Both the position numbers and the translations under genes were made by a program. From positions 44,766 to 108,765 of IMG/VR virus record IMGVR_UViG_3300020152_000001: 64,000 bases of DNA; one strand, given 5' to 3'. The notes under the pieces were generated by a model, which was not told the origin of the DNA, made no database searches, and worked only from the letters and a program-made list of their open reading frames with translations. Below, in pieces: positions 1 through 64,000 of the stretch. Position 1 is the first letter of the stretch, and each line of letters starts with the position of its first letter. This stretch comes from a virus (Duplodnaviria > Heunggongvirae > Uroviricota > Caudoviricetes).

Positions 1-709
1 CCGAGCCAAGCGTCCGCTCGACACCATCTACATGGACGAAGCGCAGAAGAAGCGCATCATCGCCGACATCATGAACTTCCTGAACAAACGTTCGTGGTAC
101 GCTGCTCGTGGGATTCCGTGGCGTCGAGGCTACTCGTTCGAAGGCCCGCCGGGCACCGGCAAAACCTCTCTGATCTTCGCCATCGCTTCGCTGCTGGGCA
201 AGCCCATCTACATCATCAACCCCGCGACGATGTCGAGCGACAACGCGTTGCAGGAAGCCATCAACGCCGCCGGCAACGGCATCGTCGTCATCGAAGACAT
301 CGACAGCATCACCATCCTCGAAGAGCGCAAGGAAAAGGCGAGCCCCGGCGGACGCTCGAAGAAGAAGGACGACAAGGACGAAGGCCTGACGCTGTCTGGC
401 TTCCTCAACGCCATCGACGGCATCGCCTCTCAGGAAGGTCGTCTGCTCTTCATCACCAGCAACCACGCCGGCAAGCTCGACGAAGCTCTTATGCGTCCTG
501 GCCGTATCGATCGACGCGAAGTCCTTGGCCTCGCCGACGAGAAGGTTGCCCGTCAGATGTTCTCGAAATTCTGCCCGGACCAAGACCCCGCTGACTTCAT
601 CCGCGAGATCAAGCCCCAGCTGCCGATGTCGACGGCCGCTATCCAGAACGCTCTCATCAAACGCGAAGCCCCCGAACTCCTGGAATACGAACTGGAAAAA
701 GCCGCATGA
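1..709 (+). CDS. BCS1-like AAA+ ATPase (5' end truncated by window)
   Basis: In-frame coding continues upstream of the ATG at 32 (RAKRPLDTIY). Walker A GPPGTGKTS, Walker B IVVIEDID, sensor/arginine finger region LMRPGRIDR. Typical of BCS1/AAA family. Confidence 0.8.
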   Translation, partial: RAKRPLDTIYMDEAQKKRIIADIMNFLNKRSWYAARGIPWRRGYSFEGPPGTGKTSLIFAIASLLGKPIYIINPATMSSDNALQEAINAAGNGIVVIEDIDSITILEERKEKASPGGRSKKKDDKDEGLTLSGFLNAIDGIASQEGRLLFITSNHAGKLDEALMRPGRIDRREVLGLADEKVARQMFSKFCPDQDPADFIREIKPQLPMSTAAIQNALIKREAPELLEYELEKAA

Positions 710-903
710 AGCTCGACGAGATCAAGGCCCTCGATGACAAACAGCTGGCCGTGTACCTGCGCGAATCCGCAGGACACGTGAACGACATCATGACCATTGC
801 CGAAGAGCGAGGCATGAAATTCACGCCGGCATTACGAGAAGTCGGAGCGCCGGGAAACTATCGTCGCCGACTCCATATCGGCCCGCTGTCACGAGAGTTC
901 TGA
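706..903 (+). CDS. hypothetical protein (65 aa)
   Basis: ATGA overlap with upstream AAA gene stop. Same-strand operon position. Confidence 0.4.
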   Translation: MKLDEIKALDDKQLAVYLRESAGHVNDIMTIAEERGMKFTPALREVGAPGNYRRRLHIGPLSREF

Positions 904-1142
904 TGCCGACATTGTCGGCTTTGCTCGATCGCTTGCAGATAATGCAAGAGGAAGTCGGCTGCGACGGCGAGAAGACGGCCGCGCACACCTATCCCAGCAG
1001 CGTCCGCTTCCGCATCGACGGCGACGACGCCGATATGGACATCGAGATCGAACTCGAAAGCGTCGACGACATCGAACCTGAATCTCACATGGGCTGCGGT
1101 TGCTGGACCGGAGTCGTGTTCGTTCTGAAGAGGAAAAAGTGA
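903..1142 (+). CDS. hypothetical acidic protein (79 aa)
   Basis: ATGA overlap with previous ORF. Acidic D/E-rich. Confidence 0.4.
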   Translation: MPTLSALLDRLQIMQEEVGCDGEKTAAHTYPSSVRFRIDGDDADMDIEIELESVDDIEPESHMGCGCWTGVVFVLKRKK

Positions 1143-1771
1143 CCGACCTTATCGAGTACGAAGAAGACGTTCTCATGGACGCGGCTGGTTACGCCGTCGA
1201 AGGCGTGATCCCCGGCGCCGCCTACAACGTGTGCGCCGCGCGGCTGGTGAAGCTCCGTCTGCTCAAGCGCAATGAGCCGGGCGTGACGCCATCCGGCGAG
1301 AAGCTGGCGAAAGAAATCTTCCAGCGACGCTTCGGCATCGAGCCGTGGCTTGGCAAGGCCGCGAAGGCGTACAACGCTCGCTACGTCGGTCTCTACGATC
1401 TGCCGAACCGCGAGGGCCCGTTCTACGTCTTCTACACTGAGAATCCCGACCGCTCGAAGGGCCACGACAATTACTTCGGCCTCGTGTGGCGCGACGAGAA
1501 CCCTCTCGACCCCAACACCAAAAGCCACCTCTACATTCTGTCGGCGGCGACGATCCGTGACGCCGTGTTCTCGGCTTTCGAATACGCCCCCGGCAAGTTC
1601 ATTTGCTCGCGGTATCGCCACAACTACGTCATGGCACCCAACGGCCATGCGTTCCTGGACGGCGGTCTCGCCTATGTCCGGGGGTCGGTCCTCCCGACCC
1701 ACACCATGAAAGTCATCGACGGCCGAGAGGTTTTCACGTCGGTATCGGCCGGGGCCAAAGCCGCCAGCTGA
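1139..1771 (+). CDS. hypothetical protein (about 210 aa)
   Basis: GTG start at 1139 overlaps the upstream TGA (GTGA) and is preceded by aagaggaaaaa (SD-like). ORF track gives 1100..1771. Confidence 0.5.
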   Translation: MTDLIEYEEDVLMDAAGYAVEGVIPGAAYNVCAARLVKLRLLKRNEPGVTPSGEKLAKEIFQRRFGIEPWLGKAAKAYNARYVGLYDLPNREGPFYVFYTENPDRSKGHDNYFGLVWRDENPLDPNTKSHLYILSAATIRDAVFSAFEYAPGKFICSRYRHNYVMAPNGHAFLDGGLAYVRGSVLPTHTMKVIDGREVFTSVSAGAKAAS

Positions 1772-1834
1772 CGGCGCATTCCTTGAATGAAACCTTAACG
1801 ACGCTGTGTCTAAGGTGTCGGAAAGGAGTCCACA

Positions 1835-2317
1835 ATGAAAGCCATCCTGACGATCGCCGCCGCCCTGGCCCTGGCTACCCCAGCGTGGGCCCAGGACCGC
1901 GCTGTAGAGACCTCTGGCTTCAACCGCAGCACCGACGCCTTAGTGGCCGCCTATGGCTCCTGGGACGCCTCAGGACGGCCCTGCGAGGGTCCAGAGGCCC
2001 TTGCGGTCGCGAGGCAACTCGACGCCCTCACCGCCGCCTATAACCGGGCCAGCGACCGCGCCATCTGGATTGAAAGCGAGGGCGACGGCCTAGCCGCCGC
2101 GTCGCTAGGCGCCAGAGACCCGGCCCTCGCCGAGGCCATGGGCGCTCGCCTGGGACCCAACGCCTTTGTCGTCGGCGTGGCCGCCGAGGAAGCCGGGTGC
2201 GAAGTCCTGGCCGAGGGCGCGTACATGATCGTCAGCCGTCTGGCCCTTCGCGGCGCGACCATGGCCCAAGCCAACCGCGCCAACCGCTATCTCTTCCGCG
2301 ATCGATCGGCCGAATGA
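1835..2317 (+). CDS. secreted protein with Sec signal peptide
   Basis: N-terminus MKAILTIAAALALATPAWA/QD is a classic signal peptide with AxA cleavage site. SD aaggag 8 nt upstream. Confidence 0.6.
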   Translation: MKAILTIAAALALATPAWAQDRAVETSGFNRSTDALVAAYGSWDASGRPCEGPEALAVARQLDALTAAYNRASDRAIWIESEGDGLAAASLGARDPALAEAMGARLGPNAFVVGVAAEEAGCEVLAEGAYMIVSRLALRGATMAQANRANRYLFRDRSAE

Positions 2318-2835
2318 AGCTGCTCGATCGCGTACTCGAAGACGCCTACAACGCAAATCCCAGTGTCGGCGTGGCTTGGTATCTGATGACCAGCTACCTC
2401 TACTATCACCACGACACCAGCGTCCTCAGCGACCCCGCGTTCGACAACCTCTGCAAATATCTCGATGAGGACTGGGACGCGATCGAGCACATTCACAAGC
2501 ACCTCATCAATCGAGAGGACTTGAGGGCCGGCACCGGCTTCGCTTTGCAGATGGATGATTTGCCGCTCCGCGTCGTCGCCGGAGCTGCGGCGTTGCTCGA
2601 CCTCGCGCTCGACGCCGACGATCGTGATCCCCGGCCGTTCTCGCCGCCGCGATATTTTGCGGAGATGCTTGTACGTGAGGGCGTCGGCCGCAAACGCAAG
2701 AAGAAATCAGCGAGGAAGACACTCGATGCTGATGGCGGGGAAGCGCTTCCAGATTCGGGGGAAGACCTTCTCAGCGGACCCGAGCAAAGCCTCTCCGCTG
2801 ATGATGAGACTCGGCGCGAACACGATTGCGTTTGA
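2314..2835 (+). CDS. hypothetical protein (173 aa)
   Basis: ATG at 2314 overlaps upstream TGA (ATGA). The ORF-track N-terminal extension from 2197 is rejected. Confidence 0.5.
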   Translation: MKLLDRVLEDAYNANPSVGVAWYLMTSYLYYHHDTSVLSDPAFDNLCKYLDEDWDAIEHIHKHLINREDLRAGTGFALQMDDLPLRVVAGAAALLDLALDADDRDPRPFSPPRYFAEMLVREGVGRKRKKKSARKTLDADGGEALPDSGEDLLSGPEQSLSADDETRREHDCV

Positions 2836-3075
2836 TCCCGGCCGCGTGTCGATCGAATAATCCCAAAAGGACAACGCTGTAAGGCCCCAGCCGCCAAGGC
2901 GAGACATCACGGCTTCATACGGCCGCTGGTGCGTCTTCGGCGCGAGCTGGCCGTCGAGATGGGCGAGGTCGCTGTACATCGGCAGCGCCCGCAACAGCGA
3001 GCGATCGACGAGGAAGTGTCCTCCCCTTTCGATGCAGCCGAAGAAAAGCCAATCGGGTTTGTAGTCGGCGATCAC
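2707..3075 (-). CDS. hypothetical protein (122 aa), last gene of the leftward operon
   Basis: Start ATG overlaps stop of upstream minus-strand gene (ATGA at 3072-3075). The N-terminal 80 aa look protein-like. The 3' third overlaps the convergent + gene 2314..2835. Confidence 0.35.
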   Translation of the reverse strand: MIADYKPDWLFFGCIERGGHFLVDRSLLRALPMYSDLAHLDGQLAPKTHQRPYEAVMSRLGGWGLTALSFWDYSIDTRPGSNAIVFAPSLIISGEALLGSAEKVFPRIWKRFPAISIECLPR

Positions 3076-3413
3076 GGAAGCTCTGTGGGATACAGGAAGT
3101 AGACGGCCTTACCCAACTCCCTTGCGTACTCGATTTCCCGCTTCGTCGACGAGCCTATATAGCCGCCGGGGTTCACTACGACGATAGCGTCCGACATCGC
3201 GATCTTATCGAAGTGCAGACTGTCTAGCGCTTGTTTCTCCGCAGTGCCTTCGTCTCCGTCGCTGGTGATGAAACGCGCACCAACAGGTTCGTCGGCGTGG
3301 CCGAAGCAGCTCAGCGAAATCACGATGCATCCGAGCATGGAATAGTGCATCTGCGCCAACGCAAAGGCGTCGGGGAAACGACTGCTTCCGCAGAGGGTGA
3401 CGACTTTTCTCAT
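3072..3413 (-). CDS. nucleoside 2-deoxyribosyltransferase-like (Rossmann) protein
   Basis: Motifs VTLCGSSRF near the N-terminus and VVVNPGGYIGSSTKREIEYARELGKAVY near the C-terminus resemble the NDT/Rcl family. ATGA coupling to the upstream gene. Confidence 0.45.
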   Translation of the reverse strand: MRKVVTLCGSSRFPDAFALAQMHYSMLGCIVISLSCFGHADEPVGARFITSDGDEGTAEKQALDSLHFDKIAMSDAIVVVNPGGYIGSSTKREIEYARELGKAVYFLYPTELP

Positions 3414-3937
3414 GCGAACGGCGTTCCCTGCTTCTTCTTCGCAAGCAACAACGCACCGGCAAGCACGTCGTCAGGCAGCGTCCGGTATTCGATCGGCCGG
3501 CCGTCGCGTTCAGCGGCTTCGATCCCGTACTTCATCCCCCGAGAGATGCCGAGGTCCGTGTAGACGACGGTGGCGTCGGCGACACGTCCCCAGACCAGAC
3601 CTGCATCAATCCCCCACTGACGCTCGATCGGCTGGTCGTCGTCGAGAATGCCCGGTTGCGTGTAAAGCAAGTGGCTGGCGATCGGTGCGTCGCCGCGACT
3701 GAGGGCGTCGCGGATGCAGGCACGTGCATAGGAGACGTTCTCGGCGACTTGGCCGGCGAACGGGGACTCCAGGATCACGAGACGCATCTTGGCATCGAGG
3801 GGATCAAGTGCGTTCGCGACTTCGTCGAGAAGATCGGCGATGCGATCGGGCTTACCCTCTTGGACGGACTTGCGGGTGGAGATGTTGCGGCGGATGCTGG
3901 CGCGGACGCGGCAACGTTCGGCGAGTTCTTTCTTCAT
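3410..3937 (-). CDS. NDT/DUF4406-like Rossmann protein (possible internal start at 3787)
   Basis: Segment MRLVILESPFAG...SYARACIRDALSRGDAPIASHLLY resembles DUF4406/NDT-like folds. It is the second such gene in tandem. Confidence 0.4.
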   Translation of the reverse strand: MKKELAERCRVRASIRRNISTRKSVQEGKPDRIADLLDEVANALDPLDAKMRLVILESPFAGQVAENVSYARACIRDALSRGDAPIASHLLYTQPGILDDDQPIERQWGIDAGLVWGRVADATVVYTDLGISRGMKYGIEAAERDGRPIEYRTLPDDVLAGALLLAKKKQGTPFA

Positions 3938-4049
3938 TGCAGCGCCATCGCCGCAAGAGTGATCGAGCTGCCGGCAAAGACGACGATGGCGAAGACGCCA
4001 AGGTACATCTGCCGCCGGGCGCGGCGGACTTCAGCGAGCACGTGCGGCT

Positions 4050-5156
4050 TCATTGGAGCCCCTGCTCGCTAATGCGGCGGAGAATCCACTCACGTGCCTT
4101 CAACGCGATAGGTCCTGCGACCTCTTTCCATGTAAGACCGCTGGCCTCGCGTTCGGCTTCGGTCTCTTTTTCGACATCACGGCCGATCCAGCCGAGAAAG
4201 GGCCCGATCTTTTGCACCGTGGCGACGCCGTCCGGCCAAACGGCCTGCAGGCCTTGCTCAAGGCGGGCCTCATGCACGTGGGCGGTCGTGAATGCCTTAG
4301 CGTTTTCGCTGGCCTCTGCCTTCATGCGGGCTGGTTTCGCGGCGCCCTTCTCGCCGTGGGCGGCGCCTTTGACTTTGAAGAGCAGCGACTGCGAATGCAG
4401 GCGCAGGTTGGACACGTCTTCGATGCGGAAGGCGCGGCCCGGCGTCATCGGGATTTCGACGGACTGCGGATAGAAGACTAGGCCTTCCCCGACGCCGTCG
4501 ATACCGAATACGGATTTGATGTAGGGGTCGCTCTGGTCGATCTTCGCGACTTCGTCGTTGATCTCGCGGACGATCTCTTCACCGCGTTCGCGATCGTTGA
4601 AGTCGAGGCGGATCAGACTGCCTTCGTGCCACGGGATCACTTTGACGCGCGGATGGATGCCGTTCTCGTTCGTCAGCCAGCGCTCGATGGACTCGGGATT
4701 GACAATATGTCCGTCTGCGGTCTCGATCGAGAACACGAAGAAGGTCTTCTCGGGTATCTGCGAGACCGAGACCTTCTTCTGGATTCCGGGGCCAGCCCAT
4801 TCGCCGTGAACGACGACGTACTCGTTCGCCAGCGGCCGGAGTGATGACCAATAGTCGTTCGTCTCTTCGACGAACTTCGCGAAGCCGCAGTTATCGTCCT
4901 CCGGTGTGATGTCGTCGGTGCGCTTCTGCGCCACGACTTTGCCGTAGCTGTAGACGCGGACGCCGCCATTGGTGCCGTGAAGTTTGACCTTCGCGCGATA
5001 CCGGACGATTGGCCGGTTCGGGAAATCGAACATGCCGGCGATCTGCTTCCACACGTTCACGAAGCCGAGGATCGACGGGAATTTGTGGTGATGATCGGAG
5101 ACCGGCGGCCCACCCTCTTCCGCTTCTGCGTAAGTTAGACTGACATCAGATGGCAT
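4050..5156 (-). CDS. RNA ligase, Rnl2-like (nucleotidyltransferase motif I KLHGTN)
   Basis: KVKLHGTNGG matches the T4 Rnl2 motif I (KIHGTN). Start moved to the ATG MPSDVSL at 5156. The ORF-track extension to 5327 overlaps the upstream gene and is low complexity. Confidence 0.75.
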   Translation of the reverse strand: MPSDVSLTYAEAEEGGPPVSDHHHKFPSILGFVNVWKQIAGMFDFPNRPIVRYRAKVKLHGTNGGVRVYSYGKVVAQKRTDDITPEDDNCGFAKFVEETNDYWSSLRPLANEYVVVHGEWAGPGIQKKVSVSQIPEKTFFVFSIETADGHIVNPESIERWLTNENGIHPRVKVIPWHEGSLIRLDFNDRERGEEIVREINDEVAKIDQSDPYIKSVFGIDGVGEGLVFYPQSVEIPMTPGRAFRIEDVSNLRLHSQSLLFKVKGAAHGEKGAAKPARMKAEASENAKAFTTAHVHEARLEQGLQAVWPDGVATVQKIGPFLGWIGRDVEKETEAEREASGLTWKEVAGPIALKAREWILRRISEQGLQ

Positions 5157-5841
5157 AGGTAAGCCCTGCTTTCGGCAGATCGCGTGCCTCGGCCACGCCC
5201 ATGTGCTGGCGCAGCTCCGTGATAAATTGGTCGGCGGTCTGATCGAGGATTTCGCCTTCGATCCAACCGCTCTGATCGAAATAGGCGTGCATGACTTCCG
5301 GCCGCATGCCGCGATGCATGACCTCAAGCCACGCGAGAGCGCGGCTCAGCATCCGCCGGTGCGTGTGCTCGCCGAGATAATCGCGCCAATGGACCTTGCG
5401 ACGCGGCTCCACGCCCTCGTCGACGTAGAAGCCCCACCACGCCTGCTTCTGCATGCGCCAGACGGCGGTGACGATGACGCCGTCATCATCGAGTTCGTAG
5501 CGCTTCTTGTCCCAGATGTTCTCTGGCACTACGCGGGCGCGGCCGAGGATGCGATGCGCGTACTCTGGCCGGCGATAGTGGAAGCGAAAGCGCTTCACGA
5601 TGTTCAGAGTCGTTTTGCCGGTCTTCGGGTCGTAGACTTCCTCGAAGTAGTCGGTGAACGGGAACGTGATGAAGCCCCACGGGTGATCGTGGGGATGTCG
5701 GTCTTCGTCCTTCCGCCACATGACATGCAGGCGGAAGCGCCCGATGATGCAACGGGTCATGTACGGCGACTGATCGCCCTTCCCCGTAATCGTGTCGAAG
5801 AACGGGAGCTTGTTCAGCAACTGTGACAAATGCTTCGCCAT
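5146..5841 (-). CDS. hypothetical protein with His-rich motif (RHPHDHPW)
   Basis: 231-aa ORF. The start codon lies inside the recurrent motif (CGTAAGTgagacTGACATGG). Possible metal-binding HxHDH motif. Function unknown. Confidence 0.5.
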   Translation of the reverse strand: MAKHLSQLLNKLPFFDTITGKGDQSPYMTRCIIGRFRLHVMWRKDEDRHPHDHPWGFITFPFTDYFEEVYDPKTGKTTLNIVKRFRFHYRRPEYAHRILGRARVVPENIWDKKRYELDDDGVIVTAVWRMQKQAWWGFYVDEGVEPRRKVHWRDYLGEHTHRRMLSRALAWLEVMHRGMRPEVMHAYFDQSGWIEGEILDQTADQFITELRQHMGVAEARDLPKAGLTYAI

Positions 5842-5852
5842 GTCAGTCTCAC

Positions 5853-6320
5853 TTACGCCCTTAGATACAAAGCGACCTCGGCCTCCCGGCGTCGGATCAG
5901 TCCGTTTGATCGCACCTTCGCTCCCTTCTTCGTCACCCAGATGAAGCGCCGCAGCTGCGTCGGGACTTCAGTCAGACGCCCTTCTCGGATCAGCCTAAAG
6001 ACCACCCAACTCGGCGACGCTCCAGCGTTGAAAGCGAACGACACCAAAGCGCCGTACTGATTGTCGGTGAGGGACGCCAACCGATCGGCTGGCATGCACG
6101 CGGCCAGTCGCGTCTGCGCTTCTCGGAGGTCAAGCCGGAGAAGACGCTCCGCTTCCTCTTCGGTGATGGTCTTTTTGCCGACATCGTCCCCGCTTACGGT
6201 CTCCGTGTGACCGTAACCGATCGAAGGCACACCGGCCTCGCAGCGGTAGGCGACAAGCTCTAGGTTCTCGAAGCTCTTGATGAGATCGATTGCCGCTTGG
6301 TTGAGTTCACGAGTTGCCAT
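5853..6320 (-). CDS. endolysin, GH24 phage lysozyme
   Basis: AIDLIKSFENLELVAYRCEAGVPSIGYGHT is the T4/lambda-R-type lysozyme catalytic motif. Start at ATG MATREL (6320). Confidence 0.8.
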   Translation of the reverse strand: MATRELNQAAIDLIKSFENLELVAYRCEAGVPSIGYGHTETVSGDDVGKKTITEEEAERLLRLDLREAQTRLAACMPADRLASLTDNQYGALVSFAFNAGASPSWVVFRLIREGRLTEVPTQLRRFIWVTKKGAKVRSNGLIRRREAEVALYLRA

Positions 6321-6618
6321 AGGTGTTCTGTTCTCGGTGGTCTCGGTTTTGGTATTCCTCGTCTTCCGCTCGCACCTTCTCAATGAAGTCGAGGATGTCA
6401 GAGGATTTGAAGCGGGCGCAGACTTCGTAGCGGCCGGCAGCTTCTTTGACGTTCAGTATCTCACCATAAGGACCGCAGTTGCCGAGGAAACGCGCTCGCA
6501 ACCCACGGGGGCAAACTTTGCGAGGCAAAACCAGCAACACAAACTCGGCCGCGCGACAGCGAGCTTCGAGGTCTTCGACCTTCATCAGTCGACCTTCCCG
6601 CCGACGTGATGAAACCAT
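6307..6618 (-). CDS. hypothetical protein
   Basis: ORF in operon orientation. Overlaps a + strand ORF of similar size. Confidence 0.3.
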   Translation of the reverse strand: MVSSRRREGRLMKVEDLEARCRAAEFVLLVLPRKVCPRGLRARFLGNCGPYGEILNVKEAAGRYEVCARFKSSDILDFIEKVRAEDEEYQNRDHREQNTYGNS

Positions 6619-7307
6619 GCGCCGTAGCGATTGAGGTCGCTTTCTCGCGTGAACTGAAGCATCGCCGGCACGCGCAGATGCCGGCCGCTGCGATGGATGA
6701 TTTGCAGCTCGATAGGCTGTAGGTCATCTTTCTGAGGTTGAAACCATGGGGGCATCGCCACAAGTCGGCGGTCTCCGCGCTCCATCGCCCTCTTGGCTTC
6801 CTGGAGCCAGGCCTTCGGGGCCCGAAGCTCCGTGATAGCGCCTCTGGGATCACGAAGAAACGAAGGACGCTCTTCGCCGGTAGGCCGGCCTTCGAGCATC
6901 CGCATCATCCTCTTCATGCTGGAGATCGAGAACTTGGACGACTTCGACTCCCAGGCGCTAGTCGCCGTGATCTGCTTGGCCCATAGTTCTTCTCGCATTT
7001 TGTTCATGCGAATGTTGAACTCACGCCCCACCTCTAAGGTCTCGATGTCCAAGCTCACTTGCTTGATGTCGTAGACTCTCTTGACCTCGATGGATTTGGT
7101 CTCGACGGCGGAGACGGGAATTGACGCTCCCGGATACGCAACGCGAGGTGATATGGAAACGAGATCACGACGAAGAAGAGGAACTTCCCGCAGAACTTCC
7201 ACAAGAGAAGAAGAGGCCATGCAATTACGACGACTGCGAAAAAGTCGTCCCTTCTGAATGTGAGACCGCGACCAAGCGCGATATAGCAACCTACGAAAAC
7301 CCAACAC
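6585..7307 (-). CDS. hypothetical protein (start uncertain)
   Basis: 240-aa ORF. Internal Met candidates exist. Overlaps 7055..7375 in another frame. Confidence 0.4.
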   Translation of the reverse strand: MLGFRRLLYRAWSRSHIQKGRLFRSRRNCMASSSLVEVLREVPLLRRDLVSISPRVAYPGASIPVSAVETKSIEVKRVYDIKQVSLDIETLEVGREFNIRMNKMREELWAKQITATSAWESKSSKFSISSMKRMMRMLEGRPTGEERPSFLRDPRGAITELRAPKAWLQEAKRAMERGDRRLVAMPPWFQPQKDDLQPIELQIIHRSGRHLRVPAMLQFTRESDLNRYGAWFHHVGGKVD

Positions 7308-7375
7308 GCCGAGACCGCCACGGCGATCGGCGGCGTCAAGACTACCGCCAGGATGAGTTCAAGCACGGCCGCCAT
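7055..7375 (-). CDS. putative small membrane protein
   Basis: About 60 N-terminal residues are strongly hydrophobic (2 predicted TM). The C-terminus is low complexity. Overlaps the neighbouring ORF. Confidence 0.25.
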   Translation of the reverse strand: MAAVLELILAVVLTPPIAVAVSACWVFVGCYIALGRGLTFRRDDFFAVVVIAWPLLLLWKFCGKFLFFVVISFPYHLALRIRERQFPSPPSRPNPSRSRESTTSSK

Positions 7376-7727
7376 GAACCTCCTCGTTGAGCTGGTTCAT
7401 GGCGGCGTCGAGATCGCCGCCGTTGTTGTTGATGGTGTCCTGCAAGCACGCGCCAACGTCTTCTGACGCCAGGAACGAAACCCAGCCTTGTTCGGTGACT
7501 AGGAAGGGTTCACGGCCGGCGATGCTACCAGCGAGAATCTTTCCGTCCTTGTCGACGGCAAGCCACGTGTTCTCCGGAAGGAACGAGCTGACGCGGACGA
7601 CCATGCCGTTGAATAGGGAGATCGCGGCGCCTTCCGGCGGGATCAGCGCCACGGCCTGCATCATCTTCGCGATCTCGTCCTGAGGATTGAAGGCGAACTT
7701 CGAGGCGTCGGGGTTGTTGTCGCTCAT
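7359..7727 (-). CDS. hypothetical protein
   Basis: Start at MSDNNPD (7727). ATGA coupling with the upstream gene at 7724-7727. Confidence 0.4.
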   Translation of the reverse strand: MSDNNPDASKFAFNPQDEIAKMMQAVALIPPEGAAISLFNGMVVRVSSFLPENTWLAVDKDGKILAGSIAGREPFLVTEQGWVSFLASEDVGACLQDTINNNGGDLDAAMNQLNEEVHGGRA

Positions 7728-8074
7728 GGGCGGTACGAAGCCACGCTTTGGACTTTGTGGACGAGTTCGTTGTTGAGCAGCGTCTTCTTGATCCTCTTGC
7801 GGATGATGCCGTAGCCCTTTTCGGTGTCGGGCTCCCAAACTTCAGCGTAGAAGCTGGGCCACATGGACGACGATTCTTCGCGACCACACTGCAAGCAAAT
7901 GCGACGCGGCGGATGATAGCCGTCACCGCCAACGTAATAGGCTTCTTCGGCGACGTGCTCGTGTTTGCAGGTCCTCTGCACTTCTTTGACGATCGCCGCC
8001 AAGCGCTTCTCTTCCTTCTCGACGCGAGCCTGCGCCAAGCGGATGCGGCGGTTGAGATAGTCGGTCAGAGCCAT
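7724..8074 (-). CDS. hypothetical Zn-ribbon-like protein
   Basis: CKHEH...CLQCG cysteine/histidine cluster. Operon position. Confidence 0.4.
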   Translation of the reverse strand: MALTDYLNRRIRLAQARVEKEEKRLAAIVKEVQRTCKHEHVAEEAYYVGGDGYHPPRRICLQCGREESSSMWPSFYAEVWEPDTEKGYGIIRKRIKKTLLNNELVHKVQSVASYRP

Positions 8075-8532
8075 ACCAGCTCTCCACCGGGCGAGAGCCG
8101 TAGCCGCAGCACGCTTTGTACCCAGTCGTCGATACGTTGACGTTCTGCCGGCGGCTTCGTCGCGTCGTCGATGACTATGATGTAATCGAAGCGGCTACCG
8201 CACAGCGTCCCGAACGGCGCCGTGAAGCGAATGTTGGACTGCGGGGTGTTCTTGCGCAGAACCACGGCCTTCATGAGGTTCATCGCCCGCGCGGCGAGGC
8301 GATCAGAGGACGCCACGATGCAGATCGCCGGCCCTTCGGGGTACGGCTGAGTGTAGTAGTCCTCTTCCCTATTCTTCGTCAGACGACCGTTGTAGGGATC
8401 GTCAACGGCGATGAGGTTGGCGCGATGTCCAACGACCTCGGCCTTGCGCTGAGGCGCCAGCGTCTCGTCGGGCACAGGCTGCCGCGCCTGCTCCTGCATT
8501 TTGTCTTCAATCGAACGAAACGAACCGCTCAT
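8065..8532 (-). CDS. hypothetical protein
   Basis: 155-aa ORF overlapping its neighbours by a few nt. Confidence 0.45.
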   Translation of the reverse strand: MSGSFRSIEDKMQEQARQPVPDETLAPQRKAEVVGHRANLIAVDDPYNGRLTKNREEDYYTQPYPEGPAICIVASSDRLAARAMNLMKAVVLRKNTPQSNIRFTAPFGTLCGSRFDYIIVIDDATKPPAERQRIDDWVQSVLRLRLSPGGELVWL

Positions 8533-9062
8533 GGGCGGGCTCCATTAGGCCAATGCCACGGCTCCGGCCGCAGCGACTTCGAGAGGTAGAGAGGGTGACG
8601 AGGCCAGCCGTCTTTTGTCAGAGCCAGCGCCTGGGGCTGCTTGCCGGCGCTGCGGAAGATCGCGTCGACATCGGCGACGCGCTGAAACCAGTCGCCGCGT
8701 ATGTGTCCCTGCACGGCGCCGAAACCGAAGATCACGGTGTCGGCCCAAATGGCGGCGGCTTCGAGCGCGGCGTCGGAGACCGGGGTGTTGAGGATGCCGC
8801 TGCGGAGTTCTTTTGGGTCGGTGGCCCGGACGCTGAAAAGATTCACAACGCCCATGAATTCAGCGTCGAGTGCGTCTGCAAACCCAACGCACCTGCGAAT
8901 TGTGGGGTCGTCGAGATCAGCGTCAGCGGTGCTGGGATTGAGCATGACGAAGAGGACGTTGTGACCCAACGCCGTCCCCGCACGGGGACCACGACGCAGC
9001 CAATATCGATGCGTCTCGGTACTGAGGCAGCGCAGACGACGCAGGTCGTCGGCTACGATCAT
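8529..9062 (-). CDS. DUF1643-family protein
   Basis: LFVMLNPSTADADLDDPTIRRCVGFA matches the DUF1643 signature (MLNPS). Start at ATG MIVADD (9062). Confidence 0.6.
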   Translation of the reverse strand: MIVADDLRRLRCLSTETHRYWLRRGPRAGTALGHNVLFVMLNPSTADADLDDPTIRRCVGFADALDAEFMGVVNLFSVRATDPKELRSGILNTPVSDAALEAAAIWADTVIFGFGAVQGHIRGDWFQRVADVDAIFRSAGKQPQALALTKDGWPRHPLYLSKSLRPEPWHWPNGARP

Positions 9063-9113
9063 CGCCCGGGTTTCAAGTGGAAACTGAGGCGACGGTTCTG
9101 GGTGGCACATAGA

Positions 9114-9341
9114 CTAGATCACAACTCGCAGCAGGCCTTCGGGCACAGCGGCCGGAAGGAATTCTTCTTCGATGTAGTCGAGCAGGAAGATTTCGCGGTC
9201 GCTGCCGATGAGCGGCAGCTGTACGGAATCCACCTTGTAGTAGCGGCTGCGTTTGAGCCCGTAGCTCAGAGCCGCTTCCCGCTGTCTGTCCTCATCGTCG
9301 ACTACGGTGACGAGGACTCCGGGAGCAAAATCAGGCGGCAT
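9114..9341 (-). CDS. hypothetical small protein
   Basis: Start moved to MPPDFAPG. The N-terminal part of the track ORF is Ser/Thr low complexity. Confidence 0.3.
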   Translation of the reverse strand: MPPDFAPGVLVTVVDDEDRQREAALSYGLKRSRYYKVDSVQLPLIGSDREIFLLDYIEEEFLPAAVPEGLLRVVI

Positions 9342-9771
9342 CGACGATGCGGCTGAATTCGACCTCATCGTCGATGAGGTCGGTGTTTCTCCAATCTGGG
9401 TCGGCGAACATCTCGTCGTAGAATTGAAGCACGCGATCGTCTTCGTTGTCGGCGAGATCACACCAACGCAGGACGCCGTTGCCGCCGACAGCGTCTTCGG
9501 CGAAGACGCCGGTTGTGGTCTCACGCAGCTTGTCGAACGCCACGAGCAGCCGCCGCTTAGAGCGGAGTTCGCCCTCGTAAAGCGCCGCGTTGAACGCCGA
9601 ATTCCCGGCGAGGAAGATGTTGATGATGACGCTGACGACCAGAAGGCCGATGACTAGGCTAAGCAACGAGCTTCCTTTCAAGTCTGGCGGCGGCGCGAAG
9701 ATCGAGAACTCGGCGCATGCGTTCGATTCCGTTCTTGCGAACTTCGTTTTCGTCCCACTTCCTGACGCCAC
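9331..9771 (-). CDS. hypothetical membrane protein (1 TM)
   Basis: TM segment SSLLSLVIGLLVVSVIINIFLAG. Start uncertain. Confidence 0.35.
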   Translation of the reverse strand: MASGSGTKTKFARTESNACAEFSIFAPPPDLKGSSLLSLVIGLLVVSVIINIFLAGNSAFNAALYEGELRSKRRLLVAFDKLRETTTGVFAEDAVGGNGVLRWCDLADNEDDRVLQFYDEMFADPDWRNTDLIDDEVEFSRIVDAA

Positions 9772-9958
9772 TCAGGCGTTCTCGAAGCGTGTGGATGTCT
9801 CGATGCGCAGTGCGGACGCCTTTGATGTCGGCGTCGATGCAGCGCATGATTTCGTCGTCACTGACGTGCGACCACGCAGCCAGCAGAGCTTCATCAGCCG
9901 TGGCGTGGCCATCGATGATGCCCTTTGGGGCCAAGGCTGAGGGGACTCGCGCTCTCAT
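9659..9958 (-). CDS. hypothetical protein
   Basis: 99-aa ORF in operon. Confidence 0.35.
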   Translation of the reverse strand: MRARVPSALAPKGIIDGHATADEALLAAWSHVSDDEIMRCIDADIKGVRTAHRDIHTLRERLSGVRKWDENEVRKNGIERMRRVLDLRAAARLERKLVA

Positions 9959-10155
9959 TTCTTCTTCTTCACCGGGGCAGCGCGGTCGACGGCGTGACTC
10001 AGCAGCGCCAACGACTTCGCGAGATCACGAGCGGCACCGGCGGCTTCCTGGGCGGCGATAACGAGAGCACGAGGACCTCCGACGTGCGCCTGCATGTCGA
10101 GGGTATCGGCTAGAGCCAAAGCGTTCTGGGCTTCCTTCTTGAGGTCAAACGCCAT
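9955..10155 (-). CDS. hypothetical small protein
   Basis: ATGA overlap at 9955-9958. Confidence 0.35.
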   Translation of the reverse strand: MAFDLKKEAQNALALADTLDMQAHVGGPRALVIAAQEAAGAARDLAKSLALLSHAVDRAAPVKKKK

Positions 10156-10364
10156 CAGCGGCCTCCGTCCAGAAAGCCTTCATCCCAGGAGAAGGCCTCA
10201 GTGGTGCCGGCGTCGAAGGGGTTGTCTTCCATGTCCAACCCCGCGCGTGCGTCCGCCTGCCCTTTCTTGAAGGACAGCTGATCGATGATGCGATCGGCCC
10301 GGCGTTCGCTGTCTTCGTCCAACCAATCGTCGTCGAAATCGGAATTGAAGCTGTCTAGGCTCAT
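10155..10364 (-). CDS. small highly acidic protein (69 aa)
   Basis: ATG at 10364 overlaps the helicase TGA (ATGA). About 30% Asp/Glu (DFDDDWLDEDSE...). Confidence 0.4.
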   Translation of the reverse strand: MSLDSFNSDFDDDWLDEDSERRADRIIDQLSFKKGQADARAGLDMEDNPFDAGTTEAFSWDEGFLDGGR

Positions 10365-11887
10365 GCGGCGCGGCTCCGGGGTTCGTCGAGCTTCGGCGGC
10401 GCCGAAACTTCGATGAGTTCGGCCTTGGCGCGGGTCGCGGCCACGTACATGAGATTGATCTCCTGTCCGAGCTGCCATTGCTGGCGAGCGAACGGCGACG
10501 GCTGCCACGCGTCGCGGCCTAGCCAGAACACACGCTCCCACTCCCGCCCCTTCGAACGATGGATGGTTGCAAGCGTGAGCATGCCTTGAGCGGCAACGTC
10601 GTCGCCGAAGAGCTTCTCGATACGGTCGGCGAGAACTTCGATGTTCTCTCGGCCGTCGAAGGCCGAAGCGATTTCGAGCAAGCACTCGACTTGGTCTTCG
10701 AGGGCCTCGGTGTTGGCGTCGGGGTTTTTCGCCTTGGCCTTGGCGATTTCGCGGTCGCGCCACTCGACGACCTTGTCCGTCAGCGCGCCAACGGTCTTGA
10801 TGCGGTTCCACTTGCGGACGAGCTTGATGAGGCCCTGGCCGATGGCCTTGCCCTCGACCTTGCACGGAACGCCGTTGCGGATCAGCTTGTAAGCTAAGCT
10901 GACAAGCGGAGAGGTTTTGCGACACAGAATTGCGTCGGTGGGCAAGAAAGTTTGCTCAAGCATCTCGTCGTAGGAAATGGCCTCATACCGGCCCTCCGGG
11001 GCCGTATCTGCGGCGACGATATGCGACACCCACTGCTGGGCCACGGCGACAACGGCCTTCGGGCAGCGATAGGTAACCGTCAGCGGGAGTTCGACGGCGT
11101 TGAAGTCGCGCTTGATGCGCTCCAGCGAGTCGGCGTCGGCGCCAGTGAAGCCATAGATGGCTTGGGCGGGGTCGCCAACGGCGACGAAGCGGCCACCCGG
11201 AGCCACCATCTTCTTCACGAGCGCGCGGCGGGTCTCGTTGGTGTCTTGCGCTTCGTCGAGCAGGACGAAGTCGAATTGCAGCGGCTCCAGATTGAGCAAC
11301 AGCGGCAGGTAGCACATGTCGTCGAAGTCGATGACTTCGATGTTCGCATTCGAACGGGCCAGCGCCATGCGGGCGAAGCGGATGGCTTCGCGCTCAGCGT
11401 CGACGCCGCGACGAAACTCTTCCGGCAGCGCGAGAACGAGGTCGTGATGGTTGAAGATCGTGGACCACGACTCAAAGTCGTCGGCCGCGAGGACGCCGAT
11501 GCCGGCGTTCTTGCCGTGCGACACCAGACGGATGACCACGTCTTCATACCACTTCGGCACGCCCATGACGCGGACGATGTCGCGGACCTTGTTGCCCTCG
11601 ACCTTGATGTTCTTGTTGGCGCGGCGCAGGGCGCCGAAGCCGAACGAGTGAACGGTGCCGGCCTGAGCCGGGAGATTGAGATTGCGGAGCTTGGCGTCGA
11701 TCTCGACGGCGATGGGCTTGTTGTAGGCCACGATCGCGGCAGTCAGGCCAGCGGCCAGGACCTTGATCATTTCCAGCAGGGTCGTGGTTTTGCCAGCGCC
11801 CGCGACGGCGATGAGCACGGCGTTGCCGGTGCCCGTGCGGACCCACTCGATGGCGGTGGTCTGCTGGAGAGAAAGTTTCAGTGCCAC
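10361..11887 (-). CDS. UvrD/PcrA-like superfamily 1 DNA helicase
   Basis: AGAGKTTTL (Walker A), VLLDEAQD, TYRC, TIHRSKGREWE, MYVAATRAK. GTG start. Confidence 0.85.
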   Translation of the reverse strand: MALKLSLQQTTAIEWVRTGTGNAVLIAVAGAGKTTTLLEMIKVLAAGLTAAIVAYNKPIAVEIDAKLRNLNLPAQAGTVHSFGFGALRRANKNIKVEGNKVRDIVRVMGVPKWYEDVVIRLVSHGKNAGIGVLAADDFESWSTIFNHHDLVLALPEEFRRGVDAEREAIRFARMALARSNANIEVIDFDDMCYLPLLLNLEPLQFDFVLLDEAQDTNETRRALVKKMVAPGGRFVAVGDPAQAIYGFTGADADSLERIKRDFNAVELPLTVTYRCPKAVVAVAQQWVSHIVAADTAPEGRYEAISYDEMLEQTFLPTDAILCRKTSPLVSLAYKLIRNGVPCKVEGKAIGQGLIKLVRKWNRIKTVGALTDKVVEWRDREIAKAKAKNPDANTEALEDQVECLLEIASAFDGRENIEVLADRIEKLFGDDVAAQGMLTLATIHRSKGREWERVFWLGRDAWQPSPFARQQWQLGQEINLMYVAATRAKAELIEVSAPPKLDEPRSRAA

Positions 11888-11967
11888 AGTTCCCGTAGCT
11901 CCCGTTGTCTGCCCAGGGTGTTCCCTGTAACTGATGCTGACAAGCGTAAGCGAGACTTACGTCAAAG

Positions 11968-12912
11968 TCAACGGGAAAGTGTAGCTAACGCCGCCTTCTC
12001 GCGGACAATGCCGGACCCTATCCAGTTAACTATGGTCGGGGAGAACGTGTTTCCGAGCATGTGCTGACGGTCTCGTTCGCTGAAACCCGGCAGCGCCGTG
12101 TAATCGTCTGGTAGGCCGAAAGCCCGCTCCATCTCTAAGGCAGAGAGAAGCCGCAGGCTGCCTCCACTTCCCTGATTATCTCCGTCAAGTCGAAGGACGG
12201 CGTGGCGCTTTGCGTGCTCGTGGAGTAGCGGATGGACCGTTTCTGCGCGTCCAACAGGCTTTTTCGATCCAAGCCACAACGACGCACTAGCTCCCGGACG
12301 AAGGTCGCCGTCAGCGGCGAGCCTTCGTGCAATTTCTTTCTCACGATCCGATACACGACCCCTGCCGCCGCGTCCTTCGATATCGAGAACTCGACAAGGT
12401 CCTTCGGCTCCGAGAGTATGTCCGACAAGAAAGAGTCTTTCTCGCCGTAGAGGGAGTCCGAATTGGAAAGTGTCGAGCAGACGCCATGCGACATGAAACC
12501 CGCTTTGGCTTGCCCTTTCCAGCAGGCGCGGGAAAAACCTTCCTCGGTCAGCTGAAAGAGCTTCGGGAACGTTTTCCCAGATGACCCATTCGCTGCCGAT
12601 CTTTTTGGCGAGGTCGAAGAACTCATACGCTAGTTGTCCTCTGGGGTCAGTGTCGGCGCCGCCCTCACCCATCAGCGAAAACGATTGGCAAGGCGTGCCA
12701 CCGATCAGCAAATCCACATGGCCGGCAAAGCAATCGTAGTCGCATTGCGTGAAGTCGCCGACGTTGATGATGGACGGAAACTTGGCCTTTAGAAACGCGG
12801 ACGGAGTCTCCGCAATCTCTGCGAACGCAAGCGGCCGAAAACCAAGCGGAGACAACGCCGGGTGCGCGGCTTCGATATTCGAGCAGACGCTGATGTACGT
12901 GAAGTCGCTCAT
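11968..12912 (-). CDS. DNA (cytosine-5)-methyltransferase
   Basis: Motif IV GGTPCQSFS, motif VI ENV, motif VIII QFGLPLRRERLFLVG, motif X GNTFS. Confidence 0.85.
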   Translation of the reverse strand: MSDFTYISVCSNIEAAHPALSPLGFRPLAFAEIAETPSAFLKAKFPSIINVGDFTQCDYDCFAGHVDLLIGGTPCQSFSLMGEGGADTDPRGQLAYEFFDLAKKIGSEWVIWENVPEALSADRGRFFPRLLERASQSGFHVAWRLLDTFQFGLPLRRERLFLVGHTLGAEGPCRVLDIEGRGGRGRVSDREKEIARRLAADGDLRPGASASLWLGSKKPVGRAETVHPLLHEHAKRHAVLRLDGDNQGSGGSLRLLSALEMERAFGLPDDYTALPGFSERDRQHMLGNTFSPTIVNWIGSGIVREKAALATLSR

Positions 12913-13361
12913 GCGATGACGATTTGCAGCCTTTTGCCGAGCGTCACGGTTCCGCGATCTAGAGCGTCCTGCATCGCCGTGGCGGCGGCGTCGTTATTGA
13001 CGCCGGCATGCTCCATCAGCTTCGCGAGATCGAGCGCGCTGATGCCGTCCGGGCCCGCGCCTCGCACCATGCCGAGCAGCAGCTCGTCGACGGTGTAGGG
13101 CACCGGGCGATCGGCACCGGCTTCCCCTTCCCCGCCGACAGTCAGGAACGACGGAGGCATCGTGCGGCCGACGACCCACAGGAAGAGAGGCATGCCCTCG
13201 ATGAGACGCATGCGTTCTTCCGTCGTCGGGAGCCAGCAGGTGATGACGTAAGGCGGCCTGATTTCCGCGCGCACAGTGGCGCAGGGGCCGTGCTGTTGCT
13301 CGTCCCAGTCTTCAGGAGCGTGGAGGCTGATGTTGGAGCCGGTGAAGTCAACTGGTTGCAA
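12909..13361 (-). CDS. hypothetical protein
   Basis: ATGA coupling with the methyltransferase gene. Confidence 0.45.
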   Translation of the reverse strand: MQPVDFTGSNISLHAPEDWDEQQHGPCATVRAEIRPPYVITCWLPTTEERMRLIEGMPLFLWVVGRTMPPSFLTVGGEGEAGADRPVPYTVDELLLGMVRGAGPDGISALDLAKLMEHAGVNNDAAATAMQDALDRGTVTLGKRLQIVIA

Positions 13362-13608
13362 GTGCGGCTTCCTTTTTCTTCTGGCGCATGGCCCGACGAC
13401 AGGCGGCGCGCCAGACGCGCTCGCGGCCTTCAGGAGTAGTTGCCGACATCACGCCGTCGATACGAAGCTTGCTGCACGCCTCCTCGACAGTGACGCCGTA
13501 GTGCCGCAACCACTTGGCCTGATACGCAGGCGCGGGTCCGGTGTCTGGCATCACATAGTAGCCGTGCCCGGCGAGAAACTTGGCGTTGCTGGTGTCGAGC
13601 TGCATCAT
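13348..13608 (-). CDS. hypothetical protein
   Basis: 86-aa ORF in operon. Confidence 0.4.
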   Translation of the reverse strand: MMQLDTSNAKFLAGHGYYVMPDTGPAPAYQAKWLRHYGVTVEEACSKLRIDGVMSATTPEGRERVWRAACRRAMRQKKKEAALATS

Positions 13609-14303
13609 TCCATTCCTTGTTCCATGAGGTCATCCATGAACGCGCGAGACTTCCAGGGTTCGCGTATCGTCTTCCAGTCGCGTTTCTTGATGCGAGAAGC
13701 GACCAATCGCTTGATCACGGGCAACGTCTGTGACTCGACGAGTGCATCGATGCAGCGCTGCCGATTCCACGACGCTTTCACTTTGATGCGGGCTTCCTTA
13801 CAGGCATCTCGCAGCTCCACAGCCCACAGGAGATTGCCGAGAGACTCGGGCGACAGCAGCGGCGACTTCGGTGCGTGCTTGCGGATGTTGAGATTGCCGG
13901 TGTCTTCGTTGAGTTCGACTAGGCCCCACCAATCAGGGAGAGCCTTCCACCACTTGGAGAGGCCGGTGCGTTCGCGGAGGAAGTTAGGTGACGGCAGCAG
14001 GTGGACTTCGGTGCAGACCGTCGAGTAGAGAGTGCCCTGGGCGACGAGGCGGTCGGGCTTGTCCCCGTCGCCCTTGATTTCGATGCCGTGGATGTCTGTG
14101 TCGGTGAAAACTGCCAAGTCGATGCGAGCGGCGCCGGCGGTGCCGCAGACGAACTCTTCAATGATGACAGAGTCCGGGTAGCGCTTCCGCAGCCACGGAA
14201 TCGCGGACTTGGCGAGAAAAGCGGCCGTGTAGCCGGCGTCGGGGGCCGTCACACCAACCAAGTGTCGACTTCCCAACCATCCGGCGTCTTTTTGAGACAC
14301 CAC
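13605..14303 (-). CDS. PD-(D/E)xK nuclease-like protein (sce7726/MmcB-like)
   Basis: IDLAVFTDTDIHGIEIKGDGD fits the D...E-x-K catalytic core. The 5' end overlaps the neighbour by about 55 nt, so the true start may be an internal GTG. Confidence 0.5.
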   Translation of the reverse strand: MVSQKDAGWLGSRHLVGVTAPDAGYTAAFLAKSAIPWLRKRYPDSVIIEEFVCGTAGAARIDLAVFTDTDIHGIEIKGDGDKPDRLVAQGTLYSTVCTEVHLLPSPNFLRERTGLSKWWKALPDWWGLVELNEDTGNLNIRKHAPKSPLLSPESLGNLLWAVELRDACKEARIKVKASWNRQRCIDALVESQTLPVIKRLVASRIKKRDWKTIREPWKSRAFMDDLMEQGME

Positions 14304-14689
14304 GATTGCCTGCCGTCGTGGTAGTTACGAGCGATCGGATACCAGACCCGCCCGTCTTTCAAACGGACTGGGCTATCAGAGACGGCGATTGCCCTGCTTT
14401 TGAGAGCTTCTTTGTTGAATGGAGGCGCGGTCTCGTCCGCCGGAAGCGCAGGAGACTCGTCGCTGAAGCGCGGCAGCGAGAATTCGAGATGGTTCGGTGA
14501 CATGCCCAGACGCACGGCGAAGTCTGGGGCTTCCCAGGCCCGTTCGTCGTCGGGACTGTTACTCAGGAGATCGTGCCACGCATCCCATTCAGCGCGCTTG
14601 CCGGCGGGGATGAGATACCGATGACCGGAGTCGTCACAGTCGATGAAGTATCGGCCTTCTTTCGGAAGGCCCGGGGAGATTTCAGCCAA
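14249..14689 (-). CDS. hypothetical protein
   Basis: 146-aa ORF. Confidence 0.45.
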   Translation of the reverse strand: MAEISPGLPKEGRYFIDCDDSGHRYLIPAGKRAEWDAWHDLLSNSPDDERAWEAPDFAVRLGMSPNHLEFSLPRFSDESPALPADETAPPFNKEALKSRAIAVSDSPVRLKDGRVWYPIARNYHDGRQSWCLKKTPDGWEVDTWLV

Positions 14690-15434
14690 CGTAGACCATC
14701 CCCGCCGCCCGCATGCGCTGCACGTGGGCTTCGATTTTGTCGCGCTCTGCGCTGTCAGTGACGACCTCGATTACGCCGTCTTCGAGAAGCGGCGACGTTT
14801 CGAGAAACGGAGACTCGGCCAAGGCCTTGTCGACGGCCTGTTTGAGCGTCATCTTGGATTCGACGCCGCGAACATGGTGGCCGGTACCGTCGCCGTTTTT
14901 GTGCCAGCGACGCTCGCGATTGATGAGCATCTTGCCGGCGACGAGATCAATCAGGGACTCGTTGTAGAAGCTCGTGATGGCCATGAGATCGACGAATAGA
15001 AGCGCGACCTGATAGGCGACCTCGCGGCTGTCGAGGAAAGAATAGGCGTGGATGGCCTTAGCCAACGTGAGGTTGGCGTTGGCGACGAGCTGGTCGATGG
15101 CTGGGCCGTTGTGTTGTCTCTCTCCTCGGATCGCGGCGTCGATACGAGCGGGAACGCTGCGGTCCTCGACTGAAAGGCTGGCGAGCACAGAGACGATGTC
15201 GAAGTTCTCGATTTCGAATACGCGGATGGCGACGATGGCAACGTCAGCCGCCTCTTCGACGATCACGTTCTTGTTGCCGGTGACGATTTCCTTCTGAAGC
15301 TCCGCGAGTTCGGTGTTGGCACGGCGAAGTGTCACCAGCGTCGTGGATTCTCCGAACGACTCCGTAGCCCATGCGGTGATGCTGCGCTGGAGTTCACGCC
15401 AGAACAGGTTCTCAGAATGTGTTTCGTTCGTCAT
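14682..15434 (-). CDS. MazG-like NTP pyrophosphohydrolase domain protein
   Basis: LRRANTELAELQKEI...EEAADVAIVAIRVFE resembles the MazG EExxD/E helix pair. Start at ATG MTNETHS (15434). Confidence 0.5.
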   Translation of the reverse strand: MTNETHSENLFWRELQRSITAWATESFGESTTLVTLRRANTELAELQKEIVTGNKNVIVEEAADVAIVAIRVFEIENFDIVSVLASLSVEDRSVPARIDAAIRGERQHNGPAIDQLVANANLTLAKAIHAYSFLDSREVAYQVALLFVDLMAITSFYNESLIDLVAGKMLINRERRWHKNGDGTGHHVRGVESKMTLKQAVDKALAESPFLETSPLLEDGVIEVVTDSAERDKIEAHVQRMRAAGMVYVG

Positions 15435-15843
15435 CGTATCCGGCTTTGCTGTCGATTTCACGGGGAAGCATGATGTCCTCGGCGAAGATGCGCCGGACTC
15501 CCGCACGGCGGGCTCGACGGCACATGTCCAAGGTGCCGGCGCCACCGTCGAAGACGAGCAAGACATCGGGCTTGAGATCGGCGATGGCTTGGTTGCGGAT
15601 GCGGCCGGCTTTGAGGTCGAACTTGTCCCACTCGGCTTCGAGTTCGATCAGGGTCTCACCCCAGACGAACCCGTGTTTGCGGGCCCAGTTGTCGACCAGG
15701 AGATCGGTGCCACGGGCTCCGCCGTGAGCGAGCTTGGTGATGGGACCGCCGTAGCCACGACGCCGATCGTGAACCGCATTCATGACGCGGTTCACGAAGG
15801 TCTGATTTTTCAGGAGGCGAGAGCCCGTAACCGCGAGAAACAT
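15412..15843 (-). CDS. SLOG/DprA-like Rossmann protein
   Basis: VTGSR...LAHGGARGTDL...LLVFDGGAGT resembles the DprA/SLOG GxARGxD signature. Confidence 0.45.
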   Translation of the reverse strand: MFLAVTGSRLLKNQTFVNRVMNAVHDRRRGYGGPITKLAHGGARGTDLLVDNWARKHGFVWGETLIELEAEWDKFDLKAGRIRNQAIADLKPDVLLVFDGGAGTLDMCRRARRAGVRRIFAEDIMLPREIDSKAGYDDERNTF

Positions 15844-15887
15844 TGTCAGTCTTGCTTACACTGTTGGCCGAGGTCTGTCAACGAGAA

Positions 15888-16325
15888 TTACTTCCGCTTG
15901 CGAAAAGTATCCAAGCGGATGACGGTACCGTCGTCGATCGGCGGCGGAGGTGGAGGCGGCAGCGCCGGGACCCTGACCTCCTGATAGATGGCGAAGCCCT
16001 TGGTCTTGTCGATAAACGTGGAGATCGCATCTAGCGGGACGTAGCAACGAAACTGCGCCCCGTTAAACCATAGGTCGACGCCAAAGCCGTTAGGCTCCAG
16101 TGTGAGGTTTCGGTATTGGTGTTGGAGGATCAGTACGACTTCGGGCCGTGCGTAGAGATGCCTGGGTAGGACGACGCCGGGGAATTCCGTCCGCACTGTC
16201 ACCTGAAAGGTGTGATCTTTGGTCAAGAGGTCACGACGCTGAGCCGCGTATCGCAGCAGCGTTGCTATCGAAAGACGACGCGCGTTATCGAGCGCGTTGT
16301 CATAGGGAATCATCTTCTCGGACAC
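15888..16325 (-). CDS. sspB: SspB-like ClpXP adaptor (stringent starvation protein B family)
   Basis: IPYD...HTFQVTVRTEFPGVVLP...VVLILQHQYRNLTLEPNGFGVDLWFNG...VPLDAISTFID aligns to alphaproteobacterial SspB. A basic C-terminal tail (IRLDTFRKRK) looks like a ClpX-binding motif. GTG start. Confidence 0.6.
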   Translation of the reverse strand: MSEKMIPYDNALDNARRLSIATLLRYAAQRRDLLTKDHTFQVTVRTEFPGVVLPRHLYARPEVVLILQHQYRNLTLEPNGFGVDLWFNGAQFRCYVPLDAISTFIDKTKGFAIYQEVRVPALPPPPPPPIDDGTVIRLDTFRKRK

Positions 16326-16696
16326 TACTTTTCGAAGCTCATGAATTGATCGGCGGGTATGATCACGTCGCAGATCGTTCGCTGGTTTTGAGGCTTGAAG
16401 ACGATGTCGATCACTGTCGCCGAACCGCCCAAGCCTCTCCTCACAAACTCACCCAACGCATGTTTCGTCGGACCTCTGCAAACCTCTGACCAGACTTCAG
16501 CGAAGGACTCATCGGTCGCATCCTTCGGTACGACCTTCTGCTTGCCGTCCTCAGAGGCGATGGCGAACCCCGTTGTCAGCATTGCAGCCGTCGCCACCAG
16601 CATATCCTCTCGTCTGATGCCGGCCGTTGTCCGCGCTTCAGCGGAAACACGACGATAGAGCACCAGCCCTTTTTGGAGGTGCGGCAGATAGCGCAT
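16325..16696 (-). CDS. hypothetical protein
   Basis: ATG start. ATGA coupling to the sspB-like gene. Confidence 0.45.
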   Translation of the reverse strand: MRYLPHLQKGLVLYRRVSAEARTTAGIRREDMLVATAAMLTTGFAIASEDGKQKVVPKDATDESFAEVWSEVCRGPTKHALGEFVRRGLGGSATVIDIVFKPQNQRTICDVIIPADQFMSFEK

Positions 16697-16729
16697 GGTC
16701 AGTTACGCTTGCATAGGTAAGCCACAATG

Positions 16730-19700
16730 TCAATCCTCGTCGTCTGAAAGCGGTCGGGGCACATGGATGTCCAGCTTCCGGCGCTCTCGGGCGTGCGTTC
16801 TGATTTCCTCCAAAGTCGGGACCTCGTAGCAGCGCACCTGCTTGCCTTGGATGCGGCGGTTGACGGTCTCGCCGCCGTGGTCAGCCGAGAGGTAGCGCTG
16901 CACGAGTTTCTTGAGGAACTTGCGGTTGCCAATCTTATGTCGAGCGGCGCCGCCAATGGTCTTCAGGTGATTGTCGTAATGACCTTCGAGCACGGCGGCG
17001 CGGATGAACACCCGCTGCCCCAACGGACTATCACGCGTCTCCGCAAATTCTCCGTCTAGATAGATGCCTTCGAGAGAGGGATTGTCCTTAGGCTCGCAGC
17101 CACCGTCTTCGATCATATTGATGAAGAACTTGTCCCACGGCTCCAGCGACTCCATCGCCTGACTGACGAGCTGATCGGTCATCGGCGGCAGGCGAAGAAT
17201 GTCCCACCCTTCTTTGAATCCGCCGTCGACGATCGGGTCCCAGTTCATCAGCTGGTGGATCATGGCTTCACGGCCGCCGTTGTGCATCTGCTTGTCGATC
17301 GCGGCGAAGAACTTGATGTCACCACGGCGAGCGTCACCGCATTCGATGACGAAGTAGCGGCGTTCATCTTCGAGGCCGGCGGGGACGACCCAAGACTCGT
17401 TAGAGATGAACCCCAGCCGGCAGTAGTTCGAAGTCGGAACGGCATCGACGCCTTTCTGTTCGAACATCATCTCGTCGGAGGTGATGAGGTCCTTCAGAGC
17501 GTTGCCCGCTTGGTGGTCACCAGCCCAGAACGCTTCCTCGCAGACCATGAGAATGATACCCCGCTGGTGGCCGTTGAAGTTGCCAGTGATATGATGCTTC
17601 TGAGCGACCTTGATCGCGTAGGGCCCAAGGCTCTTGCGGACCCAATCGAGTAGCTTCGACTTGCCCGTGCCCTTGAGACCTCGAATAGCGATCGACGAGC
17701 CCAGCTTCTCACCAGGGAATTGGAAGAGCTGAGCCAGCCAAGTCATCAGCCAGCGGTAGTGGAGATCGTTGCCTTGGCAGACGTTGTCGAGCACGTGATT
17801 GTGCAGCAGACCCCAGTCGCCGTGTTTGCCCTTGTAGGGAAAACCGCGCCAGAGATTGTACGTGCCGTCAGGGAGTTTGCTGACATCCGGCTCGAAAGCG
17901 ATGCCGTTTTCGTATGTGCGACGCTCCGGCCATTCCATCCAGAGCTTGGTCGCACGCTCTTGTTTGAAGCCCTTGTCCGCCGGCACCAGGAGCTTTTTGT
18001 TCGACTCCATCGTCTTCCAGCCATCGACTCCTTGAAACTTCGGCGACTGGATCAAAGTTTGTGGCACACGAAGGATTCGAGCATCGCTACCGAGTAGGAC
18101 GATAGCGAATTTCTCGTTCATCGCCTCCATGTGCTTGCGGATGTACGGGTCGTCGTAGACGGCGTCTGAAACATCCTCGTCTTCGCCGCCTTCCTCATCG
18201 TCGGAGGTCTGCGTCTTAGCGGCGGCGATGATCGCGGCTTCGCCTTCGGTGCGCTCGACTTCGATCTCGATTAGGTAGGGATTCAGGTCTTCTTCGCTGA
18301 GGTTGTTCTCGCTAACGACGAGATCGAGAAAGTCAGCTCGATCGAGATCAGCGCAGCTCGCGTGCATGCACTTCGCGACGAAGCCATCAGTGAAGTCGGC
18401 GTCGCCAGCAGAGACGACGAAGAAGCCTTTGTCTTCCGGGTCGTCGGCGTTGGTGTGCGCGGCATCGTTCGGGCACTTGAAGTGTCCACCGGCTCCGTTG
18501 CGGGCGCCTCGATCTTCTCCGTAGTCTCGGAAGAACGACTCCGCGTCGAAGGCCTCAGCCTTCTCCGCGAGGAAGCGCATGATCCAGGGATTGCGGAGTT
18601 CTTTGCCGCCGCCGCTGGGACCATCCAAAGCCTCCGAAACGCGCTCGAATACGCTCTTCTCGTCTTCGGGATCAGGAATGTTGTCGAGGCTCAGCGGCTC
18701 GCCGTCGATGACGCGAACTTCGTACCCCTTCCCGTCCTGCGGGTGACGGGGCGTATACATCAGACGGCTGGGGTCGGTGCAGCTTCGATCGTAAGCAGCG
18801 CCGATGAGTTTAGACACGCCAGCGTAGCGGCGCTTCCAAAGTTCGACGCCTTTGCGAGGATTGGTTGCGACTTCTGCGAAGACAAAAGGCCTGTCCAACA
18901 CAAAGAGCACGCGGAACTTCGGCATCGGCGCGTGGTCGACGGTGATCATGACACCGTCCTTCGTGTGCGTCGTGCCTCGGACCTTGGCGTTCTCCAACAC
19001 CCAAGGCCGATAGAGCTTTTCTTTCTTCAGGTAGCCGAACACTTCTTCGGCCGTGGGCTCGCGATCGGCGCCGATGAATTTTAGCACCGCATCCTTACGC
19101 ACGTCGGTGCTGGGCTTCAGGTGGCTCCAGGTCGTCCACACGATCGCGAACAGACCCAACTCCCTGATACGTGCAACGACGGCTTCCATGTCGTCGCCGG
19201 TATCGAGATCGAGCATTAGCAGGTAGTTCGCCCGCATCGCCTGGGCTTTGCGCTCGCCGGCAATAACCTCGCCTTGGAGAATGCACTTCCCATCCTTGCC
19301 GCCTTGCTCGTGCTCTCCAAGCATGACAACGAGGTCTCGCACGGTGCGGGTCATATTTCGCCACGTCCCCGGCGGCGTCTTAACACCCTTGAGGCTGGCT
19401 CCGACCGTCACCTGGAGATCGAGAATTTGGCTGTTTTGGCGGGTTTCTGACGGGTTCGAACCCGGCACCAGGACTTCGAACCCATAGGCTTCGCCGCAGC
19501 CGCCGATGCGCTCCCAGCCGTTTTGGCCGGCGATCGGCACGAAGTCATCAAGCCGCGCTTGCGGATAAACGCCGCGAACGCAGGCCTTCAGGGCGTCGAC
19601 GCGTTCGGCGTCGCTGCCGTGAACGGGGCCATCCAGCAGCCAGATATTGAAGACACGAGGACCTTGACCGAGGATGAGGCTGGGTTCTGGGAACGAAGTC

Positions 19701-19930
19701 GACGCCTCAGCACAGTCGAATCCCCCGAAGCCAACGATGTTGTCGGACATCGTCGCCATAGAGACCCAAGCGTCGAGGCTCTCTTCGAGCAGCGTCGAGA
19801 TTTCTTCGGGAGTTTGCGCCGTGCGTTCATTGTCATCGCACGAAAACAGAAGCGCGTCGTCGGCGTCTTCTGGTAGACAGTCGAAGAATACGGCGTTGAG
19901 GAATTCTTTGTAGCCGAACTCGGCGGACAT
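16730..19930 (-). CDS. primase-helicase (AEP prim-pol N-terminal domain plus D5/P4-type SF3 helicase)
   Basis: 1066 aa. P-loop IRGLKGTGKSKLLDW with downstream D5-like motifs. The N-terminal region carries acidic catalytic clusters (LMLDLDTGDD). Confidence 0.8.
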   Translation of the reverse strand: MSAEFGYKEFLNAVFFDCLPEDADDALLFSCDDNERTAQTPEEISTLLEESLDAWVSMATMSDNIVGFGGFDCAEASTSFPEPSLILGQGPRVFNIWLLDGPVHGSDAERVDALKACVRGVYPQARLDDFVPIAGQNGWERIGGCGEAYGFEVLVPGSNPSETRQNSQILDLQVTVGASLKGVKTPPGTWRNMTRTVRDLVVMLGEHEQGGKDGKCILQGEVIAGERKAQAMRANYLLMLDLDTGDDMEAVVARIRELGLFAIVWTTWSHLKPSTDVRKDAVLKFIGADREPTAEEVFGYLKKEKLYRPWVLENAKVRGTTHTKDGVMITVDHAPMPKFRVLFVLDRPFVFAEVATNPRKGVELWKRRYAGVSKLIGAAYDRSCTDPSRLMYTPRHPQDGKGYEVRVIDGEPLSLDNIPDPEDEKSVFERVSEALDGPSGGGKELRNPWIMRFLAEKAEAFDAESFFRDYGEDRGARNGAGGHFKCPNDAAHTNADDPEDKGFFVVSAGDADFTDGFVAKCMHASCADLDRADFLDLVVSENNLSEEDLNPYLIEIEVERTEGEAAIIAAAKTQTSDDEEGGEDEDVSDAVYDDPYIRKHMEAMNEKFAIVLLGSDARILRVPQTLIQSPKFQGVDGWKTMESNKKLLVPADKGFKQERATKLWMEWPERRTYENGIAFEPDVSKLPDGTYNLWRGFPYKGKHGDWGLLHNHVLDNVCQGNDLHYRWLMTWLAQLFQFPGEKLGSSIAIRGLKGTGKSKLLDWVRKSLGPYAIKVAQKHHITGNFNGHQRGIILMVCEEAFWAGDHQAGNALKDLITSDEMMFEQKGVDAVPTSNYCRLGFISNESWVVPAGLEDERRYFVIECGDARRGDIKFFAAIDKQMHNGGREAMIHQLMNWDPIVDGGFKEGWDILRLPPMTDQLVSQAMESLEPWDKFFINMIEDGGCEPKDNPSLEGIYLDGEFAETRDSPLGQRVFIRAAVLEGHYDNHLKTIGGAARHKIGNRKFLKKLVQRYLSADHGGETVNRRIQGKQVRCYEVPTLEEIRTHARERRKLDIHVPRPLSDDED

Positions 19931-20166
19931 CAGTCGATCTTTTGGATTCGGACTTTCACGGGCCCGTCCTCGATCACGTTGTAGCCGGTCAGCTTGTCGC
20001 GGAGATGCGGGAGCACGTAGGCCATACGTGCCGCGCCCGCTTCGACAGCCGACCGCGCCGTAACTGTGTGCGTGGTCATGGGGGCGTCGCGATAGAACAG
20101 TTGAAGGGTGAAGCGTTTTTGCCCGTCTTCTTCTTTCACGTCTTTCATGCCGCTTGCCTCTTCCAC
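19930..20166 (-). CDS. hypothetical small protein
   Basis: ATGA coupling with the primase gene. Confidence 0.4.
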   Translation of the reverse strand: MEEASGMKDVKEEDGQKRFTLQLFYRDAPMTTHTVTARSAVEAGAARMAYVLPHLRDKLTGYNVIEDGPVKVRIQKID

Positions 20167-20489
20167 TTCTCCGCCATGAGATAATGCACGCGATCGTAGC
20201 CGACCCAGAAGCGTCGATGCGTTGTTTGATCCTCGACCTCGACGGGGCCGAAGTCGTTCTCTTGTGCGGTGATTTCTGCGATGACGAGGTTCTCGCCGTA
20301 GTCCCGCACTAAGGCCTTGCGGCCTTTGAGGTCCCCGAACTTAGCGTCTCGCAGCTGGACGGCATAGGTTTTGTGGGCGACGAGAACCGTGAGCACAACC
20401 GGGTGTGTGAGTCCCCCTCGGTCAAGCCGATAGACGACCTTCCCTTTTAGGGTTTGGCCTTTGTGGCCGAACTCCACGGTTGCGTTAAT
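20145..20489 (-). CDS. hypothetical protein (start moved)
   Basis: The track start at 20549 is the TTG of a TTGACA box. GTG at 20489 (VINATVEFGHKG) is preceded by gaaagagaaa. Confidence 0.4.
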   Translation of the reverse strand: MNATVEFGHKGQTLKGKVVYRLDRGGLTHPVVLTVLVAHKTYAVQLRDAKFGDLKGRKALVRDYGENLVIAEITAQENDFGPVEVEDQTTHRRFWVGYDRVHYLMAEKWKRQAA

Positions 20490-20574
20490 CACGTCAGTTT
20501 CTCTTTCAGCGGGGTCGCGGACAATAACCGCGACCCCTCCGGATGTCAACTAAACTTACGGCCGGGGAGAAGGG

Positions 20575-20859
20575 TTAGGACTTCTTGGTCACGGCCGTGG
20601 GGACGAAGCCCGCGATGAAGCCAAGGGCGGCGCCCAGCTGGTAGGTCTCGTAGAAACCGAAGAGCCCAGCGAGCTGCCCCAAGGTCGAGGGGAAGAGCAG
20701 GCCCACCAGAAAGCCAATGACGGCGCCGAAGATCGTCTTCACGAGGACGAAGATCGCGAGATAGCCGACAACGGTGCCGAAGACCGCAGCGACCATCGCC
20801 ACGAAGCCGGCGACGGCGGCGGCGATGATTCCAAAAAGAGCGACGATGGCTTTGATCAC
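20575..20859 (-). CDS. polytopic glycine-zipper membrane protein (94 aa)
   Basis: Almost entirely hydrophobic (AIVALFGIIAAAVAGFVAMVAAVFGTVVGYL...). ATGA coupling with the HslV-like gene. Confidence 0.5.
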   Translation of the reverse strand: MIKAIVALFGIIAAAVAGFVAMVAAVFGTVVGYLAIFVLVKTIFGAVIGFLVGLLFPSTLGQLAGLFGFYETYQLGAALGFIAGFVPTAVTKKS

Positions 20860-21335
20860 AGTTTTTCCTTCTCAAGCTGCACGACTCTAATAGAACCGCC
20901 GGTGCGGAGGTCGTGCTCCTTCGCGGCTTCGACGGCCAGTTCTGCGCCGGCGCCGGCGTGCATGGCACCCAACGCAAACTTCGCACCCGAGCCAAGCGCG
21001 TAATACGGCGCGTCGATGTATTCGGCTTCGAAGTCGGGGCCGGCGAAGAGGCCGATGCGGCTGGTTTGCGGATTGACGACGATCGCCTCTGCGAGGTCTT
21101 CGCCGTCGCCGAGTTCGCGGCGCGGATGCGAGTGCGGAGAGAAGTCGTCTCTGACCCAACGCACAAACGCCTCGATGTCGGAGATGCAACCGACGACGCC
21201 AACGAGATAGCGCTTCTCGTCGTTCTCTCCGGCGATCACGTCGAAGACTTTCTGCTTCTGGCCGATGACCGTCGTCTGCGTGGTGACGAGGCTGTCGCCG
21301 GCTAAGACGCCGTCTCTGTAGGCGATGGTACTCAA
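20856..21335 (-). CDS. HslV / proteasome-beta-like Ntn-hydrolase
   Basis: STIAYRDGVLAGDSLVTT aligns to the HslV N-terminus (TTIVSVRRNGHVVIAGDGQ). C-terminal ALGSGAKFALGA resembles GSGGxxA. TTG start overlaps the upstream TGA. Confidence 0.5.
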   Translation of the reverse strand: MSTIAYRDGVLAGDSLVTTQTTVIGQKQKVFDVIAGENDEKRYLVGVVGCISDIEAFVRWVRDDFSPHSHPRRELGDGEDLAEAIVVNPQTSRIGLFAGPDFEAEYIDAPYYALGSGAKFALGAMHAGAGAELAVEAAKEHDLRTGGSIRVVQLEKEKL

Positions 21336-21895
21336 GCGCTGACTCCAGCGTTGATGCCAAGCAAGTCGTCGAACACGTAGAAGACGTGCTCCGGCGGCAT
21401 GTTCTCGTCGACCTTGAGATACCAGTCGAAACCTTCGTCGATGTTCGGGCGCTCGAAATCGGCCCTCATCTTCTCGATGACGGCGTCGGGGATTTCTTTA
21501 CCAGGACGAGACTTCAGGCGGGTGGCGAGAACGTCGTCCTCCACCGACACCCAGATGCAGCCTACGTTGTAGAGCCGCCGGCTCACGCGGTTCGCGATCG
21601 AGGCCCGCTTCTTCGCCGTGAGGTTCGTCTGGTCCCAGATGATGACGCCATGGCCGAAGGCCATCGCCAACGCCATTTGCTCGTTGCAGTGCCGCCGGCC
21701 GGCGTCGGCGAATTGCGAGAAGGCTTCGGTGTAGGTCTTGCCGATCTTCGCGGCCTCGGCTTCGATGTAGTCGTCGGAGCTGATGACCGTGCAGGTGCTT
21801 CCCATCTCTCGAACGTAATTCGCCATGGCGTCGCGTAGCGTCGACTTGCCCGACGCCGGCAAGCCGACGAGAATGATGAGCGTGCGCTTCCTCAC
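21332..21895 (-). CDS. polynucleotide 5'-kinase-like P-loop kinase
   Basis: LIILVGLPASGKSTL...SSDDY closely parallels the T4 Pnk kinase N-terminus (GCPGSGKST...NRDDYR). GTG start overlaps the ligase stop (GTGA). Confidence 0.65.
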   Translation of the reverse strand: MRKRTLIILVGLPASGKSTLRDAMANYVREMGSTCTVISSDDYIEAEAAKIGKTYTEAFSQFADAGRRHCNEQMALAMAFGHGVIIWDQTNLTAKKRASIANRVSRRLYNVGCIWVSVEDDVLATRLKSRPGKEIPDAVIEKMRADFERPNIDEGFDWYLKVDENMPPEHVFYVFDDLLGINAGVSA

Positions 21896-23133
21896 GCGGC
21901 CTCCAGGAATTCTATGAACGACGGCGGGTTCAGGAGCAGCGACTTCGCGTGCTCCCAGTTCTTCGATGTCTGCGCGTGCTTACGCAGGTAATTTAGAATT
22001 GCGTCAGCGGTCGTGACTTTGCCGTCGAAGCACTTGAAAACCAGATGCCGGAGCTGCTGCCAGCGAGGATCAGAAGCAGCGTTCGCTTCCGATGCGATGG
22101 CGAATTCTTTGCGGCCGATCTCCTGAGCACGCAGAGTCTCAACATGGACCTTGGCGTTCAGGTGCTGAATCTCAGTGGCCAAACTCGCGATGTATTCTTC
22201 AACGCGAGCGCGATCTTCCGCAGCAAGAGCCGGCAGCAAGTCGTCGATCTTCTGGTCGAGGAAAAGGGCGGCGACGTTGTGCTCGCGGCCGATCAATTCC
22301 TTGGTCTTGTGCAGCTGCACATACCAGGAGGTCTTGAACTTCAGCATGTGGCCGTCGCGAAGCTGGAGTACGTAGCCCTCCACGCCCTCTGCTTCGTGCA
22401 AGGCCTCGCGGAAGAGTCGTTCGACGGGGACCGTTCCGACTACGGGAATGTCGTAGGAGCGCCCCCAGTTTTCGAGCTGGTCGCGGGGGATGTAGTGGCC
22501 GGTGTAATTCCACCGCGCCGCCAAGAGCACAAGCTGGTCCTCGGGATAGTCGAGGACGATGCGTTGGCGGCGGCTGCACCATTCGAAGATTGGCGTCACG
22601 CCAATGCGGGCGGCGTTTGTCGCAAATTCAACGTAGTTCGGACGCGACGCCACGAACTCTTCGACCGGCAGCGCGACATCAGTGACACCCATCTTCGTGC
22701 CCCAACGGATTCCGCCGGCCACGGGAATCGGCGTGATCATGGAGCCGTCGAGCTTGTCGGCGATCACATGGTCTTCTAACTGCACGAGTTCCAGGCCCGA
22801 GAGACCTTGGTCTTGCCTCTCGCCCTCGTTGAAGAACTTGTGAAAGCGTCGGGCGATGATCTCGCCCGTCGACGTGCGGAAGATGATCCCACGGCACTCT
22901 CGGAGAATCGCGGCGCCGTGATCGTAGTCATAGCGCCGGCCTTGGAATTCGGCATCGTTCGCGAGGACGACCTCGTTGAACACCGGCGGAAACGTCTCCG
23001 GCGTCTGGTAGACGTAATTGATGACGGTGTAGTCGCCTTCCTTCTCGACGACGACAAACTCGTCGCGCCCCTTAATGTGTGGGAGCACGTCGTTGATGCT
23101 TGTGATCGAGGGAAATGGGTAGCCGATCGTCAT
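21892..23133 (-). CDS. RNA ligase, Rnl1-like (motif I KLDGSM)
   Basis: VIADKLDGSM matches the T4 Rnl1 KEDGSL motif I. Start at ATG MTIGYPF (23133). The track extension to 23370 is Arg-rich low complexity. Confidence 0.75.
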   Translation of the reverse strand: MTIGYPFPSITSINDVLPHIKGRDEFVVVEKEGDYTVINYVYQTPETFPPVFNEVVLANDAEFQGRRYDYDHGAAILRECRGIIFRTSTGEIIARRFHKFFNEGERQDQGLSGLELVQLEDHVIADKLDGSMITPIPVAGGIRWGTKMGVTDVALPVEEFVASRPNYVEFATNAARIGVTPIFEWCSRRQRIVLDYPEDQLVLLAARWNYTGHYIPRDQLENWGRSYDIPVVGTVPVERLFREALHEAEGVEGYVLQLRDGHMLKFKTSWYVQLHKTKELIGREHNVAALFLDQKIDDLLPALAAEDRARVEEYIASLATEIQHLNAKVHVETLRAQEIGRKEFAIASEANAASDPRWQQLRHLVFKCFDGKVTTADAILNYLRKHAQTSKNWEHAKSLLLNPPSFIEFLEAA

Positions 23134-23336
23134 CAGTAAAACTGCTGGTAGAAGGAACAGATGGCGTTGTGATGCACGCCGTAGCGATTGATCACGGCGT
23201 CGAAGTCCGCCTTGACGAACGCCGGGGGTTCGCCATTGACGGCTCGAAGCTGGTTCTCGGCGACCATGCCGGAGACTTCCGCGTTCACGCACGCGGCCAT
23301 GCCCACGATATAGGCGGCGGACTGTTCTGGTGTCAT
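23133..23336 (-). CDS. hypothetical small protein (67 aa)
   Basis: Start at MTPEQSAAY. The upstream part of the track ORF is low complexity. Confidence 0.3.
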   Translation of the reverse strand: MTPEQSAAYIVGMAACVNAEVSGMVAENQLRAVNGEPPAFVKADFDAVINRYGVHHNAICSFYQQFY

Positions 23337-23432
23337 GCCAGCGGCACCAAGGCGCCGTTGCACGCGGCAACGATGACGACGATGACGGCTGCGAGAAGCC
23401 CGATGCCGGCGATGATGTTCGTCCGCATCAGA
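23337..23432 (-). CDS. putative 31-aa single-TM peptide
   Basis: MRTNIIAGIGLLAAVIVVIVAACNGALVPLA. Its start overlaps the stop of the phosphatase gene. Below the ORF-track size cutoff. Confidence 0.25.
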
Positions 23433-23949
23433 AGTCTCCGGGTTCGACTTGGCAGCACTTGAGCCCCCGGCGCCGCCACATGGCGACGACGCGGTCGCGA
23501 TCGTCGAAAACGATCTGCGGGTCCCAGCCATCGGCCAGAAGCTCGTCGAGCAGTTCTTCTTTAATGATGTCGTCGGCGCGGTAGTCTTTCGGCGCGCGAA
23601 TGTAGAGCGCATCGTAAGGCACGCCGGTTCGGGGCTCGCCGTCGAAGGCTTCCCATGTGGCCTCGTCGAGCCATTGCTTCGTCAGGTCGACAAACTCGCC
23701 GTCACGTCCCGAGCACAGGACCGTAGCCAGACCCACGGCGCGGGTGGCCAGGATCATGTTGAGGATGGGAGCGATCGGGGCGTCGGAGACACAGCCCTTG
23801 TGGAAGGCGAGGTAGTTCTTCGGCTTGACGGCGATGAACGGGCGACGATGGGAGAGATCGGCGATGGTGCCATCGATGTCGAAGATCGCGCACTTCCGGC
23901 GTGGGAGTGCGTTCACGTCCGACTGTGTAATGGTGCCAAAATCTACCAA
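23428..23949 (-). CDS. HAD-family phosphatase (Pnk 3'-phosphatase-like)
   Basis: AIFDIDGTIADLSHR is the HAD motif I DxDGT (compare T4 Pnk VIFDVDGTLA). Start moved to TTG at 23949 behind gaggggag, because the track start is the TTG inside a TTGACA box. Confidence 0.6.
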   Translation of the reverse strand: MVDFGTITQSDVNALPRRKCAIFDIDGTIADLSHRRPFIAVKPKNYLAFHKGCVSDAPIAPILNMILATRAVGLATVLCSGRDGEFVDLTKQWLDEATWEAFDGEPRTGVPYDALYIRAPKDYRADDIIKEELLDELLADGWDPQIVFDDRDRVVAMWRRRGLKCCQVEPGDF

Positions 23950-24014
23950 TGTGCTCCCCTCGTTAGTGTTCCTGTCGATCGTAAGCCATACTGACGCCCT
24001 TGTCAATCAAAATC

Positions 24015-24644
24015 TCACAGCTGCGAGACCAGGGCGTCCACGGCCGCCGAGGGCTCGATGTAGAGTTCCGTCGATTGCAGCCTCGCGTGGCCGGCGATGT
24101 TCTGCACGTCACGCAGGCTGACGCCCTTACTTTCCTGGGCCAGACGAGCGGCCCTGGTGATGAAGGTTCGGCGCCCAGAGTGCGAACTCGCGCCTTCGAG
24201 ACCGAGCGTGGAATATCGACGCTTGAACCACCACTGCACGCGGTTTGGCGTCAGCCGAGGACCAGCGACGCCGTAGATGACGGCGTCCTGCCGCCCTCGC
24301 GCCGGAGACACGGCGTAGAGATCGCGCAGAGCGGTTTCGAGCATTGGGTGGAGAGGCACGCGGCGTTCGCGTCCCTTCTTGGCGATGTCGCCCGGCACCC
24401 AGATTGATTTGGAAAAGGTGATCTTCCCGGATTCGTCGTCGACGGGGATCAGCTGGCCGATGTTGCCTTCGGGATCGAGAACGTCGTCCCAGTCCAGCCC
24501 CGCGATTTCGGCGGAGCGCAAAGCGGCCTTGAACGAAAGCAGGACCATCGCCCGGTCGCGCTCCGGAGTCTTGCTCTCGGAGACGTAAGCCAGGAATTTA
24601 CCCAGCTGGTTGTCGTTCAGAATTGCCGCCTTCTTCGTTGCCAC
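24015..24644 (-). CDS. minimal tyrosine recombinase (catalytic domain only, 209 aa)
   Basis: C-terminal HSGRRTFITRA...GHARLQSTELYI supplies the R..H-x-x-R...Y catalytic residues. No N-terminal arm-binding domain. Confidence 0.6.
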   Translation of the reverse strand: MATKKAAILNDNQLGKFLAYVSESKTPERDRAMVLLSFKAALRSAEIAGLDWDDVLDPEGNIGQLIPVDDESGKITFSKSIWVPGDIAKKGRERRVPLHPMLETALRDLYAVSPARGRQDAVIYGVAGPRLTPNRVQWWFKRRYSTLGLEGASSHSGRRTFITRAARLAQESKGVSLRDVQNIAGHARLQSTELYIEPSAAVDALVSQL

Positions 24645-24662
24645 TTCGCCTTCCCTTCCTTC

Positions 24663-25070
24663 TCAATGTATCCAGTCGTGCTTCCATTCCTCTTCGCCGA
24701 CTTCGAGAGCGTCGGCCTTGTCTTTCAACTTGCGCCACCACACGAAGCTCTCGTGATAGCGGCGTTCGTTCTCGGCGGCGTCGCCGACTTTGTTGGCCAT
24801 GAGGGCCCAGAAGATGTCGTTCTGGAGATCAGCCAGCAAAACGTGGGCCTCCAGCGCTTCTTCCTCGTCCTCGGCGTAGGCCGACGCGTAGTCCACTCGG
24901 TTCAAGAGCACTGAGGGATCAGGCTCTATGAACTCTTCCATGTCCGCGCCTTCTTCCGGCGCGTAGATCACGCTGATCACGACCGACCATTTCTCCGCGT
25001 TGGACATATCTTGCCCCCAACGTGGGATGGTTTCGTTGACGATCGCTGCCGCTAGGTCTTCAGCTTTCAC
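24663..25070 (-). CDS. hypothetical acidic protein
   Basis: 135 aa, Asp/Glu rich. Confidence 0.45.
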   Translation of the reverse strand: MKAEDLAAAIVNETIPRWGQDMSNAEKWSVVISVIYAPEEGADMEEFIEPDPSVLLNRVDYASAYAEDEEEALEAHVLLADLQNDIFWALMANKVGDAAENERRYHESFVWWRKLKDKADALEVGEEEWKHDWIH

Positions 25071-25275
25071 GGGCTCGCTCTGCGCTTTCCGCTTGCGCGT
25101 ATGGGAGATGAAGGCGGGCCTTGCCGAGTAGCGCTTCGACTTTGCCGTCGTCTCTTCCCACTTGGCGCAGCGCGTCAGCTACAGCTTCGAGCCCTAGTTG
25201 CTTCGCGACGGAGTCCACCTGAGAGCCGAAGCTCCGGCGAAGGTCGTGAAGCTCGCGTTCGACCAGCGAGGTCAA
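25060..25275 (-). CDS. hypothetical small protein
   Basis: 71-aa ORF. Confidence 0.3.
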   Translation of the reverse strand: MTSLVERELHDLRRSFGSQVDSVAKQLGLEAVADALRQVGRDDGKVEALLGKARLHLPYAQAESAERARES

Positions 25276-25638
25276 TCAGGCAACCGCGTAGCGAGTGCCG
25301 TCGACTTTCACCGCAAGCACGGTGTCGAGATCGACGGTGCGGAATGCCTTCCTCTCCGTGTCCCAGACAGCCATGTGATTGGGGTTGTTGGCCTTGCGAG
25401 TAGCCGTCCGAGCTTTCGCAGCGTCGCTGGCAGCGTCGCCGGCCACATGCTTCTTCGCAGCGGCAGGCTGGAACCGCATCACCCGAACGTTGCCGTCTTG
25501 TTTGATGAACTCCACAGCGGCGAAGCGGCCTTGGGCCGAGAGCATCAACCGGCGAACGTTTTCGCGACGGCTTTGGATGGCGACATCGGTGTTAAGCAAT
25601 GCTTTCTCCTCTTTTCTCTTTTCCAGTTTCAGTGTCAT
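25276..25638 (-). CDS. hypothetical protein
   Basis: ATG immediately follows a TTGACA-N17-TTACAG promoter-like element. Confidence 0.45.
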   Translation of the reverse strand: MTLKLEKRKEEKALLNTDVAIQSRRENVRRLMLSAQGRFAAVEFIKQDGNVRVMRFQPAAAKKHVAGDAASDAAKARTATRKANNPNHMAVWDTERKAFRTVDLDTVLAVKVDGTRYAVA

Positions 25639-25680
25639 ACTGTAAGTTAGGCTGACGCCGATGTCAATCAGGAAAGAGGG

Positions 25681-25923
25681 TTAAGAGGTCGGTCGCGTAT
25701 CGACGAAGGTATGGCCGTGCCGGCGCTCAACTTGGGCTTCGATACCCAGCGCACCCAACGCCGGTAAGAATTCAGGATGACGAAGAGCATGGCCTACCCG
25801 AAGGTCCGACAACGCGGCCTCATCGCCGATCTCTCGCGCGGTGAAGCCGTTCTCGGCGCCGTGCTCATCACACAGCCGCTTCAGCGCACGCGCAATGCGG
25901 GCTGCGTCTTCAGCCCGAGACAT
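25681..25923 (-). CDS. hypothetical protein
   Basis: 80-aa ORF. Confidence 0.4.
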   Translation of the reverse strand: MSRAEDAARIARALKRLCDEHGAENGFTAREIGDEAALSDLRVGHALRHPEFLPALGALGIEAQVERRHGHTFVDTRPTS

Positions 25924-26344
25924 CGGCGGCTTTCATCTCTGGGATCGAACGCAGCAAGAGTTCGCGTGCGAGAATGCCCTGCACGTCGCGGACATCGACG
26001 ATGCCAGAATTCCGAGAGTTCGCGGCGGCGATCGACGATAGGTGCTGCATCGTCTTCTCTATGCCGAGGTGGCGGGCGACGAGGCGGATCGTCGCCGGAA
26101 GGCTGTGCGTGTAGGTGTCGAGCATGCCCGCCCGCATCTTCTCAAATTGGCCGGGTATGTATGGATTCTCTCGGGAATACTCGTAGACCCAGTCGGCCTT
26201 GGGGGCGTTGGGTAGGAGATTCTTGCGAGAAAAGCCGTCGAAATGGATGGCAATGGCTTCGTCGATCCAGAACGCCGGCTCGTTGGGTTGTAGGCGATAG
26301 AGCGCGTGCTGCACTTCAGCAACTGAGGCGATTTTGTCGGTCAA
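25910..26344 (-). CDS. hypothetical protein
   Basis: 144-aa ORF. Confidence 0.45.
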   Translation of the reverse strand: MTDKIASVAEVQHALYRLQPNEPAFWIDEAIAIHFDGFSRKNLLPNAPKADWVYEYSRENPYIPGQFEKMRAGMLDTYTHSLPATIRLVARHLGIEKTMQHLSSIAAANSRNSGIVDVRDVQGILARELLLRSIPEMKAADVSG

Positions 26345-26468
26345 TCAAACCTCCCCTAAGGCCGCACGGATGGCGGCGTTGATGTCAAGCACGGCCATAT
26401 CGTAGCCCTGCGCCCAGGAGGTGGCTTCGGAATTACTGAGACCGTCAGGAGCCTCGCCGGGGTCGGCG

Positions 26469-26702
26469 TCAGTCTCCATGTAGTGCTTCAGCACTTCCAA
26501 GACTTTGTCCCGGACGTTCTTCGCCGCCGGGCTCTCTGAGATTGGCGTCACCTTGTCGCTCACCGTTTTCTCCCTCCCTCTTCTCGATAACACGAACCCC
26601 GTGTTCAGGGCAGTCCATGTGGTAGTGCGCCTGCATGCGGCCGTCTCGTCCGTAGACGATCATGGCCCGGTTCATCGGCACATCACGACAGATGCAAGTC
26701 AT
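26469..26702 (-). CDS. hypothetical Cys/His-rich small protein
   Basis: MTCICRDVPMNRAMIVYGRDGRMQAHYHMDCPEH. The 3' part overlaps the next ORF (26345..26593). Confidence 0.3.
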   Translation of the reverse strand: MTCICRDVPMNRAMIVYGRDGRMQAHYHMDCPEHGVRVIEKREGENGERQGDANLREPGGEERPGQSLGSAEALHGD

Positions 26703-26953
26703 GTGCGGCGCGGCCTCTTGATGCGATGGTCCTCAAGGTACGCGCGCATGTCTTCCTCTGACGTGACCTCAGACTTCATGTCGCTGCCGATCTCGATTTC
26801 GAAGCCAGGGCAGCGATCACGCACGCGCTCGACTCCTTCCTCGAATGTCGTCGTCCGAGTGCCGAGGCACCGGCAAACGTAGAGCGTGCCTTCGTCGCGA
26901 TAGATCGCGACAGCCGGACGCCCCCGGTAGCGAAATAGGCCATGAGGCTCCAT
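26699..26953 (-). CDS. hypothetical protein, first gene of leftward operon
   Basis: Start moved to ATG MEPHGL (26953). The track start lies inside a TGATAGTG promoter element. Confidence 0.4.
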   Translation of the reverse strand: MEPHGLFRYRGRPAVAIYRDEGTLYVCRCLGTRTTTFEEGVERVRDRCPGFEIEIGSDMKSEVTSEEDMRAYLEDHRIKRPRRT

Positions 26954-26962
26954 TGTCAGCTT

Positions 26963-26990
26963 CACTATCACGCCTTTGCGACGTTGTCAA
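26963..26990 (-). promoter_or_regulatory. putative leftward promoter TTGACA-N14-TGATAGTG (leaderless class)
   Basis: Near-identical copy at 56878..56905. Confidence 0.4.
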
Positions 26991-27018
26991 TTCTCTCTTG
27001 CGTTAACGCTCTTTTTGC

Positions 27019-27046
27019 TTGACGGCGATGTCAGTCTCCCTTACAA
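27019..27046 (+). promoter_or_regulatory. putative rightward promoter (TTGACG-N16-TTACAA)
   Basis: Within the 117-bp divergent intergenic region upstream of the rIIA-like gene. Confidence 0.35.
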
Positions 27047-27088
27047 CCGAGGTCACACAACGCAACAGACACGGAGAAAACGGGACAC

Positions 27089-29290
27089 ATGAAGTCGGCA
27101 GTTCTGGAAAAGCGCGAAGTCGAGGTCGGTGGCGCCTCTGAGATCGGTGAATTCACGATCGCGGCCAACGCCAAGGCCTTCCGCATCCTCATCGACGGCC
27201 TGTATTCCGACAAGCCGCGCGCCATCGTCCGTGAACTCTGGTCGAACGCCTTCGACTCCCACATCGAGCACGGCTGTGCCGATCGCCCGTTCGAATGCCA
27301 CCTCCCGACGCAATGGGAGCCCTTCTTCAGCGTCCGGGACTTCGGAGTCTCGCTGTCGCACGAAGGCGTGATGAAGCTCTACACCCGCGTTTTCGAGTCC
27401 ACGAAGGAAGACACCAACAAAGCCGTGGGCAAGTTCGGCCTCGGCTCGAAGACGTTCTTCGCCTACACCGACTCCGCTAACGTCATCGCTCGCAAGGACG
27501 GCCGCAAGCGCACCTACAACGCCTTCATCGCCGAGAACGGCAAACCCATGATCGTGCTCTTCGCCGACGAAGAGTGTGACGAAGAACAGGGTCTGGAGGT
27601 CTCGTTCTCGGTCAAAGTCCAGGACATCGAGAATTTCAAGCGCGCCGCCCGTATGACGCTGCCGGGCTTCGATGTTCACCCCATCATGACTGGCGCCGAA
27701 GTCGTCGCCGAGAGCCTTCAGACCAACATTGAAGGCACCGGCTGGCGACTGGTCCGCCCGAACAACCTCGTCCGCACGGCCGTAGCCCGCCAGGGCTGCG
27801 TGATTTATCCGATCGATCGCGGCGCCATGGCAGACGAAGCCCTCAGCTACACGCAGCTGGAGCTTCTGAACTCGCCGCTGTTCATCGACTTCCCGATCGG
27901 CGATGTCGACATCACCCCGTCGCGCGAAACCCTCTCCTACGACGACGCGACGAAGAAGAATATCGCCAAGCGTCTGGTCGAGATCGAGAACGAAATCGTC
28001 GGCCGTGTCGAAGTCGCTATCTCCGGTGCGAAGACGCTTTGGGAAGCGCGCCGCGAGCTGAATTCTGTCCTCGGCGAATACTCGCTGCCGTCGACGATTC
28101 GCGACTTCATCAAAGGCAACGCCAAGTGGCGCGGCGAAACCGTCGAACGCTACATCAAGGTCAAGTCGCGACCGTTCGCCGCCCTCGCGCACATTCGCTC
28201 GTATGAACTCCGTCGCCGCAAGTCGGAAATTCGTTTCGACGCGAGAAGCGACATCAGCCTCACCGTCGACGACGGCTTGGTCATCGTTTTCCAGGACGTG
28301 AACAAGCGCGTTACCTACCAAAACGCACGCTTGCGCGAGTTCATCGACACCCTGCCCTACAACAGCGATCGTTCGGTTCTGTGGGTCAAGGTCGACTATA
28401 CGAAGACCGACTACAAGCGCCTGCTCGTCGATCTCGGCAAGCCGCCGGCTAATGTCATCTACAAACTCGAAGACATGCCGGAACCTTATATCAACCGCGT
28501 CGCCGGCCCGAAGATCAAGATCAAACGCCTCGACTATTCGTCGTGGACGGAAGCCAACCATCAGCCCGAAGACGGCGGCATCTATGTCGACTTGAAGAAG
28601 AACGACATCATCCGCAAGGTCAAACGGCCGATCGAGCAAGTGAAGTACGAAGACGGCCAACCCGTCACCGACCCCGCCACCGGCGACTGGGTGTATGAGA
28701 CCGTCGTCAAAGAAGTCGAGACGCATGTCGGCGTCTACGAACTCAAGAACTTCATCGAACTCCTAGTGGCCCAGGGCGTGATGAAGGACGGCGACCAAGT
28801 CCTTGGCATCACCGCGTCCTACAAAAACATACCGACCAAGCACGCCGGCTGGAAAAACTTCTTCGATCTCCTGGACGAAAGCGTCGACACCAACATCGAC
28901 CTCAACCTCTTGGCGTCGGTGAAGGCCTATGATCCCGTAAAGCGTACACGCGCTTGGAACATTGCCGAAGAAATGCTGGACGCCGGCCTGCAAGTCACCG
29001 ATGGCCCGGCAAAGAAGCTCATGGCCGAGATCGAGTTCTATCGCGAACTCGTTGCTTCGGATGACGTGAAAAAGGCGGAGGCCGCGTTCAAGGTTCTCCA
29101 AGCCGTCCGTCCGCAAGACGCGGAGCTGCCGGACGCTCCGGAACCTTGCGAAGCCGAAATCTCAGCCTTCGAAGACGCATACCCCATGGCCATGGCCTTG
29201 GTGGAGGCCTCGTATGGTTCGATCTCGTCGGCGCAGCTGTCGATGATCGTCGATTACGTAATTCTCGTTGACAAACGTCAGCAAGTGTGA
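27089..29290 (+). CDS. rIIA: rIIA-like GHKL (Hsp90-type) ATPase
   Basis: LYSDKPRAIVRELWSNAFDS and VGKFGLGSKTFFAYTD match the Hsp90/GHKL N and G1/G2 boxes. 733 aa, followed by a partner gene, as in T4 rIIA-rIIB. Confidence 0.55.
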   Translation: MKSAVLEKREVEVGGASEIGEFTIAANAKAFRILIDGLYSDKPRAIVRELWSNAFDSHIEHGCADRPFECHLPTQWEPFFSVRDFGVSLSHEGVMKLYTRVFESTKEDTNKAVGKFGLGSKTFFAYTDSANVIARKDGRKRTYNAFIAENGKPMIVLFADEECDEEQGLEVSFSVKVQDIENFKRAARMTLPGFDVHPIMTGAEVVAESLQTNIEGTGWRLVRPNNLVRTAVARQGCVIYPIDRGAMADEALSYTQLELLNSPLFIDFPIGDVDITPSRETLSYDDATKKNIAKRLVEIENEIVGRVEVAISGAKTLWEARRELNSVLGEYSLPSTIRDFIKGNAKWRGETVERYIKVKSRPFAALAHIRSYELRRRKSEIRFDARSDISLTVDDGLVIVFQDVNKRVTYQNARLREFIDTLPYNSDRSVLWVKVDYTKTDYKRLLVDLGKPPANVIYKLEDMPEPYINRVAGPKIKIKRLDYSSWTEANHQPEDGGIYVDLKKNDIIRKVKRPIEQVKYEDGQPVTDPATGDWVYETVVKEVETHVGVYELKNFIELLVAQGVMKDGDQVLGITASYKNIPTKHAGWKNFFDLLDESVDTNIDLNLLASVKAYDPVKRTRAWNIAEEMLDAGLQVTDGPAKKLMAEIEFYRELVASDDVKKAEAAFKVLQAVRPQDAELPDAPEPCEAEISAFEDAYPMAMALVEASYGSISSAQLSMIVDYVILVDKRQQV

Positions 29291-29347
29291 CATCTAGGCT
29301 CAACCCAGGGGCTTCGGCCCGCAGAAAACGGAGGCAATGCGGCTACA

Positions 29348-30679
29348 ATGGCAAGTCTGAATTACACGATCACCCCGAGGTCGATCAACGTCCTCGTCGA
29401 CGGGCGTCCTCGCGCCGTCGATGCGTCGTCCCCCAACTTCGAGCCGCTGAAGGCCGAGCTGAAGAAGGGCGTCGAAGCCAGCCTCGATGTCATCCGTGAA
29501 CTCGCCGATCTGCCGCGCTTCCTTGCGCTCTCCACCGCCGGCCGCGTTCAAGTCGGCGGCGAAGAAATCCGCTTCGATGGCAAACCCATCGCCGGCATCT
29601 ACGTCGACCAAACGTTGGCGCTGCTCCGCGAAGGCTTCGACATCGCGGCGCTGGCCCACTATCTCGACAAGCGCGAGCAAAACCCCAGCGTCAAAGCTCG
29701 CGAAGAACTCGACCTCTTCCTGCAGTCGGGCAACTTCGTGCTGACGCCGGACGGCGACATCCTCGCCTTCAAAAAGGTCAACGACGACTACACGTCGTAC
29801 CATCGCGACCCCAGCGGTGAGCCCGTCTACAACCGCATCGGCGACAAGCCGTCGATGCCGCGTGAAACCGTGGACCCGAACCGCAGCGCCACGTGCTCGC
29901 GTGGTCTTCACTTCTGCTCGTTCTCCTACCTGCCGCACTATTACGGCGGTCAGGGCCGCGTCGTCATCGTGAAGATCAACCCCGCCGACGTGGTGTCGAT
30001 CCCGCATGACTACAACAACTCGAAGGGCCGTGCATGGACCTACGAGGTCGTCGGCGAAGTGCCGGAAGACGAGGCCTCGAAGTTCTTCGACGGCCGTCCG
30101 CTGGTCAGCGACTACAATGGCTCCGGCGCCGCGTTCGATGACGACGATGACAGCGAATTCTTCGGCGAAGACGGCTCCGACAACAGCGACGACACCTCCC
30201 CCGAGGCCATCGCCGCGATCATCGGTGAATTCACGGAAGAGCGCTATGGCGACTTCTACCCGGAAAACATCGACACCATTCTCGACGAAGACCGCGACGA
30301 GGATGAACGCCGCGAGGCCCTGAAGGACCTCTTCGGCAGCGACTGGGGCGCGACGCCGCAAGGCTACGAGTTCTGGGACGCCATCGACGATGAGCTGCTC
30401 TATACGACGCTCTCGGACAAGTCGATCGCCGTGCTCGAAGGCCTGCGTGACGCCGCCGCTGCGGCCATCGCCAACGCCGGCGCCGATGGCGGCGACGACA
30501 ATGACGGCGGCTCCGAAACCGTCCTCGTCTTCAAGACCAAAGACGGCCGTCAGTTCACCGCCGACGAGATCAAGAAGATCGTCGAAGAGCACGGCTATCG
30601 CGGTGGCTTCCGGAACTCCGGCATCCCCGAGTCTACTCTGCGCGGCTGGATGTCCCAAATCCGCGAGGCCGCAAACTAA
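29348..30679 (+). CDS. rIIB: rIIB-like protein (443 aa)
   Basis: Position and size relative to the GHKL gene. Acidic low-complexity middle region. Assignment by synteny only. Confidence 0.35.
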   Translation: MASLNYTITPRSINVLVDGRPRAVDASSPNFEPLKAELKKGVEASLDVIRELADLPRFLALSTAGRVQVGGEEIRFDGKPIAGIYVDQTLALLREGFDIAALAHYLDKREQNPSVKAREELDLFLQSGNFVLTPDGDILAFKKVNDDYTSYHRDPSGEPVYNRIGDKPSMPRETVDPNRSATCSRGLHFCSFSYLPHYYGGQGRVVIVKINPADVVSIPHDYNNSKGRAWTYEVVGEVPEDEASKFFDGRPLVSDYNGSGAAFDDDDDSEFFGEDGSDNSDDTSPEAIAAIIGEFTEERYGDFYPENIDTILDEDRDEDERREALKDLFGSDWGATPQGYEFWDAIDDELLYTTLSDKSIAVLEGLRDAAAAAIANAGADGGDDNDGGSETVLVFKTKDGRQFTADEIKKIVEEHGYRGGFRNSGIPESTLRGWMSQIREAAN

Positions 30680-30721
30680 GTCTCCCAGAGGCGGTTAGCT
30701 CCCGTTTCCGCCTCCAAACTA

Positions 30722-30762
30722 GCCGGCGGGCCCGCGCCCGCGTCGCCCGCCGGCTCTTTTCT
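30722..30762 (+). terminator. rho-independent terminator
   Basis: Perfect 10-bp GC stem GCCGGCGGGC / GCCCGCCGGC followed by TCTTTTCT. A second hairpin (GAGGCGG...CCGCCTC) lies just upstream at 30687-30713. Confidence 0.6.
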
Positions 30763-30772
30763 AAGGATCGAA

Positions 30773-31282
30773 ATGCCCGTCAACAAGCTCAAGCTCGTGC
30801 CCGACTCCGACCCCGTGCTTCACCAGCCGGCGCCGGAAGTCGCGATTACGGGCTCGCAGCTTCGCGGTGGTAAGAGCTATCCAGACTTCGGCGCTGAAGT
30901 CATCGCCGAACTCAGCGACATGTACGACCTCATGAAGATGCAGCGTGCGATCGGAATCGCCGCGCCTCAGGTCGGACTGGCCAAGCGCATGTGCATCGTC
31001 GCCGTGGGTCACGACGTTCATTTCATGATCAACCCCAAGATCACGTTCTCGTCGGGGATCAAGCAGACGGCGCTAGAAGGCTGCCTCTCCTACCCCGGCC
31101 AACAAGCCAAGGTGTCGCGTTCACTCTCGCTCGTCGTCGAGTTCTACGATCGCTCTGGCATCTTCCACAAATTGCGAGCGCAGGGTTTGCTTGCCCGCTG
31201 CATCGCACACGAGGTCGACCACCTCGACGGCATCGTCATGCACGATCGCGTCAGCGTGGCTGACAAGCGTCAGGCAAGCTAA
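30773..31282 (+). CDS. def: peptide deformylase
   Basis: All three PDF motifs are present: GIAAPQVG, EGCLS, HEVDHLDG. Confidence 0.9.
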   Translation: MPVNKLKLVPDSDPVLHQPAPEVAITGSQLRGGKSYPDFGAEVIAELSDMYDLMKMQRAIGIAAPQVGLAKRMCIVAVGHDVHFMINPKITFSSGIKQTALEGCLSYPGQQAKVSRSLSLVVEFYDRSGIFHKLRAQGLLARCIAHEVDHLDGIVMHDRVSVADKRQAS

Positions 31283-31303
31283 GCAGTAAAGGAAGAAAGC
31301 AAC

Positions 31304-32722
31304 GTGGACCTAGGTCTTCTCACTTTGATCGTCCTCGCCGTGTTCGGCGTCGTCGGATTCGTCGCCGTGGTGCTCGCATTCGCGTGGCGTCGCGTCGTCC
31401 CCACCAACATGGTGCATATCGTCCAGTCTCGGACGAAGACCACAAGCTACGGCACCAATCTGCCGAGCGGCAACGTCTACTACAAGGTCCCGGCCAGCAT
31501 CCCGTTCTTCGGCGTGCTCGTCCGTGAACTCCCGACTTCGAACTTCGACATCAAGCTCGATGCCTACGACGCCTACGACAAAGATCGCGCGCCATTCTTG
31601 CTCGACCTCATCGGCTTCTTCGTCATCGAAGACACGAACAAGGCGGCCGCGAAGGCCGAGAGCTTCGATAGGCTCGTTGCCCAGCTGAAAGACATCATGC
31701 GCGGCGCCGCCCGGACGGTGCTCGCCAAGCATGAAGTCAACGAAATCATGGGCGACCGTGCGACTTTCGGCAACGCGTTCACGCATGAAGTCGACGACGG
31801 CCTGAAGGAATGGGGCGTTCGTTCCGTCAAGTCGATGGAACTCATGGACATCCGAGACGCCGCCGGCTCGAAGATCATCGCCGACATCATGGCGAAGAAG
31901 GCCTCGGCGATCGAAATGGACTCGCGCAAAACCGTTGCCGAGAACAAGAAGCAAGCCGAGATCGCGGAGATCGAAGCCGACCGCGAAGTCGAACTGCAAG
32001 AGCAAGACAAGCTCCAGAAGGTCGGCGAACGCACGGCCGGCCAAGAGCAAGCGGTTGGCATCGCCAAGGAAGCGGCGCAGCAGAAGATCAAAGAAGCTGC
32101 GGCCGAGACCATGCGCAAGCAGAAGGCCGTCGAAGAAGTCGAGCGTGTCCGCACGGCTGAAATCGACAAAGCAGCCGCGCTCGTGATCGCCGAAGAGCAG
32201 AAGCAAGTCGCGATCATCGCCGCCGACGCCGCGAAGGCCACCGACATCGTCCGCGCCGAAGGCGAGAAGCAGCAGACGGTGCTGCGCGCCGAAGGTCAGC
32301 TGGAAGAAGCCCGCCGCGAAGCCGATGGCATCCGCGCCAAGGGCGAAGCCGAGGCCGAAGCCAAGCGTCTGCTGGAAATGGCACGCGTCGCCCCCGAGCT
32401 GGAACTCGCGGACGGCCTCGCCAAGGTCGCAGGCTACACGGACTACCTCCAAGCGCTCGCGGCCATCGCCGCTGCGAAGGAAGTCGGCGTCGCCAACGCC
32501 GGCGCCCTCGAAAAGGCCGACATCCAGGTCTTCGCGAACTCTAACGACGCTGCTCAGTCTCTGGGCTCGATCGGCGACCTGTTGGGCACCGGCGGCGGCA
32601 TCAAAGTCGGCGCACTGCTGGAAGGCCTCAAGGCCACCGACACCGGCCGCTTGCTGCTTGGCAAGCTTCTGGGCGAGACCGCAAACGATCGCGATCCCGT
32701 CGCTCCGGCCAAGTCCGCATAA
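31304..32722 (+). CDS. SPFH/Band-7 flotillin-like membrane protein
   Basis: N-terminal TM, an SPFH-like region, then a long Ala/Glu/Lys coiled coil. GTG start behind aaaggaagaaagc. Confidence 0.7.
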   Translation: MDLGLLTLIVLAVFGVVGFVAVVLAFAWRRVVPTNMVHIVQSRTKTTSYGTNLPSGNVYYKVPASIPFFGVLVRELPTSNFDIKLDAYDAYDKDRAPFLLDLIGFFVIEDTNKAAAKAESFDRLVAQLKDIMRGAARTVLAKHEVNEIMGDRATFGNAFTHEVDDGLKEWGVRSVKSMELMDIRDAAGSKIIADIMAKKASAIEMDSRKTVAENKKQAEIAEIEADREVELQEQDKLQKVGERTAGQEQAVGIAKEAAQQKIKEAAAETMRKQKAVEEVERVRTAEIDKAAALVIAEEQKQVAIIAADAAKATDIVRAEGEKQQTVLRAEGQLEEARREADGIRAKGEAEAEAKRLLEMARVAPELELADGLAKVAGYTDYLQALAAIAAAKEVGVANAGALEKADIQVFANSNDAAQSLGSIGDLLGTGGGIKVGALLEGLKATDTGRLLLGKLLGETANDRDPVAPAKSA

Positions 32723-33117
32723 TGCGGAGCCTCGGCTGCCTCATCGCCGGTGCGCTGGCCCTGATCACTTTGATCGGGGCCAGCATCTGGCTCGAATACG
32801 CGACGGTCGACTACGAATACGTCACCGTCCATCGCGAGCCTCAGCGAGAATGCCATACGTCGGTGTCCTCCGACTCCAATGGCAACACGTCTTCGTCGAC
32901 CTCTTGCCACTGGAAGGTCTACACGGACGGTGAAGTCTTCAAGCTAACCGACTCCCTGCTCTTCTGGCAGTTCAATTCCGCCGACATCGCGAACGAGCTT
33001 CGCCCAGGCCGGAGCTATTGCCTGAAGGTCAACGGCTGGCGCGTCGGCTGGCTTTCGATGTTCCGAAAGGTCATCCGCATTGAGAGCGACACCTTCCAAT
33101 GTGGGGTGCCGCGCTGA
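32722..33117 (+). CDS. membrane-anchored small protein (possible NfeD-like partner)
   Basis: N-terminal TM, then a beta-rich domain. TAATG coupling to the flotillin gene. Confidence 0.4.
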   Translation: MRSLGCLIAGALALITLIGASIWLEYATVDYEYVTVHREPQRECHTSVSSDSNGNTSSSTSCHWKVYTDGEVFKLTDSLLFWQFNSADIANELRPGRSYCLKVNGWRVGWLSMFRKVIRIESDTFQCGVPR

Positions 33118-33322
33118 TGGCCTCCGTCGTCCGCCTCCAGATCACGCATGGTCACAGTGTCGTCACCGACATCAGTGGCAGCGGCCAGCAAGCCAGTCCG
33201 CACCTCCAGCGTTGCGGAGAACTCGTCCACGCGGCGCGAACACTGGGCCTGAACTACGCGCTGACTGAAGACGACGAACCCCGCAACGACGAGTGGCTCA
33301 TGTGGGCGAGGTGTGACCGCTG

Positions 33323-33715
33323 ATGCCGATCATCACCCAACATCGCTACTACCGCAGTGACGCCCAGCGCAATCGCGGCGTCCTCTACGTCTTCGGCGAC
33401 AACGTTGCCCGTGAGGGCTACGGTGGTCAGGCGAAGGAAATGCGTGACGAACCCAACGCAGTCGGTGTCCGCACGAAGGTTGCGCCGACGATGCGGCCGA
33501 ACGACTTCTTCAGCGACAGTTACTATGACGACGCCGTCGCCATGATCGAAGACGACTTACGCCGCGTCGTCGATCACCTGGAGAAAGGCGGCATCGTCGT
33601 GTTGCCGGCGGACGGCCTCGGCACCGGCCTCTCCGAACTCCCGACGCGGGCTCCGCGCATCCACGCCTACCTCGAAGCCCGGCTCCAGAAACTCATCGAC
33701 GACTACGATCTATGA
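33323..33715 (+). CDS. hypothetical protein
   Basis: 130-aa ORF. Motif VLYVFGDNVAREGYGGQAKEMR. Confidence 0.45.
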   Translation: MPIITQHRYYRSDAQRNRGVLYVFGDNVAREGYGGQAKEMRDEPNAVGVRTKVAPTMRPNDFFSDSYYDDAVAMIEDDLRRVVDHLEKGGIVVLPADGLGTGLSELPTRAPRIHAYLEARLQKLIDDYDL

Positions 33716-34191
33716 ACCTGCTTCGCGACATCATACAGTGGACGAACGCCGCGTTGGCGGCGTGCTTGATCACGCTCAACGTCTACTTGATCGCGAATTC
33801 GATCCCGATGCCGGATTGGTTCGCACCGATGTCGTATCTTCTCGTCGGCGCCATCACGGCGCGGCTCTACGTCCGCTATTGGAAGCCAGACGACTCCAGC
33901 GACGGCGTCGCGGGTCTCGTGGCCATCGTCGGCTGGTGGGTGATTTGGTACTTCGTCATCGCTGGCTCTCTCATGTGGTTGGTGACGACGCTGGCGCGGT
34001 TCGTTGGGTGCTGCCTCGGCGGTGAGGCCGCGTTTCGTAAAGAACAATACAATTGGGAGCCTGCGTGGCTCCGAGACTTCATGCAACGTCAGCTGACGAA
34101 GCACTACCTTCGCCGCATTCGCCGCGAGGAAGCTAAAGCCTGGGACGCAGAAATAGCGCGGCGTAACGCCGAAGAGGCGAGCAATGTCTGA
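33712..34191 (+). CDS. hypothetical polytopic membrane protein
   Basis: 3-4 predicted TM helices. ATGA coupling. Confidence 0.45.
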   Translation: MNLLRDIIQWTNAALAACLITLNVYLIANSIPMPDWFAPMSYLLVGAITARLYVRYWKPDDSSDGVAGLVAIVGWWVIWYFVIAGSLMWLVTTLARFVGCCLGGEAAFRKEQYNWEPAWLRDFMQRQLTKHYLRRIRREEAKAWDAEIARRNAEEASNV

Positions 34192-34295
34192 AGAACTGAT
34201 CAAGCGCATCTGCACCACGATCATGGTCCTGGCGCTGCCGGCCTCATGCACTGTCATGGAGGTGAAGCGTCTCGAAACCGTCGCGGAGATATACG

Positions 34296-34568
34296 ATGCC
34301 CGGCGGTAACACCTACGCCGCCTGCGCCAGCTATTTGCAGGACCTCGATTGGTACTGCATCGCTGCAGCCGGCAATCAGACTCTCTGGCAGCATGACGAC
34401 GAACCCAGCACCTGGGTGAAGCTGCACACGTCAGGCCATTGGGACATCCAAGACGACAACGAACCGCCAGCCGACCGTCCGGGCTGGACTGCGTATGAGT
34501 GCGGCGAAGGCGTCGACGACCTTCGCCAACGTCTTGCTAATCACATGGTATCCCATGCCCCTGCCTGA
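34296..34568 (+). CDS. hypothetical protein
   Basis: 90-aa ORF. Confidence 0.35.
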   Translation: MPGGNTYAACASYLQDLDWYCIAAAGNQTLWQHDDEPSTWVKLHTSGHWDIQDDNEPPADRPGWTAYECGEGVDDLRQRLANHMVSHAPA

Positions 34569-35028
34569 ATGCTCCGTAACTCGGAACGAGTTCAACATTC
34601 GTCGCGAAGCTTCGAAGAAGACTCCGCTGGGTTTCGTCCAAGAACTCCTAGCGCTTTGCGCCAAAGGCGTGCGCTATCGTCCGGAGAGCTTCGCCATACT
34701 CGCGAACGAAGTAGAAAAAGCGGACAAGCGGACTCACGTTTTGGAGCTACGCGCAACTCACGGGCGTTTGACCGACTCTGAATACAACGATGCCGGCCGC
34801 CCTGGCGGATGGCGTTGGCTTCATGGCGTCCGCATGTGGGCCCGTATTCCCGATACCGGCCCCATTGAACTCGGGGACCATCGTCAGGCGCCTGAGCGCG
34901 TAGTCTCGGCGATCATCGCCGACCTCAACGATCGCGGCGGTCTCGGCATCGACGGTCTCGATCGCGAGACCCAAGACGAAATCCGCGCCACTTGGGCAAA
35001 AATCGTGGAAGAGCAGTTTGGCGGCTGA
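34495..35028 (+). CDS. hypothetical protein (start uncertain)
   Basis: ORF in operon. Overlaps its neighbour. Confidence 0.35.
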   Translation: MSAAKASTTFANVLLITWYPMPLPECSVTRNEFNIRREASKKTPLGFVQELLALCAKGVRYRPESFAILANEVEKADKRTHVLELRATHGRLTDSEYNDAGRPGGWRWLHGVRMWARIPDTGPIELGDHRQAPERVVSAIIADLNDRGGLGIDGLDRETQDEIRATWAKIVEEQFGG

Positions 35029-35440
35029 CCAAGCTTCATTGAAGGGACTGAAGATTATGACCACGGACGAGATCGACGCCGAAATCCGGCCGCTAAACGA
35101 CTTCCAGAGACTGGCGATGCAGGCCGCGCTCTCGCAGCCTCTCGAATTGCCGTCACTGAACAGCGACGCGCTTGAACTACTGATCGACCTTCGAGGGCGA
35201 AAGCTGCTGAAGCGGGACGAAGAAGACAACCACTTGATGCTCACTCGGCGTGGGCGCGCTGTCGCCGAACGTCTCAACTACGACGCCCATTCGATCGAAG
35301 ATCGTCTCACGTTCACTGCGCGTACCTCTAGCGCGCCCAGACACGTCTGTCAGTTGATGGACGAAGCCGCGAAAGAAATCACCACTCTTCGCATACAACT
35401 CGCGGACGCCTGCGAGCAGCTGGACATTTCATTTCAATGA
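35018..35440 (+). CDS. hypothetical protein
   Basis: ORF in operon. Confidence 0.35.
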   Translation: MAADQASLKGLKIMTTDEIDAEIRPLNDFQRLAMQAALSQPLELPSLNSDALELLIDLRGRKLLKRDEEDNHLMLTRRGRAVAERLNYDAHSIEDRLTFTARTSSAPRHVCQLMDEAAKEITTLRIQLADACEQLDISFQ

Positions 35441-35973
35441 GTGGGGAGATCAAAGTACAGGTCCGCAAGCGTGGGTTCGGCTCTAACGGCGCCGGACATC
35501 GACTCACAGTCACTGTATCTAACCGAGACGCGAACGAACTTGACCTCGAAGCCGCCTATCTCGGCGTGCCTACGGCAGCCCTCGCCAGGACTTTTATTTC
35601 TGAAGGCCTTACTCGTCTAAAGGCAACTTCAGTTTCCAATAACAGTGGGCTAACGGAAAACGAAGTTTCCATTATTCCTGAGGACGACAGCGCCACTATC
35701 CCAAACCACTGGCTAGACGACCTCGTAGGCCTGAAGCCGCTCGTGGACTCGTCCTATCGTCGCGAGCCCTTCCCCTATCGCGGCTGGTCGCGCTTCTGGC
35801 ACTGCGTCTTCACCGCCGGTCTGCTGAGTTTGATTCCCTGGGGACTGATCATCGGCCTCATGATCAAACTCGACGCCGAGATCAATCTCTTCCTCAACCC
35901 CGTCACCGTGATGCTCGTCTGCGCGGCGCCGCTGTTCCTGCACATGTTCTGCTCGAAAAGCGAATACGGATGA
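35437..35973 (+). CDS. hypothetical membrane protein (C-terminal TMs)
   Basis: ATGA coupling. Hydrophobic C-terminal third. Confidence 0.4.
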   Translation: MSGEIKVQVRKRGFGSNGAGHRLTVTVSNRDANELDLEAAYLGVPTAALARTFISEGLTRLKATSVSNNSGLTENEVSIIPEDDSATIPNHWLDDLVGLKPLVDSSYRREPFPYRGWSRFWHCVFTAGLLSLIPWGLIIGLMIKLDAEINLFLNPVTVMLVCAAPLFLHMFCSKSEYG

Positions 35974-36227
35974 AACTCAGCCGCCGCAGCTTTTTCGGAG
36001 TGGGCCTCGCCGTTGGAGCCATTGCGGCCTCAGCAGGTAAAGCCGCCTCTGAACCTCCACAGCCAACTGCTCCGGCTGTTGCTGTCGATGAAATTCGGGG
36101 CCTCAACTTCAGAGGCCCTTACTCGCCGCTCGACAATTATGTCGTCGGCGATGTCGTCCACTATCACGGCGGCGTATATTTGTGCGCCAACGGATGGCAG
36201 GTGCTCGCGGCTCCTGGCCATCCGTGA
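35970..36227 (+). CDS. small secreted protein with twin-arginine (Tat) signal
   Basis: MKLSRRSFFGVGLAVGAIAASAG is a Tat-type signal (SRRxFF). Confidence 0.5.
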   Translation: MKLSRRSFFGVGLAVGAIAASAGKAASEPPQPTAPAVAVDEIRGLNFRGPYSPLDNYVVGDVVHYHGGVYLCANGWQVLAAPGHP

Positions 36228-36532
36228 AGCCGCAGGTTTTCAACCGACACCACGGCAACGTTCCAGCAGACGCAGTCTACATCGGCCGAGGCAGTAAGTG
36301 GGGAAACCCCTTCGTCGTCGGCCGAGACGGCACCAGGGCGCAATGTCTGCGCGCCTACAGAGAATACTTGCTGTCAAACGCGGCGCTGATGGCGTCGCTT
36401 CATGAACTCCGAGGAAAGCACCTTGTCTGTTACTGCAAACCCAAACCCTGCCACGGGGACATCCTCGTCTACCTCGCAAACCCGCCCGCCGCTTCGGAAG
36501 ATCGAAAGTGCGTTGTCGATCTACCAGGGTGA
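36182..36532 (+). CDS. DUF4326-family protein
   Basis: VYIGRGSKWGNPF and CYCKPKPCHGDIL are the DUF4326 signatures. GTG start; ATG at 36194 is an alternative. Confidence 0.6.
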   Translation: MRQRMAGARGSWPSVKPQVFNRHHGNVPADAVYIGRGSKWGNPFVVGRDGTRAQCLRAYREYLLSNAALMASLHELRGKHLVCYCKPKPCHGDILVYLANPPAASEDRKCVVDLPG

Positions 36533-36782
36533 GTTCATCACCTTTGAAGAAATCTCACCGGCGCCGAAGACCCAACGCTGGGCCGTGCTGTCGACGCAAG
36601 GTCGAGATGTCTTGGGTCACGTGAAGTGGTTCGGCCGCTGGCGGAAATACTGCTTCTTTCCCGCTGAGGGATGCGTTTTCGAAGAGAAGTGCATGCGTGA
36701 CATCGCGCTCTTCATTGAAGACCGCACAGCGGAATTTCGACGAGACGTTACCGCGATAGTCGCGGCGCTGAAAGACGAGTGA
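36402..36782 (+). CDS. hypothetical protein
   Basis: Overlaps the DUF4326 3' end by about 130 nt. Start uncertain. Confidence 0.3.
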   Translation: MNSEESTLSVTANPNPATGTSSSTSQTRPPLRKIESALSIYQGEFITFEEISPAPKTQRWAVLSTQGRDVLGHVKWFGRWRKYCFFPAEGCVFEEKCMRDIALFIEDRTAEFRRDVTAIVAALKDE

Positions 36783-37066
36783 TGTCTGAGCTTTCACTAG
36801 AACGAATTCCCGCGACCGAGGCCAACATCAGAGCGCAAGCGGTCAGAAATGCTCGTGAACTCGGCTGGCTTCGCGAAGGCCAAATGATCAAGGTCCAGGT
36901 CTTTACCGATCCTCACCCGCACTTCGGCGACGGCGGCACCATCGGCAACGTCATCAGCAGCTACGGCATAACTTGTCAGATAGGCCGCCGCGACGGCGAG
37001 TGGGATGCCGTCATCGTCCGTGAACCCAACGCCACCAAGTTCTTGAACCTCTATCTCGATCCATGA
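36779..37066 (+). CDS. hypothetical protein
   Basis: ATGA coupling on both sides. Confidence 0.4.
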   Translation: MMSELSLERIPATEANIRAQAVRNARELGWLREGQMIKVQVFTDPHPHFGDGGTIGNVISSYGITCQIGRRDGEWDAVIVREPNATKFLNLYLDP

Positions 37067-38691
37067 TGTCCGCAGCGAGTCGCCTGGAGCTTAGCTACGC
37101 TCCCGACTCCGACTTTGAAATTGAAGCACCTCCGGGGAAAACCTACCTCCCCTATCAGCGCGCCGCCGTGGAGTACGCGCTGGGAATTCGTCACGTCCTC
37201 ATTGCCGACCCGCCGGGGTTGGGGAAGACGATCGAAGCCATCGCGATAATCAACACCGACGAAAGCATTCGTCGCGTCCTCATCGCCTGCCCTGCGTATC
37301 TCAAACAAAACTGGCACCGCGAACTCGATAAGTGGCTGGTGCCCGATCTCACGTTCGGCATCGCCGACGCAGAATACATCGAGCGAGAGCAAGTCGGCGT
37401 CTTCTCGAAAGGCAAGAACGCCGGGAAGCCGCGCTACCGCGTAAAGGCGAGGCACAAAGACTACTGGCCCGACACCGACATCGTCATCGTCAACTATGAA
37501 ATCCTGAAGCGCTTTCCCGAGAAGCTGCAGGAGATCGAGTGGGACCTGCTGATCACCGACGAAGGCCACTACATCTCCAACAAGAAGGCCGATCGTTCGA
37601 AGCATATCTGGGGCTTCAACCCCAAACGGCAGAAGGGGAAGCATCGCGAAGGCAAAGAGGTGAAGCCTCTGCGCTACCGGCGTTGGGTCGTGACGACGGG
37701 GACGCCGATCATGACGCACCCTATCGACTTGTGGCCGTTCTTGGAGCGCTTCGACCCGCAGGGACTCGGCCGCAACTACGTCTCCTACATCCGCAAATAC
37801 TGCGGCGCCGTCCGCAATGGATTCGGTTGGGAGATCGGCACCCCGAGCGACGCCGCTCTCGAAGAGCTGCAACAGCGGATGCGGGCGGTGTTCATGATCC
37901 GCCGCGACAAGCGCGAAGTCCTGAAAGACCTCCCCGACAAGACCCGCCAGATCATCCCCCTGCCCAAGGCCGGGCTCGCGGAACTAGCCGACGAAGAGCT
38001 GGACGCCGTCGAGACCGGCCTGAGGTTCTGGGAAGAGCGTCTGGGCATCAAGAAGCCCGAGAAGGAGGCATGGACCTGGGCGAACCTTGCGGAGGCCCTG
38101 GAGGCGAAGTTCGGTCACCTGGGCGGCCTCAGCTACGAGGACGCGGTCGAGCATCTGAAGCCCGACGAGAAGCCTGTATTCGAGGCCCTGAGCGTGGCCC
38201 GGCGCCGGCTGGCCCTGGCGAAGGTCCCCATGGTCGTCGAGCACGTCGGCGGCCTCATACAGGCTGGCGAGAAGGTCATTGTCTTCGCCGTCCACAAAGA
38301 AGTCTGCGAGGCCGTCGCCAAGGGCTTGGAGGCCTATCAGGCGCGGCCCGTCGTCATCACCGGCTCTACCCCCGCCAACCGCCGGCAGGGGCTTGTAGAC
38401 CGCTTCCAGGACGATGCCAGCTGCCGGGCGGCCGTGGGCAACATGCTGGCCATGGGGACGGGCTACACCATGACCGAGGCCCGGTTTGTGGTCTTCGCCG
38501 AACTCTCCTGGGTCCCGTCTGAGCTGGAGCAAGCCGAAGACCGGGCGTGGCGGCTGGGCCAGAAGAACGCCGTCGTCTCCCAACATCTCGTCGTCGAGGA
38601 CAGCCTCGAAGGTCACATGGCCGGGATCATCGTCGAGCGGATGGAGGTCATTTCCAAGGCCCTAGATCGCCGGCCCGTTAATTCTGCTTGA
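37063..38691 (+). CDS. SNF2-family helicase
   Basis: ADPPGLGKT, LITDEGHYISN (DEGH box), TGTP, and helicase-C motifs GNMLAMGTGYTMTEA...QAEDRAWRLGQ. Confidence 0.85.
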   Translation: MMSAASRLELSYAPDSDFEIEAPPGKTYLPYQRAAVEYALGIRHVLIADPPGLGKTIEAIAIINTDESIRRVLIACPAYLKQNWHRELDKWLVPDLTFGIADAEYIEREQVGVFSKGKNAGKPRYRVKARHKDYWPDTDIVIVNYEILKRFPEKLQEIEWDLLITDEGHYISNKKADRSKHIWGFNPKRQKGKHREGKEVKPLRYRRWVVTTGTPIMTHPIDLWPFLERFDPQGLGRNYVSYIRKYCGAVRNGFGWEIGTPSDAALEELQQRMRAVFMIRRDKREVLKDLPDKTRQIIPLPKAGLAELADEELDAVETGLRFWEERLGIKKPEKEAWTWANLAEALEAKFGHLGGLSYEDAVEHLKPDEKPVFEALSVARRRLALAKVPMVVEHVGGLIQAGEKVIVFAVHKEVCEAVAKGLEAYQARPVVITGSTPANRRQGLVDRFQDDASCRAAVGNMLAMGTGYTMTEARFVVFAELSWVPSELEQAEDRAWRLGQKNAVVSQHLVVEDSLEGHMAGIIVERMEVISKALDRRPVNSA

Positions 38692-38734
38692 CAAATGACG
38701 TAAGTTTGGCTTACCCTATGGGGAAGGAATAAGA

Positions 38735-39343
38735 ATGCTTCGACTGGTATGGACGCGGCCCGGCCGCAAGGACACGTGGATCACCACTGTCTCCGGTCGC
38801 AAGATCGCACCGTTCGACCCAAAACCCGAACAGTTTGAGATCAGCGACCTCGCTCACTCACTCTCGCGCCAGTGCCGCTTCGGCGGTCACATTGAGCCGT
38901 TCTATTCGGTGGCGCAGCATAGCGTCTACGTGATGCGAGCGACCAAGCTCTCTATGGCGAAGTATTGGGGGCTGATGCACGACGCCAGCGAGGCCGTGAT
39001 CACCGACCTCCCGACTCCGATCAAGCGCTACATCCCAGACTACGAGGCCGCTGAAGACAAAATTCAGCGCGTGATCTCGCGTCGCTTCCACATTCCCCGT
39101 GGGCCCACAGTCGACGCCGCAGTGAAGGAAGCCGACACGCTGCTGCTGTGCTGGGAAGCATACACGCTGCACCCGGACCCCATGTCCATGAACTTCCTCA
39201 AGCGTCTCGCCGGCAGAGTGCCGAAGGGTACGCTCCGCGATCTCGATCCCCAATTCCGTTGCTGGTCTCCAGACGAAGCCAAGGCGAGATTCCTCGCCGA
39301 GTTCGCTGAGATTTCGCCGTTCGTCACAGCTGAGGCGGCGTAA
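38735..39343 (+). CDS. HD-domain phosphohydrolase (YfbR-like)
   Basis: ISDLAHSLSRQCRFGGH ... AQHS ... LMHDASE supplies the H...HD...D metal ligands. Confidence 0.6.
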   Translation: MLRLVWTRPGRKDTWITTVSGRKIAPFDPKPEQFEISDLAHSLSRQCRFGGHIEPFYSVAQHSVYVMRATKLSMAKYWGLMHDASEAVITDLPTPIKRYIPDYEAAEDKIQRVISRRFHIPRGPTVDAAVKEADTLLLCWEAYTLHPDPMSMNFLKRLAGRVPKGTLRDLDPQFRCWSPDEAKARFLAEFAEISPFVTAEAA

Positions 39344-39997
39344 ATGACCGACGAACTCACTGACGAACAACTGAAAAGCTTGCGGCCGGCGAAGAAGCGA
39401 CGCAGAGACGCTGCCATGGGCGATCTCGGCTACGAGCGCATCGCCGCCGATTTCTATCCGACTGAGGAGCAGTGGACGAAGAGACTCGTCCCCTATCTCA
39501 AAACAAAAATTGGCCCTGACGACATCATCTGGGAATGTGCCGCCGGCGCCGGCGATATGAGCGACGTTCTCATTGGCGCTGGGTTCAGAGTTCTCGCCAC
39601 CGACCTCCACGACCGCAACCATCCTCTAATCTGGAGCGGCATGGACTTCCTCAAGGAAAAAGAGCTGCCTTCTGATCCGAACTTCGGATGCGTTGGAGGT
39701 CGGAAGGTGCGCGCCATCGTCACCAATCCCCCGTACTCGCATGCGAAGGAATTCCTTCTGCACGCGATCGAACTCACGCGCCCTGCGGAAGGCATCGTCT
39801 GCATGTATCTCCGCAACGAGTACGATACCGCGAAGGGACGCATGGGTCTCTTCAACAAGCCGCCGTTCGCCGCGAAGATCGTCACCTGTGGGCGCCCTCG
39901 CTGGATCAAAGGCAGTAAAGGCGGCCCTCGACACACCTACGCTTGGTACGTCTTCGACCACCGACATCAAGGCCCGGCGCAAATCTTCTACGCCTAA
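39344..39997 (+). CDS. DNA methyltransferase, NPPY type (N6-adenine or N4-cytosine)
   Basis: Motif I IWECAAGAGDMSDVL and motif IV IVTNPPY. Confidence 0.7.
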   Translation: MTDELTDEQLKSLRPAKKRRRDAAMGDLGYERIAADFYPTEEQWTKRLVPYLKTKIGPDDIIWECAAGAGDMSDVLIGAGFRVLATDLHDRNHPLIWSGMDFLKEKELPSDPNFGCVGGRKVRAIVTNPPYSHAKEFLLHAIELTRPAEGIVCMYLRNEYDTAKGRMGLFNKPPFAAKIVTCGRPRWIKGSKGGPRHTYAWYVFDHRHQGPAQIFYA

Positions 39998-40023
39998 CGA
40001 CGTAAGTCTAACTGACACGGTCT

Positions 40024-42102
40024 ATGGAAAAGCTACGGACTGCAATCTGGGACATCGAAACCGATGGCTTGCTCGACAAGCTTACGCGGATTCACGTCCT
40101 CGCTATCCTGGAGCAGGAGTCCCAACGACGTTGGGTATTCCGTCAAAACGCGCGCGAGAACACCATCGAGCAAGGTCTCGAAATGGTGGCGAACGCCGAG
40201 CTGAACGTCGGCCACAACACCCTCCACTTCGACATCCCCGCCTGCGAAAAAGTCTATCCAGGCTTCGAAGTCAAAGGCCGCTGCCGCGACACCTTGGTGA
40301 TGTCTCGCCTCATCTTCCCGGATGAGAAGCAGCGAGACTTCATGCGCTTCGAGCGCGGCAAGCTCCCTGGCAAGCTCATCGGCGCCAACTCGCTCGACGC
40401 CTGGGGCTATCGCCTGAACTGCGGCAAAGGCGACTACAAGGCCGTCAAAGAACAGGAAGCCAAAGACAAAGGCATCACCGACCCTGACGAGATCGCCGCA
40501 TATGTCTGGGGCGAGTGGAATCAGGAGATGGAAGACTACGGCGTCCATGACCCCGTGGTCACTCAAGCGCTTTGGCGCCACTGCAACGCCGCGCGTTTCA
40601 GCGAAGATTCGATTATCCTCGAACATCGCATCCACGACTTTATGGGGAAGCAGGAGCGCAACGGCGTTCCGTTCAATCGCGAAGACGCCGAGAAACTCGC
40701 CGCCGGCCTCGAAGATGAGATGTTTCATCTCGTCGGCATCACCAAAGAGCACTACGGCAGTTGGTACGCTCCGGCGAAGAAGCGCATCGTCGCGCCTCGG
40801 TGGCATGACCCCGAGGGCAAGAACGAAGCGAAGTCGTACAAAGAGCCTCACTTCGAGCACGGCCAAGATCGCAACCGCGCCGTCTGGGGCGAGATCGCGA
40901 TTCCGAAGAAGACCATCCGCTACAAGGATAAGCAAAAAGGCGACCGCACCGAAGGCTGCGCCTACACGCCCATCCAGGTCAAAGAATTCAACCCGCTGTC
41001 GCGGGAAAACATCATCGATCGCTTCATAACCGTCTACGACTGGGACCCTCAGGAATTCACTGAGACCGGCCGGCCGGCGGTGAATGACGACGTTCTCCGA
41101 ACGCTCGTCGAGAAGATTCCCATGGCCGAAGAGCTGGCGGAAATCTTCTTCTACAAAAAGCTTCTGGGCCAGCTGAAGGACGGAGCGCAGTCCTGGCTCA
41201 ACGCCGTCGACGACGACGGCATGATCCATCACTACTGCAACGTCGGCGGTACGATCTCCGGCCGCGCCTCGCACGTCGGGCCCAACCTGGGTCAGGTGCC
41301 GTCTGTCGTCGTCAAAGACATCAAAGACGAGCTAGGCAACAAGATCGGCAAGCAAGTCGTCGAAGGCCGCGCTGGCGACTTTGGCTGGGAATGCCGCAAC
41401 CTCTTCTACGTGCCGGACCCTTACGTGCTCCTCGGCACCGACATGAGCGGCATCGAGTTCCGCTGCCTCGCCAATCTCACATACAAGTACGACAAAGGCG
41501 AACTCCTGGATGTCGTGCTTCACGGCGACATCCATGAGATGAACCGCGAAGCCGCAGGGCTGAAGTCCCGCGCCCAGGCGAAGACCTTCATCTACGCGTA
41601 CATCTACGGCGCCGGCGACTGGAAACTCGGCCACATTGCCGACCCGTATCTCACGGACTCGCAGAAGATTGCACTCGGCAAGCTTCTGCGCCGCACCTTC
41701 GAAGAGCGCATTCCAGCTCTCGGCAAAGTCGTCAAGGAAATCGGTCGCCAAGCTGCGAGCGGCAACATCCTTGGTCTCGACGGCCGCTGGCTGCGCGTTC
41801 GCGGCCAACACGCGGCGCTGAACCTCAAGCTCCAATCGGATGCTGCGGTTCTCGCGAAGCAGTGGATTCTGAACTTCCTCGACGGGATGGACGATGCCGG
41901 CCTCCGCGAAGGCTGGGGCGGCGACTGGGTCCAGCTGCTGTGGGTTCACGACGAACTTCAGCAGGCAATCCTCCCGAAGCACGTCGACTTCGCAAAGCAC
42001 CTCCAAGCGAAGGCCGCGAAGGACGCGGGCGCTCGCTTCGGCTTCGTCCCGCCGGTCGACGTGGAATCGAAAATCGGCCGCACGTGGGCGCAAACACACT
42101 GA
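40024..42102 (+). CDS. family A DNA polymerase (3'-5' exo plus pol domains, no 5'-3' exo)
   Basis: Exo I AIWDIETDGL. Motif A LGTDMSGIEFRCLA, motif B KTFIYAYIYGAG, motif C LLWVHDELQ. Confidence 0.9.
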   Translation: MEKLRTAIWDIETDGLLDKLTRIHVLAILEQESQRRWVFRQNARENTIEQGLEMVANAELNVGHNTLHFDIPACEKVYPGFEVKGRCRDTLVMSRLIFPDEKQRDFMRFERGKLPGKLIGANSLDAWGYRLNCGKGDYKAVKEQEAKDKGITDPDEIAAYVWGEWNQEMEDYGVHDPVVTQALWRHCNAARFSEDSIILEHRIHDFMGKQERNGVPFNREDAEKLAAGLEDEMFHLVGITKEHYGSWYAPAKKRIVAPRWHDPEGKNEAKSYKEPHFEHGQDRNRAVWGEIAIPKKTIRYKDKQKGDRTEGCAYTPIQVKEFNPLSRENIIDRFITVYDWDPQEFTETGRPAVNDDVLRTLVEKIPMAEELAEIFFYKKLLGQLKDGAQSWLNAVDDDGMIHHYCNVGGTISGRASHVGPNLGQVPSVVVKDIKDELGNKIGKQVVEGRAGDFGWECRNLFYVPDPYVLLGTDMSGIEFRCLANLTYKYDKGELLDVVLHGDIHEMNREAAGLKSRAQAKTFIYAYIYGAGDWKLGHIADPYLTDSQKIALGKLLRRTFEERIPALGKVVKEIGRQAASGNILGLDGRWLRVRGQHAALNLKLQSDAAVLAKQWILNFLDGMDDAGLREGWGGDWVQLLWVHDELQQAILPKHVDFAKHLQAKAAKDAGARFGFVPPVDVESKIGRTWAQTH

Positions 42103-42161
42103 CGATGTTAATTTTCGCTTGACTTCTGCGTAAGTCTCGCTTACACCCGGAGAACACTGAC

Positions 42162-42608
42162 ATGACCACCGAGACTCCGGCCGCTACGGCCGATCAGGCT
42201 CCCGACACCGCGAATGCGGTGCCCGCAGCTCCCACCCCTCCGACCCAACGCCGCCAACAGCTTCCGCTGGCGTATCGCGCTGGGATACTGATCGGTCGCC
42301 TCATCCAGGCGTTGACGGTGACGATTGTCTTCGGCCCGCTCCTGGTCGCTGGTTTGAAGCTCTTCGGAGTCGAAGGCTTCGTGGCGCTGGGCTACGCCGC
42401 GATCTTCTCGCCATATCTCCTCATCGTCGTCGCCGCCATCATCTACTCCCTCGCCTTCCACGCGACGTTCGCGGCGACGACGCAGGTGATGACGCAGCGC
42501 GACATGCTCGCCGCGCAATACTACCAGCAGCAGCAAGCCCTAGCCGCAGCAGCGGCGAAGTCGGCGCCGGCGGTGTCCAAGAACTACAAGCGTCGGCGGG
42601 CTCACTGA
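42162..42608 (+). CDS. hypothetical membrane protein
   Basis: Ala/Pro-rich N-terminus then 2-3 TM helices. Confidence 0.45.
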   Translation: MTTETPAATADQAPDTANAVPAAPTPPTQRRQQLPLAYRAGILIGRLIQALTVTIVFGPLLVAGLKLFGVEGFVALGYAAIFSPYLLIVVAAIIYSLAFHATFAATTQVMTQRDMLAAQYYQQQQALAAAAAKSAPAVSKNYKRRRAH

Positions 42609-42609
42609 T

Positions 42610-43224
42610 ATGACGGCGACGCTCTTCTTCGATACCGAAACCACAGGCCGCGTCCAGAAGTGGGATGCCCCTCCGTCCGACCCCTCGCACCCGATGCCTG
42701 TGCAGCTCGCGGCAATCCTCCGCGACGACGACACGCTGAAGGAAATCTCCAGCCTCAACGTCATCATCCGTCCTGAGGGTTGGGTGATTGAGCCCGGCGC
42801 CGCCGCCGTTCACGGCATCAGCCAAGAGTATGCAGCGCAGTACGGCATCGCGTTGGAGAACGCCACGTGGGCGTTCATGGGCATGCTCAACGCCGCTGAC
42901 ATGGTTGTGGCTCACAACCTCCGCTTCGACGCCACGGTCATGCGCCGCGCCGCACACGTCGCCGAGGTCCCGGACATCTTCGCTGAGAAGCGTCCGCGCT
43001 GCACGATGCTGGCTTCGATCCCAATCTGCCGCATCCTCCACAAGCGGCCTCGTCACCCAACGGACTTCAAATATCCGAAGCTCGACGAAGCCATGCTCTA
43101 TTTCTTCAACACCGGCGTCGGCGACGACGCGCACGACGCCCTCGTCGACGTGCGGGCCTGCATCCGCGTTCACGACGAACTCCAGAAGATGCGGGCGTTC
43201 CCTGACATGGCGGCAGCGGCCTGA
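42610..43224 (+). CDS. DnaQ-like DEDDh 3'-5' exonuclease
   Basis: Exo I FFDTETTG, Exo II VAHNLRFD, Exo III AHDALVD. Confidence 0.8.
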   Translation: MTATLFFDTETTGRVQKWDAPPSDPSHPMPVQLAAILRDDDTLKEISSLNVIIRPEGWVIEPGAAAVHGISQEYAAQYGIALENATWAFMGMLNAADMVVAHNLRFDATVMRRAAHVAEVPDIFAEKRPRCTMLASIPICRILHKRPRHPTDFKYPKLDEAMLYFFNTGVGDDAHDALVDVRACIRVHDELQKMRAFPDMAAAA

Positions 43225-43622
43225 TGCAGTTGGCTCTTCAATACCGAGAAGAGCACGCGAAGTTTCCCGTAGGGCGGGTGACTTCGACGTGCTTGCGTGG
43301 CGACGAAGCTTTCAAGCGTCTTCAAGTGGGCGACATCGTCCAGGTTGAGGCCATTGAAGGCGCAAACAACGACATCCGGCACCTCGGCGAAGCCGCGATC
43401 ACGGCGAAGAAGCTCACGACCAAGCTCTTTGTTCTTCGTGACGCCCACGAGAACCACTTCTGTCAAGCGGTCGGCGGCCTGCCGTCGAAGCTCATGCAGG
43501 ACGATCTCGATTGGGCCGAACGCACGCTCGAAGACGTGATCACGGCGCTGCACGGCGAACTCCCGCAGGATGAGGTCTTCACCGTCCTCTACCTACTTCC
43601 CCTCAACGCACGGCAAGACTGA
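43224..43622 (+). CDS. hypothetical protein
   Basis: ATGA coupling. Confidence 0.45.
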   Translation: MQLALQYREEHAKFPVGRVTSTCLRGDEAFKRLQVGDIVQVEAIEGANNDIRHLGEAAITAKKLTTKLFVLRDAHENHFCQAVGGLPSKLMQDDLDWAERTLEDVITALHGELPQDEVFTVLYLLPLNARQD

Positions 43623-43774
43623 TGAAGTATCTCGTTCTCGTCGACGGCTTCGCTTCTTTCGAGTGTGAAGCCGACAATCGCACCGACGCCATCGAGCAAT
43701 ACATCGATGCGTTTGGCGAGACCTCAGCCGAACTCGATGCCGTCCCAGATGACGATCAAGGCTCCTGGTAATGG
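43622..43774 (+). CDS. hypothetical 50-aa acidic protein
   Basis: MKYLVLVDGFASFECEADNRTD.... Coupled to both neighbours. Below the track cutoff. Confidence 0.3.
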
Positions 43775-44832
43775 CCGCTCTCGACTTCAAACAGATTTTC
43801 AACGACTACATCGCCGACACCCAGAAGAAGTGGGCGCACGACCGCTCGACTACGTTGGGTGCGTCGGAAGTCTTCGGCTGCATCCGCAAGGCGTGGTTCT
43901 CGAAGCGCGGCGCCGAGTTCGGCTACGAGAAAGACCCCGACTACGAAGAGTCGTGGGGCGCTACGCGTCGCGGCGACCTCATCGAAAACTTCCACGTGGT
44001 CCCGGCGATGAAATATCTCCCGCCGCCGGCCGAGATCAAATACGCGGGCGAGGATCAAGAGACCATTGTTCTCGATCGCAACTCCGCGACTCCGGACGGC
44101 CTGATCACCGGGCTCACAAAGGATGCGCTGAAGAACTACGGTGTCGACAACATCAAGTCGAACTGCATCGTCCTCGAAATCAAGTCGATCGATCCCCGCG
44201 TCAATCTCAAGGCCGAGAAAGACATTCACCACGGGCAAACCCAGGTGCAGATGGGCATCATTCGTGAGACCACGAAATTCCGTCCGCACTACGCCGTTGT
44301 TCTCTACATCGACGCCAGCTTCCTGGACGACATCAAGGTCTTCGTCGTCGAGTTCGACGAGAAGAAGTGGGAGGTCGCGAAGAAGCGCGCCGGCAATGTT
44401 TGGTCGATCGACGATCCAAAAAAGCTGACCCCCGAAGGCAAGTTCGACGGCAGCTGCGAATACTGCCCGTACACGCACGCTTGCGCTTTCGTCACCAACG
44501 GCATGATCCCAGAGACGTTGGCGAAGAAGGGCAAGTTCGTCGCCGTCGACGACAAGCTACTGGAAACGCTGCTCGCGTCCTATGGCGCTATCACTGAGAA
44601 GAAGAAGGCCGTCGAGGCCGACTACGAACTCATTCGGCAGCAGATCAAGGAACGCCTTGTCGAGGTCGGCGACAGCCGCGTGCAAACCGATCGCGGCAAG
44701 GTCTCGTGGTCGAAGCAAAAGGGCCGCGAAACCCTGGATACCGAGGCCATGGAAGCCGATGGCATCGACCTCGGCAGATACAAAAAGGAAGGCGCTGCCT
44801 TCGACAAGCTGACGATTACGCTCGACGATTGA
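43771..44832 (+). CDS. PD-(D/E)xK exonuclease, Cas4/YqaJ-like with C-terminal Cys cluster
   Basis: GASEVFGCIRKAWF, VLEIKS (E-x-K), CEYCPYTHAC cysteine cluster. Confidence 0.6.
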   Translation: MAALDFKQIFNDYIADTQKKWAHDRSTTLGASEVFGCIRKAWFSKRGAEFGYEKDPDYEESWGATRRGDLIENFHVVPAMKYLPPPAEIKYAGEDQETIVLDRNSATPDGLITGLTKDALKNYGVDNIKSNCIVLEIKSIDPRVNLKAEKDIHHGQTQVQMGIIRETTKFRPHYAVVLYIDASFLDDIKVFVVEFDEKKWEVAKKRAGNVWSIDDPKKLTPEGKFDGSCEYCPYTHACAFVTNGMIPETLAKKGKFVAVDDKLLETLLASYGAITEKKKAVEADYELIRQQIKERLVEVGDSRVQTDRGKVSWSKQKGRETLDTEAMEADGIDLGRYKKEGAAFDKLTITLDD

Positions 44833-44929
44833 CGTAAGTCCGCCTGACACGGTGAGAAGAGAGAAGAGCAAAGGCCAGAAGTGCGTCCACCGACGTAAGT
44901 TTCACTAACCCCGAAAGGAAAGTCCCACC

Positions 44930-45664
44930 ATGGGCAACGAAGTAGCAGTGCGAAATCAAAGCAACGCGGTCGCGACCGCAGCTGATCAATGGGCCGACCT
45001 CGCCAACCAATACAGCGCTGGCGGCGGTGACGGCGGCGGCGTCCAATTCCTGAAGTTCAACGGCAACGACGGCGAATTCACCTACGGCGCCAATCGCGAA
45101 GTCCTCGACATCGGCACGCAGCTCGCCGTCAACATGGAGAGCTACGAAGTCGGCTTCATCTGCTGGAAAGAGGGCGAAGTCGTCGACGAGAAGATGGTGC
45201 CGATCGTCTCCGGCCAGTCGGTCAGCAAGGCCGATCTCCCGGATCACGGTCCCTACAAGACCTACGAAGACGGCACGAAAGACGGCTGGTCCGAGCAGCG
45301 TTCGGTGAACTTCAAGGGCATCGAAGACGGTACCGATTATCAGTTCAAGACGACCTCGAAGTCGGGCCTCATCGCCCTGGGCAACCTCCTCCGCGACTTC
45401 GCGAAGGGCGTGAAGCTCAACGACGGCAAGGTCCCGGTGATCGAACTCGCGATCAACACCTTCACGCCGAAGAACAACCCCCGCGCCGGCAAGAAGCACG
45501 CGCCGACGTTCAAGATCGTCGCCTGGGTCGATCAGAACGAACTCGCGGAAACGATCTCCAGCAACAGCGCCGCTGCGGCTGAAGAAGAAGTCGCGGCTCC
45601 GCCGCCGCCTCCGCCAGCTCCGGCTCCGGCCGCTGAGGGCGGTCGTCGCGGCCGTCGCTTCTAA
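44930..45664 (+). CDS. hypothetical protein (possible ssDNA-binding/annealing protein by context)
   Basis: Sits between a nuclease and a helicase. Pro/Ala-rich C-terminal tail. Confidence 0.4.
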   Translation: MGNEVAVRNQSNAVATAADQWADLANQYSAGGGDGGGVQFLKFNGNDGEFTYGANREVLDIGTQLAVNMESYEVGFICWKEGEVVDEKMVPIVSGQSVSKADLPDHGPYKTYEDGTKDGWSEQRSVNFKGIEDGTDYQFKTTSKSGLIALGNLLRDFAKGVKLNDGKVPVIELAINTFTPKNNPRAGKKHAPTFKIVAWVDQNELAETISSNSAAAAEEEVAAPPPPPPAPAPAAEGGRRGRRF

Positions 45665-45679
45665 CGACTGAAGGACCAC

Positions 45680-45707
45680 GGAGGCGGCTTCGGCCGCCTC
45701 CGGTTCT
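45680..45707 (+). terminator. terminator-like hairpin
   Basis: GGAGGCGGC-ttcg-GCCGCCTCC is a perfect 9-bp stem with a tetraloop, followed by GGTTCT. Confidence 0.4.
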
Positions 45708-45710
45708 GAG

Positions 45711-47066
45711 ATGCCGACGCTCTCCCCCCAACAAGAGGATGCCGTTCGCGGAGTCGCCAAGTGGTTTGGTGATTCACCGCACGCGCAGCCTCATAAGCTC
45801 GCGGGCTTCGCCGGCACCGGCAAGTCGACAATCCTCCCGTACATCATCGAAGAATGCGGACTGCAGCCTTCGCAAGTGGCATTTTGCGCCCCCACCGGCA
45901 AAGCCGCAAAGGTGATGACGGAGAAGTTCAAGGCCCAAGGCTGGGACGATGTCGCGGCCAACACCATCCACAAGCTCATCTACAAGCGCCCGGACGACAA
46001 AGCCGATGGCGTGAAGAAACTCCTCGATAGCGCCGAGGACAAGGCCAACGATCTCGCGGCACAGCTGACGGCCGCACGGGCGCAGGGACGCGCCCCCGAA
46101 GAAGTCAGCAAGCTCGAAGTCGACCTCGCCGGCGCCGAGAAGAACGCCAAGGACTTGCAAGCTCGCTTCAAGGAAGCTCTGAGCACGCGCAAGTCCGGCC
46201 TTCGCTTCGAACTCAACAGCGGCTCTCCCATCCGCATGAAGCAGCTCGTCGTCGTCGACGAGGCTTCAATGGTGTCCGAAGAACTCGCTAACGATCTCCG
46301 AGGCTTCGGCGTCCCCATCCTCGCCATCGGCGACCCCGGCCAGCTGCCGCCGGTCTCCGGCGGCATGGGCTTCGACATCACACGGCCGGACTCCTTTCTC
46401 TCGGAGATTCACCGGCAAGCGGCCGACAATCCCATCATCTGGTTGTCGAAGGAAATCCGTGAAGGCCGGCGGCCGGACTACGGCAGCTACGGCGACGGCA
46501 TTCTCCGCATCCTCACGAAGAAGCAGGACGATGTCACTGAAGACGTTGGCCGCGATCTTCAAGTCATTTGCGGAACCCATGCCACGCGCTGGCGGCTGAC
46601 GCAGAAGATTCGAAAGGCCGCTGGCTACACGTCGACGGGTCCGCAGAAGGACGAGCCCCTACTCGTCTGCCGCAACTCGCAGACCATCCCCACGCTCGTC
46701 AACGGCTCGTTCGTCTACTGCGAAGAAGACGTTGGCGAACTCGTGCCGCAGTCCGACAGCTTCGAGGTCAAGTTCACCGACGAGTACGGCGAAACGCGGA
46801 AGCTCCGCGTGCTCCAGGCGCTGTTTGAAGAGCACCTGCTGCGAAAGCAAGGCGCCGCGACCATCACCGATCGCCAGCTCTGGATGGCGCGGAAGTCGTA
46901 CCACCAGCTCGACTTCGGATGGGTGCTGACCTGTCACAAGTCGCAGGGCAGTCAGTGGGATGAAGTCGTCGTCCACGACGAAAGCTCCCGCTTCCGCGAA
47001 GACTCCGACAAGTGGCTCTACACGGCGGTCACGCGTGCGGCGCAGCGTCTGACGGTGATCGTATGA
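45711..47066 (+). CDS. RecD/Dda-like SF1 helicase
   Basis: GFAGTGKST, VVVDEASMV, GDPGQLPPV, TCHKSQGSQWD, LYTAVTRA. Confidence 0.85.
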   Translation: MPTLSPQQEDAVRGVAKWFGDSPHAQPHKLAGFAGTGKSTILPYIIEECGLQPSQVAFCAPTGKAAKVMTEKFKAQGWDDVAANTIHKLIYKRPDDKADGVKKLLDSAEDKANDLAAQLTAARAQGRAPEEVSKLEVDLAGAEKNAKDLQARFKEALSTRKSGLRFELNSGSPIRMKQLVVVDEASMVSEELANDLRGFGVPILAIGDPGQLPPVSGGMGFDITRPDSFLSEIHRQAADNPIIWLSKEIREGRRPDYGSYGDGILRILTKKQDDVTEDVGRDLQVICGTHATRWRLTQKIRKAAGYTSTGPQKDEPLLVCRNSQTIPTLVNGSFVYCEEDVGELVPQSDSFEVKFTDEYGETRKLRVLQALFEEHLLRKQGAATITDRQLWMARKSYHQLDFGWVLTCHKSQGSQWDEVVVHDESSRFREDSDKWLYTAVTRAAQRLTVIV

Positions 47067-47404
47067 CCGCGACATACGAAGACTATCGCCGAGAACTCGC
47101 AGAGGCCGTCGATCTCACAGAGACCGTGATCTCGGCGACAACCAACCTTCTCACCTTCCTGGAGAGCCTGCGTGTCTCCGTGCCCGAAGTCTGGCAGGAT
47201 GACGACACTCTCGATCTCCGCTGGGAGGGCGACAAGCCCTACACCGCATGGACGCTGCACGTGTCCGAGAAGCGGACGATCGCCGTCTACACCAATCTCC
47301 GAGGCGAAGGCTACGGCGTCGCCGTCGAAGACTATGAGCACCTGAAGAGGTTGCTCGCCGACACCCGCATCGCCTTCGTCATCGAGAAAGCCAATGTCTG
47401 CTAG
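47063..47404 (+). CDS. hypothetical protein
   Basis: ATGA coupling with the helicase. Confidence 0.4.
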   Translation: MTATYEDYRRELAEAVDLTETVISATTNLLTFLESLRVSVPEVWQDDDTLDLRWEGDKPYTAWTLHVSEKRTIAVYTNLRGEGYGVAVEDYEHLKRLLADTRIAFVIEKANVC

Positions 47405-47993
47405 GCCCGCCAACGGTCCCGAATTCTGGGACGTGATTCTCCGCGACATCAGACGCGAGAACCCCAGCATCCAGCCCATCATTGCCGGTGGCGCCGTCCG
47501 CGACTTCATCCTCGGCGGCGAAGCCAAGGACATTGATGTGTGGTTCTACAAGTCGACGCGCGGTGGCCCGACGACCGCGACCATGCACAAGGCCAAGCGT
47601 TGGACTCGTGTCGTACCCGATGACGAAGACGAGAACGAATACGCCAGCAACAGCCGGCTGAAGATGCTGCACAACTACGCCTTCTACGGCTGGGACGTGC
47701 AGCTCATCGGCGTCGACGTGTTCCCCTGGGGCTGGGAGTCACTCGTCAACGACTTCAACATCGGCCTTTCGAAGATGGCCTATGACGGCGCCGTCCATGC
47801 TCACGCCGACGCCCTCACGGACATCGCCAACAAAACCGTGAGCATCGTCAAACCCAACGCAGGCGAACGCCTGAAGCGGTGTGTCGGCAAGGCCACGGCG
47901 CTCGCAGCGAAGTACGGCTTCGACAAGAGCAACATCATCCCAGCGGCCATGAGCGTAGTCGACGATTTCGAACTCGAAGAGGTCCCGTTCTAA
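47394..47993 (+). CDS. CCA-adding-enzyme-like nucleotidyltransferase head domain (Pol-beta superfamily)
   Basis: IIAGGAVRDFILGGEAKDIDV matches the class II tRNA nucleotidyltransferase GGxVRD...DxD catalytic motif. Only 199 aa, so no body or tail domain. Confidence 0.55.
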   Translation: MSARPANGPEFWDVILRDIRRENPSIQPIIAGGAVRDFILGGEAKDIDVWFYKSTRGGPTTATMHKAKRWTRVVPDDEDENEYASNSRLKMLHNYAFYGWDVQLIGVDVFPWGWESLVNDFNIGLSKMAYDGAVHAHADALTDIANKTVSIVKPNAGERLKRCVGKATALAAKYGFDKSNIIPAAMSVVDDFELEEVPF

Positions 47994-48586
47994 TGGCGGC
48001 ATGGATCGAGGGCTACGTCTCTCGGTTCGACACCGAAGACTGCTACGGAGACATCAACTTAGAAACCTGCTTCGACGTGTTTCTTCGGCGCTACCGCACC
48101 GTCTTTGAGTGCGGCGTCCCCATGCTCATCGAGCACGACGACAAGAGGCTCTGCGGGCGCTGGTACAGGTTCTGGAAGGACAAGGACGGTCTCATTGGCC
48201 GTGGTGAAATCTTCCGTCATCGGAAACATGGCCGCAACGCCGTCGCCGGGATTCTAGACGGCAGTCGTCGCGATCTCAGCATCGGTTTCTGGCACTCGCG
48301 GAGCCGACACGATTCCAGCCGTTGGTATCGCGTCGATTCCGACGACAAGAAGACCATCAAGTTTCTGCGGAAGGGCGGCCGGCGGCTGATCCCTTCCCAA
48401 ACCGAGGCCCAGGCCTTCGCCTTCAGGCCGTTTGTTAAGACCCGCATCCTCATCGGCGAGGTCTCGCTCGTTAACCGAGCCGCCTGCGTTGGGTCGCGGG
48501 TGCAACAAATCGTTAACCACGGGGTCAGTTTGCCTGACTTCGGCGCAATTCCGCTTGACATTCAGTCAGCGTCAGTATCTAACTAG
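47993..48586 (+). CDS. HK97-family prohead protease-like protein (peptidase S78/U35-like)
   Basis: IEGYVSRFDTEDCYGD...PMLIEHDD...LSIGF follows the S78 pattern (GYASVF..D..GD...HD...LSiGF). Located in the replication module, away from any head genes. Confidence 0.4.
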   Translation: MAAWIEGYVSRFDTEDCYGDINLETCFDVFLRRYRTVFECGVPMLIEHDDKRLCGRWYRFWKDKDGLIGRGEIFRHRKHGRNAVAGILDGSRRDLSIGFWHSRSRHDSSRWYRVDSDDKKTIKFLRKGGRRLIPSQTEAQAFAFRPFVKTRILIGEVSLVNRAACVGSRVQQIVNHGVSLPDFGAIPLDIQSASVSN

Positions 48587-48595
48587 GAGGATGAA

Positions 48596-49558
48596 GTGCA
48601 GTTCCAAGTCGTCGCTATCGCCGGCCGCAAGTTCGCCGGCAAGGACACCGCAGCGCAGGCTCTCGTCGATGAGGGCTATGTGAACGTGAAGTTCGCGACG
48701 CCGTTGAAACTGATGATCCGCACGCTGCTGGAGGCCCGGGGGGCCACGGCCGATGAAGCCGAGCGGATGACGGACGGCGATCTCAAAGAAGTCGTGACAC
48801 CGCTGCTGGACTTCAGCAATACCGGCTCCAGCGAACTCCAGGTGCTGGCCACGGCCATGCTCCGCGTTCTCCTCACGTATCAGGGCGTAAGTGACTATGA
48901 CGCCGGTGTGATGCTGGAAGGCAACGCGAAAGACAAAGCGACGAAATACCTCCAATTCCGAACCCCTGCTTACGCGTTGGAAACCCTGGCTGGCCTATGG
49001 CTGGGGAAAATCATGTCGGCAGGCCCGGCCACCAGCCGGTACGCGATGCAGACGCTTGGGACGGAATGGGGTCGCGATACCATGGGCGAAGGCCAGTGGG
49101 TTGATGCAGCCGTCAACTGCATCGAAGAGATCAAGAAGTCCGGCGGCAAGGCCGTCGTCTCTGACATGCGCTTTCCCAACGAAGGCGACGCCATGGACAC
49201 CATCGGCGCCCTGAAACTTCGCGTTCGTCGCTCCGGAGACCCGCAACAGTTCAACAGCTTCTCCAACCACCCGAGCGAGACCGCGATCGACGACCTGTCG
49301 GTTCATCTTGACATCGATAACGACAGCACGATCGAAATGCTGCACGGCCGCGTGAAGCTCGCGGCGCAGAACCAGAAACAAGTCCGCCTCGTCGAAACCA
49401 TCGACCGCTCCGAACTCGAAGCCATGGGCGGAAATCTAGTCACGCATCCGAAGCTCGCCGGCGCCTACTCGGTGCTTTCTCAGTACCAGGACGATGCCAC
49501 TCGGAAGCTGAAAGTCGAATTTCTTGCGCTACGCCCGATTTTGGACTTGGCGGCATAG
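48596..49558 (+). CDS. dNMP kinase domain protein (T4 gp1-like) with C-terminal extension
   Basis: VAIAGRKFAGKDT matches the T4 gp1 P-loop (SGVKRSGKDT). Confidence 0.55.
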   Translation: MQFQVVAIAGRKFAGKDTAAQALVDEGYVNVKFATPLKLMIRTLLEARGATADEAERMTDGDLKEVVTPLLDFSNTGSSELQVLATAMLRVLLTYQGVSDYDAGVMLEGNAKDKATKYLQFRTPAYALETLAGLWLGKIMSAGPATSRYAMQTLGTEWGRDTMGEGQWVDAAVNCIEEIKKSGGKAVVSDMRFPNEGDAMDTIGALKLRVRRSGDPQQFNSFSNHPSETAIDDLSVHLDIDNDSTIEMLHGRVKLAAQNQKQVRLVETIDRSELEAMGGNLVTHPKLAGAYSVLSQYQDDATRKLKVEFLALRPILDLAA

Positions 49559-49638
49559 GACGAATTTCGCGCGTAGGGAGTACGCGTGAAAAATGCGCCG
49601 TTTCAGCTGAGAAGCGGCCTGGAATACATCAACGGGCT

Positions 49639-49977
49639 GTGTATTCAGCCCACAGGGACAAAGCTGCGGAAAGGCGAACACCAATGGCTGAAGTTGCAAT
49701 GAAATTTATCGATCTCCTGGCGACGGCGGTGCCGACTGTTCAGGTGCAGATCGATGTCGAACACAGCGAGGACGAGAAGGACAAGCCGGCGACGTTGGCG
49801 ATGATCTACGCGCTCACAGTCCACCGCCTCGTGCAATCTGGTGACATGAACGCTCTCAGCCGCCGCGTCTGCGCCGACCTGTATCCTCGCCTCGCTCCTA
49901 CACCACCTAGGGAGCAATCGGCGGATGCCGAGTCCATCGTCCAACAACAACAAGAACAACCGACCGTCACCCACTAA
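49639..49977 (+). CDS. hypothetical protein
   Basis: ORF in operon. Start uncertain. Confidence 0.3.
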   Translation: MYSAHRDKAAERRTPMAEVAMKFIDLLATAVPTVQVQIDVEHSEDEKDKPATLAMIYALTVHRLVQSGDMNALSRRVCADLYPRLAPTPPREQSADAESIVQQQQEQPTVTH

Positions 49978-50308
49978 GGAAGAGCTGCAAGCTCTTCGCG
50001 ATCAGGGACTATCTCGCGAACAGATGGCCGAACGCTACGGCGTAGGCCTATCTCAGATGAAGCGCTGGATTGCAGCGCTGGGCGTGAAGCCAGCCGCGAA
50101 GCGGCCATCTCGGGCCCGCCCGAAGAAGCAAGAAGAACCCAAGCTCGAAGACGGTTTCTCTCTCGTTGACATCGCCGCGTATCGACTCGGCGATCGTCTT
50201 ACCGAGCGTAAAGGTCGTGGCTATTATCTCGACGGGCAGCCTGCGAGCACGGCGACAATCCTCGCCGCCGCAGGGTTAGATTTCCTCGACGCAAAGCCGC
50301 GACATTGA
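49925..50308 (+). CDS. HTH DNA-binding protein (GcrA-N-terminal-like?)
   Basis: LRDQGLSREQMAERYGVGLSQMKRWIAALGV is an HTH resembling the GcrA / sigma region 4 type. Confidence 0.4.
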   Translation: MPSPSSNNNKNNRPSPTKEELQALRDQGLSREQMAERYGVGLSQMKRWIAALGVKPAAKRPSRARPKKQEEPKLEDGFSLVDIAAYRLGDRLTERKGRGYYLDGQPASTATILAAAGLDFLDAKPRH

Positions 50309-50455
50309 TTCTTGCGGCCGTCAGTTTTATTGACACGGCCGGCAAGCGTCGCTATCCTCGTCCTTCATCCCAAAAGCCGCACGGCCTAGCCGGCGAGACC
50401 TTGCGTCCGCCGGACGCCTCCCCTGTTGCCTCCAACCAAGAAGGTCACAAGACCC

Positions 50456-52495
50456 ATGAAACTCCGTCCGTCCGTCCGCGCCGAAATCGTCGAGCATCGC
50501 ACCTATCTCCGCCCGCTCGATGACGAGGGCGCAGTATTCGAGACGACGGAGCAAGCAGTCGACCGCATCATCGGCCATCAGCGATGGCTTTGGGAGCGCG
50601 CCCGTGGTGAGGCGTTGGGTCCGACACAGGAAGCCGAACTCTCGGAGCTTCGCCAGCTTCTCATTGAACGCAAGGTCACTGTCGCCGGCCGCACGCGTTG
50701 GCTAGGCGGCACTGAAGTCGCCCGGCGTCGTGAGTCCTCGCAGTTCAACTGCGCTCACCTCGAAATCCGCACCGTCCACGACATCGTCGACTCGTTGTGG
50801 CTCCTGCTGCAAGGCTGCGGCGTCGGCTTCACTCCGGTGCCTGGAAGTCTCAATGGATTCCAGTGTCCGATTCCCGAAGTCGTCGTGAAGCCGAGCGCCG
50901 TGACGAAGGAAGCGTGGGAAGCCGGCGTTCGTGGCCGCGAGAACAACCGCGAAAGCTTCAACCGCCGCACCGGCGTCTGGACAATCACCGTTGGCGACAG
51001 CGCCGAAGCCTGGGCGAAGTCCATCGGCAAGATCATGGCCGGCAAGTATCCGGCGAAGAAACTCGTACTCGACTTCTCGCAAATTCGTCCAGGCGGTATT
51101 CGTCTGAAGGGCTACGGCTGGATCAGCAGCGGCCACGAGCCCATCGCCAACGCCTTTAAGAAGATCGCCGAGATCATGAGCGCCCGCGCCGGGCAGCTCC
51201 TGTCGAAGATCGACATCCTCGACATCATCAATCTCCTCGGCACCATCCTGTCATCGCGTCGATCGGCGCAAATCGCTCTCGTGGAATTCGGCAGCCCAGA
51301 GTGGGTCGAGTTCGCGAAAGCCAAGGCCAACTACTGGGCGCCGGAAGTCAACAAGCCCTGGCGCGCTCAATCCAACAACAGCTTGGTCTTCTACCAGCGG
51401 CCGACTCGCGACGACATCCGCAGCATCCTCGAAATCATGATGGCTGCCGGCGGCAGCGAACCCGGCTTCATCAATGGCGTCGCCGCTCGCGTTCGCGCCG
51501 CTTGGTTCAAGGGTGCGAACCCCTGCGCCGAAATCCTCCTCGGCGATCGTTCTTTCTGCAACCTCGTCGAAGTCGTTCTCTTCCGCTTCAACGGCGATCG
51601 TCAGGCCCTATACCGCGCCTTCTGGCTCATCGCCCGTGCGAACTACCGGCAGACGTGTGTCGACCTCGACGACGGCATCCTCCAGCGCGGTTGGCACGAA
51701 CTCAACGAGTTCTTGCGGCTCTGCGGCGTTGGCGTCACCGGCGTCGTCTCCTGGGATAGCCACGGCGACCCCATTGCGTGGCAGCAACTCCGGCTTGCGG
51801 CTGTAGACGGCGCCAACTCCATCGCCGACGAACTCGGCCTGCCCCGAGCTAAGGCCGTGACCACGATCAAGCCCAGCGGCACGCAATCCAAGGCCCTCAG
51901 CCTCGAAGGCCAGGAAGTGCCAGAAGGCATTCACAAGCCCCTGGGTCGCTTCATCTTCAACAACATCGGCTTCGGCCGGCATGATCCCCTGGTCGCGAAG
52001 CTCAAACGAGCCGGCTACTACGTCTTCGATAATCCCTACGACGCCACCGGCGTCCTCGTCCGCATTCCCGTGGAATTCTCCAACATCGAGTTCGACGCCG
52101 TCGAGCGCGAGATCAACGGCGAACGCGTGGTCGTCGAGGTCAATCAAGAGTCGGCGATCTCTCAGCTGGAGCGCTACAAGCTCGTGATGGAGAACTACGT
52201 CGACCACAACGCCTCGATCACGGTCTCCTACGACCCCTCCGAGGCCGATGAGATCGCGGACTGGCTGCACAACAACTGGGACATCTACGTCGGAGTCAGC
52301 TTCCTCTATCGCAACGACCCCGCGAAGACGGCGGCCGATCTCGGCTACGCGTATCTGCCGCAGGAAGTCGTCGATGAGCGCACCTATCGAGAATACGTCG
52401 CCGGCCTGAAGCAGCTGAATTTGCGTGGCACCGACTCCTTCGACGAGGTCGAACTCGGCGATCAATGCGCGACTGGCGCTTGCCCGATTCGTTAA
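50456..52495 (+). CDS. nrdJ: class II (adenosylcobalamin-type) ribonucleotide reductase-like
   Basis: NPCAEILLGDRSFCNL matches the RNR NPCGE...CNL active-site motif. C-terminal CATGAC cysteine pair. Start moved to ATG at 50456 behind aagaagg; the track start is TTG. Confidence 0.55.
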   Translation: MKLRPSVRAEIVEHRTYLRPLDDEGAVFETTEQAVDRIIGHQRWLWERARGEALGPTQEAELSELRQLLIERKVTVAGRTRWLGGTEVARRRESSQFNCAHLEIRTVHDIVDSLWLLLQGCGVGFTPVPGSLNGFQCPIPEVVVKPSAVTKEAWEAGVRGRENNRESFNRRTGVWTITVGDSAEAWAKSIGKIMAGKYPAKKLVLDFSQIRPGGIRLKGYGWISSGHEPIANAFKKIAEIMSARAGQLLSKIDILDIINLLGTILSSRRSAQIALVEFGSPEWVEFAKAKANYWAPEVNKPWRAQSNNSLVFYQRPTRDDIRSILEIMMAAGGSEPGFINGVAARVRAAWFKGANPCAEILLGDRSFCNLVEVVLFRFNGDRQALYRAFWLIARANYRQTCVDLDDGILQRGWHELNEFLRLCGVGVTGVVSWDSHGDPIAWQQLRLAAVDGANSIADELGLPRAKAVTTIKPSGTQSKALSLEGQEVPEGIHKPLGRFIFNNIGFGRHDPLVAKLKRAGYYVFDNPYDATGVLVRIPVEFSNIEFDAVEREINGERVVVEVNQESAISQLERYKLVMENYVDHNASITVSYDPSEADEIADWLHNNWDIYVGVSFLYRNDPAKTAADLGYAYLPQEVVDERTYREYVAGLKQLNLRGTDSFDEVELGDQCATGACPIR

Positions 52496-52530
52496 GTCTC
52501 TCTTTCTGGCGCAACTGAGGACCGCTGAGA

Positions 52531-52544
52531 ATTGACTTTTGTCA
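52531..52544. repeat. perfect palindrome TTGACttttGTCAA
   Basis: Read directly from the sequence. Lies 36 bp after the RNR stop codon. Confidence 0.6.
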
Positions 52545-52574
52545 ACGGTGGGTTGCGCCTAAAGGCAGTCAGAA

Positions 52575-52689
52575 TCGCATAGCTCAGACGGTTAAGCGCA
52601 TAGCCGAGCTGAGATCGCAGTTGTTGCACTGCAATATATCACCGCACCCGCAACAAATTGCAGAAGAACGCTATGCGAACACGCATAGG
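52575..52689. repeat. four copies of the 8-mer CGCATAGC in both orientations (iteron/operator-like)
   Basis: CGCATAGC at 52575 and 52597, GCTATGCG at 52670, CGCATAGG at 52682. Interleaved inverted repeats TTGTTGC/GCAACAA and CTGCAAT/ATTGCAG and an ATATAT tract. The local GC content is visibly lower than elsewhere in the window (not computed). Confidence 0.5.
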
Positions 52690-53014
52690 CGGCGCAGTTG
52701 CTTGCCTAATGACCGAAACGTAAGGCGCAGACGAAAAAAGTTCCATACTGGGGCGCCGCAAGCGTAAAGCCAAGGTTCCCAAGAGCACTGCTAACGGCCG
52801 ACATGGTTCCCATACTTCAACACCACCGTAGACCTAAAGGATAGGCACATTGAATACTTGGATGGAGTGAGTTTAAGAAAGGTTGCTCTCACTGTCTTCT
52901 GGGGTTACTGTGGTCAATGTAAGCTACGCTTCTAACATGATTTGTTGCGCCACGCGCGATTTTGCTGTAGTGACTTACTCGCGTGGTCGGAACTGACCGC
53001 AGAGGTAAGAGTTG

Positions 53015-53824
53015 ATGGCACGCAAGGCAAAAGGTGCTAAGCGCACAGTGAAAAGGAGACGCATCATGAAGACTGCTCCGGCGGCGCCGCCGCCACAGAC
53101 TCCGCCCCGGGCCGCTGCCGGTCCTCGTCTGGTTTCGGAGACCGGGGTTCTCGCACGTGAAAAGTCGACGGTGGGCTCTCGCCTACGCGAAGCCCGGGAG
53201 CGCGCAGAGATGACGCAAGCCGACGTAGCTGGAAAGCTGCCCTCCCCGAAGGGCGACGGCCGGACGATGTCTCGGGCGAACATCGCTCAGTACGAAAGCG
53301 ACGCCGTCGAGCCCCCGCTTCACACCGTCGAAGAGATCGCGAAGATTCTGAAGACGCCGGCCTCGTATCTGGCATTCGGCGTCGGCGGGCTTGGTCCCCT
53401 CGGCACCGGCCAGGACGCGATCGATGCCTTGCTCGCTGAGGTCCCCGAATTCACGTTCGGCGACGCTCCCGACGCCCGCGAACCCGTCACCGAATGGAAG
53501 CTGCCGAAGGACTGGCTGCGGGCTCAGCTCCGCGTCAGCAAGTTCGACGACCTCTTCATCTACCAGTGCCAATCGCAGAACATGGCGCCGCAATACGAGT
53601 TCGGCGACAAGCTCGTGGTCGACGGCAGCGACCGTAAGGGCAGCGGTGTCTATCTGCACTGGGACGGCACGGCGCCGGCGATCAACCGCATCACCGTGAT
53701 CCCCAAGGCCTCGGGCCCGATCGCGCGTGTGGCGTCGACGGACAATGTCACCGACCAATACGAGGTGCCGGTCTCTGACCTGCATATTCTCGGCCGCGTT
53801 CGCGGCGTCTGGAAAGCCTCGTAA
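53015..53824 (+). CDS. CI-like repressor (N-terminal XRE HTH plus C-terminal S24 LexA-like peptidase domain)
   Basis: HTH SRLREARERAEMTQADVAGKL...ANIAQYES. S24-like QSQNMAPQYEFGDKLVVD and ILGRVRGVWK. ATG at 53015 behind agaggtaagag. Confidence 0.65.
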   Translation: MARKAKGAKRTVKRRRIMKTAPAAPPPQTPPRAAAGPRLVSETGVLAREKSTVGSRLREARERAEMTQADVAGKLPSPKGDGRTMSRANIAQYESDAVEPPLHTVEEIAKILKTPASYLAFGVGGLGPLGTGQDAIDALLAEVPEFTFGDAPDAREPVTEWKLPKDWLRAQLRVSKFDDLFIYQCQSQNMAPQYEFGDKLVVDGSDRKGSGVYLHWDGTAPAINRITVIPKASGPIARVASTDNVTDQYEVPVSDLHILGRVRGVWKAS

Positions 53825-53826
53825 GT

Positions 53827-54024
53827 TCACGACGCCTCCTTCACCCAACGATCGATAAGAGCCACGACTCTGTCCTCTCTGACCCTGCGCCGTCGTCTAA
53901 CGACGGTGCAGGGCAGATCACCTCGATCGATGGCGTCGTTCACCCAATCCGCTGTGATGTCGACTAGCCCGCGCGATTGAAAAATCGCTGCGGCGTCTTC
54001 GGTTGTGATGAGCTTCGGCTCCAT
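53827..54024 (-). CDS. excisionase/AlpA-like small DNA-binding protein
   Basis: MEPKLITTEDAAAIFQSRGLVDI...LPCTVVRRRRRVREDRV resembles the Xis/AlpA HTH_17 type. Confidence 0.4.
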   Translation of the reverse strand: MEPKLITTEDAAAIFQSRGLVDITADWVNDAIDRGDLPCTVVRRRRRVREDRVVALIDRWVKEAS

Positions 54025-54208
54025 GTCCGAAGCGTAAGCGCCGCTTGCTTTGTCGTCAAGGCAAAATTGCATTGTTTCGGCGTGACTGCGTGACTCGTCA
54101 CGTAGTCAGCGCTGGAAATGTACGGTTTTCGGCGGATGTCAGCGGTCTTCGTAAGAGATAGTTGACGACGTTGCGTCGCGAAAAAGCGTGGAAACCCTTG
54201 AAAAACAA

Positions 54209-54285
54209 TGGCGCACCCGACAGGATTCGAACCTGTGACCTCTGCCTTCGGAGGGCAGCGCTCTATCCAGCTGAGCTATGGGTGC
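54209..54285 (-). tRNA. tRNA-Arg (anticodon CCG)
   Basis: Reverse complement GCACCCATAGCTCAGCTGGATAGAGCGCTGCCCTCCGAAGGCAGAGGTCACAGGTTCGAATCCTGTCGGGTGCGCCA folds as a cloverleaf. Anticodon loop CTCCGAA. T-loop GGTTCGAATCC. 3' CCA is encoded. Confidence 0.85.
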
Positions 54286-54355
54286 TTGTTGATTTGTCAG
54301 TGATTTTCTGTGATACTGCAAGGCGGTTTCGCAGAAGTCACGCAAGAATCACGTA

Positions 54356-55516
54356 ATGGCATCCGTATATCCGGTGACGCTTAAGAACAAGGCCGGTGTC
54401 GAACGCACCGTCTATCGCGTCCAATACACAAACGCCAATGGCAAGCTGAAGCAGAAGCAGTTTCGCAACAAGCGTTTGGCTAACTCCTGGATCAGTGCCG
54501 GCGGCCACGTCGCCGTAGAGGCGGCACCGATCGAAGCCACGGGCTCCAAGTTCTCTGCCATCGCTAAAGCCTGGGTCTCCGCCTGCGAACGCGGCCTCCA
54601 CGGCGAAATGCCGCTCGAAGTCTCCGTCACCGAGGGCTATCGCTCCTATCTTAAGAACTGGATCAATCCCGAGATCGGAGACCTCGACATCGCCGATGTC
54701 GATCGCAACCGCTTCAGGGAATTCCGAGACTGGGTCTTAGAACAAGGCCTCGCGCGGGCGACCGCGAAGAAGATCGTTGGCATCGCCCGCAGCGTCATCA
54801 AGTACGCACTGGACACCGACCTCATCCCCGCCGACCCAACGACGGGAATCACCGTCAAGCTCGCTTCTGGGAGGCATAGGGACCGCTCGACAAAGCGGCT
54901 GCCGGTACATTCCAAGGCAGACATGAAGAAGCTGCTGGCGGTGTCGGCTGAACTCGCGAAGGCCGAGGACAAGCGGACCTCGATCGCCTGGGCTCGCTAT
55001 AGACCCATGCTTCTGCTCTTCGTCTACGCGGGCTTGCGGTCGTCGGAACTCCGGGGACTGCCGAGAGACATGTTCGATCACGCCGAGGGCTCCGTGGAAG
55101 TGAAGCAGCGCGCCGATCGCTACGGCGTCATTGGCCCGCCGAAGTCGACGGCCGGTTATCGCATCATCCGTCTCCCGCGTTGGGTCGCTGACGAAGTCGC
55201 GGAATACCTGAAGACGCACGACCACGAACTCGTCTTCCCTGCCCGACGCAGCGGCGAGCCGATGTCACGCGAGAACATCGAGCGGAGAATGTGGACGCCG
55301 TTGCAAAAGAAGGTCGGAGTGTCTGTGCTGGGTCTCCACTCGATCCGTCACTTCTTCGCGTCGAGGTTGATTGAGCTTGGCGCAAACTCTAAGCAGCTCC
55401 AAGAGCGCATGGGTCACCACAGCGAGAGCTTCACCAAAGACGTGTACGGGCATCTCTTCAAAGACGAAGAAAACATCCGTGCCGACCAGCAACTCGCCGA
55501 ACGGCTGACGCTCTAA
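54356..55516 (+). CDS. int: tyrosine integrase
   Basis: 386 aa. C-terminal HSIRHFFASRLIELG...GHHSESFTKDVYGHL gives the R-H-R-Y catalytic signature. Adjacent to the tRNA. Confidence 0.85.
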   Translation: MASVYPVTLKNKAGVERTVYRVQYTNANGKLKQKQFRNKRLANSWISAGGHVAVEAAPIEATGSKFSAIAKAWVSACERGLHGEMPLEVSVTEGYRSYLKNWINPEIGDLDIADVDRNRFREFRDWVLEQGLARATAKKIVGIARSVIKYALDTDLIPADPTTGITVKLASGRHRDRSTKRLPVHSKADMKKLLAVSAELAKAEDKRTSIAWARYRPMLLLFVYAGLRSSELRGLPRDMFDHAEGSVEVKQRADRYGVIGPPKSTAGYRIIRLPRWVADEVAEYLKTHDHELVFPARRSGEPMSRENIERRMWTPLQKKVGVSVLGLHSIRHFFASRLIELGANSKQLQERMGHHSESFTKDVYGHLFKDEENIRADQQLAERLTL

Positions 55517-55574
55517 TGCGTCATATATGACGCATTAAGTCGGTTAAGGGGCACTTTATGGGTCATATATGACC
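55515..55574. promoter_or_regulatory. two perfect palindromes sharing the core GTCATATATGAC (operator or att-core candidates)
   Basis: AATGCGTCATATATGACGCATT (55515-55536) overlaps the int stop. GGTCATATATGACC (55561-55574) contains the XRE gene ATG. Centres are about 42 bp apart. Confidence 0.55.
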
Positions 55575-55883
55575 TATTGGCCGCGTGCAGGGATTCGGGA
55601 TTTAAGCGAGCTGGATTGCAAGAAAATGGGGAATAAGAAAAAGGCGTCGGCGAAAACCGACGCCCGGAAGAGCGGTGCAATTGAGAAGAAGGTCGGCGGC
55701 CTAGTGCGGGCGCGACGACTGGAAATCGGCATGAGCCAGGAACGTTTGGCCGAACTCCTCGGAGTCACCTTTCAGCAGGTCCAGAAGTACGAGAAAGGCA
55801 TCAATCGTATCGCCTTCTCTCGTATGCTCGACATCGCCGCAGCGCTCGATCGTCCTGTCACCGCATTTGTTCCCGAGCGGTGA
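55569..55883 (+). CDS. XRE-family HTH transcriptional regulator
   Basis: LVRARRLEIGMSQERLAELLGVTFQQVQKYEKGINRI is a Cro/C1-type HTH. Confidence 0.65.
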   Translation: MTYWPRAGIRDLSELDCKKMGNKKKASAKTDARKSGAIEKKVGGLVRARRLEIGMSQERLAELLGVTFQQVQKYEKGINRIAFSRMLDIAAALDRPVTAFVPER

Positions 55884-55908
55884 CATCACGAGGGAAACCG
55901 ATGAAACG

Positions 55909-56253
55909 TTACCGATCGGGAACGTCGCGTTCTTTCGCCTGAGCGGCGGCGATGATCTCCAGCCACTCGTTGTAGGCTCGCGCCACGGCGTAGAGATTGC
56001 CGTAGCAGCTTTCCCACGCGGCGAAGAGCTGGGCTTCGTAAGTCGCAGACGGGGCTTGATCCTCGACGCTGTCGGCTGGAGCCTCCGGCGCGAACTCGCA
56101 CGTGAGCATCCCCGGACGAATGTCCGGCGTCACGAACTCAGTCTGGGTAACGGGCTCTGGCTTCGTCGCGCAGGCCATTAAGCCGGCGCTGAGTATCCCG
56201 TAGCACAGGAGCAACAGGCCCGTTCGCTTCAGGCGGGGCGCGATCGATTTCAC
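55909..56253 (-). CDS. o-spanin-like outer-membrane lipoprotein
   Basis: GTG start. Signal peptide KSIAPRLKRTGLLLLCYGILSAGLMAC with a lipobox-like LMAC. Out-of-frame overlap with the i-spanin 3' end (overlapped spanin architecture). Confidence 0.4.
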   Translation of the reverse strand: MKSIAPRLKRTGLLLLCYGILSAGLMACATKPEPVTQTEFVTPDIRPGMLTCEFAPEAPADSVEDQAPSATYEAQLFAAWESCYGNLYAVARAYNEWLEIIAAAQAKERDVPDR

Positions 56254-56563
56254 GGATGACTCCACTAATGGAGCGGTCAAACGCCGCTCGCTCTTCGAGT
56301 CGTTGGTCGAAGACTTCATTGACTTTCCCTTGTGCCTCTTGCTGCGTCTCCACAGCCCGTAGGCGGGCGTTTGCGCCCGACAGCTCCCCTTCAAGCCGCG
56401 TGATCTCACCAGCCTGTGCGGCGATGGCAGCGGTCTGCTCGCGGTCGCGCCAATAGATGACGCCCAGAAGGCTCACAGCCGCGATGACGATGAGGACGCG
56501 GGGTTGGAAGAGAAAGTCCGCGACGGGCTTCAGAAAAGCCCCTGCGAGTGCGAGAAACGGCAT
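56138..56563 (-). CDS. i-spanin-like protein (N-terminal TM plus periplasmic coiled coil)
   Basis: TM segment LIVIAAVSLLGVIYW followed by heptad-rich EITRLEGELSGANARLRAVETQQEAQ. Confidence 0.45.
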   Translation of the reverse strand: MPFLALAGAFLKPVADFLFQPRVLIVIAAVSLLGVIYWRDREQTAAIAAQAGEITRLEGELSGANARLRAVETQQEAQGKVNEVFDQRLEERAAFDRSISGVIREIDRAPPEANGPVAPVLRDTQRRLNGLRDEARARYPD

Positions 56564-56868
56564 TAGGGTGCGTTCTGTGCCGGTGGCGTGGGAGCGTCGT
56601 CGACCTTCCCGTCGATCGCGGCGTCGATAACGCGGGCGATGCCCGACAGATATTCAGCCGAAGGCGCGACGAGGTAGATCAGCTGGAGAACGGTGGCCTG
56701 GATGATGAGAGCCAGGGCCAGCGTCAGGAGGGCGGCCGTGGCGCCGGCAACCGCGAGCACGTGGGCGATGTATGCCAGCATCGCTCCAATGAAGAGGATG
56801 GTGGCGAAAATCATCAGCCGCCGGAAGAGCCACTTTGGCTCCGGCAAAAAGCTCGAAATGTTGGGCAT
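56563..56868 (-). CDS. holin-like membrane protein
   Basis: 2-3 TM helices (LMIFATILFIGAMLAYIAHVLAVAGATAALLTLALALII). ATG at 56868 chosen over the GTG at 56886, which lies inside the promoter element. Immediately upstream of the spanins. Confidence 0.4.
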   Translation of the reverse strand: MPNISSFLPEPKWLFRRLMIFATILFIGAMLAYIAHVLAVAGATAALLTLALALIIQATVLQLIYLVAPSAEYLSGIARVIDAAIDGKVDDAPTPPAQNAP

Positions 56869-56877
56869 GGTCAGCGA

Positions 56878-56905
56878 CACTATCACGCGTTAGCCAAACT
56901 GTCAA
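56878..56905 (-). promoter_or_regulatory. putative promoter TTGACA-N14-TGATAGTG (leaderless class) for the holin-spanin cassette
   Basis: Near-identical to 26963..26990. Overlaps the stop codon of the tail-fibre gene. Confidence 0.4.
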
Positions 56906-59900
56906 GCCGAGGCGGTAATGACGGCGTACCCGTCGCCACCCTTCTGGGCCAGGATTGAGGGGTCGTCTCCTGCGGTGCCGCCCACGGCGATCGGGGCGCC
57001 CGGATAGTCGGGGTCCGCTGTCCCTGCCGGCGTCGCGAAGTTGCCGGCCGTGGTCGAGCCCGAGGTCGCGCCGGCATCGACGTAGCCGCTACCGCCGCCG
57101 CCGGGGTGACCGTCGCCGCCGCCGCCGCCACCGCCCCAATAACCGCCGCCGCCGCCGCCACCGTCATCGGAGGTGGTGGTGAAGCGATCGGCTGTAGCCG
57201 TGCCGAAACCATTGCCGCCTCGGACCTGGGTGCCGGTCTTGCCGAGATTGCTGGTGTCGCTGCGATCGTTGCCGCCGGCCAGCTGAGTGCCGCCGCTGCC
57301 GCCGGTGGTGCCGCCGCTGTCTTGGCCGCTGGTGCCGCCCCCGGCGCCGCCGTCGCTAGAGCCGAAGCCCACGCCGCCACCACCGGCACCGGCCACGGCC
57401 ACGAGAACGTCGTTGATGTAGACTCGGGTCGAGCCACCGCCACCACCGCCGGCCACGTCACCGCGAGCACCGTCACCGCCGTCCGGCCAGCCGCCGGCGC
57501 CACCTTCAGTGAGGTAGACGCCCGGGCCGCCGCCGCCGCCGACTTCGACTTCGACGACATCGCCTTCGGAGACCGCGAACGTGGCTTCAGTGAAGCCGCC
57601 GCCGCCGCCGTCTGAGGAACCGCTGACGTAGATGCCGCCGCCGCCGCCGGCGCCCCACAGCTTCACCGAGATCGAACTCACGCCGGCTTCAACGATGTAG
57701 CGGCGCCGCGTGCCCGTGTGAGCGACTTCGTAGGTGTTACCGGCGATCAGGCTGCCGACTACCGTGAGGAAACCGGAGACCACGGGAGTAAGGGCCGTGG
57801 TCGCCAGGAGGTTATATGCGCGGCCGAGGACCAGCGTCGACACCGTCACCGGCGACGTGTGAACCGCAGTCCAGTCGAGATCGAAGCCGTCAGCCGTAAA
57901 CCCGTCCCAGTCGGCCCGAAGCGCCGTCGCTGACGTGTCGCGACCGATGTAGAAGACGTTGTCGGCGGCGGCAGAACCGCAATTCGAAGGGTCGGTTGCT
58001 TGGTTGAAAGCACCCAAACCCACACCGCCGGCTTCATCAAAAGCGGCGATGCCGAAGCCAGATGCCTGGGCGTTTTCGAAGTACGGGGTGTCGAAGGCCT
58101 CCGCCGAGCTGCCGATCATCAGCGCGAACTCAGGCTGAAAACCGAGCCCGGTGATGCTTTGCACGCCAGTCGTCGTCGGCGTCATGAACGACAGCACGCG
58201 AGCATCGACACCGGGGACGTGAACGAAGAGCGTGATGTTGTCGTCGCCAGTGATGGTGTTGTTGGCTTCGCTGGTGAAGCCGTCTGCATTGAACGACTTC
58301 CAACGGACGAAGCGGTTGAGGGCTGCAGAGTTGTGAGACGCGAAAACTTGGGCCTTGTCTTCGGACATATACAAAGACGGACGGCCGGCGATGCTCTGAG
58401 AGGTCTGTTGAATCCAGTTGACGCTCGCTTGGTTCGCGTTCTTGTCGACGAATCCCAGGCCCGCAGCGAAGACGCCGTTGCTGCCGTCGCCGTTGCCGAG
58501 GTTAGAGAACTCGCCGCCGATGACGCCAAACGTCGGGTGGAAGCCAATGTGGTCGTAGAGAACTTCCAGGTTTGGATTGTGCAGGGCACTGTTGCGGACG
58601 ACGCCTGCCTTCACGTCATGGCCGGCGATGATAACGGCAAAAAACTGGCGTTGCGTGGCTTCGACGGTCGTGAAATTCAGACGCACACCATCAGCGATGA
58701 AAGAGTCGACTGCGGCCCGCACGGCTTGGGCACTGACGGTTTCGCCAGGAAGCGCGGTCGAGATCACGGCATCGTTGTTCTGCATCCGCTGTTCGGATTC
58801 AGCGTCCGATATGCCCTGATTGTCCTCGATCGTCGCCGATACGCACATTTGATGATACGGCGTCGCGGCGCCGAACGCGTAGAGGACGTGATCTGCGGTG
58901 CTGTTCGCTGGAGACTGGCCGCCGAAGATCAGCACGGCTTTCGGAACACGGCCGCCGAGTGCCGTGTCGGTGATGTCGAGAGTGCCGGTAGCCGTTGGCG
59001 TGAGGAACGGCACCACTGCCATCTTGAAGTCGATGTCGTTGTCGCGTTCGATGTAGCCGGACGCCCGAGCATCGTATTGAACGGTCTGCGGGTTCTCACT
59101 CGTCGTCAGCGGGATCATGCTAGGCGAGCCGTTGGCGAACGTGCTCGTCACCTGCAGCGCCAAACCCGATGGCAGCACGCCGGGGTCTTCAGAACGCGTG
59201 TAGGAAGCGCCGCCGAAGTTGAAGCCAATCCAAACAACGTCGCCACGCCGCAGGAAGATCGGGTGCAGAAGCGGGATGTCGTTGTCGCCAACAGACAAAC
59301 CCGTGACCGTCGCCGTCCGAGTCAGCAACAGACCCGGACCATCGGTGCAGTCCGTGAAGATGAGGCCGCGAATGTCCGTCGCCGGCGCCGCCGTTCCCGT
59401 ATAGAAGTGCATGGTATCGAGCCACATGTCTTCTGGCGCGATAAACTTCCGGGCGCGGATGTTGTTGATCGAGCCCGTGGAGTTTGCAGGCTCCACCGGC
59501 GGCGGGGCCGTCATGAACTCTTCTTCGTCAGCGAATGCGAAGATGAAGGCCTTACCGTCAGAGCCGGCGAGAGACTCACCACTCAAGCGATAGCCAAGGC
59601 CGACTTCGTAGCCGTGCTGGTAGCGGCCAGCAGCGGCATTGGTGCTGCGAATAGTCGTGTAGCCATCGATGAAGTCAGCGGAGTTCGCAGCGTAGCCGCT
59701 GCCACCGCCACCGCCAGTAGCAGCGCCGCCGGCGCCGCCGAAGTAGCCGCCGCCACCACCGCCTGAGTACTGGCCGGAGGATTGAACGGTGGTCTCAGAA
59801 TCGCCGTCGTTGAAGCCGTCTCCGCCAAAGCGGCCGTCGCCGCTACGGGTCTCATAGCCGGCGAGACCCTGAATACCGGCGCTGTCTTGATCGGCCGCGA

Positions 59901-62900
59901 TCATCTCAGTCGTGAAGCCGGAATCCACGCCGCCCGAGAGGCCACCGCCGTCGCCGCCACTGCCGTTGACAGCCGAGCCGCCGTCTTCGCCACCGCCGGC
60001 GCCGGCAACGAGGCGTAGGACTCCGTTGACGTAGATGCGCGTCGAGCCGCCGCCGCCGCCGCCAGCGAAGTTGCTGTCGCGTCCGCCGGAGCCGCCGTCA
60101 GGCCAGCCGCCGATGCCGCCCGAAGTCAGAAGGCCGGGATTGCCGCCCTCCCCGACTTCGATCGTGATCTCGTCGCCGGGTTCGACTTTGAGGATTGCAT
60201 ACGCGTGACCGCCGCCGCCGCTGGCACGGAAGCCGCCCTCGTAGCCGGTGGCGCCACCGCCGCCCCAGATGTTGACCAGCAGAGTCCGGACGCCATCGGG
60301 GACTGAACGCGTGATCGGAGCCCCGGTGAAATAGAAGTCGTTTTCGCCAGCGGCCAGCGGCTCAGCGGCGACCGTCAGAACACCGGCGACATCGAGGTCG
60401 AGGTCAGTAGTCACGACCAACTCGAAGCCAGACGGCGCGTTGAAGAGTTCGCCCGACAACGCCAGCGTCGTCGAAGTCGAGGTTTCGAGGAACATCGTCC
60501 GCGTCAGCGCGCCGGTAAGGCTCACCGACATCGCCGGAGCGGCTTCAAGCAGGTGCGGGAAGCTGACGAACAGCTGACCCGAGACTTCGAGGTCGACATC
60601 GACATCGCCCGCGATCTCGATCGGAGGATACTGCGAGATGCCGCCAGCCGTCGTCAGTGCGACGCTGAGATCACCTTGTAGTTCGATCGGCGCCAAATTC
60701 GAGAGGACGCCAAACAGCGAGAGAATGAGATTGGAGTTCGCCTCCATCTCGATGGGGCCGAGATTGCTCAGGTTGCCGGCGAGTTGCAGGCTCAGGCCGA
60801 GATCGGAATCGAGCAAGAACGGCTGCCGAGAGATAAAGCGACGCATCACCGGGAATAGAGAATCCCCCACGGCGTTGCGGGCGTAGACTCGCAACGTCAC
60901 CCACCCTGGCTTAGAGTCGGTGACCGTGCCCGAAGTCGTCATGCTTCCGAGGTCGTGCTCAGGGCCCTCTTCGTCGTGGCCATCGCGCGTGACCGTCGCG
61001 AAGTATTCCGTGGTCTCGGACGGAGCCTCATCACCGGCGTTGGGTTTGGTGATCGAAGTCGCCGTGCGGTTACGACGAACCCACGTGAGATCGTAGTCGG
61101 GACCAGGAAGCTCGTCGGGATACGACTCACTTTCGACGGTGAGCTGATCCGGCGGATACGGAAGATGTACGCGATCCTGCATTTCCAGGTGCGTGAGCGT
61201 GGCGTCGAACGGGGACGATTGGCCGAAGGCGTTCTGACTGACGGCGAAGCTGTCGACTTCATCGCCCGGCTCGAAGAAGTTCTCACCGAGTTGATCCACA
61301 CCTTCCGAGAAGAAGAACATGCGAGTGCCGGCCGCATGGGTTCGCGGCGACGTATCGCCGATGCCGCGCCAGACGTTGGTCAGTGTGTAAGTGCCGTCGC
61401 CATGATCCGTGTAGCCGCCGTAGGCGATCATCTCGTCACCAATCAAGGCAACATTCACGACATCGTTAGCGATCTCTGAGTCGGTGGCAGTGCGGAGGAC
61501 GATTTTGTCGTCAAGGTTGGAAATGCGGAAGCCCGCCGCGTGGAACTCGCTGGTCTCCAATGGGTACTCGTTGACGAGGGTCGCCGTGGCGCAGAACTGG
61601 CCGTCCGTTTGATCGATGGCATAGGTCTCATTTCCGTCTGTCGACACTTGCGCTTCGAAGCTGTCAGTGTTGACGTGCGGACGACGCATGAAATAGCCGA
61701 TATACGCATTATCGACGGTGCCGCCGTCCGCGACTTCGCCAGCGGCGACCAGACGGTCGACGATGAACTTAGGCAGCTCGATGATGCGGGTCTCGATGAT
61801 GTTCTGCGGCTGCGTGATTGGGCGCACCCACTCTGTTTGCGGAGGCGCAGTGAAGATCGTCTTCGAGATGGCGAAACGGTCCTGCACGAGGTCAATGGCG
61901 ACGCGGCCGTTGTCGAGTTCGCCGTAGTCGAATGACTTTACGCGGCAGATGAGCTGATCGATCCGGTATTCCGGCCAAGTGACCTTGATGACATCGCCAG
62001 GACGCAGCTGGGCGCCGTTGCGGTTGGTGATGATCCGCAGCGTCGTGATCGGGATCGAGAGATAGTTGAGTTCTCGGGCGGCGAGGAAGTTCGCCAGGGT
62101 GCCATTGCTGACGCCCGGGAACGTGACTTCGGTCGAGCGTACCCGGCCTTGAATCGTGATGTTGCTCAGGTCCTGAGCAAAGGCCGTCTTCTCATTGTAA
62201 TCGCTCTCGCGATCGTTGTAGACGACGCGAGTTTGATTGTAGGTGTCAGCCCATTGGGAAACACCAAAGTCGGTGACTTCGAGGATGTTGCTGGGATCGA
62301 AGATCGGCAGCTCTTCGATGTTGTAGTCTTCGCGCACGAGCTTGATGACGATCTGGCGCGTCGTCGGCTCTTCGTAAACGAACCCGTCGATCTGCTTGAG
62401 GATTTCCTCGATGGCGTCGCGGCCGTCCGTCGCCGAGTTCAGCGTATAGGCGATGCCGTGGTTCTCTTCGGCCAGCTGCGTGCCAGCGGCGACAAACGAG
62501 GCCGCGTCGACGCTGTCGCCGGCAATGGCCATGCGGCCCCAGTCGCTGGTGATGATGTCGTAGAGAACTTCGGACGGGTTGGCGTCGCCGTCTTCGCCAA
62601 CGGGGCCGAGGCCGAGCTGGTTGGGTTGAGATTCGACTTCCACGGAAATGGGATCGAGGTTCGGCCGCTCGCCGACCCAGAAGGCGCGCTGAATTGCGGC
62701 TTCGCGTTGTTGCTCGCGAAGGTTTGCCGCCCACAGAAGGAAGCCGATGCCTCCAAAGGGAATGCCCGTGATCTTCGGCGTGTCGGCGGGAAGTCCGCGC
62801 AGCACCATGTACGTGAGCCCGCGATACGCGGGCATGGCGTCATCGAGTTCAGTCTTCTCTGCGAGATACTCGCTACGGGGCTGATCAAAGCGCCCGGGAT

Positions 62901-63363
62901 AGAATTCAACGAGACCGCCGACGCCGCCGCCCTGCTCTTTGCCGCCGAGAATATTCGGAGCGGACACCGAGAAAGCGCCGTGCGTGGACTGCGGCGGGCC
63001 ATCCCAGATTTCTTCGTCACCCCACCAGATGCGGTGAAGCGTCGAGCCCGTTCCCGTGAACAGGCCCAACGACAGCTGCATGCCTAGATAATAATTGTAG
63101 CCGATCGTCTGTCGCTTAGACGAGAACATCCCCGTCTTGACCTTCTTTGTGATGGCCTTCGCGGAGAAGTCGCCATACCAAAGCACGTTCGGCGCACGGA
63201 TGCGGACGCGGCCCCAGTAGAGGAATACTGGGGTCCCCTCATCAGTCATTGGGAAGTTGAAGTCGCTGAGGCCGGCGGCCTTCGCGTTCTCGATCTTCGG
63301 TTTCGGAGCCAACAGCGCCGAGAGAATGAAGAGACCGACGATAGCGACGATGTACCAGAACAT
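56902..63363 (-). CDS. host-specificity / central tail-fibre protein (2153 aa) with Gly-rich repeats
   Basis: N-terminal VFLYWGRVRIRAPNVLWYGDF resembles the Phage-tail_3 type of GTA-g15 / host-specificity proteins. Two internal Gly-rich duplicated modules. Sits upstream of the lysis genes. Confidence 0.75.
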   Translation of the reverse strand: MFWYIVAIVGLFILSALLAPKPKIENAKAAGLSDFNFPMTDEGTPVFLYWGRVRIRAPNVLWYGDFSAKAITKKVKTGMFSSKRQTIGYNYYLGMQLSLGLFTGTGSTLHRIWWGDEEIWDGPPQSTHGAFSVSAPNILGGKEQGGGVGGLVEFYPGRFDQPRSEYLAEKTELDDAMPAYRGLTYMVLRGLPADTPKITGIPFGGIGFLLWAANLREQQREAAIQRAFWVGERPNLDPISVEVESQPNQLGLGPVGEDGDANPSEVLYDIITSDWGRMAIAGDSVDAASFVAAGTQLAEENHGIAYTLNSATDGRDAIEEILKQIDGFVYEEPTTRQIVIKLVREDYNIEELPIFDPSNILEVTDFGVSQWADTYNQTRVVYNDRESDYNEKTAFAQDLSNITIQGRVRSTEVTFPGVSNGTLANFLAARELNYLSIPITTLRIITNRNGAQLRPGDVIKVTWPEYRIDQLICRVKSFDYGELDNGRVAIDLVQDRFAISKTIFTAPPQTEWVRPITQPQNIIETRIIELPKFIVDRLVAAGEVADGGTVDNAYIGYFMRRPHVNTDSFEAQVSTDGNETYAIDQTDGQFCATATLVNEYPLETSEFHAAGFRISNLDDKIVLRTATDSEIANDVVNVALIGDEMIAYGGYTDHGDGTYTLTNVWRGIGDTSPRTHAAGTRMFFFSEGVDQLGENFFEPGDEVDSFAVSQNAFGQSSPFDATLTHLEMQDRVHLPYPPDQLTVESESYPDELPGPDYDLTWVRRNRTATSITKPNAGDEAPSETTEYFATVTRDGHDEEGPEHDLGSMTTSGTVTDSKPGWVTLRVYARNAVGDSLFPVMRRFISRQPFLLDSDLGLSLQLAGNLSNLGPIEMEANSNLILSLFGVLSNLAPIELQGDLSVALTTAGGISQYPPIEIAGDVDVDLEVSGQLFVSFPHLLEAAPAMSVSLTGALTRTMFLETSTSTTLALSGELFNAPSGFELVVTTDLDLDVAGVLTVAAEPLAAGENDFYFTGAPITRSVPDGVRTLLVNIWGGGGATGYEGGFRASGGGGHAYAILKVEPGDEITIEVGEGGNPGLLTSGGIGGWPDGGSGGRDSNFAGGGGGGSTRIYVNGVLRLVAGAGGGEDGGSAVNGSGGDGGGLSGGVDSGFTTEMIAADQDSAGIQGLAGYETRSGDGRFGGDGFNDGDSETTVQSSGQYSGGGGGGYFGGAGGAATGGGGGSGYAANSADFIDGYTTIRSTNAAAGRYQHGYEVGLGYRLSGESLAGSDGKAFIFAFADEEEFMTAPPPVEPANSTGSINNIRARKFIAPEDMWLDTMHFYTGTAAPATDIRGLIFTDCTDGPGLLLTRTATVTGLSVGDNDIPLLHPIFLRRGDVVWIGFNFGGASYTRSEDPGVLPSGLALQVTSTFANGSPSMIPLTTSENPQTVQYDARASGYIERDNDIDFKMAVVPFLTPTATGTLDITDTALGGRVPKAVLIFGGQSPANSTADHVLYAFGAATPYHQMCVSATIEDNQGISDAESEQRMQNNDAVISTALPGETVSAQAVRAAVDSFIADGVRLNFTTVEATQRQFFAVIIAGHDVKAGVVRNSALHNPNLEVLYDHIGFHPTFGVIGGEFSNLGNGDGSNGVFAAGLGFVDKNANQASVNWIQQTSQSIAGRPSLYMSEDKAQVFASHNSAALNRFVRWKSFNADGFTSEANNTITGDDNITLFVHVPGVDARVLSFMTPTTTGVQSITGLGFQPEFALMIGSSAEAFDTPYFENAQASGFGIAAFDEAGGVGLGAFNQATDPSNCGSAAADNVFYIGRDTSATALRADWDGFTADGFDLDWTAVHTSPVTVSTLVLGRAYNLLATTALTPVVSGFLTVVGSLIAGNTYEVAHTGTRRRYIVEAGVSSISVKLWGAGGGGGIYVSGSSDGGGGGFTEATFAVSEGDVVEVEVGGGGGPGVYLTEGGAGGWPDGGDGARGDVAGGGGGGSTRVYINDVLVAVAGAGGGGVGFGSSDGGAGGGTSGQDSGGTTGGSGGTQLAGGNDRSDTSNLGKTGTQVRGGNGFGTATADRFTTTSDDGGGGGGGYWGGGGGGGDGHPGGGGSGYVDAGATSGSTTAGNFATPAGTADPDYPGAPIAVGGTAGDDPSILAQKGGDGYAVITASA

Positions 63364-63402
63364 TTCTGCTGGGCCTTACGTGATGTCAGTTTGGCTTACG
63401 CG

Positions 63403-64000
63403 TTAGCGCAAACGAGGAGTCGCGAACGGGTTGATGGTCGGGATCGTTGGATGACCGCCGAAGTTGATCGCGTTGTTGAACTTGTTGTGGCAGTCGGCGA
63501 GCGTGTGGTCGCAGCCACGGAAGATTTCGACGTTGTCGCCTACCAGGAGTTCGCGGAACGGATACGCGATGGTGATGAAGGGGCCAGTCTGCTCGACGAT
63601 GAGGCGACGCTCTCCGTCGATGGCCCGCACGATTTCACCGGCGTTGAATTCAGCGTCGCCGAACGCGCCGATCGACGCCACAGCAAGCGTGAGTTTGCCG
63701 CCATAGGCGGTGATTTGTGTCTGCACGCGGTTGGGCACACGGTTGACGCTGCATCGCGGCCCGTAGAGGACGTGGTTGCACTGAGTCTGGTAATAGATAT
63801 TCGGGATCGACGACGCCATTTGCGACGCGAAGATCGAGGGAATGGTGATCTTGGCCGTGCGGTTGTCGACGGTGATCTTCGTGATCTTGCCCGTCCAGAA
63901 GACGACATCTTCTCCGTCTTCGCCGTGTCGGCGGTAGATCGTGAGACTGAGAAGACGCCGAGCAATGCCGAAGGCGTAATCCTGCACGACATCCATCTCG
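63403..64000 (-). CDS. GTA g13-like tail protein (BR0599/DUF2163-like), truncated by window end
   Basis: C-terminal FRGCDHTLADCHNKFNNAINFGGHPTIP matches the conserved C...C..KF..NFGG motif of that family. The ORF probably continues beyond the window. Confidence 0.45.
   Translation of the reverse strand, partial: EMDVVQDYAFGIARRLLSLTIYRRHGEDGEDVVFWTGKITKITVDNRTAKITIPSIFASQMASSIPNIYYQTQCNHVLYGPRCSVNRVPNRVQTQITAYGGKLTLAVASIGAFGDAEFNAGEIVRAIDGERRLIVEQTGPFITIAYPFRELLVGDNVEIFRGCDHTLADCHNKFNNAINFGGHPTIPTINPFATPRLR

Follow-up and report, generated by a model that had tools for sequence, protein, structure and literature searches.

Here, we describe a phage gene cluster that most likely encodes a healing-and-sealing module for broken RNA, most likely tRNA, made up of three proteins encoded separately in a single operon with translational coupling, a reading to which we assign a probability of about 75%. 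[quoted passage not shown] In the proposed mechanism, modelled on the T4 Pnkp/Rnl1 paradigm, a HAD phosphatase would strip the cyclic or 3' phosphate via an aspartyl-phosphate on Asp24, leaving a 2'-OH,3'-OH end, a P-loop kinase would transfer the gamma-phosphate of an NTP to the 5'-OH with Asp41 as putative general base, and an Rnl1-type ligase, adenylylated on Lys127, would close the break. The window, a stretch of 64,000 nucleotides, comes from a separate, uncultured lineage, a large metagenomic phage whose host is probably an alphaproteobacterium. Every RNA-repair gene in the window is carried by the minus strand, and transcription proceeds from the phosphatase through a 31-aa peptide (TM31), a 67-aa ORF (ORF67), and the ligase to the kinase. 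The original prediction had listed and placed all of these elements correctly, but in the reverse of the order of transcription. The features are as follows.

23978 to 24006, minus strand: sigma-70-like promoter candidate, TTGACA-N17-TACGAT, 10 of 12 hexamer matches
23428 to 23949, minus strand: predicted stand-alone Pnkp-type HAD (DxDxT) polynucleotide 3'-phosphatase, 173 aa, PF25109, motif FDIDGT
23333 to 23428, minus strand: TM31, hydrophobic peptide of 31 aa, MRTNIIAGIGLLAAVIVVIVAACNGALVPLA, its start overlapping the phosphatase stop
23133 to 23336, minus strand: ORF67, 67 aa, of a widespread phage protein family of ~66 aa
21892 to 23133, minus strand: predicted T4 Rnl1-type ATP-dependent RNA ligase, 413 aa, ATG start, PF09511, motif I ADKLDGSM
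21332 to 21895, minus strand: stand-alone P-loop kinase, 187 aa, GTG start, VGLPASGKST...SSDDY, PF13671
20856 to 21335, minus strand: HslV-like peptidase, 159 aa, phrog_1040 (1.6e-34), TTGA-coupled to the kinase
20575 to 20859, minus strand: predicted membrane protein, 94 aa, final gene of the overlapping run

From 23949 down to 20575, seven genes form a single run with overlapping stops and starts. The junctions joining phosphatase, TM31, ORF67, ligase, and kinase overlap by 1, 4, 1, and 4 nt (TGATG, ATGA, TGATG, and GTGA), and the last of these, at 21892-21895, couples the kinase start to the stop of the KLDGSM-containing ligase, as had been predicted. The chain of overlaps extends past the kinase to the HslV-like gene and then to the gene of the 94-aa membrane protein, for which a family search gave no match. 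The phosphatase starts with TTG at 23949, 4 nt downstream of the Shine-Dalgarno sequence AGGGGAG, and the same start was chosen when genes were called independently on the source contig. At 24006, the outer limit originally set for the cluster, the mechanical ORF has its first TTG, but this TTG belongs to the -35 hexamer of the promoter-like site, which sits in the 65-nt gap between a tyrosine-recombinase-like gene and the phosphatase gene. Scanning the minus strand yielded three such sites, each in a gap just before a gene, versus 1.3 +/- 1.0 in shuffled sequences; assignment of the site before the phosphatase gene as a promoter is suggestive only.

By homology, the phosphatase is clearly assigned to the Pnkp-type HAD enzymes. 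It matched PF25109 (HAD_PNKP) at 1.5e-34, with 119.7 bits against a Pfam gathering cut-off of 27.6, phrog_505 and phrog_415 ("polynucleotide kinase") at 1e-35 and 6e-33, Pnkp1 (4xrp) at 1.6e-13, and, in phmmer, T4 Pnkp directly (1ltq/5uj0, 1.6e-15 and 4e-16). The DxDGT motif expected from the original prediction is present, and all 10 T4 phosphatase residues checked are kept: T4 D165, D167, T169, R176, S211, R213, D254, K258, D277, and D278 correspond to D24, D26, T28, R35, S80, R82, D126, K130, D149, and D150, including the S80-G-R82 and D149-D150 motifs. Catalytic roles have been assigned to Asp165, Asp167, Ser211, Lys258, and Asp278 of T4 Pnkp (PMC3592404). Among the 120 best homologues of the window phosphatase, 119 are stand-alone proteins.

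The ligase is, with similar clarity, predicted to be a relative of T4 Rnl1. It matched PF09511 (RNA_lig_T4_1) at 1.1e-21, phrog_562 at 2.3e-63 over residues 30-388, and the T4 Rnl1 structures 2c5u/5tt6 at 6e-20, with residues 78-350 aligned, C-terminal domain included. With TIGR02308 (1.7e-30), its 106 bits are under the NCBI equivalog cut-off of 242, and it thus appears to be a divergent member of the Rnl1 family. The 12 essential T4 Rnl1 positions checked (R54, K75, F77, K99, D101, G102, K119, E159, E227, G228, K240, and K242) are all kept, as R81, K99, F101, K127, D129, G130, K147, E184, E252, G253, K265, and K267. Nucleotidyl-transferase motifs I (KxDG), III (Glu), IV (EG), and V (KxK), the Rnl1-specific N-terminal residues, and the helical C-terminal domain are likewise present. 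The window thereby shares with T4 Pnkp (PseT) and Rnl1 (gp63) the ligase family and the HAD phosphatase family with the checked catalytic residues, a P-loop kinase of the same clade, and the same predicted chemistry, from 2',3'-cyclic-P/5'-OH to 3'-OH/5'-P to sealed ends.

Gene linkage in other phages points in the same direction. Of 23 phage records with this kinase, 14 have its gene next to an Rnl1 gene (directly downstream in 12, one small ORF further in 2), and an overlap of ligase and kinase genes, 4-44 nt long, recurs in six further loci: RpAliso, DSS3P8, metagenomic locus L007, Caulobacter Cr30, Ochrobactrum vB_OspM_OC, and Rhizobium RHph_I1_18. This linkage spans several alphaproteobacterial phage lineages. 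The full order, phosphatase, ligase, kinase, recurs in DSS3P8-like phages, in metagenomic loci L007 and L008, and in vB_OspM_OC. The DSS3P8-like roseophages comprised Roseobacter DSS3P8, Ruegeria vB_RpoS-V10 and RpAliso, DSS3_MAL1, Phaeobacter MD18, and Rhodobacter RcXuper, with identities to the window proteins of 41-48% (phosphatase), 39-42% (ligase), and 31-38% (kinase); similarity of these phages to the window at the nucleotide level was not found. The cassettes of DSS3P8 and RpAliso, read whole, contain, as here, a small tyrosine recombinase, the phosphatase, variable small ORFs, Rnl1, the overlapping kinase, and an HslV-like peptidase, and in the other four phages the three enzymes have the same order and spacing. 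The HslV-like gene is kept immediately downstream of the kinase in loci L001, L002, and L007. In vB_OspM_OC (p110-p107), which is classified in Kyanoviridae, a single gene separates a stand-alone HAD phosphatase from Rnl1, whose gene overlaps that of a kinase from the family seen here; a metallophosphatase and a Macro-domain protein are encoded nearby, but neither an HslV-like protein nor a recombinase. The product of the intervening gene is receiver-like ("response regulator") and of the cRec type described in PMC7824862, where phage polynucleotide kinases and HAD phosphatases were reported to accompany RNA ligases. The unfused layout is therefore not peculiar to the source phage: cultured phages of Ruegeria, Rhodobacter, and Ochrobactrum have it too, already annotated, and the RpAliso genes carry the names "polynucleotide kinase", "RNA ligase", and "polynucleotide kinase".

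TM31 and ORF67, which the original prediction had interleaved with the enzymes, are present, but they probably represent variable cargo in a variable slot rather than parts of the RNA-repair pathway, since they are not conserved in syntenic cassettes and the closest ORF67 homologue lies in a phage region without RNA-repair genes. The gene call on the source contig includes TM31, but a homologue of it was not found at the syntenic loci of related phages, nor was ORF67 found in their syntenic cassettes, where, in DSS3P8-like phages, the slot holds three to five different small genes, one of them for a cell-wall hydrolase. Third-position GC of TM31 and ORF67 (0.84 and 0.79) agrees with the 0.74-0.85 of the adjoining genes. 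ORF67 has homologues in 289 cluster representatives at E<=1e-3, nearly all of 65-70 aa and matching over the full length, and its AlphaFold2 model (pLDDT 94) consists of three helices, with no fold match in the PDB.

The kinase appears to be a member of the polynucleotide-kinase/PSTK clade that forms a distinct stand-alone family. It matched PF13671 (AAA_33) at 4.8e-20, phrog_2071 at 4.8e-24, and phrog_505 at 2.5e-11, and its single-sequence search did not reach T4 Pnk at E<=1. The domain matches of all three enzymes lie far outside what chance would produce. A profile of the kinase family retrieved from the PDB PSTK (6e-13), mammalian PNKP (1e-11), the Clostridium thermocellum Pnkp kinase domain (CthPnkp, 2e-11), and T4 Pnk (2e-11), as well as Pnkp1 and the stand-alone Rhizopus/Lichtheimia kinases 9d8a and 9drz. 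The top 16 matches (6e-13 to 4e-10) are all nucleic-acid or tRNA kinases, followed by the small-molecule enzyme shikimate kinase at 9e-5; E-values for four families of polynucleotide kinases range from 1e-11 to 2e-10, and those for small-molecule kinases are 9e-5 or worse. In hhalign, the T4 Pnk kinase domain was aligned at 98.6% (E 6e-16). The resemblance to the T4 Pnk N-terminus (GxPxSGKST...DDY) claimed earlier is evident in the P-loop, G11-x4-G16-K17-S18, and in SSDDY, where D41 is invariant in 46/46 sequences. The DxTN motif reads W-D88-Q-T90-N, and R97, R126, and R130 correspond to T4 R93, R122, and R126. Equivalents of Arg34 and Arg38 (D-x-x-R motif), which in T4 Pnk contact the phosphate of the acceptor nucleotide, are absent; S40 and I44 stand in their place, and the family as a whole has hydrophobic or small residues there (consensus S/T-D-D-Y-I-E). 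Because mammalian PNKP, as we read its sequence, also lacks the +3 Arg, this feature would mark the T4/Clostridium subtype and not the whole clade.

Thus, the idea that the end-healing enzyme is a split T4 Pnkp is borne out only in so far as the genes are separate: T4 Pnkp is one enzyme of 301 aa, whereas here 1.5 kb and three genes separate the kinase gene from the phosphatase gene, within one overlapping operon that also holds the ligase. Simple fission was rejected, since the phosphatase matches T4 Pnkp directly and the kinase via its family profile only; for the same profile-only link and the lack of Arg34/Arg38, orthology of the kinase to T4 Pnk was rejected as well.

It is conceivable, though unlikely, that the kinase is not a polynucleotide 5'-kinase but acts, PSTK/KTI12-like, on another tRNA-linked hydroxyl, or on a small molecule or nucleotide, so that ligase and phosphatase alone would act on broken RNA, with 5' phosphorylation supplied from elsewhere or not needed. 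PSTK, whose known target is Ser-tRNA(Sec), is the best single match in phmmer, the profile search, and NCBIfam; the family has its own motif, T54-Y55-x3-F59, besides lacking the two T4 arginines; and NAD-salvage genes are found close by in relatives. Nor does the fold discriminate: in a Foldseek search with the AlphaFold2 model (pLDDT 92), PFKFB, PSTK, and a putative kinase ranked over the Clostridium thermocellum Pnkp kinase domain, leaving the protein indistinguishable from 6-phosphofructo-2-kinase or other P-loop kinases. However, with 187 aa versus about 250, it is devoid of the C-terminal tRNA-binding domain of PSTK/KTI12, and the four polynucleotide 5'-kinases score essentially as PSTK does. 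A C-terminal PxxEGF motif is shared with mammalian PNKP and the kinase half of the fused Pnkp P0234, and the tight overlap with Rnl1 is kept across otherwise differing phage lineages.

A use of the module in the phage's own RNA or DNA housekeeping instead of counter-defence, such as tRNA maturation or repair (phage or host), DNA end-cleaning for a DNA ligase, or 3'-nucleotide salvage, appears improbable. DNA ends and 3'-dNMPs are further substrates of T4 Pnkp, and some phage loci hold a stand-alone HAD_PNKP phosphatase with neither RNA ligase nor kinase within 6 kb, one of them near an ATP-dependent DNA ligase, so that this phosphatase may have uses beyond RNA repair. In the window, by contrast, the ligase gene co-transcribed with those of the phosphatase and kinase is for an RNA ligase of the Rnl1 type and not for a DNA ligase, and the Rhizobium phage neighbourhood is tRNA-centred, the ligase-kinase pair of RHph_I1_18 adjoining a CCA-adding enzyme, a Thg1-like tRNA-His guanylyltransferase, and tRNA genes. 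For the T4 homologues, whose tRNA repair pathway is described in PMC10946426, reversal of PrrC damage is the only tested biological role. From this paradigm, hosts with anticodon nucleases, as proposed in the original prediction, are a reasonable inference, and the module may act in counter-defence. That the ligase serves mainly in tail-fibre attachment (the gp63 activity of T4 Rnl1), with coincidental neighbours, is hardly credible despite the PHROG and RefSeq name "RNA ligase and tail fiber protein attachment catalyst", as every ligase catalytic residue is kept, the gene is linked to end-healing enzymes and lies in an early/replication-type region beside the primase-helicase gene rather than tail genes, and the closest relatives in culture are siphoviruses that lack long tail fibres of the T4 type (PMC7643831).

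Other healing-and-sealing systems differ in architecture. In Streptomyces phage Braelyn, the end-healing enzyme and Rnl1 (gp187 and gp183) are separated by small ORFs within one cluster close to tRNA genes, but the former is the usual 301-aa kinase-phosphatase fusion. The bacterial Pnkp1-Rnl-Hen1 and Pnkp/Hen1 systems follow the same healing-then-sealing logic with a homologous phosphatase domain, yet they are fused multidomain proteins with a different ligase family and the 2'-O-methyltransferase Hen1, which is absent here. The Mucorales/Branchiostoma tRNA-splicing enzymes, with a stand-alone RNA ligase, provide a precedent for unfused healing and sealing (PMC10946426), although this eukaryotic pathway requires a 2'-PO4 end and employs a Trl1-type ligase and a cyclic phosphodiesterase, with no role for a HAD phosphatase.

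The three-gene RNA-repair set is a sound but fairly ordinary annotation. The absence of Arg34/Arg38, the T-Y-x3-F motif, and the best matches to PSTK make a tRNA-directed, non-generic kinase conceivable. We consider it doubtful that either the kinase family is tRNA-directed with a different acceptor or specificity or the seven-gene operon, the conserved HslV-like peptidase included, is one counter-defence unit. In the latter case, the operon would both repair RNA and proteolytically degrade the host nuclease responsible for the damage.

Three genes of one minus-strand run in the window, encoding a HAD phosphatase, an Rnl1-type ligase, and a P-loop kinase, would together constitute an RNA healing-and-sealing pathway, a reading to which we assign a probability of about three in four. 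All genes listed in the original prediction, which had interpreted this region as a split T4 Pnkp/Rnl1 RNA repair pathway, were present, and the motifs quoted for them were found (GLPASGKST...SSDDY in the kinase, KLDGSM in the ligase, and FDIDGT in the phosphatase). However, the genes are read on the minus strand, and transcription thus runs opposite to the order in which they had been listed.

Genes of the cassette and the recombinase gene preceding it
24015-24644, minus strand: small tyrosine recombinase-like gene (209 aa); 65-nt gap before the phosphatase
23949-23428, minus strand: phosphatase, TTG start; junction with the next gene TGATG
23428-23333, minus strand: TM31, 31-aa ORF; junction with ORF67 ATGA
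23336-23133, minus strand: ORF67, 67-aa ORF; junction with the ligase TGATG
23133-21892, minus strand: Rnl1 ligase; junction with the kinase GTGA
21895-21332, minus strand: P-loop kinase; junction with the HslV-like gene TTGA
21335-20856, minus strand: HslV-like gene; 4-nt overlap with the 94-aa gene
20859-20575, minus strand: 94-aa membrane protein; last gene of the run

The 65-nt gap holds the sequence TTGACA-N17-TACGAT (24006-23978, minus strand), followed by the Shine-Dalgarno sequence AGGGGAG. Promoter-like sites of the form TTGACA-N17-TAnnnT were found at three minus-strand positions (25667-25639, 24006-23978, and 20549-20521), each in a gap that immediately precedes a gene. At two of these sites, the start of a mechanical ORF (24006 and 20549, respectively) lies within the -35 hexamer itself. 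Because TTGACA begins at 24006, the longer mechanical phosphatase ORF (TTG at 24006) starts in the -35 hexamer. Position 23949, the start originally proposed, is the better one, backed by the Shine-Dalgarno sequence, the promoter position, and the same start in an independent gene call; gene calls were compared with those on ENA contig ERZ27252484 k141_12613 (132,745 bp), which matches the window. A second match to the window was a Logan contig from SRR7003767. Third-position GC is about 0.77-0.85 across all genes of the run, including both micro-ORFs (TM31 and ORF67), at a window GC of approximately 60%.

Linkage in other phage genomes provides the strongest support for a common function of these genes. 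In the closest metagenomic relative (loci L007/L008), the order is recombinase, phosphatase, one small ORF, Rnl1, kinase, and HslV-like peptidase, with the primase-helicase located two to three small ORFs later. In the cultured Roseobacter/Ruegeria phages DSS3P8 and RpAliso, recombinase and phosphatase are separated by three to five variable genes from Rnl1, which is followed by the kinase and 'proteasome subunit beta', and RpAliso annotates both end-healing genes as 'polynucleotide kinase'. Beyond this lineage, the phosphatase gene of the Ochrobactrum phage vB_OspM_OC (Kyanoviridae) is followed by genes for a receiver-like protein, RNA ligase 1, and the kinase, Rnl1 and kinase are found together in the Caulobacter phage Cr30, and the Rhizobium phage RHph_I1_18 encodes a CCA-adding enzyme, a Thg1-like guanylyltransferase, an RNA ligase, and the kinase, as well as tRNA-Lys and tRNA-Gln genes at a distance of 2 kb. 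In each of the six loci (DSS3P8, RpAliso, L007, Cr30, vB_OspM_OC, and RHph_I1_18), the ligase gene runs 4 to 44 nt into the kinase gene. The kinase adjoins Rnl1 in 14 of the 23 kinase-bearing phage records: in 12 it is the next gene downstream, and in two, the Synechococcus phages B3 and B23, a small ORF lies between them. In contrast to the separate genes of the window, Streptomyces phages and T4-like phages possess the usual fused 301-aa Pnkp near Rnl1; T4 Pnkp is a tetramer. The small gene CcrBL9 gp478, which overlaps Rnl1 in CbK-like Caulobacter phages, proved to lie outside the kinase family, and these phages therefore do not share the ligase-kinase pairing. The small recombinase, which comprises the catalytic domain only and is encoded immediately upstream of the phosphatase, occupies the same place in DSS3P8, RpAliso, and L007 (37-57% identity), whereas vB_OspM_OC does not have it there. 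This type of cassette is already present, labelled yet uncharacterised, in several cultured or GenBank phage genomes, and the window is one more instance.

By sequence, the phosphatase is a bona fide HAD_PNKP family member (Pfam, 119.7 bits, E 1.5e-34). It was assigned to PHROG families of phage polynucleotide kinase-phosphatases, and phmmer matched it to the T4 Pnkp phosphatase domain (4e-16) and to Capnocytophaga Pnkp1 (1.6e-13). All 10 mapped T4 residues are kept (D165, D167, T169, R176, S211, R213, D254, K258, D277, and D278). In T4, Asp165 acts as nucleophile and Asp167 as acid-base catalyst, the phosphate contacts are Ser211 and Lys258, and the Mg2+ ion is held by Asp165 and Asp278; this domain heals 2',3'-cyclic phosphate ends (PMC3592404). 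Among the 120 best homologues of the phosphatase, 119 are stand-alone proteins, some of them encoded in phage loci with neither ligase nor kinase within 6 kb. Therefore, the phosphatase is not exclusively tied to an RNA repair pathway.

The ligase matched RNA_lig_T4_1 in Pfam (1.1e-21), phrog_562 (2.3e-63), and TIGR02308 (1.7e-30, below the equivalog cut-off), and its residues 78-350 align with T4 Rnl1 crystal structures (6e-20). Twelve of 12 essential T4 Rnl1 positions, a list that reportedly stems from mutational work of the Shuman laboratory, are kept, including the adenylylated lysine (T4 K99, here K127). A further ligase gene was detected in the window:

4050-5327, minus strand: Rnl2-type second ligase (PF09414, 8e-11; phrog_548, 8e-39; TIGR02307, 1.3e-9)

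Its sole PDB match was T4 Rnl2 (7e-7), and its mechanical ORF has approximately 110 extra N-terminal residues, which may reflect a start called too far upstream or an additional domain. With this gene beside Rnl1, the phage carries both ligase types, a feature shared with T4.

The kinase is the least certain part of the cassette. It matched AAA_33 in Pfam (4.8e-20), and among PHROGs it scored best with phrog_2071, an 'ATPase' family (4.8e-24), and less well with phrog_505, the Pnkp family (2.5e-11). As a single phmmer query against the PDB, it best matched archaeal PSTK (1.7e-6), the kinase of Ser-tRNA(Sec), and did not reach T4 Pnk, to which it could be linked only through a family profile and hhalign. 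All 192 homologues retrieved from the database are short proteins (about 145-205 aa) that stand alone. A profile (A1) built from 46 of these placed nucleic-acid kinases first in the PDB, namely PSTK (6e-13), mammalian PNKP (1e-11), Rhizopus 9d8a, a stand-alone kinase (2e-11), the Clostridium thermocellum Pnkp kinase domain (2e-11), T4 Pnk (2e-11), and Pnkp1 (2e-10), with shikimate kinase next (9e-5). The proposed kinship to the T4 kinase domain was borne out by hhalign (98.6% probability, E 6e-16, 137 columns; T4 sequence identical to 1ly1), but structure comparison did not separate the substrate class: Foldseek of the AlphaFold2 model (pLDDT 92) against the PDB found PFKFB, PSTK, polynucleotide kinase, and gluconate kinase with comparable scores, and the fold therefore does not settle the substrate.

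Residues kept in the kinase include K17 and S18 of the P-loop, the invariant Asp41 (equivalent to T4 Asp35, the proposed general base), D88-x-T90-N, R97, and the lid arginines R126 and R130 (T4 R122 and R126). T4 Arg34 and Arg38 bind the acceptor's phosphate; the corresponding positions are S40 and I44 in the kinase, and residues there are small or hydrophobic throughout the family as well as in the six phage orthologues read. The family has a motif of its own, T54-Y55-x3-F59, and a C-terminal PxxEGF motif in common with mammalian PNKP. We conclude that the kinase represents a distinct, uncharacterised family within the polynucleotide-kinase/PSTK clade and that it and the T4 kinase domain are not orthologues. 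The original interpretation was essentially right in that homology and linkage uphold T4-style healing and sealing by three genes. However, 'split Pnkp' is probably correct for function and not for evolutionary history; as an evolutionary label it was rejected, since the phosphatase is close to that of T4 but the kinase is not.

In the Sinorhizobium phage phiN3 (KR052482.1, 203702-204214), a kinase homologue was found inside a 'putative polyA polymerase', far from Rnl1. A further match of the kinase is to the C-terminal half of phrog_6931, a PHROG of 343 positions without assigned function; this may be a nucleotidyltransferase-kinase fusion. The annotated kinase homologue of Synechococcus phage B23, gp130 (L020, 4986-5438), fits the kinase profile only to about residue 120 and then diverges, and its recovery by tblastn in two pieces suggests a frameshift or sequencing error.

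Neither TM31 nor ORF67 has a counterpart in the syntenic cassettes. ORF67 is, from its conservation, a real gene: an exhaustive search yielded 289 cluster representatives, nearly all of 65-70 aa, which form a large unannotated phage protein family with the consensus MTxEQxAAYxxAQAACAxAExxGMxAxN...G..PxY...DF...YGIHHNAV and an invariant N28. It had no match in Pfam, PHROGs, or PADLOC, and a word-index search recovered only ORF67 itself. AlphaFold2 predicted a three-helix fold (pLDDT 94) with no fold match in the PDB (best E 3.5). The nearest homologue comes from the early region of a phage, where its neighbours are SbcC-like, HTH, and DUF3799 genes and RNA-repair enzymes are absent. No TM31 homologues were detected in syntenic loci or family searches. 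Its sequence, MRTNIIAGIGLLAAVIVVIVAAC-NGALVPLA, with the lipobox-like VAAC, looks like a lipoprotein signal peptide, cleavage of which would leave a 9-residue mature lipopeptide. We treat both micro-ORFs as cargo in a variable slot, which in the roseophages is occupied by a cell-wall hydrolase and other small genes, and in vB_OspM_OC by the receiver-like protein. PADLOC made no defence-system assignment among the cassette proteins. The HslV-like peptidase (phrog_1040, 1.6e-34) directly follows the kinase in RpAliso, DSS3P8, and L007 as well. These three copies begin with (M/L)TTIAY and carry Thr2, the nucleophile in HslV; the window copy begins with MSTIAY and carries Ser2. No HslU partner was seen.

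The window derives from a large tailed phage, with genes for rIIA-like and rIIB proteins, a DUF5906 primase-helicase, a family-A DNA polymerase, helicases, a class II ribonucleotide reductase, and a 2153-aa tail protein near the cassette.

Further features of the window
15412-15843, minus strand: YAcAr/SLOG-domain protein (Pfam match on the source contig), beside the primase-helicase
15888-16325, minus strand: SspB-like protein of the ClpX adaptor family (Pfam match on the source contig), beside the primase-helicase
54209-54285, minus strand: tRNA-Arg(CCG), abutting the full-length tyrosine integrase
54356-55516, plus strand: full-length tyrosine integrase (386 aa), beside tRNA-Arg(CCG)
56902-63363, minus strand: 2153-aa tail protein with Phage-tail_3, a gene-transfer-agent-like Rcc01698 C-terminal domain, and an ALK/LTK-type glycine-rich domain

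Megablast of positions 20000-25000 against the phage collection returned no nucleotide-level match; kinship to known phages is visible at the protein level only. The nearest cultured relatives by protein are DSS3P8-like siphoviruses of Ruegeria, Phaeobacter, and Rhodobacter (approximately 146-150 kb), described as relatives of CbK-like Caulobacter phages (PMC7643831). The integrase and tRNA-Arg(CCG) sit in an otherwise lytic-type-looking large phage with rIIA/rIIB, which may reflect either an attP-type arrangement or just a tRNA gene of the phage. All 77 nt of this tRNA found no match in genomes; its 3' 38 nt matched at least 120 genomes, nearly all of Alphaproteobacteria. The host is probably an alphaproteobacterium, but the 38-nt match is too broad to name it or to trace its nucleases.

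By homology to T4 (PMC10946426, PMC3592404), the phosphatase would convert 2',3'-cyclic phosphate or 3'-phosphate ends to 3'-OH, the kinase would place a phosphate onto the 5'-OH, and Rnl1 would seal the healed break; the enzyme activities, the substrate, and a counter-defence role are our inferences. T4 Pnkp together with Rnl1 rescues S. cerevisiae trl1-delta (PMC10946426). Large phages have been reported to encode RNA ligases with polynucleotide kinases and HAD phosphatases, the phosphatase 'usually' being fused to the kinase, and this combination was interpreted as a means of countering tRNA damage inflicted by the host (PMC7824862). Our finding fits this published comparative-genomic framework, the only mildly surprising element being the departure of the kinase family from the T4 acceptor site. 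Candidate residues that may stand in for the acceptor-binding arginines of T4 (Arg34 and Arg38) in substrate recognition are T54, Y55, F59, and R97. If true, the cassette would represent a natural, fully unfused T4 healing-and-sealing pathway, offering small single-activity enzymes for biochemistry and as tools. RNA-repair counter-defence would then be common in phages of marine and soil alphaproteobacteria, and would therefore point to RNA-cleaving defences in these hosts.

Follow-up and report, generated by a model that had tools for sequence, protein, structure and literature searches.

Predicted leaderless promoters at a fixed distance from the ATG in a large temperate alphaproteobacterial phage

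The window analysed here, a stretch of 64,000 nucleotides from a large temperate phage (132.6 kb), contains two minus-strand sites at which nearly the same sequence stands directly before an ATG. These sites raise the question of whether they form a promoter class of their own and whether their transcripts begin at the start codon. The original prediction was that TTGACA-N14-TGATAGTG is a second promoter class, driving apparently leaderless mRNAs at two distant loci. The reading favoured here, with reasonable though not strong confidence, is that sites 1 and 2 are promoters with a transcription start at or near the ATG and leaderless translation, that they are among at least five such promoters, and that the CTGAC before the ATG is one half of an operator.

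Both sites were present as quoted. In site 1, the TTGACA is followed by TGATAGTG (26970..26963) and an ATG (26953..26951), and in site 2 by TGATAGTG (56885..56878) and an ATG (56868..56866), all on the minus strand (Table 1). A scan of the window with the 28-nt pattern TTGACA-N14-TGATAGTG returned exactly these two exact matches; by simple arithmetic, with 14 bases specified and 128,000 strand positions available, about 5e-4 would be expected by chance. Compared over 40 nt, the two sites agree at 31 positions and have in common the 11-mer GCGTGATAGTG and a GCTGAC. Their flanks share no similarity, so the pair is not a duplicated segment. A third exact copy of TGATAGTG, at 36159, was rejected as a promoter, since the hexamer at the N14 spacing differs from TTGACA by 3 mismatches and no gene is called as starting downstream of it.

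The architecture claimed for both sites, a -35 TTGACA, an extended -10, an ATG 8-9 nt further on and no Shine-Dalgarno sequence, was borne out. The ATG lies 31 nt after TTGACA at each site, and its A is the ninth base after the -10 hexamer (an 8-nt gap), so transcription would be expected to start at that A or 1-3 nt earlier. The best duplexes with the anti-Shine-Dalgarno sequence were -0.4 and +0.5 kcal/mol at sites 1 and 2, respectively, and ranged from +0.5 to -0.7 kcal/mol across the leaderless-type set, compared with -5 kcal/mol or lower at 15 of 31 comparison genes (other genes preceded by a gap of at least 20 nt).

Site 1 lies, as had been stated, in a divergent control region, where the leftward promoter stands back to back with the rIIA promoter. 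No leftward gene was found upstream of it; this side holds only the divergent rIIA promoter and, on the opposite strand, rIIA. The 84-codon ORF that begins at the promoter-proximal ATG had a coding score of +0.26 per codon, which exceeds the 10th percentile for genes, all other frames being negative, and its GC-by-position pattern was of the coding type. A search of 5.8 billion proteins returned no homologue of its product besides itself. We infer that this ORF is translated from ATG 26953. The in-frame GTGs fall within the -10 box and, if leftward transcription comes from the TTGACA promoter, would lie ahead of the transcript start. The next leftward gene (GTG 26563) has a very strong Shine-Dalgarno sequence (-11.9 kcal/mol).

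Site 2 heads a lysis cassette of holin and spanin-like genes and overlaps the stop codon of the tail gene, in agreement with the original prediction: the first gene matches holin family PHROG 7198, and TGA 56902..56904 falls inside the TTGACA. Site 2 was also said to share a 10-mer with a tail-fibre promoter region at 63395-63410. The 10-mer GCTAACGCGT does occur exactly in both places (56885..56894 and 63398..63407, minus strand in each case), but the second place is a palindrome site, with no TTGACA at the required spacing, and the description as a promoter did not stand. A full-text literature search found no report of a leaderless phage holin transcript, and neither megablast (8 kb and 3 kb) nor tblastn with the holin matched any isolated phage.

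The layout of site 2 recurred in a related phage whose holin is 66% identical. There the gene is preceded by TTGACA-N14-TGGTAGACT-N8-ATG, again 31 nt and again with the upstream stop codon inside TTGACA. The -10 at the matching position is TG-G-TAGACT (extended -10 TGG or TGT), the spacer matches at only 8 of 14 bases, and the N-terminal peptide is 12 aa longer. Because the relative keeps the geometry though spacer and N-terminal peptide differ, what is conserved is where the ATG stands with respect to the promoter, and this conserved distance is read here as the signature of a leaderless gene. Leaderless-type promoters were present at other genes of relatives too, e.g., TTGACG-N17-TAGCCA-N6-ATG at the YAcAr orthologue in L138, and TAG-type -10 boxes were the norm among them. 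Neither rIIA nor the primase turned up a relative when used to scan IMG/VR.

At site 1, relatives L003-L005 have a TTGACA at the matching position, downstream of a common GAGCGTTAACGC stretch. The orthologous promoter is followed by a leader of ~100 nt with a Shine-Dalgarno sequence and by a non-homologous first gene, and this leader rules out a leaderless layout at the relatives' site. Site 1 is the weaker case: its -10 is without the final T, its ORF is without homologues, its 5' end is predicted to be structured, and the orthologous promoter in relatives is leadered.

The arrangement had been described at two loci. It is not confined to them: the same geometry was found at 16733, at 15881 and, just outside the window, at L129 6093, and a 29-nt version stands before ATG 54024 (Table 1). 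TTGACA-N31/32-ATG occurred four times in the window against 0.4 expected and, with RCTGACM added, four times against 0.00. All four ATGs were picked as gene starts by the gene caller of the source assembly; the Poisson P of finding a called start 31-32 nt after 4 of the 19 TTGACA copies is 2e-8. The -35 was an exact TTGACA at all five sites (26990, 56905, 16733, 15881 and L129 6093). At 17-nt spacing the -10 hexamers were TAGTGT (TAnnnT) at 56905, TAGTGA at 26990, AAGCGT at 16733 and TAAGCA/AAGCAA at 15881; the extended -10 reads TGA at 26990 and 56905, TGC at 16733 and TGT at 15881, and is absent at L129 6093. Every one of the five gene starts is an ATG, with the promoter filling the whole upstream interval.

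Evidence on the proteins agreed with these starts. No possible start codon precedes ATG 15843 or ATG 16696 in the respective ORF. Coding scores were positive, and the holin homologues fitted the start at site 2. The Pfam alignment of the YAcAr domain placed residues 3-74 onto profile positions 3-65, and the first 15 residues of the 123-aa protein matched the L003 orthologue, its N-terminus agreeing also with L139. The ATGs are the true starts of real genes, least surely so for the 84-aa ORF. The genes of the leaderless-type set include an ORF without homologues, a SLOG-domain protein, a holin and an Xis-like protein. The original prediction had missed the members at 16733 and 15881, as well as the identity of CTGAC as a palindrome half. 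A possible antisense promoter at GCTTAC opposite 15881 was rejected, as it had no -35.

The notion of a separate class defined by TGATAGTG was not sustained, the -35 and AATTCTCG being common to other promoters of the phage and the TAG-type -10 being usual in relatives. What distinguishes the set is the position of the ATG, not TGATAGTG. The upstream half AATTCTCG-TTGACA is identical at 15881 and at the leadered promoter 29268, which suggests that the same polymerase serves leaderless-type and leadered promoters.

Table 1. Positions of promoter elements, genes and palindromes in the 64,000-nt window.
Feature	Position	Strand	Remarks
-35 TTGACA, site 1	26985..26990	-	Leftward promoter of the divergent control region
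Extended -10, site 1: TG-A-TAGTGA	26962..26970	-	17-nt spacer from the -35; hexamer without final T
CTGAC half-site, site 1	26955..26959	-	Right half of 15-bp palindrome; left half degenerate GATAG
84-codon ORF from promoter-proximal ATG 26953	26699..26953	-	84-aa gene called in source assembly
Divergent rIIA promoter TTGACG-N17-TACAAC	27019..27047	+	Exact palindrome 27030..27044 in spacer/-10; leader with Shine-Dalgarno sequence
-35 TTGACA, site 2	56900..56905	-	Encloses TGA stop 56902..56904 of 2153-aa tail protein
Extended -10, site 2: TG-A-TAGTGT (TAnnnT type)	56877..56885	-	17-nt spacer
CTGAC half-site, site 2	56870..56874	-	Between -10 and ATG; not kept in relative's holin promoter
Holin gene, 101 aa	56563..56868	-	PHROG 7198, E 1.4e-4; source call at promoter-proximal ATG; homologue alignment agrees
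Spanin-like genes	55909..56563	-	141-aa protein (N-terminal membrane segment, coiled coil, weak Rz match) and overlapping ORF
Terminator-like hairpin, end of lysis cassette	55642..55665	-	10 bp then T run
Third member, TTGACA-N31-ATG	16694..16733	-	TG-C-AAGCGT, GCAAGcgtaaCTGAC, C, ATG 16696; 123-aa gene; primase TGA inside TTGACA
Fourth member, AATTCTCG-TTGACA-N32-ATG	15841..15881	-	ATG 15843 of 143-aa YAcAr/SLOG gene
Leaderless-type, canonical 29-nt geometry: TTGACG-N17-TACGCT-N6-ATG	54022..54059	-	ATG 54024; 65-aa Xis-like HTH gene; palindrome GCAAGcggcgCTTAC
Exact palindrome upstream of tail gene	63385..63399	-	GCTAACGCGT before palindrome; no preceding TTGACA, no adjacent ATG
Exact palindrome GTAAGtgagaCTGAC then ATG of 231-aa gene	5839..5856	-	No preceding TTGACA; endolysin TAA stop inside GTAAG
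CI/LexA-like repressor, candidate regulator	53066..53824		
85-aa HTH_3 protein, candidate regulator	55626..55883		

The interval between -10 and ATG is connected to a 15-bp palindrome, GTMAG-N5-CTKAC, which at no more than one mismatch occurred 31 times in the window (4.0 +/- 2.1 expected), mostly in promoters, and most of this phage's promoters are overlapped by it. Its inverted half-sites are spaced by one helical turn. Eleven of its 15 exact copies are intergenic (P = 4e-11), and relatives L003-L005 contained no exact copy. An exact palindrome, GTAAGcaagaCTGAC (15845..15859), ends 1 nt before ATG 15843. Sites 1 and 2 carry GATAG-N5-CTGAC, in which the right half matches and GATAG has two mismatches. 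It is proposed that the CTGAC before the ATG is half of this palindrome and not an RNA polymerase signal, and that the palindrome is probably the operator of a phage regulator. Two candidate regulators are listed in Table 1; the repressor gene itself has a Shine-Dalgarno sequence.

Other roles for these elements were considered and rejected. The palindrome is a poor terminator or RNA hairpin, with a stem of only 5 bp, and in leadered promoters the predicted start lies downstream of it. CTGACMAT as a class-1-like -10, with the ATG as promoter sequence, conflicts with ATG 15843 being the true YAcAr N-terminus and with the relative's holin, which keeps its ATG at 31 nt without CTGAC. A wider proposal, possible but held to be rather doubtful, is that a single regulator acting through the palindrome governs at least 25 promoters of this 133-kb temperate alphaproteobacterial phage, including those of the early leftward operon, the replication genes, the Xis-like gene and the lysis cassette, with a holin message that would be leaderless and made from its own internal promoter.

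The host was approached through the phage tRNA-Arg. Its last 33 nt occurred exactly in more than 120 genomes, and all class-labelled genomes among the 80 matches listed were Alphaproteobacteria; the full 77-nt tRNA had no exact match, and the 33-nt 3' part resolves the host to class level only. Judged by this tRNA, the host is an alphaproteobacterium. Rfam returned no RNA family besides tRNA.

Under the favoured reading, the housekeeping RNA polymerase of this host would read sites 1 and 2 through TTGACA, the 17-nt spacer and the TGn-extended -10 (TAGTGT/TAGTGA), and transcription would begin with the A of the ATG or 1 to 3 nt upstream. An mRNA with no ribosome-binding site would then take the leaderless route, in which 70S ribosomes bind a 5'-terminal AUG. 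A dimeric phage regulator on the palindrome would cover both the -10 and the start site. From the sequence we infer that the promoters are active, that each message begins 0 to 3 nt ahead of its AUG, that translation is leaderless and that a protein binds the palindrome. Read-through transcripts with an internal ATG probably also exist at site 2, 16733 and 15881.

The bases around the ATG speak partly for and partly against a start exactly at its A. YRY is a 'start element', and the alphaproteobacterial -10 is weakly conserved at its 3' end (PMC12641261). The ATG context is C-A-T (YRY) at 56905 and 16733 and A-A-T at 26990 and 15881; at the latter two the start favoured by a YRR triplet is the A immediately ahead of the ATG, and at L129 a YRY triplet points to a position 2 nt upstream. 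Predicted unfolding of the 5' end cost 0.3-1.8 kcal/mol for four genes and 6.5 kcal/mol for the gene at 26953; the set showed no significant difference from other genes (P = 0.18).

The strongest competitor, to which a minor but real share of probability is given, accepts the promoters and denies that translation is leaderless: the start would lie a few bases upstream, or expression would come mainly from read-through combined with re-initiation or scanning past the neighbouring stop codon, or with initiation independent of a Shine-Dalgarno sequence at an unstructured site. Three of the four window sites (site 2, 16733 and 15881) lie 33-44 nt downstream of the stop of a co-oriented gene, and at site 2, the only one scanned, no terminator-like match was found between the tail gene and the promoter (scan of 20000-34000 and 52000-64000, itself not significant). 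Overlap with the stop codon before them, without a Shine-Dalgarno sequence, is seen in many genes of this phage. The genes of more distant holin homologues have no promoter and an ATGA overlap that couples their translation, and in L003 the 123-aa gene's orthologue and the primase gene are coupled via TGATG. Position 9 is also later than usual, since transcription starts centre on position 7 after the -10 (PMC12641261), and in Caulobacter just 24.6% of initiation sites have a Shine-Dalgarno sequence (PMC4117421). Against this, coupling or read-through leaves the fixed 31-nt distance from TTGACA/TGn to ATG unexplained at five genes and at the relative's holin, whereas the leadered promoters of the phage vary from 14 to ~75 nt between -10 and start codon; and site 1 has no co-oriented gene upstream.

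A narrower objection concerns site 1, where the ATG might be coincidental, the 84-codon ORF untranslated and the true first gene that at GTG 26563, after a leader of ~390 nt comparable to the long structured leader of the relatives. The lack of homologues, the predicted structure of the 5' end and the strength of the next gene's Shine-Dalgarno sequence would suit it, as would the leader and non-homologous first gene of the relatives. It is nevertheless judged distinctly improbable, given a coding-type GC pattern, a codon score that is positive in this frame only, and an ATG whose 31-nt distance and CTGACM context exactly repeat those of four verified gene starts. That the likeness of the two sites is mere chance, or a functionless relic of a small duplication, is disfavoured and given hardly any weight. 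Neither component is enriched in the window (TTGACA, 19 copies versus 21 expected; TGATAGTG, 26 matches at no more than one mismatch versus 21 expected), and a generic promoter scan flagged neither site. The combination nonetheless gave two exact matches to a pattern of 14 specified bases, three further sites have the same geometry, the layout is kept in a relative with diverged flanks, and the dissimilar flanks speak against a duplicated segment.

Leaderless expression is a known mode, not a new one, and the promoters of this phage are further cases of it. Alphaproteobacteria commonly have leaderless mRNAs (C. crescentus 375, S. meliloti 171; PMC4117421); these strongly prefer AUG, and in Caulobacter each extra 5' nucleotide approximately halves leaderless translation (PMC8459731). 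The phage genes resemble alphaproteobacterial leaderless mRNAs such as C. crescentus dnaX, hemE and dnaQ (PMC4117421, PMC8459731) in their predicted housekeeping-type promoter, placed for a start at the A of the AUG, in the AUG itself and in the lack of a Shine-Dalgarno sequence, and, in four of five cases, a predicted accessible 5' end. In the suggested comparison with Caulobacter-type messages the alphaproteobacterial host agrees as well; the distance from -10 to ATG differs, being 8 nt here and usually 6. The phage cases differ further in that they are phage genes, a holin included, and in that a palindromic element fills the -10/ATG interval.

Lambda PRM-cI is the classical leaderless phage mRNA; its transcript begins at the AUG, and an operator overlaps the promoter region. 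The sites described here are likewise temperate-phage promoters with a predicted start at the AUG and a putative operator overlapping the promoter. Unlike lambda, which has one such promoter, for its repressor, this phage would have five or six, at diverse genes. Extended -10 (TGn) sigma-70 promoters tolerate weak hexamers, e.g., AAGCGT and AAGCAA. The four members in the window, like the holin promoter of the relative, have TG one base before the hexamer, in line with such promoters and with the TG/TRTG enrichment (PMC12641261). In contrast to them, a consensus -35 is also present, and the fifth member, at L129, is without TG.

Large temperate phages can carry repressor sites scattered over the genome, as do P1 with its C1 operators and phiC31 with its conserved inverted repeats. 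The stoperators of Cluster A mycobacteriophages are another case (PMC9283540, PMC6550527). Like all of these, the palindrome is phage-specific and intergenic, overlaps promoters and occurs in dozens of copies. It is a symmetric 5-N5-5 inverted repeat and a putative operator, unlike the asymmetric stoperators and P1 operators, and the two TGATAGTG sites, unlike dispersed repressor sites, carry only one good half-site.

For this uncultivated 133-kb temperate phage, the results allow start codons and promoters to be annotated. TTGACA-N29/31-ATG is usable as a rule for calling leaderless starts in this phage lineage. The arrangement suggests that alphaproteobacterial phages use the leaderless route of their hosts for several genes, one of them a holin. 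The more promising lead for follow-up is the palindrome family, as it points to a large network under a single regulator. If that proposal is true, an internal leaderless holin promoter could serve to time lysis independently of late read-through.

Both minus-strand promoter sequences of the original prediction were found in the window exactly as quoted, and their described near-identity was confirmed, the two 40-mers being the same at 31 of 40 positions. Beyond the 40-mers, the flanks of site 1, which heads the leftward operon of the divergent control region, and site 2, which heads the holin/spanin lysis cassette, were unrelated. The 28-nt pattern TTGACA-N14-TGATAGTG matched exactly twice in the window, compared with ~5e-4 expected by our own arithmetic for 14 specified bases. 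Neither element was enriched by itself in the window: TTGACA had 19 copies (21 expected) and TGATAGTG had 26 matches with at most one mismatch (21 expected). Chance was effectively excluded as the origin of the shared promoter architecture. A third exact TGATAGTG, at 36159, was rejected as a promoter; it had neither a TTGACA at the N14 spacing nor a called gene start downstream.

The architecture had been described as confined to two distant loci, which did not hold: the same TTGACA-to-ATG geometry was present at 16733, at 15881 and at 6093 of L129, a locus of the same phage (promoters are named by the first base of the -35). Listing all TTGACA copies with their context gave a family of promoter-like sites, often with an upstream AATTYY-NN element (7 occurrences versus 2.2 expected). 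An ATG lay 31-32 nt past TTGACA at four window sites, 26990, 56905, 16733 and 15881. TTGACA-N31/32-ATG was thus seen four times versus 0.4 expected, and four times versus 0.00 expected when RCTGACM was included; all four ATGs were called gene starts (Poisson probability 2e-8). The four window members had TG-n-(T/A)AG in common at the -10. At a 17-nt spacer their -10 hexamers were TAGTGT, TAGTGA, AAGCGT and TAAGCA/AAGCAA, with TGn ahead of each forming an extended -10. The gap from -10 to ATG was 8 nt in the set versus the canonical 6 nt, which was found at the Xis-like promoter and at some promoters of relatives (29 nt versus 31 nt geometry). As proposed for site 2, the stop codon of the upstream tail gene overlapped the promoter; at 16733 and site 2 alike, the upstream TGA was inside TTGACA and the intergenic gap was 33 nt.

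Promoters, lysogeny-module features and palindrome copies
Feature	Position	Strand	Architecture	Gene or context
Site 1	TTGACA 26990..26985; TGATAGTG 26970..26963; ATG 26953	-	TTGACA, 14 nt, TGATAGTG, AAGCTGACA, ATG	84-aa ORF
Site 2	TTGACA 56905..56900; TGATAGTG 56885..56878; ATG 56868	-	TTGACA, 14 nt, TGATAGTG, TCGCTGACC, ATG	holin gene (101 aa)
Promoter 16733	ATG 16696		TTGACA-N31/32-ATG	123-aa gene
Promoter 15881	ATG 15843		TTGACA-N31/32-ATG	143-aa YAcAr/SLOG gene
Fifth member	L129 6093, 2 kb past window's left edge		TTGACA-N16-GTAAGtctcgCTTAC-ATG	250-aa gene
Sixth promoter	54059		TTGACG-N17-TACGCT-N6-ATG, textbook leaderless geometry	ahead of Xis-like ORF
Leaderless-type promoter in relative	L004 16563		TTGACA-N14-TGATGTTCT-N8-ATG	
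Leaderless-type promoters in relatives	L003 19913, L004 19928		TTGACT-N17-TAAAGA/TAAACG-N7/6-ATG	
Leaderless-type promoter in relative	L138		TTGACG-N17-TAGCCA-N6-ATG	YAcAr orthologue
CI/LexA-like HTH protein	53066..53824			weak S24 peptidase match
Small Xis-like HTH ORF	53827..54024	-	leaderless-type promoter	convergent with CI/LexA-like gene
tRNA-Arg(CCG), complete	54209..54285			
Tyrosine integrase and 85-aa HTH_3 protein	beyond tRNA-Arg(CCG)			lysogeny module 53066-55883
Palindrome copies (examples)	5842-5856, 11946-11960, 15845-15859, 23981-23995, 25642-25656, 27030-27044			window
Palindrome copies (further examples)	38700-38714, 40002-40016, 42130-42144, 44834-44848, 63385-63399			window

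ATG 15843 and ATG 16696 were the earliest possible start codons in their ORFs. In the 143-aa protein, residues 3-74 aligned to positions 3-65 of the Pfam YAcAr profile, and the 123-aa protein (MRYLPHLQKGLVLYR) aligned residue by residue with its orthologue in the related phage L003 (MQCLKALHEGRVLYR). The gene caller of the source assembly began genes at ATG 56868 (101 aa) and ATG 26953 (84 aa), and the holin N-terminus agreed in length with the homologue P0124. The reported absence of a Shine-Dalgarno sequence at both sites was borne out by anti-SD duplexes of +0.5 to -0.7 kcal/mol across the four set genes; 15 of 31 other genes following a gap of at least 20 nt had values of -5 kcal/mol or below. 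At a further promoter, 25667 (25599-25667, minus strand), the source gene call begins at ATG 25638, directly past the -10 box TACAGT; the in-frame TTG 25599, with GAGGAG ahead of it, is the likelier start.

Housekeeping-sigma host RNA polymerase would bind TTGACA together with the TGn-extended -10. Counted from the end of the -10 hexamer, the A of ATG is base 9. Transcription starts are centred on position 7, with a pyrimidine-purine-pyrimidine (YRY) triplet favoured (PMC12641261). At 56905, 16733, L129 and the relative's holin the ATG supplies one in the form of C-A-T; of these four, only L129 held a further YRY triplet at positions 6-8, a T-A-C at position 7, and there a start 2 nt upstream may be favoured. 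At 26990 and 15881 (CAATG) the preferred start may be the A just before ATG. Given these start triplets, the predicted mRNAs would have 0 to 3 nt ahead of AUG and would be translated by the leaderless route. Leaderless mRNAs are common in Alphaproteobacteria, with 375 in C. crescentus and 171 in S. meliloti (PMC4117421), and their translation needs AUG, an accessible 5' end and no extra 5' bases (PMC8459731). Predicted unfolding showed four of five 5' ends to be open at 0.3-1.8 kcal/mol, with 6.5 kcal/mol at site 1; 5'-end accessibility of the set was not significantly different from that of other genes. In sequence, the set has what is expected of leaderless genes with housekeeping promoters, namely a -35 of consensus type, TGn, an AUG start and lack of a Shine-Dalgarno sequence; in -10 hexamer and accessibility it fits only in part.

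The closest relatives (L003-L005) were syntenic, with rIIA 46-47% identical. Their sequence at the site 1 position was AATAATTYCTG-TTGACA, the -10 boxes being of TAG/AAG type; a structured leader of ~100 nt and then a Shine-Dalgarno sequence came next. A TTGACA promoter was thus present there, but the leaderless arrangement was not conserved. This leader in L003 and L004/L005 (9790-9870, minus strand) carried a conserved GGCCCC...GGGGCC stem and preceded a gene that encodes a small membrane protein and has a Shine-Dalgarno sequence. Site 2 offers the stronger comparative evidence. The holin homologue P0123 (66% identical; same sample as L004) was preceded by gcgcTTGACAacatggttaatccgTGGTAGACTcacggatcATG in three contigs, with TTGACA and ATG once more 31 nt apart, the upstream stop likewise inside TTGACA and TGnTAG present. 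Its spacer matched at 8 of 14 bases, it had no CTGAC and its N-terminal peptide was 12 residues longer. The promoter-ATG distance was thus kept while the surrounding sequence was not, as would be predicted for an ATG that has to lie at the transcription start.

More distant holin homologues were coupled to the preceding gene. Re-initiation at an internal SD-less ATG could contribute in the window, since read-through transcripts probably coexist with those from the genes' own promoters: a co-oriented gene precedes three of the four window sites, and a terminator scan, which among these sites covered site 2 only, gave no match between the tail gene and the site 2 promoter. At site 1 there may, less probably, be a long untranslated leader rather than a translated 84-codon ORF; a homology search found no homologues of the ORF, and its 5' end is predicted to be structured. 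The codon score of the 84-codon frame itself was of coding type (+0.26 per codon), against negative scores in every alternative frame, that of the GGAG-preceded ATG 26943 among them.

The lysis cassette headed by site 2 (55909-56868, minus strand) had no endolysin of its own and was closed by a terminator-like hairpin at 55665..55642. Just one lysozyme-family gene was seen (PF00959, 5853-6320, minus strand), ~50 kb away.

The CTGAC ahead of ATG belonged to a 15-bp inverted repeat, GTMAG-N5-CTKAC, as its right half. With at most one mismatch, this palindrome had 31 matches in the window (15 exact and 16 with one mismatch) versus 4.0 +/- 2.1 expected and a shuffle maximum of 10. Eleven of the 15 exact copies were intergenic in a window that is ~6% intergenic (P = 4e-11), and the majority of all copies lay between genes and within promoters. 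At promoters with leaders, including rIIA (27030), 24006, 25667, 38688, 42130 and 11971, the palindrome occupied the spacer and its CTTAC half provided the TAC of the -10 box. The leaderless set had it ~10 bp further downstream, over the -10 and start. The copy was exact at 15881 and had one mismatch at 16733; at sites 1 and 2 GATAG replaced GTMAG, leaving only the right half good. Palindromes at 40002 (upstream of the DNA polymerase gene), 63385 (upstream of the tail gene) and 5842, which directly abuts the ATG of a 231-aa gene, had no TTGACA at the expected spacing. The 10-mer reported as common to site 2 and the tail-gene upstream region was present and is accounted for by GCTAACGCGT just ahead of the 63385 palindrome.

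The DNA polymerase gene (ATG 40024; 40002-40026, plus strand) had no Shine-Dalgarno sequence and no recognisable -35, and began 7 nt past the exact palindrome. The gene after it (ATG 42162; 42110-42164, plus strand) lay behind a full promoter whose -10 was just 14 nt from ...ACTGACATG. From their sequences, both genes may have very short leaders. A TTGACA-N17-TATCCT promoter (50330-50456, plus strand) was ~95 nt upstream of a class II ribonucleotide reductase gene, in whose leader Rfam found no known RNA family. An RNA-repair gene set at 4050-5156 and 21332-23949 (both minus strand) comprised a T4 Rnl1-type RNA ligase, a HAD/PNKP-like phosphatase, an AAA_33 kinase and a second RNA ligase (PF09414).

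The window matched an ENA metagenome contig of 132,745 bp whose ends overlapped by 141 nt; the window crosses the junction (window 54209), indicating a closed circular genome of ~132.6 kb. No close relative was found among isolated phages, the nearest being Sphingomonadales phages and Microcystis phage Mwe-JY26 (primase identity 32-40%). The last 33 nt of the tRNA-Arg were exact in >120 genomes, and the class-labelled genomes among the 80 tRNA matches listed were all Alphaproteobacteria, so the host was assigned at class level to an alphaproteobacterium. The whole tRNA was one base (G7A) off many alphaproteobacterial tRNAs. The phage is temperate, with the lysogeny-module features listed in the table. 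Stretches of ~550 bp without a called gene were seen at 36227-36782 and 52495-53066, the latter upstream of the repressor-like gene, with a lower-GC part at ~52820-52960 and partial palindrome half-sites.

No exact GTMAG-N5-CTKAC was found in the relatives L003-L005, and the spacers of their promoters were unrelated to the palindrome-bearing ones. Being symmetric, specific to this temperate phage and located over promoters, the palindrome is most simply read as a candidate operator of a dimeric phage regulator. P1 C1 operators and phiC31 repeats are repressor sites scattered over the genomes of large temperate phages. The palindrome family resembles these and the Cluster A stoperators, and differs by its own symmetry. 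Cluster A stoperators also belong to this kind of site (PMC9283540).

Overall, the leaderless-type promoter set is real, wider than first reported and of an already known kind. Its predicted mode is like that of leaderless genes of Caulobacter and Sinorhizobium and of lambda PRM-cI. Leaderless-type promoters at other genes of the relatives indicate that the habit spans the lineage, with the genes differing between phages. The most interesting by-product was the network of promoter-embedded palindromes, which may be the operators of a phage regulator.

Follow-up and report, generated by a model that had tools for sequence, protein, structure and literature searches.

A dispersed 17-bp dyad, probably a protein operator, overlies host-type promoters of a 132-kb temperate phage

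Global silencing is familiar from P1 and L5. Activators typically bind at -41.5 or -61.5, coverage of the -35, of spacer and -10, or of -10 and +1 is the position of repressors, and MerR-type promoters have spacers of 19-20 bp. The P22 c2 operator has TTAAG half-sites about a 4-bp centre (PMC5175364). How does the recurrent element of the phage considered here compare? The window, i.e., the whole stretch of DNA that was analysed, is 64 kb long and belongs to a circular assembly of 132.6 kb, of which 82.7 kb was examined. An earlier note had seen in it a promoter class that a phage factor, or else a modified host RNA polymerase, would recognise, with CGTAAGT as a conserved spacer and TTACNC as a non-canonical -10. 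However, both are arms of one dyad that is met in three registers. All the copies listed there are real and at the positions given, though that at 54148-54167 has its TTGAC one base off register, and that at 44894-44911, the second of the 44833..44910 pair, is weak, with a CTAAC arm and a left arm that differs in relative L002; those at 10889, 15845, 27030, 31250, 48524, 50320 and 54034 had been missed.

The core element, YGTMAG-N5-CTKACR, is 17 bp long and two-fold symmetric. Exact matches to GTMAG-N5-CTKAC number 15 in the window versus 0.09 expected, an enrichment of more than 100-fold relative to shuffles, while versions with N3, N4, N6 or N7 spacers have none there. CGTAAGT itself is present 13 times (3.0 expected) and CGTAAGT-N5-TKAC nine times (0.00 in shuffles). 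A symmetrised weight matrix, consensus YGTMAGYnWnRCTKACR, has equivalent half-sites with a central W between them and their centres 10 bp apart; at a threshold score of at least 11 it yields about 28 sites in the window, versus 0.8 in shuffles. The 82.7 kb has 35 sites. Twenty-nine of these 35 fall between genes or no more than 12 nt from a gene end, a placement open to just 7.6% of positions (p = 4e-27), and the only strong site deep within a gene is that at 10888..10904, in the UvrD-like helicase. The motif is phage-specific, as had been proposed: alphaproteobacterial chromosomal DNA (120 loci, 864 kb, GC 0.62) has a single exact copy, 0.07 per 64 kb. Could it nevertheless have arisen by chance or from base composition, be a target for methylation or restriction-modification, or mark the termini of a small mobile element? 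There is a C-5 cytosine methyltransferase gene at 11968-12912, and one inverted site pair flanks gene 5146-5841, but the excess over shuffles, the near absence from host DNA, the gene-boundary location and the fixed offsets from -35 boxes leave such origins a negligible probability, and outside the 17 bp the copies share no flanking sequence, evidence against a mobile element.

The registers relative to promoters are fixed. TTGAC is found at -10 (3 sites), +11/12 (7 sites) and +21/22 (5 sites) relative to the dyad, where 0.053 is expected per offset, and always on the transcribed strand. In register A (TTGAC-N5/6-dyad) the spacer is occupied by the dyad, and CTTAC, the right arm, provides TACnnn as the -10; in register B (TTGACA-N15/16-dyad-ATG) the -10 is TAAGTn from the left arm, GTAAG, and the right arm is predicted to cover the start site of a leaderless transcript; in register C the right arm serves directly as the -35, TTGACA. 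The arm overlying a -10 is invariably the A/T variant, whereas among sites lacking promoter hexamers those at 31250 and 48524 have GTCAG/CTGAC in both arms and that at 10889 combines the two arm types. Several leaderless transcripts are predicted, as had been suggested, and their start codons, 8-9 nt past the -10, match the records' own gene calls. Also upheld are the association with promoters in both operon orientations, for replication and tail genes alike, and the presence of the upstream gene's TGA stop within TTGAC, at 38689-38691 and 44830-44832. The sites and associated genes are collected in Table 1.

Table 1. Dyad sites, with their promoters and neighbouring genes, and the CI-like gene with its integration module
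Feature	Coordinates	Strand	Sequence and context
Dyad	5129..5145	-	TGTCAGtctaaCTTACg on minus strand; exact core match; matrix score 24.9; junction of gene 5146..5841 and RNA-ligase-like gene (called start 5156)
Dyad, register B, no recognisable -35	5841..5857	-	CGTAAGtgagaCTGAC, then directly ATG of gene 5146..5841, a start matching the record's gene call
Dyad	10888..10904	-	Within helicase coding sequence 10361..11887; exact core and matrix
Weaker neighbour of 11945..11971	11927		
Register A promoter and putative operator	11945..11971	-	TTGACtttgaCGTAAGtctcgCTTACg (TTGACT-17-TACGCT); upstream of UvrD-like helicase
Register B promoter and putative operator	15844..15881	-	TTGACA-N16-GTAAGcaagaCTGACa-ATG; gene 15412..15843, YspA/SLOG-like (Pfam), predicted leaderless
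Register B promoter, weaker dyad	16697..16733	-	TTGACA-N15-GCAAGcgtaaCTGACc-ATG; gene 16325..16696
Register C	20544..20560	-	GTAAGtttagTTGACA; right arm is -35 of TTGACA-17-TATTGT; upstream of 20145..20489
Register A	23980..24006	-	TTGACAagggCGTCAGtatggCTTACgat (TTGACA-17-TACGAT); upstream of HAD/PNKP phosphatase gene (Pfam)
Register A	25641..25667	-	TTGACAtcggCGTCAGcctaaCTTACagt-ATG (TTGACA-17-TACAGT); gene 25276..25638, predicted leaderless
Leftward promoter of divergent control region	26954..26990	-	TTGACA-17-TAGTGA-N8-ATG; gene 26699..26971; dyad degenerate only, GATAGtgaagCTGAC
Register A	27019..27045	+	TTGACggcgaTGTCAGtctccCTTACaac (TTGACG-17-TACAAC); upstream of rIIA-like gene 27089..29290
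Weak site	29276..29292	+	CGTCAGcaagtGTGAC; just past TTGACA at 29268; upstream of rIIB-like gene (Pfam)
Full dyad, both arms C/G type	31249..31265	+	CGTCAGcgtggCTGACa; exact core; 3' end of peptide deformylase gene (Pfam), gene 31304..32722 40 nt on; promoter hexamers absent
Register A	38688..38715	+	TTGACAaatgaCGTAAGtttggCTTACcct (TTGACA-18-TACCCT); upstream of HD/YfbR-like gene
Dyad, register B geometry without -35	40001..40017	+	CGTAAGtctaaCTGACa; matrix score 26.0; starts 3 nt past upstream gene's stop, ends 6 nt ahead of polA ATG; stoperator-like placement
Register A	42119..42145	+	TTGACttctgCGTAAGtctcgCTTACacc; upstream of gene 42162..42608
Tandem pair	44833..44910	+	First CGTAAGtccgcCTGACa, second, weaker, CGTAAGtttcaCTAACc; upstream of gene 44930..45664
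Dyad, both arms C/G type	48523..48539	+	GGTCAGtttgcCTGACt; exact core; ends 16 nt ahead of the TTGACA -35 that precedes dNMP-kinase-like gene 48596..49558
Register C	50319..50335	+	CGTCAGttttaTTGACA; right arm is -35 of TTGACA-17-TATCCT; upstream of ribonucleotide reductase gene
CI-like repressor gene	53066..53824	+	252 aa; XRE-type HTH and S24-like C-terminal domain; proposed dyad binder
Probable excisionase-like HTH_17 gene	53827..54072	-	81 aa; E = 8.5e-4, below Pfam cut-off
Register A promoter	54033..54059	-	TTGACgacaaaGCAAGcggcgCTTACg; left arm 1 mismatch; upstream of Xis-like gene 53827..54072
tRNA-Arg(CCG)	54209..54285	-	
Tyrosine integrase	54356..55516	+	
Dyad	63384..63400	-	CGTAAGccaaaCTGACa; gap between baseplate-hub gene and 2153-aa tail-fibre gene, 21 nt ahead of tail-fibre ATG

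Is this then a promoter class of the phage's own, in which a sigma-like factor, an activator or a modified host polymerase reads CGTAAGT together with TTACNC/TGAC? The motif is closely tied to gene starts on both strands, and the implied -10 elements, TACnnn and TAAGTn, are weak by the yardstick of the E. coli consensus and might require help. Sites with mixed arms are also biased in orientation relative to transcription: all five register B sites without a recognisable -35 retain TAAGT at the -10, with GTAAG as the upstream arm and CTGAC or CTAAC as the downstream one (p about 0.03). A pure roadblock by a symmetric dimer predicts no such bias, which counts against the explanation preferred below, and these five could have a promoter function in addition. 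However, the dyad is symmetric and its equivalent arms vary independently, and three registers relative to a perfect TTGACA do not allow a single promoter architecture. Full dyads are also met where a promoter or a downstream gene is lacking (31250 and 48524, and 10889, which is inside coding sequence), the site positions are those of repressors and not the -41.5/-61.5 of activators, and the promoter spacers under the dyads, at 17-18 bp, are unlike those of the MerR type. A scan for consensus promoters independently called two register A sites, 25667 and 24006, as ordinary promoters (both 10/12), and the genes called over the 82.7 kb include neither a sigma factor nor any RNA polymerase gene or domain (Pfam, own scans and precomputed ones on the records' gene calls). 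Elsewhere, in unrelated temperate phages, the same dyad separates CI-like from Cro-like genes as their operator-type motif. A dedicated promoter class is thus decidedly improbable; most likely these are ordinary host-type promoters with an operator laid over them, and we regard a protein operator that overlaps sigma-70-type promoters as a highly probable identity for the element.

A short hairpin in RNA or DNA, acting as a processing site, terminator/attenuator or translational operator, would also have arms that are inverted repeats, and the many copies just ahead of start codons would be in polycistronic mRNA. But the single variable arm position is complementary in only six of 16 sites, a level of pairing reached by 359 of 500 shuffles, and arms without such covariation do not make a hairpin. 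The stem would be just 5-6 bp, frequently mismatched at its centre, the sites are not followed by a T-tract, the Rfam matches are to tRNA only, and a register A element, being upstream of the predicted transcription start, would not be transcribed. We give a hairpin next to no credence.

Conservation follows the arms. In an 80%-identical relative, four orthologous sites have substitutions at 1/40 arm positions versus 7/20 in the centre (Fisher p = 0.0013). L002 retains TTGAC, CGTAAGT and TTACAC of the 42119..42145 site, and at both 48523..48539 and the first 44833..44910 site its arms are the same and the centre is altered. L131 and L132 match the 50319..50335 site exactly in the dyad core and in the two promoter hexamers, L131 keeps TTGAC and CTTACG of 54033..54059, and L102 retains the site upstream of its rIIA homologue, 48% identical in amino acids to that of the window.

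What would bind the dyad? In six unrelated temperate phages (L048, L054, L055, L062, L074 and L104) two or three copies adjoin a gene of the YdaS/P22_Cro type, and in L048, L054, L055 and L104 the divergent partner of that gene is CI-like and complete, having both HTH_3 and S24 domains. The window phage's own CI-like protein matches Pfam HTH_31 (4.6e-9) and Peptidase_S24 (0.005), and phrog_4, 'transcriptional repressor', over residues 32-250 (2.9e-17). Its modelled fold matches the 186, lambda, LexA and P22 c2 repressors, with low confidence for the C-terminal part, and for the HTH part (pLDDT 75-88) superposition on the DNA-binding domain of P22 c2 gives a TM of 0.87 and rmsd of 1.6 A; the recognition helix, SRANIAQYE, is a common XRE form with no discriminating value. 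In the alignment the catalytic Ser and Lys of the S24-like domain are replaced, so that the usual RecA-driven route of induction would be unavailable. The exact protein is on record, and just three homologues were found among 5.8 billion proteins: with the 79% homologue both synteny and sites are kept, a perfect GTCAGTCTCGCTGAC lies 57 bp from the gene end of the 34% homologue, and the 27% homologue has an exact dyad 137 bp upstream of its gene start. By chance a contig this large would have about 0.02 exact dyads.

The connection between protein and dyad is nevertheless circumstantial, and the same type of operator might serve another binder: a Cro-like protein, or an HTH protein of another kind, from the roughly 50 kb beyond the 82.7 kb, the weak-HTH product of 49925-50308, or a host factor. 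Where the dyad is between CI-like and Cro-like genes either product may bind it, conservation across those loci is higher in the Cro-like family (45-56% identity), and the arrangement of the CI-like gene in the window is not the classical divergent cI/cro one, its upstream region (52496-53065) having no full site and, apart from a weak match at 52919, half-sites alone. Against this, a Cro-family profile has no match in the 82.7 kb examined, XRE gene 55626-55883 is missing from a relative that retains the sites, both distant homologues of the CI-like gene have an exact dyad less than 150 bp away, and the near absence of the motif from host DNA argues against a host regulon. Another binder seems unlikely. 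That the dyads are dispersed operators over sigma-70-type promoters with the CI-like protein as binder is moderately probable.

We infer, then, that a phage-encoded dimeric helix-turn-helix regulator, for which the CI-like protein is the best candidate, binds the 17-bp dyad and represses. The dimer bound in register A, B or C would occlude RNA polymerase, and copies away from any promoter (31250, 48524, 10889) or in the very short gaps separating co-directional genes (5842, 40002, 44834, 63385) may be roadblocks or auxiliary binding sites, with one repressor directly silencing many independent operons. Its gene is in a module with the convergent Xis-like gene (synteny kept in L131), the integrase and, beside the latter, the tRNA-Arg(CCG), whose 3' 45 nt are the probable attP core. 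If this is correct, a single CI-like repressor keeps a large prophage quiet. The dispersed operators of the window phage would then resemble those of P1 or L5, with the silencing built, as we propose, from parts of the P22/lambda type.

The copies of CGTAAGT-N5-T[TGA]AC[ACG][CTA] listed in the earlier note, which took them for a new class of phage promoter, are all present in the window, where CGTAAGT-N5-TKAC occurs 9 times and, in dinucleotide shuffles, 0.00 times. With both strands read, GTMAG-N5-CTKAC has 15 exact copies there versus 0.09 expected, and there are 0 copies in the window with 3, 4, 6 or 7 bp between the arms, N5 being the only spacing found. The element is a 17-bp dyad, YGTMAG-N5-CTKACR (symmetrised consensus YGTMAGYnWnRCTKACR), made up of two equivalent half-sites spaced by roughly one turn of the helix, with arms that vary independently of each other. 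A weight matrix gives 28 window sites with a score of at least 11 versus 0.8 in shuffles; it penalises the central bases too heavily, and an exact core site that it missed in another locus, L255, was recovered by the plain pattern. When the 82.7 kb comprising the window and 9.3 kb on either side of it, from a circle of ~132.6 kb, is considered, there are 35 dyad sites, candidate repressor sites dispersed at the promoters of separate operons. Most (29 of the 35) are intergenic or no more than 12 nt from a gene end, as are 7.6% of positions (p = 4e-27), and 20 of the 38 intergenic gaps of at least 15 bp in that stretch carry one. As for host DNA, 120 alphaproteobacterial chromosomal loci (864 kb, GC 0.62) have 1 exact copy, and because of this and the enrichment in the window the dyad can be considered both real and, as the earlier note proposed, phage-specific. 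The phiCbK genome paper describes no such motif, and the only literature matches to the literal GTAAG/CTTAC are primer sequences.

Is the symmetry that of an RNA hairpin? At M/K, the sole position at which the arms vary, they are complementary in 6 of 16 sites, the overall pairing observed was reached by 359 of 500 partner shuffles and so is no better than chance, and T-tracts are absent after the sites; the hairpin was rejected. In an Rfam scan tRNA was the only match to a known RNA family. In a relative with ~80% nucleotide identity (L002/L131), substitutions at 4 orthologous sites affect 1 of 40 arm positions versus 7 of 20 in the centre (Fisher p = 0.0013), and by this comparison the dyad is conserved as a site bound by protein would be. 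L102 is more distantly related, its rIIA being 48% identical, and keeps TTGAC-N6-GTCAG-N5-CTTAC upstream of that gene. Two other resemblances were considered. A CtrA box, TTAA-N7-TTGAC, upstream of the sites at 38688 and 42119 was dropped because its spacing is inconsistent (10 versus 11), and the likeness of GTAAGT and CTRAC to a eukaryotic splice site and branch point was judged coincidental.

Examples of phage-specific promoter classes are the T4 middle promoters with their MotA box and the T7-type promoters; such a class has one fixed architecture relative to the transcription start and is read by a phage-encoded factor or polymerase. A promoter class read by a phage-encoded factor or a modified host RNA polymerase had been suggested for the present element. 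The association with promoters, the phage specificity and the leaderless transcripts of that suggestion stand, and the new type of promoter does not, as the dyad occupies three different registers relative to the -35 box and also occurs at sites without promoters; nor did Pfam scans and precomputed hits for the genes in the 82.7 kb reveal a domain of a sigma factor, of RNA polymerase or of the MotA-like kind. Five dyad offsets have a TTGAC, on the strand that is transcribed: -10 (3 sites), +11/12 (7) and +21/22 (5), with 0.053 expected per offset. The dyads overlap predicted promoters over the -35 (register C), over the spacer and -10 (register A), or over the -10 and +1 (register B; see the table). 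For register A an independent consensus scan called TTGACA-17-TACAGT and TTGACA-17-TACGAT, and the geometry of register B makes the -10 TAAGTn and puts the start codon at the predicted start site; its ATGs are those picked independently by the gene callers of the records, where calls exist. The arm over a -10 is always the A/T variant, GTAAG or CTTAC, whereas of the three full sites that lack promoter hexamers, 31250 and 48524 have GTCAG/CTGAC in both arms and 10889 has one of each type. A symmetric binding site would fit this, with its degenerate position co-opted for the TA of the -10. Three registers are impossible for one promoter architecture and, if bound, all of them would exclude RNA polymerase, which points to an operator over promoters of the sigma-70 type; judged by these patterns, that the element is such an operator is likely.

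Positions of the registers and of selected genes
Feature	Position	Detail
Register A	11946, 23981, 25642, 27030, 38700, 42130, 54034; 67879 outside the window	Dyad fills the spacer; CTTAC gives the predicted -10 as TACnnn
Register B	15845, 16698; -2051 outside the window	TTGACA-N15/16-GTAAG-N5-CTKAC, ATG immediately after
Register C	20545, 50320	Right arm is the predicted -35 TTGACA; TATTGT or TATCCT 17 bp downstream
Second RNA-ligase-family gene	4050-5156	
C-5 cytosine DNA methyltransferase	11968-12912	
SspB-like ClpX adaptor	15888-16325	
AAA_33 kinase	21332-21895	
T4 Rnl1-like RNA ligase	21892-23370	
HAD/PNKP phosphatase	23428-23967	
Short (209-aa) tyrosine-recombinase-domain protein	24015-24644	Conserved in L102 too
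Peptide deformylase	30773-31282	
SPFH/Band-7 protein	31304-32722	

There are arrangements besides the three registers. A second type of promoter is found at 26985-26990, at 56900-56905 and, beyond the window, at 73188, with -10 regions that are nearly the same, gcgtgaTAGTG(A/T)nnGCTGACnATG. The promoters at 26990 and 56905 are both TTGACA-17-TAGTGw-N8-ATG and without a full dyad, their geometry being as in register B; each of the three has a perfect TTGACA-N17, a start codon at the predicted start site and just half a dyad, which argues for leaderless genes. CT(G/T)AC(N)ATG occurs 13 times versus 4.3 expected (42157, 5846, 15849, 16702, 26959 and 56874 in the window among others), and 6 of the 13 are at real start codons. 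The gene at 42162 begins with CTGACATG despite a full dyad 13 nt upstream. At 54148-54167, the listed copy beside the tRNA, CGTAAGAgatagTTGACG, TTGAC is one base out of register with the dyad; the copy is kept in L131 (around 11070) as TGTAAGAGcgaaTTGACGA, and its N6 arrangement is also found beyond the window, at -2075 (CGTAAGTctcgcTTGACA). Here, as a possible variant, the -35 may override exact half-site spacing.

The sites at 5842, 40002, 44834 and 63385 are in very short gaps between co-directional genes, have no recognisable -35 and, like the one at 44895, all have GTAAG upstream. By analogy with the stoperators of phage L5, they may be roadblocks, or else weak internal promoters. A symmetric roadblock is no explanation for the bias to upstream GTAAG; an orientation-dependent elongation block, as a putative function, would fit both the positions and the orientation bias of the four.

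The source contig, ena:ERZ27252484:k141_12613, is 132,745 bp, and the window spans its two ends (loci L009 and L010). These overlap by 141 bp, the assembler's k-mer, at 54209-54349, which makes the genome a circle of ~132.6 kb when assembled, with the break exactly at a tRNA. The tRNA, a complete tRNA-Arg(CCG) at 54209-54285, adjoins the integrase gene. Only its 3' 45 nt are kept in L131 (around 11100-11150), as an attP core would be. More than 120 alphaproteobacterial genomes (Paracoccus, Mesorhizobium, Hyphomonas, Erythrobacter, Caulobacteraceae and others) have exactly these 45 nt, from which the host is an alphaproteobacterium and can be narrowed no further. Lysogeny is supported by the place of the integrase beside tRNA-Arg, by the attP-like 45 nt of the relative and by their identity in so many genomes. 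Among the other genes, the RNA-repair set at 21332-23967 and 4050-5156 suggests defence against host tRNA or anticodon nucleases. An rIIA-like and rIIB-like pair (27089-30679, with PF26926 on the second) heads a rightward operon, the phage having an integrase and a repressor as well, and the rIIA homologue and the putative operator site upstream of it are common to the window and L102.

In a near-identity search of the phage collection no close relative was found at the DNA level. At the protein level, polA had no relatives in the genome collection and in metagenomes just distant loci, all without the motif; among viral contigs a search with rIIA gave nothing and one with the repressor no relative beyond that already known. 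Four loci, L097, L039 (same sample as relative L002/L131), L065 and L102, have 4-6 dispersed dyads each, in the same registers as in the window. L097, L039 and L065 have no genes in common with the window, and L097 has 4 exact dyads in 10 kb, of which 3 are preceded by TTGAC(A) in register A or B. Such loci may be unseen pieces of the relative's genome, or further phages with the same genome-wide operator.

What might bind the dyad? A scan of viral contigs for TTGAC-N4-6-YGTMAG-N5-CTTAC gave mostly single chance matches, together with loci with 2-4 dyads each. In six temperate phages otherwise unrelated to that in the window (L048, L054, L055, L062, L074 and L104), 2-3 dyads are beside a 65-70-aa gene of the YdaS/P22_Cro type, the divergent partner of which, in L048, L054, L055 and L104, is a CI-like gene of 230-266 aa with both an HTH_3 and a Peptidase_S24 domain. 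The GC of these loci is anywhere between 0.37 and 0.71, and they have no other genes in common with the window, so the dyad is seen as an operator specificity of the CI/Cro type, found repeatedly in temperate phages. The corresponding window gene, 53066-53824, has Pfam matches to HTH_31 at 4.6e-9 and to Peptidase_S24 at 0.005, below the Pfam cut-off, and a PHROGs match to phrog_4, ‘transcriptional repressor’, over residues 32-250 (2.9e-17). A profile of CI-like proteins matches both domains. The product of the gene combines an XRE-type HTH at its N-terminus with an S24/LexA-like oligomerisation domain at its C-terminus. The order of the module is RNR, repressor, Xis-like HTH_17 gene on the minus strand, tRNA-Arg and integrase. 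Among 5.8 billion proteins the repressor has only three homologues. The one with 79% identity belongs to the relative in which sites and synteny are kept; for the one with 34%, a perfect GTCAGTCTCGCTGAC is located 57 bp from the gene end, and the one with 27% has an exact dyad 137 bp upstream of its start, the chance expectation being ~0.02 exact dyads per contig of this size. It is by this co-occurrence, down to 27% identity, that the repressor and its putative operator are linked. The structure model of the repressor is confident for the HTH only (pLDDT 75-88), and the best superposition of the HTH is on the DNA-binding (N-terminal) domain of P22 c2 (TM 0.87, rmsd 1.6 Å). The full-length model matches the 186, lambda and LexA repressors; its C-terminal part is of low confidence, and for that reason these matches are weak evidence. 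A 9-residue insertion, PSPKGDGRT, separates HTH helices 2 and 3 in the window protein and in its 79% homologue; it is shorter in the 34% homologue and absent from the 27% one.

Aligned with CI-like proteins in which GDSM and K are kept, the window protein and its three homologues have SQNM for GDSM and INRI for IKRL; all four lack the catalytic Ser-Lys dyad for RecA-stimulated self-cleavage. With both residues replaced, such cleavage, and hence induction by that route, is unlikely; the C-terminal domain probably serves dimerisation only, and induction presumably requires an antirepressor or another route. The 570-bp non-coding stretch upstream of the gene (52496-53065), of which the last ~120 bp is well conserved in the relative, has in that conserved part a candidate repressor promoter, TTGCGC (52945-52950) and TAGTGA (52968-52973) with a 17-bp spacer. 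Several lone half-sites (CTTAC, CTGAC and GTAAG) are present in that stretch, a full dyad is absent from it, and it has a separate palindrome, TTGACTTTTGTCAA, at 52532-52545. There is no divergent cI-cro pair with a tripartite operator in common: the repressor gene has the direction of the RNR gene upstream of it and converges on the Xis-like gene, and no member of the Cro family is detectable in the 82.7 kb searched. The other clear HTH candidate, an XRE gene at 55626-55883, was set aside, being absent from L131. It is within a 413-bp segment (55517-55929) between the integrase gene and the minus-strand gene that follows, where L131 has just ~104 bp; by this comparison the segment is a strain-specific accessory region.

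The proposal, then, is that a phage-encoded dimer, most probably the CI-like protein, would bind dozens of operators and, when bound, would directly shut many independent promoters of the host type. Those silenced would be the promoters of genes for replication, nucleotide metabolism, RNA repair, excision and the tail, and of rII, and the outcome would be a 132-kb prophage that is kept silent. That the dyad is bound, by which protein and to what effect are all inferred from sequence patterns. In its fullest form, advanced here tentatively and with rather more doubt than belief, a lambda/P22-type dimeric repressor without self-cleavage residues would on its own silence the whole genome of a 132-kb temperate phage of Alphaproteobacteria, with operator arms built into its promoters (as -35, -10 or the start-site region of leaderless genes) and orientation-fixed copies between co-directional genes as stoperator-like elongation blocks. 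If true, a symmetric site and a dimeric repressor would have a role so far described only for the asymmetric P1 and L5 systems, and ‘many operators, one repressor’ silencing like theirs could arise from ordinary CI/P22-type parts. One short dyad would then account for the transcriptional layout of a large and otherwise unannotated temperate phage of Alphaproteobacteria, marking ~20 operon starts, predicting leaderless genes and pointing out the immunity repressor and its regulon. It is simple enough for scanning metagenomic phage contigs and so is useful for annotation.

How does this compare with known systems? As with lambdoid CI and Cro, the sites are dyad-symmetric and, were they bound as proposed, suited to an HTH dimer, with half-sites one helical turn apart; they overlap the -35 and -10 boxes of predicted sigma-70 promoters, and the same dyad is found between the CI-like and P22_Cro/YdaS-like genes of other phages. 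Lambdoid phages have two tripartite operators, in contrast to the dozens of sites over the whole genome here. There is also no cro gene divergent from and beside the window repressor gene, the S24-like domain of its product has other residues in place of the catalytic Ser and Lys, and the host is an alphaproteobacterium; it is the lack of a divergent cI/cro pair and of a cleavage dyad that sets the system apart from the lambdoid ones. The operator consensus of the P22 c2 repressor is ATTTAAGATATCTTAAAT, with TTAAG half-sites and a 4-bp centre (PMC5175364). The window half-site, GT(A/C)AG, resembles that of P22, although the centre is 5 bp in a 17-bp site, and the window repressor is like c2 in having an XRE HTH, which as modelled superposes best on the c2 N-terminal domain, and an S24-like domain. 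P1 C1 is not known to be of the XRE/S24 type. It is one immunity repressor for many separate operons, its 22 operators, each an asymmetric 17-mer, ATTGCTCTAATAAATTT, being scattered over ~100 kb of the genome, and it is inactivated by the antirepressor Coi and not by self-cleavage (PMC8546580). In the reading proposed, many operons of a large temperate phage would likewise be under one non-self-cleaving repressor. Unlike in P1, the operator is symmetric and the candidate protein CI-like; no analogues of P1 Coi, Lxc or c4 were identified. The repressor of mycobacteriophage L5 and cluster A, a monomer with two DNA-binding domains and an asymmetric 13-bp site, has >20 operators or stoperators, oriented with transcription and located not just in promoters but also where co-directional genes are separated by very short gaps (PMC9283540). 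The window also has >20 sites, with 5842, 40002, 44834 and 63385 in short co-directional gaps and always with GTAAG upstream, but the site is a dyad suited to a dimer. An asymmetric sequence bound by C1, or by the two-domain monomer gp71, is not what is found here: the site is symmetric and the candidate protein XRE/S24-like, and because of this the system is set apart from both P1 and L5. The regulatory logic is familiar and the case a clean one. The parts and the recognition logic are those of a CI/P22-type operator, and the deployment resembles that of P1 C1 and the L5 repressor.
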